DNA of 64,000 nucleotides from Opitutales bacterium (GCA_965226885.1 CBDDEL010000016.1:352001-416000); one strand, 5' to 3'. Counted from the first letter of the stretch, positions 1 to 64,000 are shown. Numbers and translations: made by a program. Notes: generated by a model from the sequence alone, not told the origin.

Positions 1-467
1 GCAAAGGCCGCCCGCCGATCCTGCCCGTTTTCAAAACGACACAAAGTCGGCGCGCTGGCCAACGTTTCAATGCGCCCCGTTACCGTTTGCAACAATGGAT
101 CTTGGCGCAGGGTATCAAAGTCGTTCAAATCCTCATAGCCCGCCACCAGCCCGTAAACGCGCTGCCGCAGCATCCCCAAGACCTCATGGCGTACTTTGCC
201 CTTCTGCCGTTTGTCCACTAACTGTCGGGCCGCTCGTTCGGTCAAGCCCAACTGCCGATCCACTTCCCGGATCAAAAGCAGTCCGGCATCCGAAGTAACC
301 TCTCCGCCCTTGAAATCAACCCGCACACGGCGGCCTTTTACCCTTGTCAACTGTAGCTTTAATTGCTTACCTTTTGTCATCGCTGATATTGCTTTAATTA
401 TTGATCTATCCTGCTGTATATCAGCAGTTAAGCATATCAACGATACTTTTTTTACGAAATATCCGGG
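1..467 (-). mobile_element. IS1380-family element, copy 1 (left end only; runs off window)
   Basis: Near-identical to the 5' part of the 1567-bp element at 30520-32086; terminal IR CCCGGATATTTC ends at 467, flank CTAG 468-471. Confidence 0.93.
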
Positions 468-552
468 CTAGGAGTTCTACCGGTTGCAGGCGCGTCCGAT
501 ATAAACCGTTGCGCCCGGCGGTGATTTTGGTTTCAGTTTGCAGCAGTATTTT

Positions 553-1731
553 ATGACGGCTGCGCTTTCCATCACCGGGCATTTGGAAGGGCCTTTTGAT
601 GAGGCTGCTCTGGAGCAGTGGGCCAAGGAGCTGGGCCGGCAGTTGAGCGGGGAGGTGTCCCTGGGGATTGTTTTCATGGGGCCGCCTTTTTTCGACCATG
701 CCGGGCAAGCCCTGGAGATTATTCGCATCAATGCCCGCGTGCCCCTCCTTGTTGGTTGTTCGAGCATGGGCCTTATCGCCAATGAGCATGAAATTGAAAT
801 CGGCAGCGGTCTGGCGCTTAGTCTCTTCAGCTTGCCGGGCGCCCGCTTAAAGGCCTTGCACTTCACGGCGGAGGAAATTGCCTCGACCGAGGATGTCGAG
901 GAATTCACGGGGATTTCCCGCTCTCAAACCAATGGCTGGCTGCTCCTGGCAGACCCTTTTCATTTGCGCACCGACAATTGGCTGGAGCGCTGGAATGATG
1001 CCTATTCCCCCAGTCCACTGCTGGGCGGCCTGGCCGGGGGGTTGGCGGGAAAACCGGAGTCTTTTCTTTACCTCAATGGCGAAGTTTTCAATGAGGGCAT
1101 GGTAGCCCTTTCGGTGGGGGGCGACATTTATCTGCAAGGGATTGTTTCGCAGGGCTGCACGCCCATCGGTGAAACCTGGACAATCACCGAAGTGGAGCAA
1201 AACAAAATCCTTGCCATCGCCAACAAACCGGCCTTCGCCATCCTGACGGAAACTTTTAACGGCCTCCCGGCCGCCATTCGGGAAAGGTCCAAATTCAATA
1301 TCTTTCTGGGCCTCGTTATTGATGAATACCAGGAGGATTTTCGGAGGGGCGACTTTCTTATCCGCAACTTGCTGGCGGCCGATCCCAAAAGCGGCGCCTT
1401 GACGGTGGGGGCCTATCCCCGGCCCGGCCAGACCCTCCAGTTCCAACTGCGCGACGCCGAGGCCGCGGATGAAGATTTGGCCGCTTCGCTGAACCTGGCC
1501 AAGGAAGCTCTGAATTCCGAAAATATCCTCGGCGGCTGCCTGTTTTCGTGCGCCGGACGGGGTGTGCATCTCTTCAACAGCCCCAACCACGACGCAAAAA
1601 TGATTCAGGAATCGTTGGGGCCGTTACCCCTGGTGGGGTTTTTCTGCCCCGGCGAAATCGGGCCGGTGGGTTCGCGCAGTTTTATCCACGGCTATACCGC
1701 GGCGCTGGTTCTATTTCTGAAGAAACCCTGA
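553..1731 (+). CDS. FIST N/C domain sensory protein (NosP-like)
   Basis: Motifs LLLADPF, GGLAGG, VSQGCTPIG, FSCAGRG and GFFCPGEIGP typical of FIST proteins; ATG at 553 chosen over TTG at 538. Confidence 0.85.
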   Translation: MTAALSITGHLEGPFDEAALEQWAKELGRQLSGEVSLGIVFMGPPFFDHAGQALEIIRINARVPLLVGCSSMGLIANEHEIEIGSGLALSLFSLPGARLKALHFTAEEIASTEDVEEFTGISRSQTNGWLLLADPFHLRTDNWLERWNDAYSPSPLLGGLAGGLAGKPESFLYLNGEVFNEGMVALSVGGDIYLQGIVSQGCTPIGETWTITEVEQNKILAIANKPAFAILTETFNGLPAAIRERSKFNIFLGLVIDEYQEDFRRGDFLIRNLLAADPKSGALTVGAYPRPGQTLQFQLRDAEAADEDLAASLNLAKEALNSENILGGCLFSCAGRGVHLFNSPNHDAKMIQESLGPLPLVGFFCPGEIGPVGSRSFIHGYTAALVLFLKKP

Positions 1732-1767
1732 CGACAATCAATCCGGCTTTTGAATAATAAAATATAG

Positions 1768-3018
1768 ATGGAATTTTTTGAAACCTTTGCCCTGGCGCTG
1801 ACGCTGACAGCCCTGTTCAGCTACCTTAACCATCGCTATATCGGGCTTCCCGCGACCATCGGGGTCATGACCGTCTCTTTGCTGCTTTCGCTCATGCTTG
1901 TTCTGGCCGGGGTTTTCCATGAGGGGGTGCAGGATTGGGCCCGGACATTGGCTGGCTCTTTTCATTTCAGCGAAACGCTTTTAAAGGGGATGTTGAGCTT
2001 TCTCCTGTTTGCCGGCGCCCTCCATGTCAACCTGGACGATCTATACGCCAACAAATGGATTATCGGGTCGTTGGCGCTTTTCGGGACGATTTGTTCGGCT
2101 TTCCTTATCGGCTTGGCCACTTGGTGGCTGCTGGCCGCGATCGGCATCGGCATGCCCTATATTTACTGCCTCATTTTCGGAGCCCTCATCTCCCCCACCG
2201 ATCCCATTGCCGTATTGGGCATCCTGAAAACGGCAGGAGCGCCCAAGAGCCTGGAAACAAAGATTGTGGGCGAATCGCTTTTTAACGACGGGGTTGGGGT
2301 GGTTCTGTTTCTGGTGGTTGTAGAATTGGCTATGGGGGGCCAGGGTCATGGAGGAGACGGCCACACCGCCGCATCCATTTCTTTATTGTTTGCCCAGGAG
2401 GTTCTGGGGGGCGGCATTTTCGGACTGGGGGCCGGTTATCTCGTTTATGGGATGCTCAAATCCGTGGACAACCCGCAGGTGGAAATACTGCTGACGCTGG
2501 CCCTGGTTGCGGGCGGCTATGCCCTGGCCGACGCCTTGGGGCTCTCGGGGCCTATTGCAATCGTGGTGGCGGGGCTGCTGATTGGAAACCAGGGGCGGCT
2601 TTTCGCCATGTCGAAGCGAACCCTTGAGCGACTCGACGGTTTTTGGGAGTTGATCGATGAAATACTCAACGCGGTTCTTTTCGTCCTCATTGGATTGGAG
2701 GTGATCCTGTTAACCTACACGGGGCCCACCCTGCTGGCGGGAATTTTGGCCATCCCCATGGCGCTGCTGGTGCGGTTGGCGGCGGTCAGCCTGCCCATTG
2801 CCCTATTACGGGTCCGGCGGGAATTCAGCCCCGGAGTGGTGCGTATTTTAACCTGGGGCGGATTGCGGGGCGGCATATCGGTGGCCCTGGCGCTCTCCCT
2901 GCAACCGGGGGAGGAAAGAGACCTCATACTCAGTCTCACCTATCCGGTGGTCCTGTTTTCCATCCTCGTGCAAGGCCTCACCATCGGCAAACTGATAAAG
3001 AAGATAGTTCCATCGTGA
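1768..3018 (+). CDS. nhaP: Na+/H+ antiporter, CPA1/NhaP family
   Basis: Highly hydrophobic 416 aa; ISPTDPIAV, GESLFNDG and WGGLRGG motifs. Confidence 0.9.
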   Translation: MEFFETFALALTLTALFSYLNHRYIGLPATIGVMTVSLLLSLMLVLAGVFHEGVQDWARTLAGSFHFSETLLKGMLSFLLFAGALHVNLDDLYANKWIIGSLALFGTICSAFLIGLATWWLLAAIGIGMPYIYCLIFGALISPTDPIAVLGILKTAGAPKSLETKIVGESLFNDGVGVVLFLVVVELAMGGQGHGGDGHTAASISLLFAQEVLGGGIFGLGAGYLVYGMLKSVDNPQVEILLTLALVAGGYALADALGLSGPIAIVVAGLLIGNQGRLFAMSKRTLERLDGFWELIDEILNAVLFVLIGLEVILLTYTGPTLLAGILAIPMALLVRLAAVSLPIALLRVRREFSPGVVRILTWGGLRGGISVALALSLQPGEERDLILSLTYPVVLFSILVQGLTIGKLIKKIVPS

Positions 3019-3164
3019 TGCGAGATACTGGTTGCGGGATTCAGGATGTAGGAGACAGGCGGTTGAATTCTATGGAATCGTCATTTTTTCGATTTCCCAA
3101 TTTCCCACTTTGAGAAAAGAAAATGCGCCGGTCTAGAAGACCAATAACCCTTTTCATATTTCAT

Positions 3165-3223
3165 GCAAAACGCCCAAGACCAGATGCGCGATTTATCGCG
3201 TTACCTGCTACGATTTGTTAGGC
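3165..3223 (-). other. attC site (59-base element)
   Basis: Minus strand reads GCCTAAC-AAATCGTAGCAGGTAACGCGATAAATCGCGCATCTGGTCTTGGGC-GTTTTGC: R'' RYYYAAC containing the stop codon, central CGCGAT/ATCGCG palindrome, R' starting GTT, 59 bp. Confidence 0.8.
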
Positions 3224-3809
3224 AATCCCACAATAATTTACAGCACCAATTGTTTCCGAGCAGAGGCCATATCCTTTCGCCTCATAGACTTCGAAGCATG
3301 CTGCGACGACTGGAACGGGTAGCTCCAACTCATTTGCGATTTCTTTTCCGTTTAGCTGCTGACCAATTTTGCATTCATCCAGGATTCTCGAAAAAGATTC
3401 CATTCTTTCACTGTTTTCATATAGGTGAAGGTGACAGAGGTACATCATGAATGACGGATCGGATAGCCAAATAGCCAATGGAAGATGCCTTCCCAATGTG
3501 CCTTCCCAATGCATGGTCACACCGAATTAGCCTCATTGCCGCCAATGTTGCAATGGGTCTACTGAAGTTCTCATAGAATTCGTCCTCAAATACGAGCTTG
3601 ATGTAGTTCGCTCGTTTCAACTCTTCATAGAGATGCTTAGATAATTCTGGTACGTCATCATGAAGAAAACTGATTGGATCCTCCAACCTACGAATGCGAT
3701 CAGAAAATTCCTTTGCATCAAGCTCTCCCTGTAGCTGAACAAGAGACGAAGCCCCAGGGAAAGAGGCTCCAGCGATACGGATCATGGAGAAAAACCAGTT
3801 TTTTTTCAT
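3218..3809 (-). pseudogene. Cassette-borne hypothetical protein (possible C-terminal HTH), frameshifted
   Basis: ATG at 3809 (MKKNWFF); two overlapping ORFs join into one frame when the 13-bp tandem duplication TGCCTTCCCAATG (3486-3511) is collapsed; stop lies within attC R''. Confidence 0.75.
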
Positions 3810-3814
3810 TTCTT

Positions 3815-3841
3815 GCCTAATATATTTCAGGCAGCGTCTAG
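3815..3841 (-). other. attI-like site C (core GTT changed to ATT; upstream part cut off by IS1380)
   Basis: CTAGACGCTGCCTGAAATAT-ATTAGGC matches sites at 8068-8094 and 16774-16800; ATTAGGC is a one-base mismatch to the complement of the cassette's R'' GCCTAAC. Confidence 0.65.
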
Positions 3842-5469
3842 CCCGGATATTTCGTAAAAAAAGTATCGTTGATATGCTTAACTGCTGATATACAGCAGGA
3901 TAGATCAATAATTAAAGCAATATCAGCGATGACAAAAGGTAAACAATTAAAGCTACAGTTGACAAGGGTAAAAGGCCGCCGTGTGCGGGTTGATTTCAAG
4001 GGCGGAGAGGTTACTTCGGATGCCGGACTGCTTTTGATCCGGGAAGTGGATCGGCAGTTGGGCTTGACCGAACGAGCGGCCCGACAGTTAGTGGACAAAC
4101 GGCAGAAGGGCAAAGTACGCCATGAGGTATTGGGGATGCTGCGGCAGCGCGTTTACGGGCTGGTGGCGGGCTATGAGGATTTGAACGACTTTGATACCCT
4201 GCGCCACGATCCATTGTTAGCAAACGGTAACGGGGCGCATTGAAACGTTGGCCAGCGCGCCGACTTTGTGTCGTTTTGAAAACGGGCAGGATCGGCGGGC
4301 GGCCTTTGCGGTAAACGAGCTGTTGGTCGAACAGTTCATGGGCTCCTTTGCCGAGGAACCCGAAGAGATCATCCTGGACTTTGACGCCACCGACACTCCG
4401 GTGCACGGGCTCCAGGAGGGACGTTTTTTCCACGGTTATTATGATCATTACTGTTTTCTGCCGCTATATGTTTTTTGCGGTGATCAGCTGCTGGTGGCCT
4501 ACCTGCGGCCGAGCAAGATCGATGCCAGCAAGCATGCCGGGGCCATCCTCAAATTGCTGGTTAAACGGATTCGCCAAAGCTGGCCCCGTACGCGGATTAT
4601 TTGGCGCGCCGACAGTGGATTTTGTCGAGACCGGATACTCTCTTGGTGCGACCGCAACGAAGTTAGTTACATCGTGGGGATGGCTCGCAATGCACGCTTG
4701 CAGCAAGACGCCCAGCAGTTGCAAAAGCAGGCCAAAGAATGGTTCGAACTAAGGGGTAAAAAACAACGGTTATTCCAGGACTTCGTCTATGCTGCCGATT
4801 CGTGGCGATGGCTGCGGTTGGTCATCCATAAAGCCGAACACACCGCACAGGGGTCCAACCCGCGCTTCGTGGTGACGAACCTGCCGGGCGATCCCCAGGA
4901 GCTTTACGACAAGGTATACTGTGGCCGCGGTGAAATGGAGAACCGCAACTGTGGCCGCGGTGAAATGGAGAACCGCAACTGTGGCCGCGGTGAAATGGAG
5001 AACCGCATCAAGGAACAGATGCAATTGTTCAGCGAGCGCACCAGCGCCCATCAATGGTGGGCCAATCAGTGGCGATTGCTCTTGTCGGCGCTGGCCTACA
5101 CCTTGATGGAAGCCATGCGCCGGTTAGCCTTAAAAGGGACGAAGTGGGCGCGGGCCCAATGGCACACCCTGCGGCTCAAATTAATCAAGATCGGAGCGGT
5201 CATCGTGCGCAACACCCGAACGATTCACTTTCACCTAAGTGAGAGTTATCCTTGGGCCAGTCTTTTCAACCATGCGGCCCGCCGATTGGTGCCAACCTAA
5301 AGGGTGCATTGGTGCTGCCCCCGGCACTACCGAACCAATGGGGGAAAGGGGGCAGTGTCTCTACACCCTGAAAAACACCTAAAAATCAAGACGATCTGCT
5401 CAAAATACAAAGAAATCCATCTCCAATAGCAATAACGAGCCAAACTTTACCCTTCATGAAATATCCGGG
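3842..5469 (+). mobile_element. IS1380-family element, copy 2 (transposase frameshifted)
   Basis: IRs CCCGGATATTTC/GAAATATCCGGG; 1628 bp = 1567 + 1-bp insertion near 4219 + 60 bp from a triplicated 30-mer; flanks CTAG/CTAA do not match. Confidence 0.95.
4918..5007 (+). repeat. Perfect 30-bp tandem repeat x3 inside transposase
   Basis: ACTGTGGCCGCGGTGAAATGGAGAACCGCA three times; single copy in the other full IS1380 copies. Confidence 0.97.
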
Positions 5470-5503
5470 CTAAAGGCCCCATCCAGCATCTTGCATCTAT
5501 TCA

Positions 5504-5935
5504 CTAGTGCGTCAGAGATCCCCCGAAATACAGCCCCACGATAGCCGCCAGCAAATGCTTATCCAACGGCGTGATGACCAGCCCGTGCATCTGCTCCCAA
5601 ACGATCTTCTCCCCCTCGCTCCCGAAAAACCAGAATCCCCTCGTCATTTCCGCATAACCGAAAAACACCGCCGTCTCAGGCATGAAAACCGCCACCATCT
5701 TGGGAAAAGCGATGACGAAAAAAACCGCCATCAAAGCGATCGTCCGCCGCGTCCACTGGAACCCCCGGTTCTCATAACGCCGCGCCTTCCCGATGATGTC
5801 CGCCTTGGCATTGAGCGCCTGCAACACATAAGTGCGCTCCAATCGCCGGGACTCATTCGTCTTCGACCAAATTTTCATCGCTCCCCCCAAAAAAGAAGAG
5901 CCCAAAAGAGTAACAAGTTCCATCGGCACAGGCAT
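5504..5935 (-). CDS. Small multi-TM protein resembling a marine phage membrane (holin-like) protein
   Basis: N-terminal amphipathic helix, GFQWTRRTIAL motif, hydrophobic segments and C-terminal AIVGLYFGGSL; similarity to phage proteins is from recall, not a search. Confidence 0.6.
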   Translation of the reverse strand: MPVPMELVTLLGSSFLGGAMKIWSKTNESRRLERTYVLQALNAKADIIGKARRYENRGFQWTRRTIALMAVFFVIAFPKMVAVFMPETAVFFGYAEMTRGFWFFGSEGEKIVWEQMHGLVITPLDKHLLAAIVGLYFGGSLTH

Positions 5936-6221
5936 TTTTATATTTTCCAAAAAGTTAAAGGTTGATCCAAAAATTGCTTAATAAACTAATGTTCACTATT
6001 CAAACGCTTAAAAAAACCAAGAAACCACTGCATCGGGCACCAATTCCTCGGAAGACACCCACCATACCACAAAATCAACAAAGCGTCAATGGATAGGTTG
6101 GCTCCGTTTGATGCGTTTGAATAAACATCAAAAAAAACACCAAAAACCCCCAAAAAACCGAAAATATCCAAAAAAAACCCAGAAAATCCACCTCCCAATC
6201 CCAATTCTGGCTCCAATCTCC

Positions 6222-7833
6222 GGTAGTGTATAAAAAAAGAATGTTATTTTGTATTTTTAGCTGTACAAATAGCGTTAGGCAGTTTATTTTTAGTGCATGG
6301 TTACTAAAATTATTAATTGTCGGCACTGTGGAAGTGAAAATATCATTAAATTTGGCAAGACGCCCAACCATAAACAGCGCTACCGCTGCCATGATTGTGG
6401 TAAACAAAGCCGCGAAAACCCCACAGTGAAATACACCGAAGAGCAAAAAGAAATGATCCTTCGAGTCTATCAGGAACGCAGCAGTCTACGCGGTTTACAG
6501 CGCGCCTTCGGGGTGAGTCCCAACACCGTTTTGAGTTGGTTAAAAAAAACGACAATCGCTGCGCCCGCTCAAAAGCACGATTCTTGCGGCCCGCCGCCAT
6601 GATGTCATTGAACTGGACGAACTGTGGTCTTTTGTGGGGCGCAAGAGCGATGCCCAATGGGTTTGGATCGCTCTTTGCCGACGCACCCGTCAAATCCTCT
6701 CCTATGCCATTGGGCCTCGGGATTGGTATCGTTGCCGGGAACTTTACGAGCGTCTGCCACGGGCCTACAAAAGATGTGCCACCTACAGCGACTTTTGGAG
6801 CACTTATGATGAAGTCTTTCCGGTAGTGTATTAAGTAGGAATGGTGGCTAATTCTTGATTATATTGATGAATGAAAAGTCTCAGACAGGTTTCATGCATA
6901 CTCTTAAGCTTGGAAAAGGAGAGGGTTTTGCGTGTGAAACGACCCAGTCGTTGGCGCAGGGTATTGTTCCATCGTTCCACATGGGCCGTTTCACCGGTTT
7001 CTTTTCCCACGGATCGGTTATGAGGAAAGACTTCATCATAAGTGCTCCAAAAGTCGCTGTAGGTGGCACATCTTTTGTAGGCCCGTGGCAGACGCTCGTA
7101 AAGTTCCCGGCAACGATACCAATCCCGAGGCCCAATGGCATAGGAGAGGATTTGACGGGTGCGTCGGCAAAGAGCGATCCAAACCCATTGGGCATCGCTC
7201 TTGCGCCCCACAAAAGATCACAGTTCGTCCAGTTCAATGACATCATGGCGGCGGGCCGCAAGAATCGTGCTTTTGAGCGGTCGTAGCGATTGTCGTTTTT
7301 TTTAACCAACTCAAAACGGTGTTGGGACTCACCCCGAAGGCGCGCTGTAAACCGCGTAGACTGCTGCGTTCCTGATAAACTCGAAGGATCATTTCTTTTT
7401 GCTCTTCGGTGTATTTCACTGTGGGGTTTTCGCGGCTTTGTTTACCACAATCATGGCAGCGGTAGCGCTGTTTATGGTTGGGCGTCTTGCCAAATTTAAT
7501 GATATTTTCACTTCCACAGTGCCGACAATTAATAATTTTAGTAACCATGCACTAAGAATAAACTGCCTAACGCTATTTGTACAGCTAAAAATACAAAATA
7601 ACATTCTTTTTTTATACACTACCGTCTTTCCTCATAACCGATCCGTGGGAAAAGAGACCGGTGAAACGGCCCATGTGGAACGATGGAACAATACCCTGCG
7701 CCAACGACTGGGTCGTTTCACACGCAAAACCCTCTCCTTTTCCAAGCTTAAGAGTATGCATGAAACCTGTCTGAGACTTTTCATTCATCAATATAATCAA
7801 GAATTAGCCACCATTCCTACTTAATACACTACC
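6222..7833 (+). mobile_element. IS1-family element A (insA/insB), interrupted by an inverted copy of itself
   Basis: Ends GGTAGTGT/ACACTACC; 8-bp TSD CAATCTCC; InsA zinc ribbon (CRHCGS..CHDC) 6297-6602; A8 slippery site. Confidence 0.95.
6822..7623 (-). mobile_element. IS1-family element A, nested copy (802 bp)
   Basis: 8-bp TSD GTCTTTCC; insA 7243-7548 and insB frame ending 6831. Confidence 0.95.
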
Positions 7834-7994
7834 CAATCTCCCAAATTCTGACTCCAAAATCCAATATTATACCTCTGCCCCATCCAGCATCCAGTATCCT
7901 TCTCCATATCCCCAGTGCGCCCGTGAGAAAAACCACAGATCAGACAGATAAACGCAGATAAAAAAGCAATAATTCGCGGAATCCTGATAAAACC

Positions 7995-8094
7995 CTTCTC
8001 AACCAAGAAATTGACAACGCAATTGTAAATTTCGGTCAAAATTTTACCGTATCCTATCATTCGTTACGTGGACGCTGCCTATAATATGTTAAAT
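7995..8094 (+). promoter_or_regulatory. attI-like site A with putative cassette promoter
   Basis: About 75% identical (72/96, manual ungapped count) to 16701-16796, homology ends exactly at GTT; core GTTAAAT 8088-8094; TTGTAA-N16-TACCGT upstream. Confidence 0.7.
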
Positions 8095-8116
8095 GAAATA
8101 CAAGGAGTGAATATCT

Positions 8117-8878
8117 ATGAGTAAATCGCCAATTGTGTTGTTCGCATTCGCGCTCTGCAGTATGGGCTGCACGTTGTTGACACAACTGACGGAAGCAAAC
8201 ACAGGACAACACCCACAGTCATTCAAGGCAGAGATAACGAAAACACTACGAGCAAACTACTTGCTGTATATCCCTGACCAATATCCAACTTCGCTGAAAG
8301 AGTGGCCGCTTATTTTGTTTCTTCATGGCTCAGGAGAACGCGGTAGCGACTTGAGTAAGGTTGAAGATCACGGTATACTGAAGCTTATTGCCAAAGAGGG
8401 AAAGCATTTCCCTTTTGTCATTGCTTCTCCTCAATGTCCAAAGAATAGTTTTTGGGACAACGAATTACAGATCGATATACTGAGTGGGATTTTGGATGAT
8501 GTTCTTTCACAATACCGCATCGACAAAGATAAAATATACGTCACGGGACTCAGTATAGGTGGTTTCGGCACCTGGGGCATTGCCGAAGCGTATCCCAATA
8601 GATTTGCTGGGATCGCGCCAATCTGTGGCGGCGGGGATCCCGAAAATGCAGAAAGTATCGCCCATTTGCCGATATGGGTTTTCCATGGAGCGAATGACCC
8701 AAGAGTGCCCCTTAGGAGATCCGAGGAAATGGTCACTGCTTTGCAAAAGGCTGGCAGCAAAGTCAAATTTACTGTCTATCCTGATACCGGACATAACGCC
8801 TGGACTGAAACGTATAACAATCCCGATCTATATGAATGGTTTCTGAAACATTCTCGCCAACCTATAGAATCAGAGTAG
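8117..8878 (+). CDS. Alpha/beta-hydrolase (predicted peptidase/carboxylesterase, COG4099-like), probably secreted; cassette gene
   Basis: LFLHGSGERG, GLSIGG nucleophile elbow, WVFHGAND and GHNAW; signal/lipobox-like N-terminus; starts 22 bp after GTTAAAT. Confidence 0.85.
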   Translation: MSKSPIVLFAFALCSMGCTLLTQLTEANTGQHPQSFKAEITKTLRANYLLYIPDQYPTSLKEWPLILFLHGSGERGSDLSKVEDHGILKLIAKEGKHFPFVIASPQCPKNSFWDNELQIDILSGILDDVLSQYRIDKDKIYVTGLSIGGFGTWGIAEAYPNRFAGIAPICGGGDPENAESIAHLPIWVFHGANDPRVPLRRSEEMVTALQKAGSKVKFTVYPDTGHNAWTETYNNPDLYEWFLKHSRQPIESE

Positions 8879-8888
8879 TGAAAAATCC

Positions 8889-8997
8889 ACCAAACAAGCC
8901 GGAAGCAGACAATGGCTTGTAGCCGCGATATTCATCCTCCAGCCATTTTGACTAGAACCTATCCCCTCCCAACCCGCGCAAGGATCGACGGAGTTAG
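8889..8997 (+). other. Degenerate or chimeric attC-like site whose R' core is split by IS1380
   Basis: Begins ACCAAAC-AAGCC 10 bp after the stop; removing IS1380 and one TTAG restores GGA-GTTAGGC (perfect GTTRRRY); the arms pair poorly. Confidence 0.45.
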
Positions 8998-10578
8998 CCC
9001 GGATATTTCATGAAGGGTAAAGTTTGGCTCGTTATTGCTATTGGAGATGGATTTCTTTGTATTTTGAGCAGATCGTCTTGATTTTTAGGTGTTTTTCAGG
9101 GTGTAGAGACACTGCCCCCTTTCCCCCATTGGTTCGGTAGTGCCGGGGGCAGCACCAATGCACCCTTTAGGTTGGCACCAATCGGCGGGCCGCATGGTTG
9201 AAAAGACTGGCCCAAGGATAACTCTCACTTAGGTGAAAGTGAATCGTTCGGGTGTTGCGCACGATGACCGCTCCGATCTTGATTAATTTGAGCCGCAGGG
9301 TGTGGCATTGGGCCCGCGCCCACTTCGTCCCTTTTAAGGCTAACCGGCGCATGGCTTCCATCAAGGTGTAGCCATCAAGGTGTAGGCCAGCGCCGACAAG
9401 AGCAATCGCCACTGATTGGCCCACCATTGATGGGCGCTGGTGCGCTCGCTGAACAATTGCATCTGTTCCTTGATTCGGTTCTCCATTTCACCGCGGCCAC
9501 AGTATACCTTGTCGTAAAGCTCCTGGGGATCGCCCGGCAGGTTCGTCACCACGAAGCGCGGGTTGGACCCCTGTGCGGTGTGTTCGGCTTTATGGATGAC
9601 CAACCGCAGCCATCGCCACGAATCGGCAGCATAGACGAAGTCCTGGAATAACCGTTGTTTTTTACCCCTTAGTTCGAACCATTCTTTGGCCTGCTTTTGC
9701 AACTGCTGGGCGTCTTGCTGCAAGCGTGCATTGCGAGCCATCCCCACGATGTAACTAACTTCGTTGCGGTCGCACCAAGAGAGTATCCGGTCTCGACAAA
9801 ATCCACTGTCGGCGCGCCAAATAATCCGCGTACGGGGCCAGCTTTGGCGAATCCGTTTAACCAGCAATTTGAGGATGGCCCCGGCATGCTTGCTGGCATC
9901 GATCTTGCTCGGCCGCAGGTAGGCCACCAGCAGCTGATCACCGCAAAAAACATATAGCAGCAGAAAACAGTAATGATCATAATAACCGTGGAAAAAACGT
10001 CCCTCCTGGAGCCCGTGCACCGGATTGTCGGTGGCGTCAAAGTCCAGGATGATCTCTTCGGGTTCCTCGGCAAAGGAGCCCATGAACTGTTCGACCAACA
10101 GCTCGTTTACCGCAAAGGCCGCCCGCCGATCCTGCCCGTTTTCAAAACGACACAAAGTCGGCGCGCTGGCCAACGTTTCAATGCGCCCCGTTACCGTTTG
10201 CAACAATGGATCGTGGCGCAGGGTATCAAAGTCGTTCAAATCCTCATAGCCCGCCACCAGCCCGTAAACGCGCTGCCGCAGCATCCCCAATACCTCATGG
10301 CGTACTTTGCCCTTCTGCCGTTTGTCCACTAACTGTCGGGCCGCTCGTTCGGTCAAGCCCAACTGCCGATCCACTTCCCGGATCAAAAGCAGTCCGGCAT
10401 CCGAAGTAACCTCTCCGCCCTTGAAATCAACCCGCACACGGCGGCCTTTTACCCTTGTCAACTGTAGCTTTAATTGTTTACCTTTTGTCATCGCTGATAT
10501 TGCTTTAATTATTGATCTATCCTGCTGTATATCAGCAGTTAAGCATATCAACGATACTTTTTTTACGAAATATCCGGG
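8998..10578 (-). mobile_element. IS1380-family element, copy 3 (frameshifted by 14-bp duplication)
   Basis: TSD TTAG; CCATCAAGGTGTAG duplicated at 9358-9385; 1581 bp. Confidence 0.95.
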
Positions 10579-10600
10579 TTAGGCAAAAAATCACCGAGCA

Positions 10601-10681
10601 CCGTAATTCAAAAGTGTAAGGCATCAAACCCGCTGCAAACGCTTTAATAATCCAATTCGTATCAAACCCGGCTTCCCCCCC
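10601..10681 (+). repeat. Conserved non-coding block downstream of cassette array A (paralog at 18373-18455)
   Basis: CCGTAA..GCATCAAAyCCG..GCrAAC..CCAATTC..TCAAACyCGGCTTCCCCCC shared by both loci. Confidence 0.75.
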
Positions 10682-11062
10682 TCTCTCCGTGTCCCCCGTG
10701 CCTCCGTGAGAAAAAATCACCCATCCACCATCCCCAAACCCATTTCGCGTTAATTCGCGTTCATTAGCGGTTAAAAATCACAAATCTCTCATCCAGCATC
10801 AAGTATCCAACATCCTCTCAAACCCCGTGAGATTATTTTAAAATTTCAGAATTTGAAACCAATTCGATTTCCTCACAAAGCCACAAAGAGCACAAAAATT
10901 TTCTAATTGTAAAAAAATTCCAGCCAAGATCACGATACACAGCGATTGCGGTATCGACCATTATCTTCCTCACTTCGTGTCCTCCGTGCCTCCGTGAGAA
11001 AAAAATCATCCCTGCTCATCCGTCTAATCTGTTGTAAAAAATATCCTGTATCCCATCCGTGC
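10682..11062. repeat. Mosaic of short 7-9 bp periodic repeats
   Basis: CTCCGTGTCCCCCGTGCCTCCGTG, TTCGCGTTAATTCGCGTTCATTAGCGG, ATCCAGCATCAAGTATCCAAC, CACAAAGCCACAAAGAGCACAAA, CTTCGTGTCCTCCGTGCCTCCGTG. Confidence 0.7.
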
Positions 11063-11147
11063 AATAGTGTGTAAACGCCGGGATGAAACCGGTACGGGGG
11101 TCGGGGTAAAACCGGTACGCTTGGAATAAGGTTTAGGTTAGTAATTG

Positions 11148-12752
11148 GGTAGTGTTAACATGACGAATGTTTGATATTGCTGTTGTATTCCCAGATGAAC
11201 AAGCACAGGACGCGAAAATGCATGACCAAAGACTTCGAGAATGACAGCGTTTTACGCACATAGCGTGACAGGGACTGTCGCAAGGTATTGTTCCAGCGTT
11301 CGATATGGGCGGTTTGGCCGGATTGTTTCCCGCTGGCGCTGTTGTGAGGGAAAACCTTGTCGTAGCTTTCCCAGTAATCGCTTACGGTGGCACAGTCGCG
11401 ATAGGGCTGGGCGATGTTGTGATACAACTGCCGGTAGTGTATTAAGTAGGAATGGTGGCTAATTCTTGATTATATTGATGAATGAAAAGTCTCAGACAGG
11501 TTTCATGCATACTCTTAAGCTTGGAAAAGGAGAGGGTTTTGCGTGTGAAACGACCCAGTCGTTGGCGCAGGGTATTGTTCCATCGTTCCACATGGGCCGT
11601 TTCACCGGTTTCTTTTCCCACGGATCGGTTATGAGGAAAGACTTCATCATAAGTGCTCCAAAAGTCGCTGTAGGTGGCACATCTTTTGTAGGCCCGTGGC
11701 AGACGCTCGTAAAGTTCCCGGCAACGATATCAATCCCGAGGCCCAATGGCATAGGAGAGGATTTGACGGGTGCGTCGGCAAAGAGCGATCCAAACCCATT
11801 GGGCATCGCTCTTGCGCCCCACAAAAGATCACAGTTCGTCCAGTTCAATGACATCATGGCGGCGGGCCGCAAGAATCGTGCTTTTGAGCGGTCGCAGCGA
11901 TTGTCGTTTTTTTTAACCAACTCAAAACGGTGTTGGGACTCACCCCGAAGGCGCGCTGTAAACCGCGTAGACTGCTGCGTTCCTGATAGACTCGAAGGAT
12001 CATTTCTTTTTGCTCTTCGGTGTATTTCACTGTGGGGTTTTCGCGGCTTTGTTTACCACAATCATGGCAGCGGTAGCGCTGTTTATGGTTGGGCGTCTTG
12101 CCAAATTTAATGATATTTTCACTTCCACAGTGCCGACAATTAATAATTTTAGTAACCATGCACTAAAAATAAACTGCCTAACGCTATTTGTACAGCTAAA
12201 AATACAAAATAACATTCTTTTTTTATACACTACCCAACTGCCAGCACGTTTGATCGCTACGATCACCCAGAGAAAACCCGACGACCTGTCGGGTACGTCG
12301 ACACAAGGCTACCCATAGCCATACCTGCCCCGAACGCTTATCGCCCCAGAATGACCACACCTCGTCCAGTTCCAGCACATCACTACACTGGCGGGCAAGC
12401 AGAGTGGACTCCAGCTTCGGCAAACTCAGGACTTTTTTTAATCCATTCGATGACCGTCTTTGGGGCTACCCCGAAGGTACGGTAAATGGCACGCAGGCTC
12501 ATCCGGTTTTGGTGCGCACGGAGCACCTGCTTGACCAGCGCCGGAGGATGCTCACGACTTTTGGGGTGAAGCCGAAACTGATAACCACACCCCTTGCATC
12601 GATACTTCTGAACCCCTTTCGGATCCTTGCCGTGCTTGATGATGTGATCGCTTCCGCATTGAGGACATTTTACTGTGATATGGACCATTCCCAGTTCACA
12701 ACATAATCACGCTAAAAAGTACAGCTTAAACATTCAAAATGTTAACACTACC
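11148..12752 (-). mobile_element. IS1-family element B, interrupted by IS1-A
   Basis: Ends GGTAGTGTTAACAT/ATGTTAACACTACC; TSD AGTAATTG; InsA 12383-12688 (CPQCGS..CKGC); InsB split into 12223-12423 and 11155-11427. Confidence 0.92.
11433..12234 (-). mobile_element. IS1-family element A (802 bp)
   Basis: TSD CAACTGCC; near-identical to the other A copies. Confidence 0.95.
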
Positions 12753-12855
12753 AGTAATTGCAGGTACGTCAAGGTTTAGGGTTTGGGAGTTGGTTTTGGG
12801 GATTGGCTTGGGGTCGGTGAGGAGGCCGGAGGCCGACGAGCCGGGCCCAAGGCGT

Positions 12856-13623
12856 TTATTGTTTTGTGCCACGGCGACGGCGTCGAGCATCGCGCAAGCG
12901 GTAGCTTTGCCCGTTGGCTTCGAGGATATGCACCCGATGGGTGAGTCGGTCCAGCAGAGCTCCGGTGAGCCGTTCGGAACCGAGCACTTCGATCCAGTTC
13001 TCAAAGGGCAGGTTGGTGGTGACGATGAGACTGGTGCGCTCGTAAGCGCGGCTGACCACGTCGAAGAGCAGTTCGGAACCGGTCTTGGAAAAAGGGACGT
13101 AACCGAGTTCGTCGAGGATGAGTAGGTCGAGCCTTTCGAGTTGCTTCATGAAGCGCTGCAGGTCGTGGTTGTCGCGTTGCTCGAGCATATGGGTAACCAG
13201 GGCGGTGACCCCGAAGAAACGGATCCGCCGGCCCTGGGCACAGGCGGCAAAGCCCAGGGCGGTGGCCAGGTGCGTTTTACCGGTACCGGCGTTACCGAGG
13301 AGCAGCACGTTTTCGCGCTGGTCGACATACTCCCCGCGCATGAGCTCTCGGATGAGCGCTTCGTTGATCGAGGGCTGCGCTTCAAAGGCGAAGCTCTCGA
13401 GGGTCTTGAGCACGGGGAAACGGGCGTTTTTGATCCGCCGCTGGGCGGCCCGCTGTTCGCGTTCAATGAGCTCCCGTTCGACCAGATGCAACAAAAAGGC
13501 GGCGTAATCGAGCCGGTCCCGGGAACAAGCCGCGGCCACCGCCGGCCATTCGCGCAGGATGGTGGGCAACTTCAGTTTCTTGAGGTGATGGTGTAACAGC
13601 AGCTGGTTTTTTTCTTCCTTCAT
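12856..13623 (-). CDS. istB: IS21 helper ATPase IstB
   Basis: Walker A GNAGTGKT, Walker B LLILDELGY, LLDRLTH. Confidence 0.95.
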   Translation of the reverse strand: MKEEKNQLLLHHHLKKLKLPTILREWPAVAAACSRDRLDYAAFLLHLVERELIEREQRAAQRRIKNARFPVLKTLESFAFEAQPSINEALIRELMRGEYVDQRENVLLLGNAGTGKTHLATALGFAACAQGRRIRFFGVTALVTHMLEQRDNHDLQRFMKQLERLDLLILDELGYVPFSKTGSELLFDVVSRAYERTSLIVTTNLPFENWIEVLGSERLTGALLDRLTHRVHILEANGQSYRLRDARRRRRGTKQ

Positions 13624-15125
13624 AAAGCCCCTCCTGGAATCTTGAGCAGTTCGCTGTAGGCACCGAGGTCAGGGGCGGCCACACGGACGTGACGCAGGTG
13701 TGGATGGCCGTCCAGCCGGAAGGTTCTGCTCCCGTAGTCTTCCTGAGGATAGAGATACTGGGCGATGGCCTCACGAGTCAGTCCCCCCACCCGCAGGGCC
13801 GAGACGACGGCCTGCTGCAAGGCCGCCATGGGGTGTTTCTCCAACAGCCGCAGCACCCGGATATACTCCCGGGTGCCTTCGCCCCCGCATTGGCTTTCGA
13901 GCCGGCGTCTGAGGACCTGCAGGCACTGCGGCAACTGCCAGCCCGAGAGTGGGCGGGCGAAGTCCAAAGCGCCCGGTTTTTTCTCCAGCAAAGCCAGGTA
14001 GTGCACCGGCTCGAAAGAGACTTGCTCTTTATCCCAAATGCGGCGGTGCCGGGCCACCTCTTGGCCCCCACAGAAGATCACCACCTGCCGACAGGACCCT
14101 TCCACCACCACCGGATGGTGGGCGCAGCGCACCGGCACCGAATAGTCGTTGCACTCGAAGCGCACCAGCGAGAGGCTGCTGACGCAGGTCGAGCGTTTGC
14201 GGCTCGCTTCAAAGGGTATGGGCGGCAACGCCAGCATGACGGCGCGCTCCTCGGCCAGCAGTTCCTTTTTCACCGCCCTTTTCCCGCGTAATTTACGCTC
14301 CATGTCCCGCTCACATGCCTCCAACAGCTTTGCGTTGAGTTCCTCCAGGTCCCGAACCTGCGGTACCGGTACCAGGAAGTTGGCCCGGGCATAACGCACG
14401 ATCCCCTCGACCACGCCCTTCTCGTTGGGCCGGGCGGGCAGACAGAAGTGTTCCTCGAACAGGTAATGGCTCTGTAGCTGCAGAAACCCGTCGGTCAGCT
14501 TGCGTTCACGCGAACCGATAATCTTACCCACCGCCACCTTCGAGTTGTCATAGCTGATGCGCCGGGGCACCGCCCCGAAAAACTCAAAAGCTCGCAGGTG
14601 CCCCTCCCAGAAGCTCTCCGTGCACTCCCGTTCGAACACCTGCACGAAAAAGGCATCGCTGTAGGGCAGGCTCATGGCAAAAAATGGCCGCCTACGCAAT
14701 TGCCCCGCCTCCTTCACCAGGGCATGACCGAAGTCCACCTGTCCCTCCCCGGGGCGGTGCTCCAGCGGCACGAACACTTCCCGCCGCCTCGCTCGCAGCT
14801 CGGCCACCACCTCCTTGACCGCCGTGTAGCCCCCTTGGTAGCCCTTCTCCCGACCCAAACGCTGGTAGATCCGTTTGGCCGTATGGCGCTGCTTCTTGGG
14901 CACGTTCCGGTCCGCTTTGAGCACCTCCTCGATCCAGCCCACATACGGATCGATCTTGCGCTCTCGCCTCTTCTTGCGCCGGTATCCCGGCGGCTGGGAA
15001 TAGGCCAGCATCTTTCCCAGGGTCTCCCAGTGCAGTCCCTCTTCTCGCATTACAGAGCGCTTGCTCTGCTTGTCCCGCAGCACTTTGTGCCGCACTCTTG
15101 TCCATTGCTTCATATCTCGATACAC
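13620..15125 (-). CDS. istA: IS21 transposase IstA
   Basis: PGEGQVDFG, ISYDN and KGVVE DDE-type motifs; 4-bp overlap with istB. Confidence 0.95.
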   Translation of the reverse strand: MYRDMKQWTRVRHKVLRDKQSKRSVMREEGLHWETLGKMLAYSQPPGYRRKKRRERKIDPYVGWIEEVLKADRNVPKKQRHTAKRIYQRLGREKGYQGGYTAVKEVVAELRARRREVFVPLEHRPGEGQVDFGHALVKEAGQLRRRPFFAMSLPYSDAFFVQVFERECTESFWEGHLRAFEFFGAVPRRISYDNSKVAVGKIIGSRERKLTDGFLQLQSHYLFEEHFCLPARPNEKGVVEGIVRYARANFLVPVPQVRDLEELNAKLLEACERDMERKLRGKRAVKKELLAEERAVMLALPPIPFEASRKRSTCVSSLSLVRFECNDYSVPVRCAHHPVVVEGSCRQVVIFCGGQEVARHRRIWDKEQVSFEPVHYLALLEKKPGALDFARPLSGWQLPQCLQVLRRRLESQCGGEGTREYIRVLRLLEKHPMAALQQAVVSALRVGGLTREAIAQYLYPQEDYGSRTFRLDGHPHLRHVRVAAPDLGAYSELLKIPGGAL

Positions 15126-15203
15126 TCCTCCTTTCTAGGATAAGCGTACCGGTTTTAAAGCGCCCTCTTTACCGTACCGGTTTTTCCCCGGCGTTTACAA
15201 TAG

Positions 15204-16546
15204 TGACGTGTACTGGATTTGTTGGACACGGGATTCTCTTATATTCATTGTTTATTGATTAGTGTGTCAGGCGGCTTGTTTTGGTAAAGGGTTTTGTTTT
15301 CTCGTTGCCCCCCATGGGGGGCAAATATTTTCCTCGAATTGGACTGGGCTTTGGTAACTCAGAGAGGAATGTTTGCGATATCGGTTGTAGAAGATTTCCA
15401 CGTATTCGAAGACAGTTGATCGCAGTTCGCGCTCGTCGGCAAAGTGGCGGCCTCGAATCGTGCTGGTCTTGAAGCGGCCGTAGAACGATTCCATGGCCGC
15501 GTTGTCGTAGCAGTTGCCTTGGGCGCTCATGCTCGGCTTCATGCCTAGTTCAGAGACCAGCCTCTGATAGTCGTCGCTGGCGTAGGGGCTGCCCCGATCG
15601 CTGTGATGAATAATCCCGGTGCGCAGTGTGCCGCGGGTCATGGCCGCGGCTTTGAGGGCCTTGCCAACCAGCTTCGCGTCGTTGTGGTTGGAAACGCTCC
15701 AGCCCAGCAGGCGTCGGCTGAACAGGTCCATCACCGTGGCCAAGTACATCCAACCGGCCAGGGTCCGTAGGTAGGTCGTGTCCGCCACCCAGACCTCGTC
15801 GATATGGGTCGGCTGGCCATGCTTTTTAAGCACATTGGGGCTGTAACCATAGGGATGGTTACTGTTGGTTTTTAATGGCTTAAAGCGTTTACTCTGGGTG
15901 CTTTTGATTCCCATTTCACGCATCAGACGCAGAGCCCGGTCACGGCCGCAATCGATGCCCTCATCATCCTTCAGATGGCGGTGCATTGGCCGATGCCCAT
16001 AGCGGCCCTTGGCCTCTTTGTGTACCTTCAGGATCGCCCCCTTGATTCCCTCGTCCTCGATCCGCCGGGCCGAGGGCGCTCGGTGCCTCCAGCAGTAATA
16101 GCCACTGCGACAAATCCCCATCGCCGAGCATATTTCCTCGATCTTGAAGCGCCCCTCGTTGTCTTTGACAAACTGGTACTTCATTGTTCGTCCTTGGCAA
16201 AGTAGCCCACCGTTTTTTTTAGTATCTGGTTGATCCGCTCCGAGCGGCGCAGCTCTTTGCGAAGACGATCTATCTCGGCCGCCATCTCCTTCGGACTGCT
16301 CTGTCGCTTTGAGGTGGCTTCGCCCTGCTGATCGTCCAGATAGAGCCTCTTCCACCTATACAATTGGTTGGTGTTGACCCCAAGTTTGGTCGATACCTCG
16401 GTGGCGCTCAGACCATCGAGTATCATCAGTTGAACTGCCTCATTTTTGAACTCTATACTAAAGCGTCTTCTTCCCATGCGTCTTCTTCCCATGCTTCGAT
16501 TCTCCATTTAGGAGAATCTCGTGTCCACTTTTTCCAGTGCACATCA
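15204..16546 (-). mobile_element. IS3-family element A (orfA 16181-16507, orfB ending 15267)
   Basis: TG..CA ends, TSD ATAG (inside the IS21 TSD); WVADTTY, HHSDRGS and DNAAMES motifs; A8 slippery site; 15-bp duplication at 16463-16492. Confidence 0.95.
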
Positions 16547-16700
16547 ATAGTGCTCAAACCCCATTTCAAAACCCGACAGGTACCAAAACGATGCGTCTAC
16601 GCATCTAATTAAAATTTTATGCAGCGTTTTTGTACCATTTTATGCAGCGACCACGCATCATTAAAAATTGGCGGTTAATTACGGAAAACGGATTCAGCCT

Positions 16701-16800
16701 CTTCTCAGCCAAGGAATTACAAATTCACTTGCAAATTTCGCCAAAAATTTTATGGTAATCAATCACTGGCTGCGTAGGCGCTGCCTACAATATGTTGGGC
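16701..16800 (+). promoter_or_regulatory. attI-like site B with putative cassette promoter
   Basis: TTGCAA-N16-TATGGT (16729-16756); GCGCTGCCTAC-AATAT-GTTGGGC; the core is the exact complement of the next attC R'' GCCCAAC. Confidence 0.75.
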
Positions 16801-16816
16801 TGAGGAAACAAGAAGC

Positions 16817-17203
16817 ATGATAGAACCTCTATTCCAGAAAGTGGATTGCATCAGCCTTCCGGTGAAAGACCTGGAAGGAGCGCTTGAATTCTATCATGAT
16901 AAACTGGGGCACAGTCTCGCCTGGCGCACTGACAGCGAAGCAGGGCTTGACTTTGCTGATGGCAGCGTTGAATTGGTGCTCCGCCTCAATAATAATCCAC
17001 CTGAAACAGACATCATGGTGGAATCAGCGATTAAGGCTGCGAAACGATTCGAGAAGGCAGGCGGTTCGGTTGTTGCTGGGCCGTTTGATATTAAGATCGG
17101 AAAATGTGTCGTCGTAAAAGACCCTTGGGGAAATCACCTTGTTCTGCTTGATTCCAGCAAAGGTCTTCTAAAAACGGACGAAGAGGGCTATGTCGTCTCT
17201 TAG
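16817..17203 (+). CDS. VOC/glyoxalase/bleomycin-resistance family protein; cassette gene
   Basis: LPVKDLEGALEFYHDKLG and VKDPWGN motifs; bounded by GTTGGGC and attC. Confidence 0.88.
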   Translation: MIEPLFQKVDCISLPVKDLEGALEFYHDKLGHSLAWRTDSEAGLDFADGSVELVLRLNNNPPETDIMVESAIKAAKRFEKAGGSVVAGPFDIKIGKCVVVKDPWGNHLVLLDSSKGLLKTDEEGYVVS

Positions 17204-17211
17204 CTGATGCA

Positions 17212-17265
17212 GCCCAACAAATCATTTGAGCCGAAGCATTCGCCCGGCTCAATTCGACGTTATGC
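17212..17265 (+). other. attC site
   Basis: GCCCAAC-AAATC-ATTTGAGCCG-AAGCATTCGCC-CGGCTCAATT-CGAC-GTTATGC; TTGAGCCG/CGGCTCAA stem. Confidence 0.85.
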
Positions 17266-17301
17266 CATCTTGATAGACCCACAAATGGGAAGGACACTTC
17301 A

Positions 17302-18246
17302 ATGAAGAAAATTCAGTTTTTCATACTTACTTGCGCCTTTGCGGCCCTGATTTTTTTCCAAACAGCAACGGCACAACGACCGCCGATCATCGACGTGCAT
17401 CTGCACTCCTACCGAGCGGAGAGTTTTTCCGGACCCTTGCCCCCTAATTCGGTGACCGGCGTGATGCCTGCGGCGACGACACCCAAGGAGAACATGCAGG
17501 CAACGTTGACGCAGCTGGAGAAATTCAACATTGTGCTTGGCATCGTCAGCGGGCCCCTGGATTCGGTAGATGCGTGGCATCAGGCGGCTCCTGACCGGAT
17601 CATTGCTGGGGCCTATGAGGGCCCGCGAGGCATCCTGCCGGATGTGGCGGTCCTACGCGAATCCTTTGAGTCCGGTCGCCTCCAGGTGATGGGTGAACTG
17701 GGGCTCCAATACCGCGGCCTAACGCCCAACGAATCGCGTCTAAAACCCTACTTTCGTTTGGCTGAGGAATTAAGCATCCCTGTTGCCATTCACACTGGCC
17801 TTGCTGCACCAAATACGCCCTACAAATCGTGCTGTCCTGATTTCCGAGTAACGCTGGGCAATCCAGAGCTTGTGGAGGAGGTGCTGGTCCGGCATCCGAA
17901 GCCCCGTGTTTACCTTATGCACGCCGGACATCCCTACCTGCAAGAGACGAAGGCCATCATGTCTATGTACCCGCAGGTCTACGCCGACCTCGCAGTTATC
18001 AATTGGGTCTTGCCGCGAAAGGAGTTCCACAACCATCTGAAGGCGCTGATTGACGGCGGCTACGGCAAGCGGCTGATGTTCGGCTCAGATTCACAGCTGT
18101 GGCCGGAAGCTATAGAAATGGCCATCCAAGGCATTGAGTCGGCAGAGTTTCTGACAGAGGAGCAAAAACGGGACATCTTCTACAATAATGCAGCGCGGTT
18201 TCTGCGATTGACTAAGGAGACAATTGCTAAACATCATGGTCAGTAA
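17302..18246 (+). CDS. Secreted amidohydrolase (Amidohydro_2); cassette gene
   Basis: Signal peptide; IDVHLH, AIHTG, LMHAG, FGSD and IFYNNAARFL motifs. Confidence 0.88.
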   Translation: MKKIQFFILTCAFAALIFFQTATAQRPPIIDVHLHSYRAESFSGPLPPNSVTGVMPAATTPKENMQATLTQLEKFNIVLGIVSGPLDSVDAWHQAAPDRIIAGAYEGPRGILPDVAVLRESFESGRLQVMGELGLQYRGLTPNESRLKPYFRLAEELSIPVAIHTGLAAPNTPYKSCCPDFRVTLGNPELVEEVLVRHPKPRVYLMHAGHPYLQETKAIMSMYPQVYADLAVINWVLPRKEFHNHLKALIDGGYGKRLMFGSDSQLWPEAIEMAIQGIESAEFLTEEQKRDIFYNNAARFLRLTKETIAKHHGQ

Positions 18247-18262
18247 TGAACATGGAGAGCCG

Positions 18263-18314
18263 GCCTAACAAGCCGACGTCGCTTCGCGGCGCAGCTTATC
18301 GTGAAACGTTAACG
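18263..18314 (+). other. Degenerate attC site (short, probable internal deletion)
   Basis: GCCTAAC-AAGCCGACGTCGCTTCGCGGCGCAGCTT-ATCGTGAAAC-GTTAACG; hairpin with TTCG loop; left spacer appears missing. Confidence 0.65.
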
Positions 18315-18372
18315 CCCCTCGCTTGACCTAAGCATTGACACCGTATTAGTGCTCAACCCCCTATGCAAAACC

Positions 18373-18455
18373 CCGTAAATCGCTAAAGAAAAAGCATCAA
18401 ATCCGGCGCGAACACGTTAAAAAGCACCAATTCACGTCAAACTCGGCTTCCCCCC
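18373..18455 (+). repeat. Conserved non-coding block downstream of cassette array B
   Basis: Paralog of 10601-10681. Confidence 0.75.
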
Positions 18456-18583
18456 ATCCAGCATCCTTCCCTCCCCATCCAGCATCCCTCCCCCCTTTCT
18501 GTCCCCCTCCCCAAAAAAAGACTTGGCAAACCGGGGACAACGCGTAATTTACCCTCTTTCATATCTTTGGCACGCGCAAATAT

Positions 18584-18669
18584 GGTGGGATATCCAAGTG
18601 GCTAAAGGGCGCGGACTGTAAATCCGTTCGGGTAACCGTTCGCAGGTTCAAATCCTGCTCCCACCACCA
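18584..18669 (+). tRNA. tRNA-Tyr (GTA)
   Basis: Acceptor GGTGGGA/TCCCACC-A-CCA, anticodon GTA 18618-18620, long variable arm, GGTTCAAATCC T-arm. Confidence 0.97.
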
Positions 18670-19053
18670 TTTTAATAATCAACGACTTACAATTCCTTTA
18701 GAACCGGATGGCAATGTTGAACCATTGTGATCGAACCCCATCTTTTCTACCACTTTCAGAAACACTTATACTATTAATTATCAATAAGTTACACTGTTTA
18801 TAAGAACAACCTGATTATAGCTTTTTCACTGAGCCCCAACCGGAAACTTTTTTGTAAATTACTGGATCACCTACATAATATACGTCGCCCACGCCCGAAA
18901 TCTTTATAGTCAAAATTTTCTCAGCATGGACGGTCACATCTCCTGCTCCGCTGATACTAATTGTGGATTCTTCCGTTTGAAGATCTTTGGCCTCGATGTC
19001 GCCTGCGCCGCTAACTGATACCTCATGCACCCGGGCGCTTCCAGAGTAACTTA

Positions 19054-20184
19054 TACCAAATCTCATTAGGTATGATAATAAGTTATTTGGCAGAAGCGTT
19101 TGCTTGAATGTGCTGCCAGCCTCCGCCAACTAAAGAGAGGACTTTTTCAGTGTCCTCCCACCAGTCTTTGAGATGGGTTGCGACGACTTCTTCGAGTCGC
19201 TCAATGCTCGGCCACAGTTTGTTGGCCGTTTGATCCTGTATCATATCCCAAAGTCTTTCAATCGGGTTGAGTTCAGGACTATACGGCGGCAGATTCACGA
19301 TATGTATGCCCGGGGGGACGTTGGGGTGCTCCGAGTCGTGCGGATGGAAGCCTGCCCCGTCCCATACAACCACATGTTCCTCCTCAGGATATTGCTTTTT
19401 GATCTGTTGGAGGAAAGCCTCCGTCCACTGTAGATTCGTGCTAGGGGTTTGGATGCATACCATCTCGCCGTTGACCACGTCGAGGGCTCCGTAACAGTAG
19501 CTCCACTGGTATCTTGTCTGATATTTTTTGTGCGGCCGAAGCCCTCTTTGCGTCCAGCACCGGCGGTACACCGGAAGCAAACCAAAACGGCTTTCATCGG
19601 CAAACCACACCCGAACCCGATTGCCTCGGGTGAGGGAAAGCTCCTGGAGGATCTTAAAAAAGTCTCGCTTGAACGCTTCCGCTTTTGCCGAGTCCCGTTT
19701 CTCATGCACGGGGCGAGGGACTCGAAGCACCCCGGCGCATTTTTTTAGCCATCGCCACACCGTCTTGTAGGCGAAGGAGCGCCCGAAATGTCGCTCCAGC
19801 TCTTGCCCCGCCTGAACGGCTGTGTTCCAGCGCGCGACCTTCAAACCATTGAGCAAGAAGGCCTCCACCTCTTTGTCGCAACGGCTTTTGATCCCGCCTT
19901 TGTAGGCGCGTGTAAGCACCGCCCCGAGCCCTGCAGCACGATATTTGTCAAACCAACGCTGGATCGTCGCTTTGCCTCGGCCCACGATGGCTCCAATTTC
20001 ATCAATGCTGTGGTGCGGCTGGAAGCCCATTTTTAATGCCACCAAACGCTCTTTACGCCAGCCGATAGCCTCTTTGTTGAGCAATTTCTTGATACGTTCA
20101 CGGTCTTCATCGGTTCCCATATATCTTCTCATTCCGCCTTTATAGCTGTTTTTTAATCTTTATCAATCCTTTTGCGATTTGGTA
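19054..20184 (-). mobile_element. IS630-family element (transposase 19083-20132)
   Basis: IRs TACCAAATC/GATTTGGTA, TTA duplicated; FADESRFG, WDGAGFH and LPPYSPELNPIE motifs. Confidence 0.93.
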
Positions 20185-20559
20185 TTATATCGGCGGAACC
20201 CGAAATTGTGGTTCTCAGAGATTGGATTTCAAGTTCCAGGTCAACTTCACCGGCTCCCGAAATTTCCAAAGTCAGATTATCACAAACCAGAACATCTGAG
20301 GATGCGATCTCAACCGCCCCGCTAAAAGACAATTTCCTAAATGCAGGCGCGGTAATCTGGATTTTCATATCCTTTTTGTAAGAAACCTTTTCCGCGAATT
20401 TTATGTGCAAACGATTCTTGTGAACTTCGGTAATCAGGAGAGGCAGCAGGTTTTCATAGGTTTCAATTTGAATTTTGGGTTCATCGCCTATCACAAGGAG
20501 TATTTCCGCCGAGCCTCCAAATCTGATTTCCGAAAAAGGTTCCAGAGAACGAGTTTCTG

Positions 20560-23078
20560 TGTAAACGCCGGGGAAAAACCGGTACGGTAAAGAGGGCGCT
20601 TTAAAACCGGTACGCTTATCCTAGAAAGGAGGAGTGTATCGAGATATGAAGCAATGGACAAGAGTGCGGCACAAAGTGCTGCGGGACAAGCAGAGCAAGC
20701 GCTCTGTAATGCGAGAAGAGGGACTGCACTGGGAGACCCTGGGAAAGATGCTGGCCTATTCCCAGCCGCCGGGATACCGGCGCAAGAAGAGGCGAGAGCG
20801 CAAGATCGATCCGTATGTGGGCTGGATCGAGGAGGTGCTCAAAGCGGACCGGAACGTGCCCAAGAAGCAGCGCCATACGGCCAAACGGATCTACCAGCGT
20901 TTGGGTCGGGAGAAGGGCTACCAAGGGGGCTACACGGCGGTCAAGGAGGTGGTGGCCGAGCTGCGAGCGAGGCGGCGGGAAGTGTTCGTGCCGCTGGAGC
21001 ACCGCCCCGGGGAGGGACAGGTGGACTTCGGTCATGCCCTGGTGAAGGAGGCGGGGCAATTGCGTAGGCGGCCATTTTCTGCCATGAGCCTGCCCTACAG
21101 CGATGCCTTTTTCGTGCAGGTGTTCGAACGGGAGTGCACGGAGAGCTTCTGGGAGGGGCACCTGCGAGCTTTTGAGTTTTTCGGGGCGGTGCCCCGGCGC
21201 ATCAGCTACGACAACTCGAAGGTGGCGGTGGGTAAGATTATCGGTTCGCGTGAACGCAAGCTGACCGACGGGTTTCTGCAGCTACAGAGCCATTACCTGT
21301 TCGAGGAACACTTCTGTCTGCCCGCCCGGCCCAACGCGAAGGGCGTGGTCGAGGGGATCGTGCGTTATGCCCGGGCCAACTTCCTGGTACCGGTACCGCA
21401 GGTTCGGGACCTGGAGGAACTCAACGCAAAGCTGTTGGAGGCATGTGAGCGGGACATGGAGCGTAAATTACGCGGGAAAAGGGCGGTGAAAAAGGAACTG
21501 CTGGCCGAGGAGCGCGCCGTCATGCTGCCGTTGCCGCCCATACCCTTTGAAGCGAGCCGCAAACGCTCGACCTGCGTCAGCAGCCTCTCGCTGGTGCGCT
21601 TCGAGTGCAACGACTATTCGGTGCCGGTGCGCTGCGCCCACCATCCGGTGGTGGTGGAAGGGTCCTGTCGGCAGGTGGTGATCTTCTGTGGGGGCCAAGA
21701 GGTGGCCCGGCACCGCCGCATTTGGGATAAAGAGCAAGTCTCTTTCGAGCCGGTGCACTACCTGGCTTTGCTGGAGAAAAAACCGGGCGCTTTGGACTTC
21801 GCCCGCCCACTCTCGGGCTGGCAGTTGCCGCAGTGCCTGCAGGTCCTCAGACGCCGGCTCGAAAGCCAATGCGGGGGCGAAGGCACCCGGGAGTATATCC
21901 GGGTGCTGCGGCTGTTGGAGAAACACCCCATGGCGGCCTTGCAGCAGGCCGTCGTCTCGGCCCTGCGGGTGGGGGGACTGACTCGTGAGGCCATCGCCCA
22001 GTATCTCTATCCTCAGGAAGACTACGGGAGCAGAACCTTCCGGCTGGGGACGGCCATCCACACCTGCGTCACGTCCGTGTGGCCGCCCCTGACCTCGGTG
22101 CCTACAGCGAACTGCTCAAGATTCCAGGAGGGGCTTTATGAAGGAAGAAAAAAACCAGCTGCTGTTACACCATCACCTCAAGAAACTGAAGTTGCCCACC
22201 ATCCTGCGCGAATGGCCGGCGGTGGCCGCGGCTTGTTCCCGGGACCGGCTCGATTACGCCGCCTTTTTGTTGCATCTGGTCGAACGGGAGCTCATTGAAC
22301 GCGAACAGCGGGCCGCCCAGCGGCGGATCAAAAACGCCCGTTTCCCCGTGCTCAAGACCCTCGAGAGCTTCGCCTTTGAAGCGCAGCCCTCGATCAACGA
22401 AGCGCTCATCCGAGAGCTCATGCGCGGGGAGTATGTCGACCAGCGCGAAAACGTGCTGCTCCTCGGTAACGCCGGTACCGGTAAAACGCACCTGGCCACC
22501 GCCCTGGGCTTTGCCGCCTGTGCCCAGGGCCGGCGGATCCGTTTCTTCGGGGTCACCGCCCTGGTTACCCATATGCTCGAGCAACGCGACAACCACGACC
22601 TGCAGCGCTTCATGAAGCAACTCGAAAGGCTCGACCTACTCATCCTCGACGAACTCGGTTACGTCCCTTTTTCCAAGACCGGTTCCGAACTGCTCTTCGA
22701 CGTGGTCAGCCGCGCTTACGAGCGCACCAGTCTCATCGTCACCACCAACCTGCCCTTTGAGAACTGGATCGAAGTGCTCGGTTCCGAACGGCTCACCGGA
22801 GCTCTGCTGGACCGACTCACCCATCGGGTGCATATCCTCGAAGCCAACGGGCAAAGCTACCGCTTGCGCGATGCTCGACGCCGTCGCCGTGGCACAAAAC
22901 AATAAACGCCTTGGGCCCGGCTCGTCGGCCTCCGGCCTCCTCACCGACCCCAAGCCAATCCCCAAAACCAACTCCCAAACCCTAAACCTTGACGTACCTG
23001 CAATTACTAACCTAAACCTTATTCCAAGCGTACCGGTTTTACCCCGACCCCCGTACCGGTTTCATCCCGGCGTTTACA
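20560..23078 (+). mobile_element. IS21-family element, copy 2 (istA 20634-, with +2 G frameshift near 22047; istB 22138-22905 intact)
   Basis: TSD TTTCTG; near-identical to copy 1; GGGG at 22046-22049 versus GG in copy 1. Confidence 0.95.
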
Positions 23079-23353
23079 TTTCTGTCTTCATTATGCCCTC
23101 GCCCCTGATTTTGGCATGGGTCAAAGGTGTTAGAGCGAGGAATATCCCGCAGAATAAGAGTCCGGGAAAAAGATGATTTTTTTGCTTCATGAACATTTAA
23201 TACCCGATAAAATACAAAAAGGTTACAAAGTATTTAATCGAACCGTAAATACTCCCCCATGAAACAGAGAAATCCGATTCATATTCGAGAACACCGCACG
23301 GCCAATGACAAAAGCAGTCTTTTAATCATTAACAATAAAGACTCAGTAAATCC

Positions 23354-26143
23354 CTACTCAACCGGCAACCCCGCCGGGACGCTGAAGAGGCTGCCGTCGT
23401 CAGACCTTTGAAAATATCGCCTTTCCGGGGTGTTGTCGGGGAAGGTAAAAATCCAACCTGAGTTATCCCCAAACAAAAACTCCCACCGGTAGGTATTTTC
23501 ATTAATAAACAACCAATCACCGAGGCCTAAATCCCAAACGAATATAACTTCCTCTGTGCTCCCGGAGTCGACAAACTGCCAGCCGTGTTCGTCGTGGTAG
23601 ACCCAGGGCCAAGAATCGACGTTGTAATTCATATACCACGAAGAGGATCGCCAACCGGGAAAGCCATTGATGGGTTGCCCCTGGAAAATGTTCAGGTTTT
23701 GCGGCGCGAAATCAACCGTGAGCCCGTCGATGGCATCAAGAGAGTCGATATTCTGTCGCTGCGCCGAACCGGGAGTCACATTGATGAAATTATTCTTCAA
23801 TCGCAGCCCCGCGCCGAAACTGCCATCCCGAAGATTGATCAATCCCGCCAAAGCACTGATATCGCTGATCTGGTTGTTGTCGAGATTTAGAAATGTCAGG
23901 TTGGTGAGCCCACTCAAAGAGCTGATATCGCTGATCTGGTTGCTGCCGAGGACTAGAATTGTCAGGCTGGTAAGCCCGCTCAGAACGCTGATATCGCTGA
24001 TCTGATTGGAAAAAAGGTTCAGGAGGGTCAAATTCACGGCTGTCTCCAGGCCACTAAGATCTGCGATATTTAAAAAAGTGGCTGTCAGAGAGGTCAGGTT
24101 AGCCAGGTCCGACGAGTTTAGAACGCCTGTGGGTACCCCCAGAGTGTTTCGGATGACCGACTCTAAACCACTATCCGGTATGCTTATACTAAATAAATTT
24201 TGAGGCTCAAACTCAACCGTGAGCCCATCAATGGCATCGAGAGCGTCGATGATTTGCCGCTGCGCCGAGCCGGGAGCCACATCGATGAGATTATTCTGCA
24301 GTCGCAGCCCCGCGCCGAAACTGCCATCCCGAAGATTGATCAATCCCGCCAAAGCGCGAATATCGCTGATCTGGTTTTCTTCAACATTCAGACTAGTCAA
24401 TACCGTCAAACCACTCAAGAGGCTTAGGTCGTTAATCTGATTAAAGGACAAATCAAGATCGGTCAGATTCACGGCGGCCTCCAGGCCGCTAATATCGTTA
24501 ATATCGAGTTCCGCGGCAGTAAGGAAAGTCAGGCTGGCCAGATCCGCTTCCGTCAAGTCGTCGCCGGGTTTGCCCAGGGTATCGCGGATGGCTGATTCCA
24601 AGGCGTTGTCGGGTATATCGACCAGGTAGGCGGAGGTGTCTCTTTGAGCATAATCGAAGTAACGCTTGCCATCTACCACGGACTCACTCAATTCAATGAA
24701 GAATTCTCCCGCTTCAGCCTGATAAAACTGTGTTTCCACCACTACAGTTTCGGGATCAGGTCCTCCAACCAGCGCTTCAAGCAAGATCCGGCCCTCCAAC
24801 GTCGCAGGTGGCTCGACCTCCTCAAGATAGTAAGCAGTGGCGGCAATATCCACATTCCCCGAAGGCGCCTGGATTTTCAACCCTTCTTTAATGTCGGGAC
24901 CCGATAAAAACAACTTGATGTGTATGTCGAATGGACTGGCCGAGCCATGCCCCCAACCGCTGCGCCAGGAGACATGTCCGCGGAATCCGTGCTCATTCGA
25001 CAAGTCGTTCCAATGCGGTGATACAAGCAAGTCGGCGGCCCTGTCGTGATCCCAATGAATAGCATAAAATGAAAAGGTGCCCGGAAAGATTCCGAGCATC
25101 TCGCCGGGGCTTGCCGCCCTTGCAAAAATGGCCCCGACAGTGGGTTCCGATTGAAGCGCCGTCACGATGGATTGAGCCAGCTCATCACTGTAGCTCTTCA
25201 GATAGATGGCCATGTTGTTGACCAGGACAACGTCGTCACTGAAGCCGTGCTTTGCCAACAGATCCCCCAACCTTCCTTCATTATCGCGAGTGGAAAAGCC
25301 GTGGTCAGCGGTGACGATGATATTAATGCTATCCTCCAAACCCATCTCTTTGTGCCGATCGAGAATCCGGCCAATTTCACCATCCAGTTGCCCCAGTGCT
25401 TGATCCGTTTGAGGAGCGCCGATCCCAAAGCGGTGAGCGGTGTGATCGGGATCGGTCAGCCACATAAATGTAAGGTCGGGCTCAATTTCATTGAGCCCGA
25501 GTTCAAGGTAGGCATTTACCGCCCAGGCATTCCGTAAAGTAGCCGGTCTTGAATCCCCCGGAACGGGCCCCAGTATTTCTAGAACATGCTCCATCATCGT
25601 CTCCGGATTAATCAGGCCGGTTCCAATCACCCCTCCCCCCAGTCCTTTGTGATTGAGCAAAAAGGAAGATCCACCGCTATCGGCCGAACTCACTGCCAGA
25701 ACCTTTTTCCCGGCCAGATGATATACTTCCCCGATTGAAGGCACCGTCAATAGATCGCCATTGGTAAATTCCTCGATCATCCTTAAATTCTCAACTGAGG
25801 AAGTCGTCAGCACCTCTTCAGTGATTTCCGGAAAATAGACTGAATTTGCCATCAATCCATGAGATGCCGGATAGGCTCCCGTTGAGATGGAAGAAGAATT
25901 CACCCGGGTAACAGTGGGATAAACCGAATGATGATTTTCGTAGACAACTCCCCCCTCACCAAGGGCAAAAAGATTCGGCATCAGCTCCGGAGTCACGTAA
26001 TCGGGCCGCAGCCCATCAAGGACGATGACCAGCACTCTGTTACCGGCTACTCCCTGTGATAGTGTGGTCAGGGCCAGGAAAAGGACCGAAATGGTTATTT
26101 GGCAGAATCGGATGAAATAATGGGGCTTAAAATTTGATGACAT
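23354..26143 (-). CDS. Secreted alkaline phosphatase/nucleotide pyrophosphatase-family protein with internalin-like LRRs and Trp-rich C-terminal domain
   Basis: Signal peptide; LDGLRPD, PTVTRVN, DPDHTAH and TADHG metal-site motifs; LxxLxLxxNQISDI repeats; ATG 26143 preferred because the longer ORF starts inside an IS. Confidence 0.85.
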   Translation of the reverse strand: MSSNFKPHYFIRFCQITISVLFLALTTLSQGVAGNRVLVIVLDGLRPDYVTPELMPNLFALGEGGVVYENHHSVYPTVTRVNSSSISTGAYPASHGLMANSVYFPEITEEVLTTSSVENLRMIEEFTNGDLLTVPSIGEVYHLAGKKVLAVSSADSGGSSFLLNHKGLGGGVIGTGLINPETMMEHVLEILGPVPGDSRPATLRNAWAVNAYLELGLNEIEPDLTFMWLTDPDHTAHRFGIGAPQTDQALGQLDGEIGRILDRHKEMGLEDSINIIVTADHGFSTRDNEGRLGDLLAKHGFSDDVVLVNNMAIYLKSYSDELAQSIVTALQSEPTVGAIFARAASPGEMLGIFPGTFSFYAIHWDHDRAADLLVSPHWNDLSNEHGFRGHVSWRSGWGHGSASPFDIHIKLFLSGPDIKEGLKIQAPSGNVDIAATAYYLEEVEPPATLEGRILLEALVGGPDPETVVVETQFYQAEAGEFFIELSESVVDGKRYFDYAQRDTSAYLVDIPDNALESAIRDTLGKPGDDLTEADLASLTFLTAAELDINDISGLEAAVNLTDLDLSFNQINDLSLLSGLTVLTSLNVEENQISDIRALAGLINLRDGSFGAGLRLQNNLIDVAPGSAQRQIIDALDAIDGLTVEFEPQNLFSISIPDSGLESVIRNTLGVPTGVLNSSDLANLTSLTATFLNIADLSGLETAVNLTLLNLFSNQISDISVLSGLTSLTILVLGSNQISDISSLSGLTNLTFLNLDNNQISDISALAGLINLRDGSFGAGLRLKNNFINVTPGSAQRQNIDSLDAIDGLTVDFAPQNLNIFQGQPINGFPGWRSSSWYMNYNVDSWPWVYHDEHGWQFVDSGSTEEVIFVWDLGLGDWLFINENTYRWEFLFGDNSGWIFTFPDNTPERRYFQRSDDGSLFSVPAGLPVE

Positions 26144-26238
26144 CGAAATTGCCCTTTCTTTGCTGGTTGACCCTGAACAGCCATTGGCCTGTTGGGGTAA
26201 ATTTGCGATACAGAGTGTGGATTTTTGAAGGTATATTA

Positions 26239-28075
26239 GAGGCTGTCCCAAAAATATAAAGATTTTATAGTCAACTGGATGACGTTGATAAAAAGAGCCG
26301 GAAAGAGCAAGTTTTTGCTCGATCCGGCCAAAAAAGGGTTCTATAATTGAGTTAGCGAAAATCAATATAGCCCTTTCTATGCCCTTTCTATGAAAAATAT
26401 AGCCATCCAATGCCTCCTGCGTCCAGCTTTAACTGTGGTCGACCGGTGCCTCGATTACGATAACTTCCGCGCCACCATTGATCGAATCGATCGGCTGCTG
26501 ATCGACTCGGAGGTGGAATCGCAGGCCATTGAGCTGGCCTTGGAGGGGTGGCCGCCAATGGGTCTAAAGGCCCGGCGGCAGCGGGCCAGTTTTGCCATCA
26601 AGGCACTGCGCATGGATACGCTGGGCCGTCTGCTCGGAGGGATTTCGTTTCGGCATTTGTCGCGGGCTCTGGGCAGCAGCGATCTGTTGGCCGACTTTTG
26701 CCGTGTCCGGCAGATCGATGGCATCAGGGGCATCTCCAAAAGCACCCTGGAGCGGGCCTCGAAGTTTTTCAGCGAAGAGCAGTTGAGGGCCTTGCACCGG
26801 ACCTTGACTGAGGTGGTGGGCGATGCCCTTCTGGGCCGGCAGGTGGGATTGGACAAGCCGATTGACACCACCATTTGCCTGATCGACGGCACCTGTTTGG
26901 AGGCTAACATTCATTGGCCGACGGACTGGGTATTACTCAAGGATGTAGCCGGCACGTTGCTCAAAGCGATCCGGCTGATCCGCGAGAAGGCCGGTTTGCG
27001 CCATCGCATGCCGATCGAACCGGAGCCCTTGGCTCGGCAGATGAATCGGCTGTGCATACAGATGACCCACAGCCGGCGGCGAAAGGACAGCGCGCGGCAG
27101 CGCAAGGGTATCTTGAGGCAGATGAAAAAGCTGCTCAAACGGATCGGGGAGCATGCCCGCAGTCACCGGGAATTATTGCAAGCCTGCTGGGAGCAAAGCG
27201 ATTACAGCGAAAAACAGGTCCAACAGATCCTCGCCCGGATGGAGCGCATGAGCGAGCAAATCCCGGTGGTCATCAAACAGGCGCACGAGCGGATCATTGG
27301 CGGCCGGCAGGTGAAAAACGCAGAGAAAGTCTTGAGTGTTTACGAACTCGATGGGCAGGTGATTGTGCGAGGTAAAGCGGGCCAAGAGGTCGAGTTCGGC
27401 AACACCCTGTTTTTGGGAGAAAGCGTTGAAGGGTACCTGCTGGACTGGAAACTCTACGGCAGCCGAACTCCAAGCGAAAATGAACAAATGCAAGAGAGTT
27501 TGCAAAGACAGAACCGCTTCAACCTGGAAGAACCCATAGCGGCCATGTGCGCGGACCGGGGATTTGCCTCCCAGCGGGCCCGCCGGCAGTTAGCCCAGGA
27601 GGGAATCTACGACGCGCTCTGTCCACGCGATCCGAAGCAGTTGAAAAAACGGATGGAGGAACCACTGTTCAGACAATTGCAAAAGCGCCGGGCCAGCACC
27701 GAAGGGCGGATCGGGGGGATCGGGGTATTGAAGAATCGCTGGCAGGCCGGGCGGTTGCGCAGCAAAGGCTTTGCCAACCGCTCGATCAGCGTAGCCTGGT
27801 CGGTACTCTCGCACAACCTATGGAAAGTAGCCAAGATGCTGGCCCAGCAAGACGAACTAAAAACCAAAGCGGCGGCCTAGAGAGCGGAAAAGCAAGGACA
27901 ATACTTTTTCACAGCCTTACTGTCGGCTCATACAAAGAAAACCAGGCAACCGGACCCCAAAACCAGTATCCTAACGTCATAGGAGAGCAAAGTTGATACT
28001 CTCCCAAATGCAAATACCTCTAAAATGAGCGCCTATCAAAAGCCCTCGCAAAAATCACCCTTTTGGGACAGCCTC
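26239..28075 (+). mobile_element. ISNCY (ISDol1-like)/IS5-like element; transposase 26390-27880
   Basis: 15-bp IRs GAGGCTGTCCCAAAA, 7-bp TSD TATATTA; IDGT, NIHWPTD, GKAGQEVEFG, ADRGF and RASTEGRI motifs. Family assignment is tentative. Confidence 0.8.
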
Positions 28076-28133
28076 TATATTATGGACATTGGAATTGCCT
28101 TCAAGGTATATTATGGACATTGGAATTGCCTTC
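28076..28133 (+). repeat. 31-bp tandem duplication (first unit interrupted by the IS)
   Basis: AAGGTATATTATGGACATTGGAATTGCCTTC twice after IS removal. Confidence 0.9.
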
Positions 28134-30519
28134 TATTGGATAGTTTTGCTGGAAAGTACAATTATTCAGGATTGTCCTTGGTTAATGGTATTGGCCAGAA
28201 GTTCCAATCAATGGCACTCAGCCGGGCAACCACATTCCCCAATGTCAGGCAGCATCCAGGCTGGAATGTATAGATGATTGGCATGAATAGGGGAAGTAAC
28301 CGGAAATGGCATAACCGTCAAATGAAATTTTGCGATTGGGAAACCTTCACCTGGAATATTAAGCAAAAAAATAGGATCAGTCTGGAGGCCCAAAAATCCG
28401 ATTTCCTATTCAAGTATACCGGGAAATCACTAAAAAGAAGCCGTCTTTAATATTAAAGACTCAGTAAATCCCTACTCAACCGGCAACCCCTCCGGAACGC
28501 TGAAGAGGCTGCCATCATCAGACCTTTGAAAAAATCGCCTTTCCGGGGTGTTGTCGGGGAAGGTAAAAATCCAGCCTGGATTATCCCCGAATAAGAACAT
28601 CCAACGGTAGGTGCTCTCATCCAGAAAGATCCATTCCGCCAAACCCAAATCCCATAGGAAGAATATCTCTTGCGGGTTCTCCCCGGAAACAAATTGCCAG
28701 CCGTGCTCATCGTGGAAAATCCAGGGCATAAAATCCACGTTGTAATTGAGATACCAGGGGGAGGCCTGCCAACCGGGGAATCCAGGTATGTCCTCGCCGC
28801 AAAACACGTCCTCACATAATGGCGGGCCGAAAGTGGCCAGGAAGGATTGCTCCACGGGGAGCGCGGGGAGGTAGTTTTCGCTGCCCTCCTGATTGGCCTC
28901 AATGTTGATTTGCCCCTCGCCGCTGAGCGTTACCGTTGAGCCTACAATCGCCGCAATGGTCGCTCCTTCAACCACCGTAAATGAAACCGGCAGGCCGCTG
29001 CTTGACACCGCAAAAATTGGCAATGGGGAATCCGCCACAGATGAATTCCCAATGGGATTGAAAGTGATGATCTGGTCGGCCATGCCGATGGCGAAGCTCC
29101 GGTCCACCGGCGGGGCGGGGTTGAAATTTCTGTTGCCAGCCTGTCCGGCGCGGATGGTGACGCTGCCGACGCCTGAAATCGTAACCGTATTTTCGTTGAT
29201 GTCTATCAACTCCGCACCCACCAAAACAGAATAAGAGACCGACAGGCCACTGTTTGCCGAGGCGCTCAGAGAGTAAGACGGATCGTCAAATACTTTGTTC
29301 TCAAGGGCGTTGAAAGTAATTATTTGGTCGCCCTTGATGGTGGTCAAGTCTGCTACCCATGCTTCCTTTTGGCCACCCGGATTGGTTCCCCATCCGGCGA
29401 TTTTCAATCCATCCTCAGATACGGCGCTGGCCTGGATTAAGGTCCAGCCGGTCAAGTCCAGTCCCAATTCAATTTCCAAAACCGACTTTAGAGCGCTCAT
29501 CCCCACCCCGGCGTCCCAAATATAAGCCTCCAGCGCATCTTCGCCCGAAGCCGGTGTGCTCCAACCGACAATTACCGAACCGTCCGCGGAAACACCCAAG
29601 GCTTCACTAAAGTATCCGCCCCCGGCCAAATCACCCAAGCCTGTCATCCCGCCTGCCTCGGTCCATCGAAATGCCTCGATTCCCGATGCCGATTCGCTCC
29701 GGCCCACCACGATCGACCCATCGGAAGAAACACCATTGGCCAGGCTGAAAAAACTGCCCCCGGCCAAATCTCCCAAGCCTGCCATTCCGCCTGCCTCGGT
29801 CCATAGGAACGCCTCCATTCCCGATTCCGATTCGCTTCGGCCCACCACAACCGACCCGTCCGAAGAAACGCCCCGAGCTAAACTGAAAAAACTGCCGCCG
29901 GTCAAATCTCCAAGACCCACCATCCCACCTGCCTGCGTCCAGCGAAACGCTTCCAAACCGGCAATGGTCACACTTAACCCCGCCACGACCGTCTCTTCTG
30001 CGGAACCGCTGCCCCCGGAAAACCTGCCCCCCGCCTGGGTCCACCGAAACGTTTCAATGGCTGCAGGTGCATCGCTCGCGCTTCCCCCCACAATGACCGA
30101 TCCATCGGAGGAGACTCCCGTCGCTTCGCTCTTGAAAACGCCACCCGCGAGGTCTCCCAAACCGGTTAAACCGCCGGCCTCGGTCCAGCGGAAAGCTTCA
30201 CCTCCGGAGATCGAAAGGCCTTCACCCACAACCACCGACCCATCCCCGGAAACACCCCTGGCCACACTCTTGAAATCACCGCCGCTAAGGTCACCCAAAC
30301 CTGTCAATCCGCCTGTTTCGGTCCAGCGAAACCCTTCCATCCCCAAGGCTGATTCACTTTTACCCACAACCACCGACCCGTCCGCGGCAATCCCCACGGC
30401 TTCACTGCTCAAATCGCCCCCTGAGAGATCCCCGAGGCCCTCAAAACTGGCTCCCAACAAAAAGGAAGGCATTGCCACCATGATGTGCACTGGAAAAAGT
30501 GGACACGAGATTCTCCTAA

Positions 30520-32086
30520 CCCGGATATTTCGTAAAAAAAGTATCGTTGATATGCTTAACTGCTGATATACAGCAGGATAGATCAATAATTAAAGCAATA
30601 TCAGCGATGACAAAAGGTAAACAATTAAAGCTACAGTTGACAAGGGTAAAAGGCCGCCGTGTGCGGGTTGATTTCAAGGGCGGAGAGGTTACTTCGGATG
30701 CCGGACTGCTTTTGATCCGGGAAGTGGATCGGCAGTTGGGCTTGACCGAACGAGCGGCCCGACAGTTAGTGGACAAACGGCAGAAGGGCAAAGTACGCCA
30801 TGAGGTCTTGGGGATGCTGCGGCAGCGCGTTTACGGGCTGGTGGCGGGCTATGAGGATTTGAACGACTTTGATACCCTGCGCCACGATCCATTGTTGCAA
30901 ACGGTAACGGGGCGCATTGAAACGTTGGCCAGCGCGCCGACTTTGTGTCGTTTTGAAAACGGGCAGGATCGGCGGGCGGCCTTTGCGGTAAACGAGCTGT
31001 TGGTCGAACAGTTCATGGGCTCCTTTGCCGAGGAACCCGAAGAGATCATCCTGGACTTTGACGGCACCGACAATCCGGTGCACGGGCTCCAGGAGGGACG
31101 TTTTTTCCACGGTTATTATGATCATTACTGTTTTCTGCCGCTATATGTTTTTTGCGGTGATCAGCTGCTGGTGGCCTACCTGCGGCCGAGCAAGTTCGAT
31201 GCCAGCAAGCATGCCGGGGCCATCCTCAAATTGCTGGTTAAACGGATTCGCCAAAGCTGGCCCCGTACGCGGATTATTTGGCGCGCCGACAGTGGATTTT
31301 GTCGAGACCGGATACTCTCTTGGTGCGACCGCAACGAAGTTAGTTACATCGTGGGGATGGCTCGCAATGCACGCTTGCAGCAAGACGCCCAGCAGTTGCA
31401 AAAGCAGGCCAAAGAATGGTTCGAACTAAGGGGTAAAAAACAACGGTTATTCCAGGACTTCGTCTATGCTGCCGATTCGTGGCGATGGCTGCGGTTGGTC
31501 ATCCATAAAGCCGAACACACCGCACAGGGGTCCAACCCGCGCTTCGTGGTGACGAACCTGCCGGGCGATCCCCAGGAGCTTTACGACAAGGTATACTGTG
31601 GCCGCGGTGAAATGGAGAACCGAATCAAGGAACAGATGCAATTGTTCAGCGAGCGCACCAGCGCCCATCAATGGTGGGCCAATCAGTGGCGATTGCTCTT
31701 GTCGGCGCTGGCCTACACCTTGATGGAAGCCATGCGCCGGTTAGCCTTAAAAGGGACGAAGTGGGCGCGGGCCCAATGCCACACCCTGCGGCTCAAATTA
31801 ATCAAGATCGGAGCGGTCATCGTGCGCAACACCCGAACGATTCACTTTCACCTAAGTGAGAGTTATCCTTGGGCCAGTCTTTTCAACCATGCGGCCCGCC
31901 GATTGGTGCCAACCTAAAGGGTGCATTGGTGCTGCCCCCGGCACTACCGAACCAATGGGGGAAAGGGGGCAGTGTCTCTACACCCTGAAAAACACCTAAA
32001 AATCAAGACGATCTGCTCAAAATACAAAGAAATCCATCTCCAATAGCAATAACGAGCCAAACTTTACCCTTCATGAAATATCCGGG
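30520..32086 (+). mobile_element. IS1380-family element, copy 4 (intact transposase ORF ending 31917)
   Basis: TSD CTAA; 1567 bp; TSDAGLLL, ILDFD, RADSGF and RGEMENRIKE motifs. Confidence 0.95.
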
Positions 32087-32300
32087 CTAAATGGAGAATC
32101 GAAGCATGGGAAGAAGACGCTTTAGTATAGAGTTCAAAAATGAGGCAGTTCAACTGATGATACTCGATGGTCTGAGCGCCACCGAGGTATCGACCAAACT
32201 TGGGGTCAACACCAACCAATTGTATAGGTGGAAGAGGCTCTATCTGGACGATCAGCAGGGCGAAGCCACCTCAAAGCGACAGAGCAGTCCGAAGGAGATG

Positions 32301-33633
32301 TGAAGTGGACGGGGTTGTTTGGACAATTTTGACGTGGGATTAAGGTGGAAATCGTGTTCATATTATTTTTTAAAAATATATTTTGTCCTTAGCCAAAGAC
32401 GGGCACGCAGGTGCCCGCAAGCTGTATTGGCGGGGAGGTTGGTTTTGCTCCGATTGCATGGACTTCGGCCGGGGTCCGGTAGCCCAGGGCTTGGTGGGGG
32501 CGCAGGTGGTTGTAGAAGTCCAGGTAGCGGGCTATCCCTTCGCTGGCTTCCTTTGCCGTGGCGTATTCGCGCAGGTAAATGTCTTCATACTTGAGGGTTC
32601 TCCAAAAGCGTTCAACAAATATGTTGTCCAGGTAGCGGCCACGCCCGTCCATGCTGATGCGCACCCCGGCTTGCCCCAGCACCGAGGTGAACTCGCTGCC
32701 GGTAAACTGGCTGCCTTGATCGGTGTTGAAGATTTGAGGTTGGGCCCGCCTCAGAGCTTCCTCCAGGGCGAGCACACAGAAGCGGCTCTCCAGGGTGTTG
32801 GAAAGCTGCCAGCTCAACACGTAGCGGCTGAACCAGTCCAACACCACGGTCAAGAAAAGGAATCCTCGGCTCAGCCGCAGGTAAGTGATGTCGCTGCACC
32901 ATACCTGGTCGGGCCGCTCGACCGCCAAACCCCGCAGCAGATAAGGGAAAATGCGGTGCTGCCGGTGCCCCTGGCTCAAGTTTCGACGCGGATAAATAGC
33001 CTCCAGGCCCATTTGGCGCATGAGCCGCTGGATGCGGCCTCGTCCCACTGCATGGCCCTCTCGACGCAGCCACTGGGTCATCCGGCGAGAACCAAAAAAC
33101 GGATATTGGGTGTAGAGCTCATCCATGCGATGCATGTAGAGAACGTTCTGCTCGCACTGGGCACGGGCCCGATAGTAATAGCTGCCGCGGGCCAGCCCCA
33201 GCAACTGACATTGCCTGCCGATACTGATTTTTCCTTGAAGTGGTTGCACCATCTTGCGCTTCTCACCAACCGAATTGTTCAGACTTTTTTTTTAGCCAAT
33301 CGCATTCTACTTTCAGCTTTCCAATCTCCTGGTAAAGGTGATCTTTTTCCGTCTCGTTGTCCTTGCTGAGAGTCTGCCGCTGGCGCGAAAACAGCTCCGT
33401 TGCTCCCTGCAAAAGCTGCTTCTTCCATTGGGTCACCTGGTTGGGATGCACCTCAAAACGACCGGCGATCTCGTTGATGGTATGAGCGCCCCTGATGGCT
33501 TCCAGGGCCACTCGGGCTTTAAACTCAGCACTGTATTGTCTTCTCTTTCGTGATTTAATAACATTCATAGGTTAGCGGATTTAGTGGTTCAAGACCACCT
33601 TATTCCACTGTCCAGTTTTCCCCGTCCATTTCA
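32301..33633 (-). mobile_element. IS3-family element B (orfA 33263-33568, orfB 32389-33252)
   Basis: Ends TGAAGTGGACGGGG/CCCCGTCCATTTCA; WCSDITY, NTDQGSQF and DNIFVERFW motifs; no TSD, with 9 bp of host IS3-A missing. Confidence 0.93.
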
Positions 33634-34557
33634 ATAGATCGTCTTCGCAAAGAGCTGCGCCGCTCGGAGCGGATCAACCAGATACTAAAAAAAACGGTGG
33701 GCTACTTTGCCAAGGACGAACAATGAAGTACCAGTTTGTCAAAGACAACGAGGGGCGCTTCAAGATCGAGGAAATATGCTCGGCGATGGGGATTTGTCGC
33801 AGTGGCTATTACTGCTGGAGGCACCGAGCGCCCTCGGCCCGGCGGATCGAGGACGAGGGAATCAAGGGGGCGATCCTGAAGGTACACAAAGAGGCCAAGG
33901 GCCGCTATGGGCATCGGCCAATGCACCGCCATCTGAAGGATGATGAGGGCATCGATTGCGGCCGTGACCGGGCTCTGCGTCTGATGCGTGAAATGGGAAT
34001 CAAAAGCACCCAGAGTAAACGCTTTAAGCCATTAAAAACCAACAGTAACCATCCCTATGGTTACAGCCCCAATGTGCTTAAAAAGCATGGCCAGCCGACC
34101 CATATCGACGAGGTCTGGGTGGCGGACACGACCTACCTACGGACCCTGGCCGGTTGGATGTACTTGGCCACGGTGATGGACCTGTTCAGCCGACGCCTGC
34201 TGGGCTGGAGCGTTTCCAACCACAACGACGCGAAGCTGGTTGGCAAGGCCCTCAAAGCCGCGGCCATGACCCGCGGCACACTGCGCACCGGGATTATTCA
34301 TCACAGCGATCGGGGCAGCCCCTACGCCAGCGACGACTATCAGAGGCTGGTCTCTGAACTAGACATGAAGCCGAGCATGAGCGCCCAAGGCAACTGCTAC
34401 GACAACGCGGCCATGGAATCGTTCTACGGCCGCTTCAAGACCAGCACGATTCGAGGCCGCCACTTTGCCGACGAGCGCGAACTGCGATCAACTGTCTTCG
34501 AATACGTGGAAATCTTCTACAACCGATATCGCAAACATTCCTCTCTGAGTTACCAAA

Positions 34558-35882
34558 TGATGTGCACTGGAAAAAGTGGACACGAGATTCTCCTAAATGG
34601 AGAATCGAAGCATGGGAAGAAGACGCAGTATAGAGTTCAAAAATGAGGCAGTTCAACTGATGATACTCGATGGTCTGAGCGCCACCGAGGTATCGACCAA
34701 ACTTGGGGTCAACACCAACCAATTGTATAGGTGGAAGAGGCTCTATCTGGACGATCAGCAGGGCGAAGCCACCTCAAAGCGACAGAGCAGTCCGAAGGAG
34801 ATGGCGGCCGAGATAGATCGTCTTCGCAAAGAGCTGCGCCGCTCGGAGCGGATCAACCAGATACTAAAAAAAACGGTGGGCTACTTTGCCAAGGACGAAC
34901 AATGAAGTACCAGTTTGTCAAAGACAACGAGGGGCGCTTCAAGATCGAGGAAATATGCTCGGCGATGGGGATTTGTCGCAGTGGCTATTACTGCTGGAGG
35001 CACCGAGCGCCCTCGGCCCGGCGGATCGAGGACGAGGGAATCAAGGGGGCGATCCTGAAGGTACACAAAGAGGCCAAGGGCCGCTATGGGCATCGGCCAA
35101 TGCACCGCCATCTGAAGGATGATGAGGGCATCGATTGCGGCCGTGACCGGGCTCTGCGTCTGATGCGTGAAATGGGAATCAAAAGCACCCAGAGTAAACG
35201 CTTTAAGCCATTAAAAACCAACAGTAACCATCCCTATGGTTACAGCCCCAATGTGCTTAAAAAGCATGGCCAGCCGACCCATATCGACGAGGTCTGGGTG
35301 GCGGACACGACCTACCTACGGACCCTGGCCGGTTGGATGTACTTGGCCACGGTGATGGACCTGTTCAGCCGACGCCTGCTGGGCTGGAGCGTTTCCAACC
35401 ACAACGACGCGAAGCTGGTTGGCAAGGCCCTCAAAGCCGCGGCCATGACCCGCGGCACACTGCGCACCGGGATTATTCATCACAGCGATCGGGGCAGCCC
35501 CTACGCCAGCGACGACTATCAGAGGCTGGTCTCTGAACTAGGCATGAAGCCGAGCATGAGCGCCCAAGGCAACTGCTACGACAACGCGGCCATGGAATCG
35601 TTCTACGGCCGCTTCAAGACCAGCACGATTCGAGGCCGCCACTTTGCCGACGAGCGCGAACTGCGATCAACTGTCTTCGAATACGTGGAAATCTTCTACA
35701 ACCGATATCGCAAACATTCCTCTCTGAGTTACCAAAGCCCAGTCCAATTCGAGGAAAATATTTGCCCCCCATGGGGGGCAACGAGAAAACAAAACCCTTT
35801 ACCAAAACAAGCCGCCTGACACACTAATCAATAAACAATGAATATAAGAGAATCCCGTGTCCAACAAATCCAGTACACGTCA
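34558..35882 (+). mobile_element. IS3-family element A inserted into a copy of itself
   Basis: TSD CAAA; orfA 34597-34905, orfB ending 35819. Confidence 0.94.
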
Positions 35883-36436
35883 CAAAGCCCAGTCCAATTC
35901 GAGGAAAATATTTGCCCCCCATGGGGGGCAACGAGAAAACAAAACCCTTTACCAAAACAAGCCGCCTGACACACTAATCAATAAACAATGAATATAAGAG
36001 AATCCCGTGTCCAACAAATCCAGTACACGTCAACCATGAAAAAGGCAGCTGCTGCCAGGTGGCGAAACTGGGTAATGAAGGTAGCAGGTTTTTTTGCCCT
36101 TTGATATGATTTGACCACAAGTTTACTCGATCCTTCCCCTAAAAACCTTCATCAACGCTAAAGTAGGCGGCTTTCCCTTTTCAGCTCTAATATCTCATTT
36201 TCAATACAATTTATCAATCTTTTCCAGGCTATCTGGATTTGATATCGGCGGTCTTCCACATTTTTCATTATAGATGAGACTGCAATTGGTCATGGACAGC
36301 ACGGAAATCTTTAAAATCGTGTTCAATCAGGATAATGCCGGCAATTCGAATATCGTTGTTGGATTAAGGATAGTAATGCAAAAATGGATGCGCGCTTAAG
36401 AACTTCCCCATAACGGAATTAATTTACAGAAATAAA

Positions 36437-37462
36437 ATGAGGAAATATTTTCCCAGATTATTATTAATATTCACTATGGCCTCATGTATAATACCTGAAG
36501 ATTCATCAGCTCAAAATGAACCCATGCTGCAAGCTCGCATAAAATTAATAAAGGAGCTGAACCCGGAGCAACTCGCCTTGGCCGTGCATCCATTAACCAC
36601 GGACGAACGCTATAATTGGCATTTCATTCCACGTTCTCGAAAAGGTCTTTCATTGAAAAGGATGGAGGACAATCAAAAGGATTTTGCCCACCAATTCCTC
36701 AAAAGCGGTTTGAGCATCCGGGGATATGAAAAAGCAGCGGGAATTGTGGAGCTGGAAGGCATTCTTAATGAAGTTGAACTATGGGGGTTTTTGCGGCGGG
36801 ACCCGGATGAGTATTATTTTACCCTATTCGGTTCACCGGAAGAAAATTCCACCTGGGGATGGAGATTCGAGGGGCATCACATTTCCCTCAATTTCACCAT
36901 CGTCAATGGTCGGCCCGCTTCGCAGACGCCTGCTTTTTGGGGGGCCAACCCGGCCCTCGTCCCCAAAGGACCCAAAAAGGGTTGGAGAGTGCTTGCCGAA
37001 GAGGAAAATACGGCTCGTAAACTAGTTCAATTGCTGAATAGAACACAAAGGAAACAGGCCGTTATCTCTGATCGGGCGCCAAGGGATATCATAACCGGAA
37101 CCGGCCGCAAGGCCATTGTTGAAAATCCGGAGGGCATCCGCCACTCGGCCCTGACGGAAGAACAGCAAAATATTCTCTGGTCTCTGGTCCTGGTTTATAC
37201 GGACAATTTTCGAAACGACCTGGCCGAAAATCAAAGGAAAAAAATCCTGAATTCCGGCCTCCAAAATCTTCATTTTGCCTGGGCTGGCGGACTGCATCCC
37301 GGGCAAGGCCATTATTATCGTATCCAGGGCCCAACCGTCTTAATCGAATACGATAACACGCAAAACGGCGCCAACCATATCCACACCGTATTTCGGGATT
37401 TACAAAACGAGTTCGGCGAGGATCTGCTGAACCAACATTATCAAGAGCACAATCACGACTGA
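36437..37462 (+). CDS. DUF3500 family secreted protein
   Basis: WGWRFEGHHISLN, YYRIQGP, IEYDNTQ and NHIHTV motifs; signal peptide. Confidence 0.88.
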   Translation: MRKYFPRLLLIFTMASCIIPEDSSAQNEPMLQARIKLIKELNPEQLALAVHPLTTDERYNWHFIPRSRKGLSLKRMEDNQKDFAHQFLKSGLSIRGYEKAAGIVELEGILNEVELWGFLRRDPDEYYFTLFGSPEENSTWGWRFEGHHISLNFTIVNGRPASQTPAFWGANPALVPKGPKKGWRVLAEEENTARKLVQLLNRTQRKQAVISDRAPRDIITGTGRKAIVENPEGIRHSALTEEQQNILWSLVLVYTDNFRNDLAENQRKKILNSGLQNLHFAWAGGLHPGQGHYYRIQGPTVLIEYDNTQNGANHIHTVFRDLQNEFGEDLLNQHYQEHNHD

Positions 37463-37469
37463 TGAAAAA

Positions 37470-38021
37470 TCAGGGTAATTTATTCCAGTCGCTCCTGACA
37501 ATTCCGTAGGCTTCCAGGTCTTCAAACCTATCCCCCTTGAGAACGTGCTCTTTAAAACTCCCCTCCTCAACCATTCCCAACTTTTTCAAAACTCTGCCCG
37601 AGACCGGATTCCGGCTGATATGGTGAGCAATAATTTTATGCAATTTCAACTCTTGGAATCCGAATTTTACAACCGATCGCCCGGCCTCCGTGCAGTATCC
37701 TGAATTCCAGTATTCTTTCCCTATCCAATACCCTAATTCCCCTCTTTTAAATCGCGAGTTGATGATCAAACCGAAGGCTCCAATTAAATCACCATCCGGT
37801 TTCAAGCAAATGGCGAAAGTAACCGCTTTACCAATTTCATATTCTTGTTGAATGGTACTTATCCACTCTTCCGCCATGCCCTCCTCATAGGGATGCGAAA
37901 TGTTCAAAGTAGTGTCGGCAATGGCAAAATCGCCGGCCAGCAGTTTAACCGTTGGAGCATCCGACAAATCAAACGGCCGCAACGAGAGCCGGTCGGTCTC
38001 AAGAATTGGTTGATGAGTCAT
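37470..38021 (-). CDS. GNAT acetyltransferase, RimJ/RimL family
   Basis: LETDRLSLRPF, ELGYWIG..YWNSGY and NPVSGRVLKKLG motifs. Confidence 0.9.
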   Translation of the reverse strand: MTHQPILETDRLSLRPFDLSDAPTVKLLAGDFAIADTTLNISHPYEEGMAEEWISTIQQEYEIGKAVTFAICLKPDGDLIGAFGLIINSRFKRGELGYWIGKEYWNSGYCTEAGRSVVKFGFQELKLHKIIAHHISRNPVSGRVLKKLGMVEEGSFKEHVLKGDRFEDLEAYGIVRSDWNKLP

Positions 38022-39144
38022 TGCTGAGAATTTTTCGGTAATAGTCGAGGTAGTGGTTGACTATTCTTTCCGAATTGAAAAGTTCCCCGGCCCGTTTTTG
38101 ACCTGCCGCACCCAATTCACGCAACCTGGCCGGGTTGTCGATCAGATAATCGAGCCCCTCGACAAAAGATGCCGTATCTCCCACCGGATAGGCAAATCCC
38201 GTCTCCCCATCCACAACCACCTCCAGAATCCCCCCAGCATTGGTGGTTAGGACGGGATGGCCGTAAAACATGCACTCCAGAATACTGAGCCCGAAACTCT
38301 CGTGTTCCGATGTGTAGAGACCGAGATCGGCGGCATTGAGGTAATTCTCTATATCCAACACGTATTCCTTAACCTCAACCTGATGCTCGATCCCCAAACG
38401 ACGAACGAGCGGAACATAGGGGGCAAAATTTCCGCCCGCCAAAATGAGCAGCTTCAATTTTTCCCGATGTTTTGCCCCGGCTATTATTTGCAGCAGATGA
38501 TCTATCCGTTTGGCCGGGCGCAGGTTCGACAAATGAAGAACCAGAAATTCATCCTCCAGTCCCAATTCATCCCGGACTTGCCGGCGGGTCTTGGCCGGTT
38601 CCCGGGGCTCGAAAAAATTGTGGATGACCTCGATCTCCTTCTCGATGCCGAAAGTAGATTTGGTTTGCTCGCGCAGGCTTTGGGAAACGGCCGTTACCCC
38701 GTCGGAGCGCTCGATGGCGTGTTTGATGATCGGTTGATAGTTGGGGTCTTTTCCCAGAAGAGTGGTGTCCGTGCCGTGCAGCGTGGTGATCACGCGAGGG
38801 CTTTCTGTTCCAAGCATTTGACGCGCCAAAATGGCTGCCACGGCATGCGGCACGGCATAGTGAACATGTAAAATGTCGAGCCCGAACTGGCGGCTTATTT
38901 CCGCCATTTTGACGGACAGCGGCAAGGTGTAATCGGGATGCTTGAAAAGCTCGTATTCGTTTACATTAACATGGTGGAAATAGACATTGGCGGGCGAAGC
39001 ATCGAGCCGGAAAGGCATTTCATAACTGATAAAATGAACCTCGTGTCCGCGTTTCGCCAGTTGGCTCCCCAGCTCGGTGGCTAAAATGCCGCTTCCCCCC
39101 ACCGAAGGGTAACAGGTGATTCCGATTTTAAGAAAAGCGGCCAT
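37999..39144 (-). CDS. bshA: N-acetyl-alpha-D-glucosaminyl L-malate synthase (GT4)
   Basis: IGITCYPSVGGSG, HVHYAVPHA, TTLHGTD and ESFGL, characteristic of BshA. Confidence 0.9.
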   Translation of the reverse strand: MAAFLKIGITCYPSVGGSGILATELGSQLAKRGHEVHFISYEMPFRLDASPANVYFHHVNVNEYELFKHPDYTLPLSVKMAEISRQFGLDILHVHYAVPHAVAAILARQMLGTESPRVITTLHGTDTTLLGKDPNYQPIIKHAIERSDGVTAVSQSLREQTKSTFGIEKEIEVIHNFFEPREPAKTRRQVRDELGLEDEFLVLHLSNLRPAKRIDHLLQIIAGAKHREKLKLLILAGGNFAPYVPLVRRLGIEHQVEVKEYVLDIENYLNAADLGLYTSEHESFGLSILECMFYGHPVLTTNAGGILEVVVDGETGFAYPVGDTASFVEGLDYLIDNPARLRELGAAGQKRAGELFNSERIVNHYLDYYRKILSNDSSTNS

Positions 39145-39170
39145 TCCATTCAGTTCATTAGCCTAAAAGT

Positions 39171-39881
39171 CTAAAAAATTCTCGCCGAAAGAGACAATTC
39201 CGACAAAGCAGCCACTCGGACAGGATCCTCAGAGAACAGCCGCATCGCGTATTCCGTGCCCATTTCGATTCCGAGCAGGCGCGCCCTGGTATTTTGAAGT
39301 TCGAGATAATTGAGGGTCTTCAGTTGCGATTGGTGGCATTTCATCAACTCATTCCAACGCTCATGTTCTTCCGAAATATCGACCACCAAAGATGCAGCCA
39401 TGTTTTCACCCGGCTGGTTGCCCAAACCGGTGATTGCGTAATAATAAAGATGGCCGATGCGGTGAACGGGTTCTTCCCGCAACTCCGGCAGGCCGCCGTA
39501 TCGTGCCAGCCGGGCCGCTTCACGGCTCAGCCGGCCCGCCTTCCAATGGTCTGGGTGCTGGGTTTTATGGTCCAGCGGAGCGAGCACAATCGAGGGATTT
39601 TGCTGCCGGATATGATAAGCGATGCCGTTGGCCGGTTTGCATTCGAGGTGGGCATCACCGCCCAAATCGATAAATTCAAGATCGGCCCCCATCAGCCGGG
39701 CCGCCTTTTGCGACTCCTCCACACGCTCTTCGGGCGTCCCGTTGCTCCCGGCCTCTCCCTTGCTCAAAACCAGCATGAAAACTCGATTCCCCTGGTCGAT
39801 TTCCTTGAGCAGCAGCGCCCCGCACCCGAATTCGATGTCATCGGGATGAGCTCCTACGGCCAATATGGTTTCTTGAGGCAT
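39171..39881 (-). CDS. bshB1: PIG-L family deacetylase, BshB1-like
   Basis: GAHPDDIE, HPDH and HQSQ motifs; directly upstream of bshA. Confidence 0.8.
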   Translation of the reverse strand: MPQETILAVGAHPDDIEFGCGALLLKEIDQGNRVFMLVLSKGEAGSNGTPEERVEESQKAARLMGADLEFIDLGGDAHLECKPANGIAYHIRQQNPSIVLAPLDHKTQHPDHWKAGRLSREAARLARYGGLPELREEPVHRIGHLYYYAITGLGNQPGENMAASLVVDISEEHERWNELMKCHQSQLKTLNYLELQNTRARLLGIEMGTEYAMRLFSEDPVRVAALSELSLSARIF

Positions 39882-39963
39882 TGTTTCCTAACCAAAGATG
39901 ACACAGATAATCGAATAAGGTTCTCGATGAATTGCTTCCGATAAACTGCCTCAATCCCGGGGT

Positions 39964-40401
39964 TTAGTCTTTCTCTACGCTGAAACGGCCCGGCCCCATG
40001 AACATTATGCTCAAAAAAACAAATGCCAGGGAAAGCGGGTTGGATATGTAGAAATTAAAATTTTCGATGCCGCTTAATCCTTTTACCGGCTCGACAATGT
40101 GGTGGCATACGGCCACACTCATGGTGCAGATCAGAAAAAAACACGCCGGGCGAACCAGAAAACCGACAATCAGAAGTAGCCCTCCCACGACCTCCGAAAA
40201 AGCCGCCATGAATCCCCAAAAAACGGGCCAGAAAGTGATCCCGAACATGGCCATACTGGAACCGAGCCACTCCCATTGCTCACTGCCGGAAAGAATCTTG
40301 GGCACCCCGTGGAACATCATCAATACCCCCACTGAAACCCGTAAAATGAGCAGCCCCAAGTCCCTGGCCATGAAAAATTTTTTAATGGAATATAAGTTCA
40401 T
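39964..40401 (-). CDS. DoxX family membrane protein
   Basis: GLLILR..HG..K, E..GG and GPGRFS motifs. Confidence 0.88.
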   Translation of the reverse strand: MNLYSIKKFFMARDLGLLILRVSVGVLMMFHGVPKILSGSEQWEWLGSSMAMFGITFWPVFWGFMAAFSEVVGGLLLIVGFLVRPACFFLICTMSVAVCHHIVEPVKGLSGIENFNFYISNPLSLAFVFLSIMFMGPGRFSVEKD

Positions 40402-40516
40402 CCGCGAAAAGAATAACTAAAATAAAAACATCCGATCCAATATCAAGGTTGAATGGTCTCCTCACAAGGATTTGCCAAGACGGAATTTCCTGTCATTTTG
40501 AGAAAAATTTTGCATA

Positions 40517-40825
40517 TTGAAAACTTCGAGGGGAAAAGGACATTTCATCTGCCCGAATTGTGGCGCAGAAGTCCGCGTGGGGGCGTCGTCCTGCCCGGAA
40601 TGCGGCTCCGATGAGAAAACCGGATGGAGTGAGGAAGCCGAAAGCGGCTTTAACGAATATCCGGCGGGCTACGGTGAGGATGCTGATTTTAACTACAAAG
40701 AGTTTCTGCGCCAGGAATTTGGGCAGGAACTGGATGCCACCCCAATCATTCTGACCAAAAAAAATCTTGTTGCCGCAATCTCCATCCTGTTGGCAATGGC
40801 ACTTATCTGGCTCTGGATTTTTTGA
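40517..40825 (+). CDS. Zinc-ribbon protein with C-terminal TM helix
   Basis: CPNCG..CPECG; hydrophobic C-terminus; TTG start uncertain. Confidence 0.7.
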   Translation: MKTSRGKGHFICPNCGAEVRVGASSCPECGSDEKTGWSEEAESGFNEYPAGYGEDADFNYKEFLRQEFGQELDATPIILTKKNLVAAISILLAMALIWLWIF

Positions 40826-40964
40826 CCGAATAACCGGTTTATGACCGCAAGAGACCAAGGCCGAATCGCGTAACCATTTGACCTGTTACTTTTTTTGTGA
40901 CTGTTTAATTAACCGAGGGAATGAAATACCCGCTGAATGATTCTAAACTCTGGAATTCCACATT

Positions 40965-42581
40965 ATGCTGATTCTAATAATTCTCGCCAGTTGCCTGATA
41001 TGCCTGGCGGCTTATAAATTTTACGGTGATTTTCTGGTTCGACGCTGCGGCCTGGACAATTCCATTGAAACGCCGGCCTGCTCGATAAACGACGGCGTCG
41101 ATTTTGTGCCCACCCGCACATCGGTCCTGTTCGGGCACCATTTTTCCTCCATAGCCGGGGCCGGTCCCATCGTTGGGCCCATTTTGGCCGGCATGTATTT
41201 CGGCTGGGGGCCCACCTGGATCTGGATACTCATCGGGGCCATCTTCGTCGGCGGCATCCACGATTTTGGCAGCACTTTCATGTCCATCCGCAGCCGGGGC
41301 CGCTCCATTGTAGATACCACCCGTAATCTGGTGGGAGAAGGCACCGGCAAACTCTTCGCCATCTTTGTCGTCCTGGCGCTGCTTTATGTCATCATCGTAT
41401 TTCTCGACCTGACGGCGGGAACGTTCGCCACCCAGCCGGAAGTGGCGACCTCCTCCGGTTGGTTCGTAATCATGGCCCTCATATTCGGGTTCGTTCTCTC
41501 CCGAACAAAGATTTCCATGAAAAAAGCGGTCTTCATTTTCGTGCCGCTCACTTTTCTCGGATTATGGGTGGGCCATACTTTCCCGGCCCCGCCAATGGAC
41601 AAAAATTTTTGGACATTATTGATCCTGGCCTACTGCCTGATCGCCGCCGTCCTGCCCGTACAAGTGCTTTTGCAGCCGCGTGATTTCCTCAGTTCCACCT
41701 TTCTCTATGCCATGCTTGCGTTGGGGGGCGTTGGGTTGCTCTTCGCCAATGCCCCCATGGAGTTGGAATTTTTCAAAAGCTGGCGGCACGAAGACGCCGG
41801 CATGCTCGTGCCCATACTCTTTATCACGGTGGCCTGTGGGGCCTGCAGCGGTTTTCACAGCATGGTAGCCAGCGGGACGACCTCCAAACAAATCCGGGTC
41901 GAGACCGATATCAAAAAGATTTCATTTGGCGGAATGCTGGTGGAAGGCATCCTCGCCACATTTTCACTGGCCTGTATTGCCGTTCTCAGTTCCTCCGCCA
42001 TAGAAGGATCCTCGCCCGTAAGCATATTCGCTCAAGGCTCGGCGATCTTTCTGGGCGCTCTGGGCATTCCGCAAAGTCTTTCCATTGAGTTCACCCTGCT
42101 GGCCGTAAGCACCTTTCTTCTCACCACCCTCGATACCTGCACCCGCCTGACCCGCTTTCTGATCGAAGAAATGCTAAACCTGCATAACAATTACAGCAGG
42201 TACCTGGGCACTTTGGGGGTTCTCATAATTCCGGGCTATTTTACCTTTCAGACATTTGATGGTCAACCGGCCTGGAAGGCTATCTGGCCTCTTTTCGGCG
42301 CTACCAACCAATTGCTGGCCGCCCTCGCCCTGGTTACCTTCGTGGTATTCCTCAAGGCCCGCCGCATCCGCTACGGATTCGTCCTCATCCCGGCCATCGT
42401 CATGGTTATCATGCCCCTGACCGCCCTGGTCATGATGGTCAACAAATACGGGCCCCTCTCGATGCTCGGCTCCATTTCCCTCGGCATGCTGCTGCTGGGG
42501 ATCTACGTGGTCGGCATGTCCGCCAAATTTGTCGTCGGCAGCAGTTCCGGGTTGCGGCAAATATCAAGTCCTGAAACCTGA
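40965..42581 (+). CDS. cstA: Carbon starvation protein A family transporter
   Basis: [32 protein letters not shown] and [13 protein letters not shown] motifs. Confidence 0.93.
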
Positions 42582-42598
42582 CACCTGCCTCTGGCCTC

Positions 42599-42967
42599 CT
42601 ATTTCCTGCCGCGCTCGATGAAGCGTTTTTCCTTAACCTTGTTGGCTTTTTTGCCAATTCGTTCGCGCATATAATACATGCGGGCTCGCATGACCACGCT
42701 TTCCCGGTCGACCTCAATCATATCGATATTGGGCGAGTGGACGGGGAAGACACGCTCAACGCCCTCGCCATAGGCGATGCGGCGAACGGTAAAGGTCTCA
42801 TGGATGCCAGGGCCTTTGCGCGCAATGACGATGCCGGAAAAAATCTGCACCCTTTCCTTGCCCCCTTCACGCACCTTGGTATGGACGCGCACACCATCCC
42901 CGACTTTAAAATGGTCGCGGTTTTCTTTCAGTTGGTCTTTAGTAATCTCTTGCAGGATCTGGTTCAT
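42599..42967 (-). CDS. rplS: 50S ribosomal protein L19
   Basis: [26 protein letters not shown]. Confidence 0.97.
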
Positions 42968-43674
42968 TATTCGGATTCCTTTTTATTTATTAAATCGGGT
43001 CGTCGGGCGCGTGTTTTTTTGAGGCTGCGCTCTTTCCTCCACTGTTCAATGGCCGCATGGTTACCGGTCAACAAGATTTCCGGAACACTCATTCCGCGAA
43101 ACTCCGCTGGCCGGGTATATTGCGGAAAGGAGAGCAAGTTGCCGGTGAAGCTGTCCTGGGTCAAGGATTTTTCCTCTCCCAACACACCGGGCACATGGCG
43201 GCACACCGCATCGATCAGAACGGCCCCCCCCAAGGTTCCATTGGTGAGAACAAAATCCCCGATACTCACCTCCCTGTCCACCAAAGCATTCCGCACCCGC
43301 TGATCGATTCCTTCGTAATGGCCGCTGATAATTATCAGGTGCGCATTGTTGGCGGCCAATTCTCGCGATAATGGAAGATTGAGCGGCTCCCCATCCGGAG
43401 TCATGAATATGACCGTGCAATGGGGGGAGCGCAGTTCTTCGATAGCGGCAAAAAGGGGTTCCGGTTTTAGGACCATTCCGGCCCCTCCGCCAAAGGGCCG
43501 GTCATCGGTCGTAAAGTGTTTGTCGCTGGCCCAATCCCGCAGATTATGAACTTTAATCTCCAGAATCCCCCGCTGCCAAGCCCGCCCGATCATACTCTCC
43601 TCCAAAAATCCCGAGACCATGGCCGGAAAAAGTGTTACCAAATCGATTTTCAACGCTGGGGACATGGCAGCCAT
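42967..43674 (-). CDS. trmD: tRNA (guanine-N1)-methyltransferase
   Basis: [25 protein letters not shown] and PQYTRP motifs. Confidence 0.97.
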
Positions 43675-43741
43675 CGGGTATATGCGCCTACATCAATTCG
43701 ACCCAAACCAAAGCCGGGCCTACTGGATTGCATTAGATAAA

Positions 43742-44413
43742 CTAAGCCGGGTCTTCCGGCTTTTTTTCAGTCACGTCTTCGCTTGAAGACTCCGCAACCG
43801 CTTCACTCTCAACTTCTTCAGCTTGAGCTTCAGCTTCAGTCCCGGAATCGTCTTCCGAAACTTCAGCCGGTTCCGAGGATTCCTCGGCAGCCGTATCCGC
43901 AACTTCCACTTCCTTCTCCTCTACCGCCGGTTCCTCCACGGCAGCTTCCGCCTCAATCTCGACTTCAGCTTCTACCTCGACAGATTCTTCACCAACGGGT
44001 TCAGGAGATGCCGCTTCTTCCGTTTCGGCCACGGCCACAGCCACAGCTTCAACTTCCTCAGTCACCTCCGCAACAGTCGCCTCGACCTCGGCGGCGGGGG
44101 CGGTAATTTCTGCTTCCGGCTCTACTGGGGCCGCCTCGACTTCTTCCACTTCCGGTTCGGCCATTCTTGCAATACGAGCCTGCTTGATGAGCGATCTTGC
44201 CGTGTCCGTGGGTTGCGCCCCCACACTGAGCCAATAATCGATGCGATCCGCCTTCAACGAAAGCCGATCAGCTTCTTTGGAAGCCTGAGGGGTGTAAGTC
44301 CCTAAAATTTCCACAAAACGACCATCCCGCGGTGAACGGGATTCAGCCGCTACCATGCGGTAAACGGGAGCATGTTTAGCCCCGCGACGTTGCAATCTTA
44401 TCTTAACTGCCAT
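43742..44413 (-). CDS. rpsP: 30S ribosomal protein S16 with long acidic C-terminal extension
   Basis: [20 protein letters not shown], then ~140 E/A/V-rich residues. Confidence 0.95.
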
Positions 44414-44598
44414 GCAATTGAATTGTTTACTTGTTTGATGCCAAAAATATGAAAAGGCGAAAGGAAAGCGCCTAGGTCATTTCTTGTCAAGCCGCATTAG
44501 AAAATTATGCCCTCCTGTATATTGCATCTTGCCATTGACCGCAAGAATTGCATACGAGCTAAATTTTACAGCAAGCAAATGACAAAAAGGAATCTATT

Positions 44599-45702
44599 AT
44601 GTTAAGGGCAGGCATCGTCGGTTTACCCAATGTGGGTAAATCCACCCTCTTCAACGCTTTAACCCGTTCCCGCAAAGCCGATGCGGAAAACTACCCATTT
44701 TGCACCATCGAACCAAATGTCGGCGTGGTCCAGGTGCCCGATGAACGGCTAGAGCCTCTGGCCAAAATAGGCACATCGGCGGCCATCATCCCGGCCGCCT
44801 TCGAATTCGTCGATATTGCCGGTTTGGTGGCCGGAGCCAGCGAGGGGGAAGGCCTCGGAAATCGCTTCCTCTCCCATATTCGGGAGGTGGACGCTATCAT
44901 CCAGGTTGTCAGATGTTTCCAGGACAAGGATGTGGTCCACCTCATGGGGGCCGTGGACCCGGTCCGGGACATTGAGACCATCACCACCGAACTCATTCTG
45001 GCGGACTTGCAATCAACCGAAAACCAGTTGAAAAAAAATACCAAAAAAGCCCGCGGTGGAGACAAGGAGGCCGCGGACAATATTGCCCTGCTGGAACGGC
45101 TCATGCCCCACCTCAATGAAATGAATCCGGCCATTACCCTGCCCCTTTCCGATGAAGAACAGCCGGTTTTAAATAGGCTTTGCCTGCTTTCCGCCAAACC
45201 AATCCTCTATGCCTGCAATATTTCCGAAAGCGATTTGGCCAACCCCCGATCCAACCCATTCGTGGCGCAGGTGGAGCAATACGTGAAAGACCGGCATGAC
45301 GCTGAAACTTGCGTCATTTGCAGCAAACTGGAGCAAGACCTGGCTGAATTGAGCAAAGATGAGGCCGCCGAATACATAGCAGAACTGGGAGCCGAGGGTT
45401 CAGGCGTGGACGATCTCATAAAAACCGCTTTCGGACTTCTCGGATTGGCCACTTTTCTCACCGTGGGGGAAGAAGAAGCCCGCGCCTGGACTTTCCAGTT
45501 GGGCATGAAAGCCCCCCAATGCGCCGGCGTCATACACACCGATTTCGAGAAAGGTTTCATTAAGGCAGAAGTGGTTTCCTTTGAAGACCTGGTAAAAGCC
45601 GGGAGCATCGCAGAGGCCCGTCAAGCTGGGAAATACCGGCTGGAAGGCAAAGACTACCCGTTCAAAGACGGCGACGTAGTCCTATTCCGCTTTAATGTTT
45701 AA
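44599..45702 (+). CDS. ychF: Redox-regulated ATPase YchF
   Basis: GLPNVGKST, NYPFCTIEPN, DIAGLV and IHTDFEKGFIKAE motifs. Confidence 0.97.
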   Translation: MLRAGIVGLPNVGKSTLFNALTRSRKADAENYPFCTIEPNVGVVQVPDERLEPLAKIGTSAAIIPAAFEFVDIAGLVAGASEGEGLGNRFLSHIREVDAIIQVVRCFQDKDVVHLMGAVDPVRDIETITTELILADLQSTENQLKKNTKKARGGDKEAADNIALLERLMPHLNEMNPAITLPLSDEEQPVLNRLCLLSAKPILYACNISESDLANPRSNPFVAQVEQYVKDRHDAETCVICSKLEQDLAELSKDEAAEYIAELGAEGSGVDDLIKTAFGLLGLATFLTVGEEEARAWTFQLGMKAPQCAGVIHTDFEKGFIKAEVVSFEDLVKAGSIAEARQAGKYRLEGKDYPFKDGDVVLFRFNV

Positions 45703-45750
45703 AAAGCGGAACCGGGTCGGAAAAAAGCCGCCAGTCCCAGGCCAGAAAAA

Positions 45751-46581
45751 TCAGGGATACCAATCCAGCAGGTGGACTTTTATGTCAGGATCTTCCCCCA
45801 CCAACTCGCTGAATTTTTTTACATCGCTATGGGTCCCGTCCCGGCTGCGATAATGAAATGGAATAACATTCCGGGGTTTGAATTCCAGAACCGCGCTGGC
45901 GGCCTGCTCCACCTCCATGGTATAGGGAGAGTTCATGCAGACAAAGGCGACATCGATATTTACCAATTGCCGCATTTCCGGAATATCCTCCGTATCCCCC
46001 GAAATATAAACCCGCAAGCCATCAAAATCTATAACGTACCCATTTCCCCGGCCCTTGGTGTGAAACCGGGCCCGATCGGAAGATATATTGTACATGGGTA
46101 TTGCCTTGATATTAATCCCCCCTAAATAAGCCGTACTGCCGTTGATGAGTATTTCCATCTTTTTCTTCAACCCCCTCAATTCCTTCGGCTTCTTTGACTG
46201 CTTTGGCTTAACTGACCTGCTTGCCCTCTCTCTAACGACAACCTTAGGCCCGAAAATGCGGGTTTTACCGGATACAACACCCTCCATTGTATCCCAGTCC
46301 AAATGATCCCCATGAAAATCCGTAATCAATATAATATCGGGCCGGGGGTATTTGCTGAACTTGCCGGAACCGCCCACCGGATCCACATAAACAGTGGTGC
46401 CATCATGTTGCAGAACCACCGTGCTATGTTCTATGGGGTAAACGGTGAGGCTGCCCGCTTCCGACGAGATAATTTGCCCCACCGGATTGGCAGGCGATTT
46501 TGTATCGGCCGCCCGGCCCATGAACGGCAAGCCAAAAGCCAGCATAAAGGCAACCATTGAGAAAATAACATTAACGCGCAT
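45751..46581 (-). CDS. Secreted MBL-fold metallo-hydrolase
   Basis: YVDP, TDFHGDH, YISGDTED and IPFHY motifs; signal peptide from ATG 46581. Confidence 0.85.
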   Translation of the reverse strand: MRVNVIFSMVAFMLAFGLPFMGRAADTKSPANPVGQIISSEAGSLTVYPIEHSTVVLQHDGTTVYVDPVGGSGKFSKYPRPDIILITDFHGDHLDWDTMEGVVSGKTRIFGPKVVVRERASRSVKPKQSKKPKELRGLKKKMEILINGSTAYLGGINIKAIPMYNISSDRARFHTKGRGNGYVIDFDGLRVYISGDTEDIPEMRQLVNIDVAFVCMNSPYTMEVEQAASAVLEFKPRNVIPFHYRSRDGTHSDVKKFSELVGEDPDIKVHLLDWYP

Positions 46582-46814
46582 AATTCTCTTTACCTCGAAA
46601 TGCCATAAAACCAAATACAAAGTTGAACAGCGGGAAAAAAACTGGAGAAACCCGAGGATATCCGACAAAGATAATCGCTAGCACAAACTCCAATAATTTA
46701 AAAGATCAAAATAAAAGGGGACTGACCTGGGAACAATGAATCGCCTCTCATGGCGCCCCGGCATTCAGCACCCTGAATCCTGACCCTTTTTCTCAGAAAC
46801 TTTGAATCAGCGCG

Positions 46815-47654
46815 TTAGCTATACCGGCTGATAATATCCTGTAGGTTCTCTTGGGTTCTCTCGCAGATATTGGCAAAATCGTCCTCGGTAAAGCCCAGGT
46901 ATTCAAGCGCCAATTGTTTTTCGTCCAAATCGGCCGCCCCCATGGCAGTTCCCGCGCCGATTGTCTTGGCGACGATATTTGCCATTTGCACAACATAAGG
47001 CAAAGGTTCGTCCAATTCTTCCGGCGTGTGATGGTAAATGATGCCTTTGACAATGGCTTCGGGTAGTTTCCATTGCTGGGCCACCAATCCGCCGACCTCT
47101 CCATGATGGACCAGCAAAAGATCCGATTCGGCCTGCCGTTCGCTGGCCCCGCCCATCTGACGAGCCTCAGCCAGCAGCCGCAGGGCGTCTGAATCCAAAA
47201 ACCGCATGAGGACCAGTTTGCCCACATCATGGAGCAATGCGGTGGTAAAACTTTCGTGAGGAATTTCTACCGAGGTGAGACCTCGAAAAATTTCAACGGC
47301 CAGAGCCGAAGCAATGGAATGTTTCCACAATTCGCCTTCGGTCAGTCCATATTCGGGGATGGACTGGTCGAAGTCCTTTCGTACGCTAGAGGCAATGGCC
47401 ACTTCCAGAATGATTCCGGTGCCCATGCGCATAACCGCTTCGTCGACGGATGTTACCGGCGCCAGACTGGCGCTGGCGGCGGAATTTGCCCATCGCAAGA
47501 CCTTGGCCGTTAGCGATTGGTCAAAAGAAATTACCTCGGCAATCTCGTTCAGGTCGCAATCATCTTTGACTACCAAAGACGCCAGGCGAGTCACGCTTAC
47601 CGGCAGAGGCGTCAAGTCGCTTGAACTGCTTATCACATCGTCTAGATTGATCAT
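46815..47654 (-). CDS. HDOD-domain signalling protein
   Basis: DQSLTAKVLRWANSA, LWKHS, LLHDVGKL and WKLP motifs. Confidence 0.92.
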   Translation of the reverse strand: MINLDDVISSSSDLTPLPVSVTRLASLVVKDDCDLNEIAEVISFDQSLTAKVLRWANSAASASLAPVTSVDEAVMRMGTGIILEVAIASSVRKDFDQSIPEYGLTEGELWKHSIASALAVEIFRGLTSVEIPHESFTTALLHDVGKLVLMRFLDSDALRLLAEARQMGGASERQAESDLLLVHHGEVGGLVAQQWKLPEAIVKGIIYHHTPEELDEPLPYVVQMANIVAKTIGAGTAMGAADLDEKQLALEYLGFTEDDFANICERTQENLQDIISRYS

Positions 47655-47743
47655 GGGTAATAAGTGATTTGATATTTAATTAAAAAATAATTTTATGCCA
47701 ACGGCTTGAGATTTAATGTTGCCCAACGGTTTTCCACTACTCA

Positions 47744-48563
47744 TTACCCACGCACTCTATAACAGGTTGTGCGGTGCAGCCTTAATATCTCGAATGAATC
47801 ATCCAGGTTGATGGTCGTTTCGGCCGCCCCCAAAAATAAATAACCGCCCGGTTTGAGCAAGGTTTTGACCTTGCGCAGGATCTCCCTTTTGACCTCCGGG
47901 GCGAAGTAAATCATAACGTTTCTTAAAAAAATGACATCCATCATGGGCATAATAGGCCAGGTTCATTCTACGATACTCGATCATATCCCTGATTTCCTTC
48001 TTGATGCGCGCGTTGTGGCCATCCTGTGCAAAGTATTTCACCATCAGCTGGGCCGGCAGACCCCGATTCAGTTCCAGTTTGGAGTAGAGTCCCGCTTTAG
48101 CCCGCTCGATCATTTCACTGGAAAGATCGCACCCTAGAATTCTGATATTCCAATCGGAATGGAGCAGAAAGTATTCCCTCAGGAGCATGGCAATGGTATA
48201 GGGTTCTTGTCCACTGGAGCAGGCCGCGCACCAAATCTGTAAATCTTTATGCGCGTTGTTCCTGACAAAAATCTCGGGCAGAACTTTATGCCGCAGTACC
48301 TCAAAAGGGTGGATGTCCCGAAACCAGGAGGTCTCATTCGTGGTCATGGCGTCGATAACGCTTTCCTGCAATAGCGCGTCGTGGCCAAATCGCAATTTAT
48401 TGATCAATTCTTCTAGCGAACCCAAGCCGTTTTTTCGGATCACTTGCAAGAGCCGCGATTCGACCAAATACTCCTTGCCATCGTCCAGGACAATGGCGGA
48501 TCGATCATTGACGAAGTCACGAATGAATTCGAAGTCGACGCGGCTTATGGAAAAAGTGACCAT
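47744..48563 (-). pseudogene. cheR: Chemotaxis methyltransferase CheR, frameshifted near 47955
   Basis: TTNETSWFRD and AACSSGQEPY in one frame, DVIFLRNVMIYF in another. Confidence 0.9.
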
Positions 48564-48591
48564 TTTTTTTCGGCTTTTTGTTACGGAATGT

Positions 48592-49706
48592 TTAATGGGC
48601 CATCCTCACTTCACGAATGTTGCGAGAGTTTTTTTTTCGCACTTCCCTGAGGATGGTCGGAGCAATTTGTTCGATCGGCAGGATTTTTTCCGCCAGGCCA
48701 GCTTCGGCCACATATCCGGGCATACCCCAGACCACGCTGGACTCCTCATCCTGGACAAAAACCCGGCCTCCCTCCTCAATGATATCCCCGGCCCCTCGCA
48801 ACCCATCCTTGCCCATGCCGGTGAGCACAATTGACAAGCTGTTGGCCCCATAGGTCCTGGCCACGGAACGAAAAAGCGTGTCCACCGCCGGGCGGCAGGA
48901 ATTTTCCGGGGAATCCTGGTTCAGCTCGAGCGTTTTACTGACAACACTTCCGCCAATCGTCATATGAAAATTTCCCGGCGCAATCCAGGCTTGTCCCGGT
49001 TTCAGGACAGCCCGGTGTAGCCTTCGTAAACCTCGATGCGGGACTGCTTGGACAAGCTTTTAGCCAGCAACCCGGTAAAAGTAGGGGGCATGTGCTGCAC
49101 GATAACGATAGGCACGGGGAAATACGATGGAAAGAATGGAATGATTTTAGCCAAGGCATTGGGTCCTCCCGTGGACACCCCGATGGCCAAAATATCGATA
49201 TTGGCCTGAACGGAAACGCCTTTTCGAGGAATTATTCTTTTTTGCGCAGCCACTGGCATGGCGGAAGGCCAAGGCATCCGGGTCGATATGTTTTTAACGG
49301 TTGGGCAAAGGGCCTTCACCTTGGGGTTGAGCTCATTCTTGATTTGAGCGAAAGCTTCATTGATATTGCGAATTTGTGAAGGCTTGGTTACGTAATCCCT
49401 GGCCCCCAAGCGCAGAGCTTCCAGTGTGGATGAGGCCGCCCGCTCTGTAATCGCACTGAACATGATGACCGGCAAACTCGGATATTTTTGCCGGATTATG
49501 GCCAAGGTTTGCAAACCATCCATCTCTGGCATTTCCACGTCCAGAGTGATAAGGTCGGGATTGAGTTGGGGGATTTTAGCAATCGCCATCTTGCCATTGG
49601 GCGCGGTGCCGGCCACTTCCAGAGCCTCATCAGTGGACAGAGCTTTTGAGATTATTTTTCGAAAAACGGCCGAATCATCGACAACTAAAATTCGTGCTTT
49701 ATCCAT
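48592..49706 (-). pseudogene. cheB: Chemotaxis methylesterase CheB, frameshifted near 49011
   Basis: REC domain, STGGP and VQHMP, then RPAVD and LTGMGKDG in another frame; one extra G would restore GAVLKPGQAWIAPG. Confidence 0.9.
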
Positions 49707-49718
49707 TCTCCAAAACCT

Positions 49719-50084
49719 TTAAATAACTCCCATCAGGGTCAGCTTGCTTAATAAATCTTCTTTCGTAAAAGGCTTCATGAGGTACTCGTTGGCCCCCGCG
49801 TCGAGGGCTTTGACAACTTTGTCGAGTTCGTTTTCCGTCGTCACCATCATAATGCACAATCCCTCATTTTCGGATTTGGCGCGAGCGTTGCAAACGAACT
49901 CATAGCCATCCATAACGGGCATGTTCCAATCGACCAAAGCCAAGTCCAAATCGCCGTTTTCCTCCAGTCTGTTGAGGGCCTGTTGTCCATCGGCCGCTTC
50001 CACCGTGTCGAAGCCCAATTCTCTGAGGATTTTGCTGAGGAATTTCCGTAAGGTTCTGGAGTCGTCAACTATCAATGCATTCAT
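49719..50084 (-). CDS. cheY: CheY-like single-domain response regulator
   Basis: IVDDS, VDWNMP and KPF motifs; within the che cluster. Confidence 0.88.
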   Translation of the reverse strand: MNALIVDDSRTLRKFLSKILRELGFDTVEAADGQQALNRLEENGDLDLALVDWNMPVMDGYEFVCNARAKSENEGLCIMMVTTENELDKVVKALDAGANEYLMKPFTKEDLLSKLTLMGVI

Positions 50085-50605
50085 AATTTAATCGGGATTA
50101 CTGTTATCGTTTAAAAATACAGGGTAAACGGAGGCTGTGGCCGCCCATCATTCCGAGGCCCCAACCGGCATTCATCCTTCCGAATCTTTATCGGCAGCTT
50201 TTTACGACAAAACAGTCCCATTTAACTGTTTTTTCTTTGCGATATTTTTTATAATTCCCCGCAATAGAGTTATTATCGGCTCTCACTAAACTGCTGCATA
50301 AATTCCCCGGTTACAGTTGCGCTTCGGCTCATCTTTGGCCGACTAACGCCTGCGCTCGGCATAAATAGATTTTGGCGCAAATTGCGGGCGTGTCCGTGCA
50401 ATAATTTACCAAGGGAACGTTGCAGCACACCTTGTGCTTCATGGTGGCCCCGGCCAGCCGCAAGGGCTAAGCCTGAATTTTATCCCCGTAAGTTATATGT
50501 TTTGATAAATGTATCGTGTCCGCTTTTGTGTTATTTAAAGTTCAAAGCCGAAAATTCGAATATCTTGTCTATGTCCAGCGTCATAAGGAGTTTGTCCTTC
50601 AGTTT

Positions 50606-52978
50606 GGTAGTGTATTAAGTAGGAATGGTGGCTAATTCTTGATTATATTGATGAATGAAAAGTCTCAGACAGGTTTCATGCATACTCTTAACCCGGATAT
50701 TTCGTAAAAAAAGTATCGTTGATATGCTTAACTGCTGATATACAGCAGGATAGATCAATAATTAAAGCAATATCAGCGATGACAAAAGGTAAACAATCAA
50801 AGCTACAGTTGACAAGGGTAAAAGGCCGCCGTGTGCGGGTTGATTTCAAGGGCGGAGAGGTTACTTCGGATGCCGGACTGCTTTTGATCCGGGAAGTGGA
50901 TCGGCAGTTGGGCTTGACCGAACGAGCGGCCCGACAGTTAGTGGACAAACGGCAGAAGGGCAAAGTACGCCATGAGGTATTGGGGATGCTGCGGCAGCGC
51001 GTTTACGGGCTGGTGGCGGGCTATGAGGATTTGAACGACTTTGATACCCTGCGCCACGATCCATTGTTGCAAACGGTAACGGGGCGCATTGAAACGTTGG
51101 CCAGCGCGCCGACTGTGTGTCGTTTTGAAAACGGGCAGGATCGGCGGGCGGCCTTTGCGGTAAACGAGCTGTTGGTCGAACAGTTCATGGGCTCCTTTGC
51201 CGAGGAACCCGAAGAGATCATCCTGGACTTTGACGCCACCGACAATCCGGTGCACGGGCTCCAGGAGGGACGTTTTTTCCACGGTTATTATGATCATTAC
51301 TGTTTTCTGCCGCTATATGTTTTTTGCGGTGATCAGCTGCTGGTGGCCTACCTGCGGCCGAGCAAGATCGATGCCAGCAAGCATGCCGGGGCCATCCTCA
51401 AATTGCTGGTTAAACGGATTCGCCAAAGCTGGCCCCGTACGCGGATTATTTGGCGCGCCGACAGTGGATTTTGTCGAGACCGGATACTCTCTTGGTGCGA
51501 CCGCAACGAAGTTAGTTACATCGTGGGGATGGCTCGCAATGCACGCTTGCAGCAAGACGCCCAGCAGTTGCAAAAGCAGGCCAAAGAATGGTTCGAACTA
51601 AGGGGTAAAAAACAACGGTTATTCCAGGACTTCGTCTATGCTGCCGATTCGTGGCGATGGCTGCGGTTGGTCATCCATAAAGCCGAACACACCGCACAGG
51701 GGTCCAACCCGCGCTTCGTGGTGACGAACCTGCCGGGCGATCCCCAGGAGCTTTACGACAAGGTATACTGTGGCCGCGGTGAAATGGAGAACCGAATCAA
51801 GGAACAGATGCAATTGTTCAGCGAGCGCACCAGCGCCCATCAATGGTGGGCCAATCAGTGGCGATTGCTCTTGTCGGCGCTGGCCTACACCTTGATGGAA
51901 GCCATGCGCCGGTTAGCCTTAAAAGGGACGAAGTGGGCGCGGGCCCAATGCCACACCCTGCGGCTCAAATTAATCAAGATCGGAGCGGTCATCGTGCGCA
52001 ACACCCGAACGATTCACTTTCACCTAAGTGAGAGTTATCCTTGGGCCAGTCTTTTCAACCATGCGGCCCGCCGATTGGTGCCAACCTAAAGGGTGCATTG
52101 GTGCTGCCCCCGGCACTACCGAACCAATGGGGGAAAGGGGGCAGTGTCTCTACACCCTGAAAAACACCTAAAAATCAAGACGATCTGCTCAAAATACAAA
52201 GAAATCCATCTCCAATAGCAATAACGAGCCAAACTTTACCCTTCATGAAATATCCGGGTTAAGCTTGGAAAAGGAGAGGGTTTTGCGTGTGAAACGACCC
52301 AGTCGTTGGCGCAGGGTATTGTTCCATCGTTCCACATGGGCCGTTTCACCGGTTTCTTTTCCCACGGAGCGGTTATGAGGAAAGACTTCATCATAAGTGC
52401 TCCAAAAGTCGCTGTAGGTGGCACATCTTTTGTAGGCCCGTGGCAGACGCTCGTAAAGTTCCCGGCAACGATACCAATCCCGAGGCCCAATGGCATAGGA
52501 GAGGATTTGACGGGTGCGTCGGCAAAGAGCGATCCAAACCCATTGGGCATCGCTCTTGCGCCCCACAAAAGACCACAGTTCGTCCAGTTCAATGACATCA
52601 TGGCGGCGGGCCGCAAGAATCGTGCTTTTGAGCGGTCGCAGCGATTGTCGTTTTTTTTAACCAACTCAAACCGGTGTTGGGACTCACCCCGAAGGCGCGC
52701 TGTAAACCGCGTAGACTGCTGCGTTCCTGATAGACTCGAAGGATCATTTCTTTTTGCTCTTCGGTGTATTTCACTGTGGGGTTTTCGCGGCTTTGTTTAC
52801 CACAATCATGGCAGCGGTAGCGCTGTTTATGGTTGGGCGTCTTGCCAAATTTAATGATATTTTCACTTCCACAGTGCCGACAATTAATAATTTTAGTAAC
52901 CATGCACTAAGAATAAACTGCCTAACGCTATTTGTACAGCTAAAAATACAAAATAACATTCTTTTTTTATACACTACC
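50606..52978 (-). mobile_element. IS1-family element A, interrupted by IS1380
   Basis: GGTAGTGT/ACACTACC ends; TSD TTCAGTTT. Confidence 0.95.
50692..52258 (+). mobile_element. IS1380-family element, copy 5 (intact ORF ending 52089)
   Basis: TSD TTAA; 1567 bp. Confidence 0.95.
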
Positions 52979-55365
52979 TTCAGTTTGTAAGCGCCGGTGG
53001 TTAATTCCTTCGCCTTACCGCGAAGATTTTGCGGAGGAGACTCATAAATTCCGTCATCCACTTCGATCACGTCACCGATTTCATCGACCAGTAGACTAAC
53101 GGCTCCATCATCTGTTTTAATAATCACATTCATGGGCACATCCTCCTTCTTGCGCTGTTTCAGGCCCAATCGGCGGCGCAGGTCAATGGCGGTGACGATT
53201 TGACCGCGTAAATTGATCAGACCCTTGATGACGGAATCGGCCAGCGGCACGCTCGTCATATCCTGGACGTTCTTTACGTTGATTCCGTAGAATTTTCCGC
53301 CTACATAAAAAGTACAATATTGATTCAATTCAGCCATGCTATTTCAAATTTGAAGATTAGTTTAATTGACTCCAATGGTCTCGTAGAAATTAGGATCGGC
53401 GGATTTTATAATTTCGGAAACATCAAGCAACTCCGTGACTTTTTTCTGTATAATAGCCGTGCCAATGATTCCCCGACGATTCATGCCAGGCTTCAGATCG
53501 AAGTCTTCTTCTACAATATCCTGGATGTTTTTCACGATCAAACCAACGCTCTTTCCATTTTCCGAATAAACCACTATTTTAAGCGCATCTTCCTCATTCT
53601 CGTCTCTTCTTGCCGATTGATTACCAATAGCATCGTCAAGGTTAATAAGGGGCAGGATTTCGCCTCTGTATTGAACTACGCTTCGGCTGCCCGCCAATTC
53701 CAGGGAATCGCTCGGAATTTCCTCCAACCGCGATATCGCGGATAACTGAATGGCCATGCGGGAAGAAGCGCCGGATTCAATGAGTAACAAACTCTGTCGC
53801 TCTGAGGCGGCCGTTTCCAATCGATTATCGGCTTCCTGCATGGATTTGTTATGGTCTTTCCCCAAAATTCTGGAGCAGTTGGCAATACCCATGACATCGA
53901 GGATGAGGGCGACTTGGCCATCTCCCATGATAGTGGCCCCGGCGTAACAGGTGATTTCTTTAAGTGTCTTCCCCAAAGGTTTGACAACGATTTCCTCGGT
54001 GTCGTTTATTTTGTCCACGACCAGACCAAATTGATGATCGTCTGCCTGCAAGACGACTATGCTGACCGATTCGTCCTGCAAGGACCCATTGCCGTTTTCA
54101 CTACCCGAATCCAATTCAAGTACTTCATCTAGAAAGACAATCGGCAGGAGGTTCCCTCTAAGACGGTAAACCGGGGTTCCCTGTATGAATTCGATAACGC
54201 TTTTGTTTTCCAGCCGGACCAACTCCAAAAGACTGACCTGGGGGATGGCGAAGCGCTCATCGCGGCAGGAAACGGTCAGGGCGGGGATGATGGCCAAGGT
54301 CAGGGGAATCCTGATTTTTATAGTGGTGCCCTCCCCCGGTTTGCTCAGAATATCTATGGAACCGCCAATCTTTTCGATGTTGGTTTTGACCACATCCATG
54401 CCGACTCCGCGGCCGGATACATTGGTCACGTTTTTCGCCGTCGAGAGTCCCGGCAGGAAGAGCAAGTTGGTTTTTTCCTGTGCCGTTAAGTTTTCGGCCT
54501 GACTTTCCGTTAGGAGTCCTAATTTAATGGCCTTCCCAAGTACGCGATCAAAGTCAATGCCTCCTCCATCATCGGAAATTTCTATATTGACCTTACCCCC
54601 CTCGTGAAAGGCTCGCAACAGCAACGTCCCCTCCTCGGGCTTATTCGCTGCCCGCCTCACGTCCGGCAATTCGATTCCGTGGTCGGCCGAATTACGCACG
54701 ATGTGGGTCAATGGGTCCTTTATCGCCTCAATCAACGTTTTATCCAATTCGGTTTCCTTGCCCTCCATCTCAAGGTTGATTTTTTTGCCGCATTGGCTGG
54801 CCAGGTCCCTGACCACGCGAGGAAATTTATTCCATATGTTGCCGATGGGCTGCATGCGGGTTTTCATAACTCCCTCCTGCAACTCGGTAGCAATCAAATT
54901 TAGGCGTTGGGACATGGCGCTGAAGTTGGCGTCTTCCTGGTTGGCGGTATATTGTAAAATTTGGTTTCGGGTCAAAACAAGTTCGCCCACCAAAGCCATC
55001 AAATTATCGAGTAGACTAACTCCCACCCTGATACTTCCTTCACTCACTTTGACCGCTGCAGTTTCATTCGGGTTGACGCCTAACTGAGTAAGTTCGATAG
55101 GTTCATCCTCTCCTTTGGCAGTTACATCCTTTACAGGTGGCGTAGCTGGGGCTTTGGTAGAAGCCGCTTCCTCATCTAGCTTCCTCATCTATCGGCTTCA
55201 CTTGCGGAAGGTCTATTTCCTCAATCGTTGGTGGTTCCTCTTTTTGTATTTTTAAAACAGCTACGGGAGCTGGAACGGGAGTTTCCTCGCCATCCTCTTC
55301 GGCCAAACAGGTAATCATTTCGATAAGCGATGAGTAATCGCCATCGCCCTCAGTCTTACTGCTAA

Positions 55366-56896
55366 CCCGGATATTTCGTAAAAAAAGTATCGTTGATATG
55401 CTTAACTGCTGATATACAGCAGGATAGATCAATAATTAAAGCTACAGTTGACAAGGGTAAAAGGCCGCCGTGTGCGGGTTGATTTCAAGGGCGGAGAGGT
55501 TACTTCGGATGCCGGACTGCTTTTGATCCGGGAAGTGGATCGGCAGTTGGGCTTGACCGAACGAGCGGCCCGACAGTTAGTGGACAAACGGCAGAAGGGC
55601 AAAGTACGCCATGAGGTATTGGGGATGCTGCGGCAGCGCGTTTACGGGCTGGTGGCGGGCTATGAGGATTTGAACGACTTTGATACCCTGCGCCACGATC
55701 CATTGTTGCAAACGGTAACGGGGCGCATTGAAACGTTGGCCAGCGCGCCGACTTTGTGTCGTTTTGAAAACGGGCAGGATCGGCGGGCGGCCTTTGCGGT
55801 AAACGAGCTGTTGGTCGAACAGTTCATGGGCTTCTTTGCCGAGGAACCCGAAGAGATCATCCTGGACTTTGACGCCACCGACAATCCGGTGCACGGGCTC
55901 TAGGAGGGACGTTTTTTCCACGGTTATTATGATCATTACTGTTTTCTGCCGCTATATGTTTTTGCGGTGATCAGCTGCTGGTGGCCTACCTGCGGCCGAG
56001 CAAGATCGATGCCAGCAAGCATGCCGGGGCCATCCTCAAATTGCTGGTTAAACGGATTCGCCAAAGCTGGCCCCGTACGCGGATTATTTGGCGCGCCGAC
56101 AGTGGATTTTGTCGAGACCGGATACTCTCTTGGTGCGACCGCAACGAAGTTAGTTACATCGTGGGGATGGCTCGCAATGCACGCTTGCAGCAAGACGCCC
56201 AGCAGTTGCAAAAGCAGGCCAAAGAATGGTTCGAACTAAGGGGTAAAAAACAACGGTTATTCCAGGACTTCGTCTATGCTGCCGATTCGTGGCGATGGCT
56301 GCGGTTGGTCATCCATAAAGCCGAACACACCGCACAGGGGTCCAACCCGCGCTTCGTGGTGACGAACCTGCCGGGCGATCCCCAGGAGCTTTACGACAAG
56401 GTATACTGTGGCCGCGGTGAAATGGAGAACCGAATCAAGGAACAGATGCAATTGTTCAGCGAGCGCACCAGCGCCCATCAATGGTGGGCCAATCAGTGGC
56501 GATTGCTCTTGTCGGCGCTGGCCTACACCTTGATGGAAGCCATGCGCCGGTTAGCCTTAAAAGGGACGAAGTGGGCGCGGGCCCAATGCCACACCCTGCG
56601 GCTCAAATTAATCAAGATCGGAGCGGTCATCGTGCGCAACACCCGAACGATTCACTTTCACCTAAGTGAGAGTTATCCTTGGGCCAGTCTTTTCAACCAT
56701 GCGGCCCGCCGATTGGTGCCAACCTAAAGGGTGCATTGGTGCTGCCCCCGGCACTACCGAACCAATGGGGGAAAGGGGGCAGTGTCTCTACACCCTGAAA
56801 AACACCTAAAAATCAAGACGATCTGCTCAAAATACAAAGAAATCCATCTCCAATAGCAATAACGAGCCAAACTTTACCCTTCATGAAATATCCGGG
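55366..56896 (+). mobile_element. IS1380-family element, copy 6 (decayed)
   Basis: TSD CTAA; 35-bp deletion between AATTAAAGC repeats, TAG at 55901 and a -1 frameshift near 55960. Confidence 0.95.
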
Positions 56897-56953
56897 CTAA
56901 CGATATGATCAAGCATTTCCCGGACGGCGTCGCCCATGGACAAGAGGATATTG

Positions 56954-58286
56954 TGAAGTGGACGGGGTTGTTTGGACAATTTTGACGTGGGATTAAGGTG
57001 GAAATCGTGTTCATATTATTTTTTAAAAATATATTTTGTCCTTAGCCAAAGACGGGCACGCAGGTGCCCGCAAGCTGTATTGGCGGGGAGGTTGGTTTTG
57101 CTCCGATTGCATGGACTTCGGCCGGGGTCCGGTAGCCCAGGGCTTGGTGGGGGCGCAGGTGGTTGTAGAAGTCCAGGTAGCGGGCTATCCCTTCGCTGGC
57201 TTCCTTTGCCGTGGCGTATTCGCGCAGGTAAATGTCTTCATACTTGAGGGTTCTCCAAAAGCGTTCAACAAATATGTTGTCCAGGTAGCGGCCACGCCCG
57301 TCCATGCTGATGCGCACCCCGGCTTGCCCCAGCACCGAGGTGAACTCGCTGCCGGTAAACTGGCTGCCTTGATCGGTGTTGAAGATTTGAGGTTGGGCCC
57401 GCCTCAGAGCTTCCTCCAGGGCGAGCACACAGAAGCGGCTCTCCAGGGTGTTGGAAAGCTGCCAGCTCAACACGTAGCGGCTGAACCAGTCCAACACCAC
57501 GGTCAAGAAAAGGAATCCTCGGCTCAGCCGCAGGTAAGTGATGTCGCTGCACCATACCTGGTCGGGCCGCTCGACCGCCAAACCCCGCAGCAGATAAGGG
57601 AAAATGCGGTGCTGCCGGTGCCCCTGGCTCAAGTTTCGACGCGGATAAATAGCCTCCAGGCCCATTTGGCGCATGAGCCGCTGGATGCGGCCTCGTCCCA
57701 CTGCATGGCCCTCTCGACGCAGCCACTGGGTCATCCGGCGAGAACCAAAAAACGGATATTGGGTGTAGAGCTCATCCATGCGATGCATGTAGAGAACGTT
57801 CTGCTCGCACTGGGCACGGGCCCGATAGTAATAGCTGCCGCGGGCCAGCCCCAGCAACTGACATTGCCTGCCGATACTGATTTTTCCTTGAAGTGGTTGC
57901 ACCATCTTGCGCCTCTCACCAACCGAATTGTTCAGACTTTTTTTTTAGCCAATCGCATTCTACTTTCAGCTTTCCAATCTCCTGGTAAAGGTGATCTTTT
58001 TCCGTCTCGTTGTCCTTGCTGAGAGTCTGCCGCTGGCGCGAAAACAGCTCCGTTGCTCCCTGCAAAAGCTGCTTCTTCCATTGGGTCACCTGGTTGGGAT
58101 GCACCTCAAAACGACCGGCGATCTCGTTGATGGTATGAGCGCCCCTGATGGCTTCCAGGGCCACTCGGGCTTTAAACTCAGCACTGTATTGTCTTCTCTT
58201 TCGTGATTTAATAACATTCATAGGTTAGCGGATTTAGTGGTTCAAGACCACCTTATTCCACTGTCCAGTTTTCCCCGTCCATTTCA
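56954..58286 (-). mobile_element. IS3-family element B, copy 2
   Basis: TSD TTG; orfA 57916-58221, orfB 57042-57905. Confidence 0.95.
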
Positions 58287-58525
58287 TTGATGATTCCAAT
58301 ATGGACCTTCAGTTTACCGTCGCGAACCAGGCTGAGGAGGTTTTCTCCGGCATGGGCCAACTTTTCCAGCTTGCTAAAGGATAAAAAACCGCTCGTACCC
58401 TTAATGGTATGAACAGTGCGGAAAATACTGGCGATGGTTTCTTTCGATTCGGGGTCCTTTTCCAGAACAACCAAATCTCTGTCTAGTTGATCGAGGCCTT
58501 CAGTGCTCTCAATCATAAATTCCTG

Positions 58526-59327
58526 GGTAGTGTATAAAAAAAGAATGTTATTTTGTATTTTTAGCTGTACAAATAGCGTTAGGCAGTTTATTCTTAGTGC
58601 ATGGTTACTAAAATTATTAATTGTCGGCACTGTGGAGGTGAAAATATCATTAAATTTGGCAAGACGCCCAACCATAAACAGCGCTACCGCTGCCATGATT
58701 GTGGTAAACAAAGCCGCGAAAACCCCACAGTGAAATACACCGAAGAGCAAAAAGAAATGATCCTTCGAGTCTATCAGGAACGCAGCAGTCTACGCGGTTT
58801 ACAGCGCGCCTTCGGGGTGAGTCCCAACACCGTTTTGAGTTGGTTAAAAAAAACGACAATCGCTGCGACCGCTCAAAAGCACGATTCTTGCGGCCCGCCG
58901 CCATGATGTCATTGAACTGGACGAACTGTGGTCTTTTGTGGGGCGCAAGAGCGATGCCCAATGGGTTTGGATCGCTCTTTGCCGACGCACCCGTCAAATC
59001 CTCTCCTATGCCATTGGGCCTCGGGATTGGTATCGTTGCCGGGAACTTTACGAGCGTCTGCCACGGGCCTACAAAAGATGTGCCACCTACAGCGACTTTT
59101 GGAGCACTTATGATGAAGTCTTTCCTCATAACCGATCCGTGGGAAAAGAAACCGGTGAAACGGCCCATGTGGAACGATGGAACAATACCCTGCGCCAACG
59201 ACTGGGTCGTTTCACACGCAAAACCCTCTCCTTTTCCAAGCTTAAGAGTATGCATGAAACCTGTCTGAGACTTTTCATTCATCAATATAATCAAGAATTA
59301 GCCACCATTCCTACTTAATACACTACC
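58526..59327 (+). mobile_element. IS1-family element A (802 bp)
   Basis: TSD AATTCCTG; insA 58601-58906, insB frame ending 59318. Confidence 0.95.
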
Positions 59328-59446
59328 AATTCCTGAATGATATCGTCAAAATCTTCGTCCATTTTTTTTGAGAATTTTAATTATTAATGTGCGTTGACGC
59401 TATGACGTGTGCGAAAACCGGCCGCCACTTATGGCGAATGGAATTG

Positions 59447-59473
59447 ATATCGGAATAGGATCGTTTTACTTTA
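59447..59473 (-). promoter_or_regulatory. Putative sigma-28 (FliA) promoter of the che operon
   Basis: Minus strand TAAA-N15-TCCGATAT versus consensus TAAA-N15-GCCGATAA, about 85 bp upstream of cheA. Confidence 0.65.
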
Positions 59474-59613
59474 AAAAAACTTTACCCATAGTCTCTGCGC
59501 ATTTCTAAGCGCCGAAGATTTCCCGGAAATTGACGAACCAGTGGGGAGGAACTTATGCGCCCCACGGCTAACCGGCAATAATCGCATCAGGCCATGCCTA
59601 TGGCCCGAAAAAT

Positions 59614-60489
59614 TTACCCGCAATAGACTTTCAACAAAGTGTCGGCAATGACCGAAGGGGTTTCCGCAACGGCGATGCCGGCCTCATTGAAGGCCGCGAT
59701 CTTTGCCTCCGCGGTGCCGCTGCCACCCGACACGATGGCCCCGGCATGGCCCATCCGCCTGCCCGCGGGTGCCGTCATTCCGGCAATAAAAGCGGCCACT
59801 GGTTTGTCCACGTGTTCCTTGATGTAGGCGGCCGCTTCTTCTTCTGCCGAGCCGCCAATTTCTCCAATTAAGATAATGGCCTCGGTATCCGGATCGGCGT
59901 TAAAGAGTTTCACTGCATCCAGGTGGGTGGTCCCGATTATGGGGTCGCCCCCGATGCCGATGCAGGTGCTCTGGCCGTGACCTCTCACGGTTAGCTGCCA
60001 GACGGCCTCATAAGTCAGTGTGCCGGAACGTGAAATGACCCCGACTTTGCCCGGTTTGTGAATGTAGCCCGGCATGATTCCCATTTTGCACTCGCCCGGA
60101 GTGATGATTCCCGGGCAGTTTGGCCCGATCAGCGCGGTGGAACTATCCTCTAGAGCTTGGTTCACCTGCACCATGTCTTTTGTCGGAATTCCTTCCGTGA
60201 TACAGACGACGACGCCCAAACCGGCATCAACGGCTTCCAGAATGGAATCCGCGGCGTAGGGCGGCGGCACGAACACGACGGACGCATTGGCGCCGGTCTC
60301 CGCCACGGCCTCACGCACACTGTTGAATATGGGCACTTTTTCATCAAAAACCCGCCCCCCCTTGCCCGGGGTCACCCCGGCCACGATTTGGGTGCCGTAA
60401 TCGAGGCATTGGCGGGCGTGAAAAGAGCCGTTTTTTCCCGTGATTCCCTGCACCACCACGCGGGTATTTTTATCAACCAGAACACTCAT
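59614..60489 (-). CDS. sucD: Succinyl-CoA synthetase alpha subunit
   Basis: [21 protein letters not shown] and MGHAGA motifs. Confidence 0.97.
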
Positions 60490-60526
60490 TTTTTAAAATT
60501 TAGGATGGAAGAAAATAATGACTCAC

Positions 60527-61714
60527 TTATTTGGCCGAGGCCAACCGGACGATTTTTTGGGCCGCCTCACCCAGGCTGTCAGCAGAGGTAATGGCCAGGC
60601 CGCTCTCGGCAAGCAGTTCCTTGCCCTTTTCCACGTTAGTGCCCTCCAGACGGACGACCAGGGGAACTTCGATATGGACCGATTTGGCGGCCCCTATGAT
60701 GCCTGCCGCAATCACATCGCACTTCATGATTCCGCCGAAAATATTGACCAGGATGCCTTCCACCTTGGGATCGCTGAGGATGATCTTGAAAGCCTGCACA
60801 ACCTGCTTCTTGGTGGCGCCGCCGCCCACATCGAGGAAATTGGCCGGGTTGCCGCCATAATGCTTGATGATGTCCATTGTGGCCATGGCCAGCCCGGCCC
60901 CGTTCACCATGCAGGCGATATTGCCATCCAGCGCTATGTAGTTGAGAGAATGCAGGGAAGCCTCGACCTCCTTCGGGTCCTCTTCGTTCAAGTCGCGCAA
61001 GGCAGCCACCTCCTTCTGGCGGAAAAGTGCGTTGTCATCGAAACCCATTTTGGCATCGAGGGCTTCCACATTGCCATCCTCCGTCAGGATTAGCGGATTG
61101 ATTTCCACCATGCTGGCGTCTTTTTCATCAAAAAGCCGGTAGAGGCACATGACGATTTTGACCGCCTGCCGGAAGGCCTTACCTTTGAATCCAAGACCGA
61201 GGGCAACCTGTCTGGCCTGAAAAGGCATCAGGCCGAAGCTGGGATCAATCGACACTCGCGTAATTTTTTCCGGCGTTTCGGCCGCCACCTTTTCAATATC
61301 GACCCCGCCTTCGGTGGAAGCCACGATGACAGGACGGGCGGTGGCCCGATCGATGAGAATGGCCAGGTAATATTCCTTCTCAATCCGGCTCGCCTCGGTA
61401 AAATAGACGGTTTGGACTTTCCGTCCGGAGGGACCCGTTTGATGGGTGACGAGTGTGTTGCCCAACATGCGGCCGGCGGCTTCACGGGCCTCCTCTTTAC
61501 CGCTCAGAACTTTAACCCCGCCCTTATAACCATCGGTAAAAACCCCTTTGCCGCGCCCCCCGGCATGGATTTGCGATTTTACCACCACAGGGCTGTCAGG
61601 CAACGAGGCCAGGGCCGCTTCAAACTCCTCCGCGCTTTTCGCAATTTGTCCATTGGGCGCGGGAATCCCATATTGCCGAAATAGATCCTGGGCCTGGTAT
61701 TCGTGAATATTCAT
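60527..61714 (-). CDS. sucC: Succinyl-CoA synthetase beta subunit
   Basis: [23 protein letters not shown] and NFLDVGG motifs. Confidence 0.97.
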
Positions 61715-61733
61715 AAGTCTATAACGGTAAAAA

Positions 61734-62486
61734 TCAGTCTTTTGATACAATTGAGTCTTCTATCACCTGATTTTGCAAAATCGTCAATTCGGCGATTCCC
61801 TTTCGGGCCAGATCGAGAAGGGAGTCAAGTTCCTCCCGGGAAAAGGAGGCTTCCTCCCCCGAGCCCTGCACTTCCACAAATTGGCCGGAACCGGTCATGA
61901 CTATATTGAAATCGGCCGCCGCGTCCCGATCCTCCACATATTCGAGATCCAGCATTTCCCGGCCCCGGTAAATGCCTGCGCTGATAGCCGCCACCGAGTC
62001 GGTAAAGGGATTTTCCGCCAATTTCCCTTCGGCCATAAGTTTGTCCACCGCCAGGCGGGCCGCCACATAAGCGCCCGTGATGGCGGCCGTGCGGGTGCCG
62101 CCGTCGGCCTGTAGAACATCGCAATCGATCCACAGGCTCATGCCGGGCAGTTTCCTCAGATTGGCCACGGCCCTCAGAGAACGTCCAATGAGGCGCTGGA
62201 TTTCCATCGAACGGCCCTCGACCTTCCCCCGTGTGCTGTCCCGCATTTTACGATCCAGGGTGCTGTAGGGCAGCATGGAGTATTCAGCCGTTATCCAGCC
62301 GCCGGGAATGCCTTGCTGGAGCATCCAGCGGGGCGCTTTTTTATCTACGGTGGCGGCGCAAATCACCTTGGTTTTGCCGAATGAAGCCAAAACGGAACCG
62401 CTGGCATGGGGTGCGATTCCGGGCGTGAGCTTTATTTCCCTTAACTGGTCAAGGCTGCGATTGTGGGTTCTACTGAATTGAGGCAT
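61734..62486 (-). CDS. rph: Ribonuclease PH
   Basis: [17 protein letters not shown] and QADGGTRTA motifs. Confidence 0.96.
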
Positions 62487-62529
62487 GGCTTTTAGAGATT
62501 GGACAAAAGGCAGTAATTCAACCTAAAGA

Positions 62530-64000
62530 TCAAGACCTTTCAGCCAATTCTTCGGCATCTTCCGGTTCCTTCCATTTGCCGTATTCCTTGATTAATCCGA
62601 TCAACTCATCGACCGCCCGGTCTTCGGGAATGTGGAATTTGACGCATTGCTTGCCGCAGTAGAGGTTAACCTTGCCCGGCGCACCGCCCACATAGCCAAA
62701 GTCCGCATCGGCCATTTCACCGGGCCCATTGACGATACAGCCCATAATCGCGATGGTGACGCCTTTGAGGTGGTTGGTCCTTTGCCGGATTTTTTGAGTA
62801 GTGCTCTGCAAATCGAACAAAGTGCGCCCGCAACTGGGGCAGGCCACGTATTCGGTTTTGGAAATGCGCGCCCGCGCCCCTTGCAGCATATTGTATCCCA
62901 GAGCGGTGGCTCTGGCCAAATCGGCCTCGTTTTCAACGCTTATCAAATCGCCGATCCCATCGCAGAGCAAACTTCCCGATAAAATGGAAGCCTCCAGCAA
63001 ACGATTGCCGAAATAATTCCGGTAATCGACGCAGTTGTCTCTGTTACAGCGTATCCAGATGGGCGCAGGAAGATTCAAATCATTGAGAACCTGGGCCAGC
63101 AAACGGTAACAGCCAATCGGATGGATGTTTTTTGCAGGTTTCGAAAGAGTGAAAATCAATGCGGTCTCTCCCAGTGCTTTCAGGGTCGGACCCATCATGG
63201 CAAAAACCTCCGCATCGATGTCGAGGGCCGCGATCAGTCCTTTTTCCCGGGTAAAACCAACGAATTCTTCCAAACGGCTCTCCTCATCCGCCGTGAATCG
63301 GCGCAGGACAACCCATCCCGTCTCCGGTCGCCAGGGGAAATTGCGCAGAGGGTCGAAATCGAATCCTGAATCCAGTTCAACCACGAAAAACGGAACCTCG
63401 CCGCCCAGTTCCGATTGCAAATTTGAAAGGTATTCCAACTCCTCCGGTTTTTCCAATTTAACCATGAGTCCTTCCAGTTTGGCGTCCCGAAGCCGCGCTC
63501 CCACACTTCTGACACCCGCCCCGATATTCTTCCATTGGTGCAGCGGCTGTTGCGCCGCCACAATCACTCTCGGCGGTTCCCTTTCTGCCGCCGGGCATCC
63601 CGGCCCCAACAACAAAGGCACACTAGGCCGCCGGGCGTATTGGTAAAGATCGATAGCTTCCTTGACGACTTTCGTTGCCGGTGAGCCATCGCTCTTTTCC
63701 CACAGGCCCATGGCTTTTTCCGCCAATTCCATGGCCACCGGAATTTCCGCCACCGGGTCTTCCGTCAGGGAAACCCGTATGGTGTCCCCTAGGCCGTCGA
63801 AAAGCAGGCTGCCGATGCCGATTGCGCTTTTGATGCGGGCATCCTCCCCGTCCCCCGCCTCGGTCACCCCCAAATGCAGGGGATAGGCCATGCCCTCTTC
63901 ACTCATGCGAGCCACGACCAGCCTATAAGCCTCGATCATTACCTTGGGATTGCTCGCTTTCAAAGAGAGCACGATATCCCCAAATCCGTGGGACTCACAG
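62530..64000 (-). CDS. ispG: HMBPP synthase IspG, long (inserted-domain) type; 5' end outside window
   Basis: PLHLGVTEAG, GDTIRVSLTE, CPSCGR and MGCIVNGPGE motifs. Confidence 0.95.
   Translation of the reverse strand, partial: CESHGFGDIVLSLKASNPKVMIEAYRLVVARMSEEGMAYPLHLGVTEAGDGEDARIKSAIGIGSLLFDGLGDTIRVSLTEDPVAEIPVAMELAEKAMGLWEKSDGSPATKVVKEAIDLYQYARRPSVPLLLGPGCPAAEREPPRVIVAAQQPLHQWKNIGAGVRSVGARLRDAKLEGLMVKLEKPEELEYLSNLQSELGGEVPFFVVELDSGFDFDPLRNFPWRPETGWVVLRRFTADEESRLEEFVGFTREKGLIAALDIDAEVFAMMGPTLKALGETALIFTLSKPAKNIHPIGCYRLLAQVLNDLNLPAPIWIRCNRDNCVDYRNYFGNRLLEASILSGSLLCDGIGDLISVENEADLARATALGYNMLQGARARISKTEYVACPSCGRTLFDLQSTTQKIRQRTNHLKGVTIAIMGCIVNGPGEMADADFGYVGGAPGKVNLYCGKQCVKFHIPEDRAVDELIGLIKEYGKWKEPEDAEELAERS

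Follow-up and report, generated by a model that had tools for sequence, protein, structure and literature searches.

Three repeats in an Opitutales chromosome as probable members of a dispersed family of integron attI-like sites without adjoining intI

A 64,000-nucleotide stretch of the genome of an Opitutales bacterium (GCA_965226885.1 CBDDEL010000016.1:352001-416000; hereafter the window) carries one short motif three times, each time directly in front of a different gene, and raises the question of what these repeats are and which enzyme, if any, uses them. A textbook integron is described as possessing one attI site with an adjoining intI gene (PMC4889954, PMC8618304). The three repeats of the window are probably copies of an integron gene-insertion site combined with a promoter-like stretch, of which about 25 are dispersed round the chromosome without adjoining intI.

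The pattern GRCGCTGCCTRNAATATRTT is matched without mismatch at 3819-3838 (minus strand), 8071-8090 and 16777-16796 (both plus strand) versus a mean of 0.00 matches in 100 shuffles, which bears out the first-pass annotation on the threefold occurrence in the window. The motif constitutes the 3' end of an element of ~130 nt. Genome-wide, 22 pattern matches with at most three mismatches face a single match in a backwards control, and 24 matches at E<1e-5 were obtained with an nhmmer profile of the element, which was built from 14 of them, the other 10 being new. The original count of three sites was far too low, as about 25 copies are present in the genome (G000, with contigs designated C10, C16 and so on). 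Among 30 copies from G000 and its congener G004, the commonest base reaches a mean of 0.80 across the last 45 nt before GTT and 0.87-0.97 in the last 17 nt, compared with a mean of only 0.42 in the 45 nt behind it; the similarity, as initially claimed for the window, stops exactly at GTT. Positions +1 to +3 after the triplet are purines in 24/30, 25/30 and 21/30 copies and position +4 is a pyrimidine in 27/30, which fits GTTRRRY. The conserved parts of the element are a pair of hexamers similar to -35 and -10 boxes, an imperfect inverted repeat (GGCWGCG-N4-CGCTGCC) and the end at the crossover, ..CTACAATATG|TT. Copies differ among themselves by 15-30%, and the crossover triplet is mutated to ATT, GTA, GAT or TTT in some of them. 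None of the copies was reported as an attC site by fold-based attC scans, and inspection of a 28-copy alignment by eye revealed that the conserved left arm lacks an RYYYAAC box able to pair with the 3' end, which argues that the element itself is not an attC site. It is also unlike attG sites in that ~130 nt are conserved among the copies, beyond a GWT core. The motif is present in 4/4 congeners (G001-G004; n=4) with 1, 6, 13 and 13 matches, the single one of G001 being equalled by the single match of its control, and 36 genomes of other genera contain 0-1 matches each. With regard to the -35/-10-like pair proposed upstream of the motif, conserved hexamers do exist, as TTGCAA and TATnGT spaced by 16 nt are nearly invariant in the 28-copy alignment; however, the pair agrees with the sigma-70 consensus in 8/12 positions and is absent from the list of a consensus promoter scan. 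The hexamers may act as an active promoter directed into the first cassette.

Within the window, platform B (16669-16796, plus strand; E 2.1e-33) is the best-scoring copy and displays TTGCAA, 16 nt, TATGGT, the inverted repeat GGCTGCG-TAGG-CGCTGCC and the end CTACAATATG|TT. Contigs from public runs part ways exactly behind 16796, and no joint skipping a cassette was found among them. The platform is followed on the same strand by cassette B1 (16797-17261), which encodes a glyoxalase/VOC family protein (ORF 16817-17203, PF00903 8.1e-13) and is closed by an attC site at 17212-17265, and by cassette B2 (17262-18310) with an amidohydrolase gene (ORF 17302-18246, PF04909 9.2e-30) and a degenerate attC-like site at 18263-18314 (R'' GCCTAAC, a short stem and R' GTTAACG). 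A trailer, or right-hand platform arm (18308-18473, plus strand), starts with GTT|AACG and is common to four platforms of a sub-family; with merely four full copies (E 1e-27 to 4e-43) plus fragments it was rejected as a general right arm. Rfam at gathering score reports for the window only a tRNA at 18584-18666.

Platform A (7967-8090, plus strand) corresponds to the profile match C16:359967-360090 (E 1.2e-23) and contains the hexamers TTGTAA / TACCGT, an imperfect inverted repeat and the end ..CTATAATATGTT. Over 96 bp upstream (query 525-620 versus C16:359995-360090) it is 75.0% identical to B, and the two are about 1.65 kb apart after removal of the insertion sequences (IS) at our own boundaries; both values agree with the earlier ones (~75% over ~96 bp, ~1.64 kb). 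Elements of the IS21 family (11080-15202, invaded by IS1-family copies) and of the IS3 family (15212-16543; the genome holds >150 copies of the IS3 end) lie between the two, and upstream of A lie two nested IS1-family copies (6222-7833) with 99% identical counterparts in G004. Cassette A (8091-8997 with a putative 3' end, plus strand) carries an ORF (8117-8878) for an alpha/beta-hydrolase or esterase of 253 aa (Pfam: Peptidase_S9 6.5e-16, Abhydrolase_2 1.1e-09). No foldable attC was found in it; only a heptamer GTTAG|GC is present at 8993, 116 nt past the stop codon, split by an IS5-like element (8998-10578, minus strand) that is lodged inside GTTAGGC with the target duplication TTAG. A specific insertion of this element into attC sites was considered and rejected, since its 211 paired ends genome-wide reveal a general YTAR target. 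In the non-coding stretch behind cassette A (10579-11079, plus strand), positions 10601-10683 resemble the distal trailer of platform B (73.6% over 87 nt).

Of platform C (3819-3841, minus strand) only the last ~23 nt are left (..CTAGACGCTGCCTGAAATATATT), with a crossover triplet ATT instead of GTT; its orthologue in G002:C140 has kept 79 nt of the element and an intact GTT. The left arm was removed by an IS5-like element (3842-5469, plus strand) whose unlike flanks, CTAG and CTAA, make a rearrangement between IS copies likely. Cassette C (3165-3818, minus strand) comprises an attC site (3223->3165) with the boxes R'' GCCTAAC and R' GTTTTGC and a single gene that a perfect tandem duplication of 13 bp (3486-3511) has divided between two frames (3809->3420 and 3520->3221), neither piece having a Pfam family. 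In the right flank (3058-3164, minus strand) the homology to G002:C140 starts at ~3172, where the R' box of the attC has its GTT, and window positions 3058-3172 are 74.8% identical to G002 L039 1373-1270.

The first-pass annotation had placed behind each site an unrelated gene ending in an attC or attC-like site, with a core complementary to R'' exactly in B and with one mismatch in C. The genes are confirmed by ATG codons on the strand of the respective platform at 8117 (A), 16817 (B) and 3809 (C, minus strand). Equally, the core of B, GTTGGGC, is perfectly complementary to R'' GCCCAAC (17212), and the C core ATTAGGC deviates from R'' GCCTAAC in one position because its triplet is ATT. As to the attC sites, the statement holds in part: the site at 17212-17265 passes the fold-based scans, but that at 3165-3223 possesses the box layout and stem only by eye and in one fold and failed these scans, and in A no foldable one was found.

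Genome-wide, a strict attC scan requiring both consensus boxes found nothing, and the criteria were therefore relaxed. The resulting fold-based scan is not specific alone, with 10 matches in the genome versus 8 in two control readings of it; 5/10 matches are located at most 1.9 kb behind a platform copy versus ~0.05 expected by chance according to our estimate, in line with the predicted enrichment of the motif before attC-bounded genes. In 5/21 copies, B being one, the ORF(s) are directly followed by a foldable attC whose R'' is exactly complementary to the 7-nt core, an agreement with an estimated chance of ~1e-8. Clear attC sites were seen in just these 5/21 examined copies, plus C with its one mismatch; at least nine copies are cut by IS within ~800 nt downstream in our own reading, and the remaining ones precede genes without recognisable attC. 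RNAalifold gave no consensus fold for two MAFFT alignments of 9-10 attC sites. The cargo includes glyoxalase, tautomerase, GrpB, DUF1883, TIR and small methyltransferase genes, which we count as cassette-typical, and 13/27 ORFs searched against Pfam are without family.

Cassettes are replaced at fixed places. Four orthologous platforms (window C versus G002:C140, C10:227899 versus G004:C29, C16:903900 versus G004 L057, and C12:273964 versus G004 L060), each compared between two species, have the element and the far flank in common (75-91% identity) and carry unrelated inserts bounded at GTT. The inserts end with the last attC, at its GTT, save in G004 L057, where the second gene runs to the flank without attC. 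At C14:561757 of G000 and L059 of G004, the element and first gene are common, the flanks are not. No pair of filled and empty sites differing by exactly the element was found in the loci under comparison. In the relatives, the neighbours of the window platforms (the tRNA and the genes at 500-3018) occupy other places, and the stretches examined there contain no platform.

The connection to a genuine attI was provided by the integrase gene. In agreement with the claim that the window is devoid of a tyrosine recombinase, it contains 0/11 of the genome's PF00589 matches and no TIGR02249 match (C16:352001-416000). The single intI of G000, which the annotation suggested to locate and compare, lies on C10, is split by an IS21-family element and is accompanied by a divergent sequence resembling the element. 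This profile match (C10:135172-135275), 160-260 nt upstream of the intI start and ending ..GCCGCCTACATATAGTTAGAT, is weak (14.8 bits; E 0.069 genome-wide, 1e-5 locally) and represents the only element paralogue adjoining intI. In G008, a genome of another genus, the attI region beside intI shows the same order of boxes (TTGACA, TAACTT, AATCAC, TTGCGTAGACGCAA, GTTAGGC; E 0.017 in a 33-kb set) with the hexamer pair TTGACA, 17 nt, TAACTT/TAGATT; its first cassette closes with an attC starting GCCTAAC, and the genome harbours four orphan copies of its own attI. The element was found at none of 80 distant intI loci (best E 2.4). An intact IntI of this family is encoded in G006. The textbook attI trait of an adjoining intI is absent from the window platforms. 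An intI beside each site in relatives, which the first-pass annotation would have read as decay of ordinary integrons, was found in none of the four congeners (81-93% complete), and tblastn with IntI detected no remnant beside any element copy in G000. A tyrosine-recombinase fragment (C16:77377-77517) near copy C16:78050 was rejected as intI, being the stub of a tRNA-island integrase, and G003:C311, 27-29% identical to IntI and without adjoining element, was not counted. The IntI search of a wider contig collection returned only distant relatives with 47-60% identity.

On this basis we assign a probability of roughly 0.7 to the reading that the sites form a family of ~25 orphan attI-plus-promoter platforms, ~130-nt paralogues of the integron's own attI, which are loaded by an integrase encoded elsewhere. 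The initial proposal, in which a remote or lost IntI serves multiplied docking sites made up of promoter and attI, is supported by the family, the attI homology and the cassette turnover. This integrase would insert and exchange cassettes at each platform's G|TT, so that many short arrays with one or two cassettes and a promoter-like stretch apiece take the place of a single long serial array; the inverted repeat may have a role herein. In the many-platform genomes such an enzyme would act in trans; it counts against this reading that the sole intI of G000 is disrupted and that the four congeners yielded no intI. Because this intI is IS21-split, the system of the present genome has probably come to a standstill and is in decay; signs of decay would be the lost left arm, ATT core and frameshifted gene of C and the IS-hit terminal heptamer of A. 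As a more far-reaching and doubtful variant, the integrase itself might copy the attI-plus-promoter head as an ORF-less unit with G|TT at both ends (TTAACG-trailer...left arm-G, as in the B sub-family), one recombinase serving dozens of separately expressed pads that are still replacement hot spots in lineages without findable intI. If true, a second route of cassette exchange would be implied.

Conserved hexamers with a dyad just downstream would equally be expected of an ordinary regulated promoter family, i.e. a regulon with the inverted repeat as transcription factor operator, from one member of which attI arose while the others became secondary cassette sites. Most copies precede genes without recognisable attC, and a preprint on attG suggests that attI could stem from a genomic hot spot (10.1101/2022.09.11.507474). 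We nevertheless regard this origin as unlikely, as it leaves unexplained why the conservation halts at one base, GTT, followed by RRRY, and why a different gene stands behind the element at 4/4 orthologous loci with a matchable downstream flank; its functional outcome would be the same, the sites acting as attI. Still less probable is that the copies are debris of many integrons each deprived of intI, or of one array scattered by IS rearrangements. The hundreds of IS copies in the genome, the mismatched CTAG/CTAA flanks beside platform C and the IS-hit sole intI are compatible with such a history, and Cury et al. name intI loss and rearrangement as CALIN origins (PMC4889954). However, one array possesses a single attI, and its scattering cannot yield ~25 copies differing by 15-30%; moreover, no intI remnant accompanies any copy, the C16:78050 fragment being the island stub, and at least four platforms occupy orthologous places in G004 or G002 and thus predate the IS burst. 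Finally, a mobile, promoter-bearing and ORF-less element (MITE-like or cassette-like) inserting before genes, with the attC-ended genes coincidental, is very improbable despite the high, genus-specific copy number, the conservation of both left arm and trailer in the B sub-family and the element-plus-first-gene shared by C14:561757 and G004 L059, because at orthologous loci the element and far flank are constant and the gene between them changes, the opposite of hopping, and a core-complementary R'' in five copies (~1e-8) is no coincidence.

The platforms share with the attI and Pc of a complete chromosomal integron the crossover G|TT followed by TTRRRY of the cassette, a promoter-like pair aimed into the cassettes, the homology to the divergent sequence beside intI in G000 and G008 and a first-cassette R'' complementary to the core. 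They differ from its single attI in being ~25 copies away from the integrase, each with 0-2 recognisable cassettes. The CALIN is defined in a 2016 study as at least two attC sites, with a definition that makes no reference to attI; half of those described there occur in genomes encoding intI elsewhere (PMC4889954). The platforms resemble CALIN in their attC cassettes without nearby intI and with intI elsewhere in the genome, whereas their defining part is the conserved, multiplied attI-like head. By the criterion of at least two close attC sites without near intI, B has one good and one degenerate site, C has one, and in A none was found. As that study dropped single attC sites (PMC4889954), one-cassette mini-arrays like most of those found here would have been missed. 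The attG sites are presented as non-classical genomic cassette insertion sites that share a GWT consensus only and are unlike attI in sequence and structure (10.1101/2022.09.11.507474); chromosomal insertion outside an integron is common to both, as may be expression given a near promoter, but ~130 nt are shared among the present sites and also with attI. Delta-attI-type cassettes, reported as attI1/attI2 remnants within arrays of clinical class 1/2 integrons, likewise hold attI sequence off its canonical place, there still used by the integrase (PMC12901181), in contrast to the dispersed chromosomal family with promoter-like stretches described here. A literature search found no description of dispersed integrase-less attI platforms. 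To our knowledge, attI sites have been annotated to date solely for classes 1-3.

In the textbook integron, the cassettes nearest to the single attI and Pc are expressed and the others form a silent stock. With about 25 attI heads, each joined to a promoter-like stretch and one or two cassettes, a genome would follow another design, and many of its captured genes could be expressed together. Such platforms would explain concretely where orphan cassettes and single attC sites, discarded by surveys or classed as CALIN, come from, and the present case shows attI sites to be findable in other lineages as repeat families with homology ending at GTT.

The motif GRCGCTGCCTRNAATATRTT, noticed three times in the window by the first-pass annotation, indeed occurs there without mismatch at 3819-3838 (minus strand, copy C), 8071-8090 (plus, copy A) and 16777-16796 (plus, copy B), and is absent from 100 dinucleotide-preserving shuffles of the window. 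Genome-wide, it has 22 matches with at most three mismatches (seven exact) compared to one for the pattern read backwards. It represents the 3′ end of a dispersed element of ~130 nt. A profile of 130 positions built from 14 copies matched 24 sites (E<1e-5) distributed over contigs C10 to C17, ten of them outside the building set; copy C is missing because it is reduced to ~23 nt. When aligned, 17 copies from the genome under study (G000) and 11 from its congener G004 (28 in all) show the order cTTGCAAA, 16 nt, TTTTATnGT, CCAATCA, GGCWGCG-N4-CGCTGCC and CTACAATATGTT, with cTTGCAAA and TTTTATnGT nearly invariant. GGCWGCG-N4-CGCTGCC is an imperfect inverted repeat in which 27 of 30 copies have 4-6 Watson-Crick pairs across the seven arm positions. 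The upstream likeness of A and B reported earlier amounts to 96 common bp at 75.0% identity, and the proposed end of similarity at GTT is also reflected in 30 copies, where the commonest base has a mean frequency of 0.80 within the final 45 nt (0.87-0.97 within the final 17) but 0.42 within the 45 nt 3′ of GTT. The following bases +1, +2 and +3 are purines in 24, 25 and 21 of the 30 copies and +4 is a pyrimidine in 27, a pattern corresponding to the GTTRRRY form of the integron core. At G000:C16:342568, a ~21-bp duplication spans the attI core.

No match to Pfam PF00589 or TIGR02249 was found within the window, which spans G000:C16:352001-416000, in line with the claim that it carries no tyrosine recombinase. 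The single integron integrase gene (intI) of G000 lies on contig C10 and is covered by TIGR02249 in two pieces, 1-156 (186.7 bits) and 155-312 (233.8 bits), parted by an IS21-family insertion that is flanked by GCAAAG target repeats. Apart from this insertion the reading frame is open, and the protein contains the stretch ..ALDRKYPNLGKEWGWFWLFPA.., which we take to be IntI-specific. A weak profile match (E 0.069 genome-wide, 1e-5 in an 801-nt stretch) lies on the strand opposite intI, 160-260 nt ahead of its start, ends ..GCGGCGTATTTGCCGCCTACATATAGTTAGAT and is followed within 20 nt by an ORF. In G008, which belongs to another genus of the family, intI scores 418 bits to the model but contains one TAA. 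Divergently oriented from this intI is the sequence CTCTTGACA-17-TAACTT-gctc-AATCAC-ctat-TTGCGTAGACGCAA-actattctta-GTTAGGC, with the box order and spacing of the dispersed element, and the first cassette beside intI closes with an attC starting GCCTAAC. The dispersed element is homologous to the real attI regions of G000 and G008. In a control set of 80 loci that surround distantly related intI genes from many phyla (47-60% identity), no match to the profile was found (best E 2.4).

With a probability of about 0.7, we regard the sites as orphan platforms of a distributed integron, each combining an attI with a putative promoter and presumably served by IntI in trans. The attI homology, the attC-ended cassettes and the replacement of genes at four orthologous platforms support this reading, which was also that of the first-pass annotation; its observation is confirmed for the most part. 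The hexamers of the element agree with the sigma-70 consensus in no more than 8 of 12 positions and are unlisted by a consensus scan, so that it is their conservation which suggests a promoter function. A family of regulated promoters secondarily co-opted as integration sites is the strongest competing explanation, albeit an unlikely one.

Downstream of the intI-proximal copy and of 20 dispersed ones whose 3′ end is complete, the reverse-complemented 7-nt core was searched for; two of these 21 rows, C15:329753 and C16:607623, duplicate each other. It was found in eight rows, and in five it stands directly behind one or more ORFs and opens a foldable attC, namely at B of the window, C16:342568, C16:903900, C16:78050 and C10:227899. 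The chance of five exact 7-mers within ~60 nt of a stop codon is estimated at ~1e-8. The other three hits lie inside IS or coding sequence and were counted as chance. The earlier statement that each site is followed by a gene ending in an attC or attC-like site holds in part. At B the core is, as stated, the exact complement of the R'' of the cassette, with a foldable attC (17212-17265) behind the ORF. At C the single mismatch noted before is due to the triplet being ATT, and its attC (3223 to 3165) has the boxes of such a site and folds with a stem but failed the attC scans. Behind the ORF of cassette A no attC was recognised; 116 nt past the stop codon lies a GTTAGGC heptamer, interrupted by an IS5-like element whose target TTAG is duplicated.

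A genome-wide attC scan (YAAC-MARNC, hairpin, GTT) is unspecific by itself, giving ten matches compared to eight in reversed and complemented controls. Five of the ten, however, lie at most 1.9 kb behind a platform copy where ~0.05 are expected by chance (estimate), as anticipated for a motif enriched before attC-bounded genes. One of these five has a partial left arm in front of it (C10:281286-281388). The degenerate platform at this place (G000:C10:281039-281390, ~1.4 kb upstream of another copy) has its far-left arm joined at AATCAC to a 30-codon ORF, which is followed by a good attC site (CTCTAAC...GTTAGTT) and by a cassette encoding a membrane protein. Further attC sites were seen by eye behind platforms or severed from their upstream side by IS. 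According to our reading, at least nine G000 copies are cut by IS within ~800 nt downstream and therefore cannot be judged for attC. In G004, a recognisable attC follows three or four of 15 complete 3′ ends examined, and no long classical cassette array was found in G000. Among 27 ORFs behind platforms, 13 have no Pfam family and 14 have one, including glyoxalase, amidohydrolase, esterase, tautomerase, GrpB, SAM methyltransferase, HEAT, NHL, flavodoxin-like, DNA methylase fragment, PQQ-like propeller, DUF1883, TIR and amidase; such a cargo mixture is usual for integron cassettes. The alternative that the sites are debris of ordinary integrons has a slightly smaller probability than promoter co-option and fails on three points: a single array contributes a single attI, the copies diverge from one another by 15-30%, and next to none of them in G000 was an intI remnant found.

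Orthologous platforms with unrelated inserts were found in four cases. In the ortholog of C (G002:C140), the element ends ..caatatGTT|aaccgc and is followed by a 112-aa ORF, unrelated to the cassette of window C, and a good attC (AGCTAAC...GTTAAGC), from whose GTT onwards the sequence aligns with window 3172 to 3058 (74.8%). C10:227899 and G004:C29 share the element end and the downstream gene (88.6% over 1347 bp) and enclose unrelated inserts of 490 and 1092 nt, respectively. C16:903900 holds one tautomerase cassette, its G004 counterpart (L057) a GrpB cassette with attC plus a second gene that lacks an attC and extends to the common downstream flank, 1500 bp of which are 91% identical. Between C12:273964 and G004 L060 both flanks are kept (86-87%) around unrelated inserts of ~1006 and ~1111 nt, which in our reading both end at GTTAG. 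These replacements indicate that the platforms predate the species compared and that the genes behind them have been exchanged at the integron crossover point. A mobile promoter element, the least probable explanation, is at odds with loci that retain element and far flank but carry different genes between them. Public-run contigs from three studies span platform B with both cassettes; others align to the final 36-70 nt of the element, from which they depart exactly at 16796 into other sequences, one being the tautomerase cassette of C16:903900 and two, by eye, matching none of the copies listed from G000 and G004. No joint skipping a cassette was seen among these contigs. The trailer, the right-hand arm behind the last cassette of B starting GTT|AACG, is likewise conserved in the B sub-family (four full copies), and a trailer-like 30-nt piece lies upstream of the left arm of B (E 0.25), which leaves room for trailer plus left arm as one unit bounded by two crossover points.

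A and B are separated by IS5-like (8998-10578), IS21-family (11080-15202) and IS3-family (15212-16543) elements, without which their distance is about 1.65 kb by the boundaries read here, close to the ~1.64 kb of the first-pass annotation. IS expansion is extreme in G000: one IS5-like element (target YTAR; e.g. window 3842-5469, 8998-10578) has 211 paired ends, an IS3-family end occurs in more than 150 copies, and IS1- and IS21-family copies are found in addition; the genome comprises 5.48 Mb compared to 3.4-4.3 Mb in congeners. IS1-family copies of G000 and G004 are 99% identical although the chromosomal flanks share 86-93%, which points to recent IS transfer between species. A Y1 transposase gene, putatively IS200/IS605-type by protein reading, with flanking hairpin AGATACCCCGTAGCTTGCTACGGGG sits inside a cassette at the G004 ortholog of C10:227899 (L068 ~5820-5330, minus); the same hairpin end interrupts another G004 trailer (L062). 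Perfect short tandem duplications occur at 3486-3511 (13 bp x2, frameshifting the gene of cassette C), 4918-5007, 9358-9385 and 16463-16494; they include a 30-bp x3 copy inside an IS5-like transposase and further 14-bp x2 and 15-bp x2 copies. Run X2 carries an 8-nt insertion behind 17259 at the junction of the two B cassettes. Around the window platforms, short non-coding CATCCAGCATCC-type repeats (7870-7900, 10790-10815, 18452-18492) and CCGTGAGAAAAAA(T)CA boxes (7905-7925, 10680-10715, 10975-11010) are found. At G000:C16:77080-78050, a tRNA gene, a C-terminal stub of a phage-type integrase and repeated CTTTAATATTAAAGA sites directly precede the -35 box of platform C16:78050, which looks like an integrative island abutting the attI-like platform.

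In Cury et al. 2016 (PMC4889954), a CALIN is defined by at least two attC, single sites being discarded, attI is annotated by exact match for classes 1-3 only, and CALINs are attributed to intI loss, rearrangement or secondary-site insertion. For attG genomic insertion sites, a GWT consensus only is described (10.1101/2022.09.11.507474). No multiplied, dispersed attI family is described in the available parts of 'The Natural History of Integrons' (PMC8618304) and PMC12901181, nor was one found in the full-text literature searched on attI, CALIN and sedentary chromosomal integrons.

With at most two mismatches, the motif is present in all four congeners (1, 6, 13 and 13 matches; controls 1, 0, 0 and 0), and each of 36 genomes from other genera of the order contains zero or one match. 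An intI beside each site in relatives had been named as evidence against the distributed-integron reading; TIGR02249 detected no intI in the four congeners (81-93% complete), the best score being 92.8 bits against a cut-off of 265 for an ORF that is not an intI. Besides its intI-linked attI, G008 possesses four further copies of its own attI region on three contigs with 71-86% identity, each diverging after GTT. The multiplication of attI is thus not confined to one genus.
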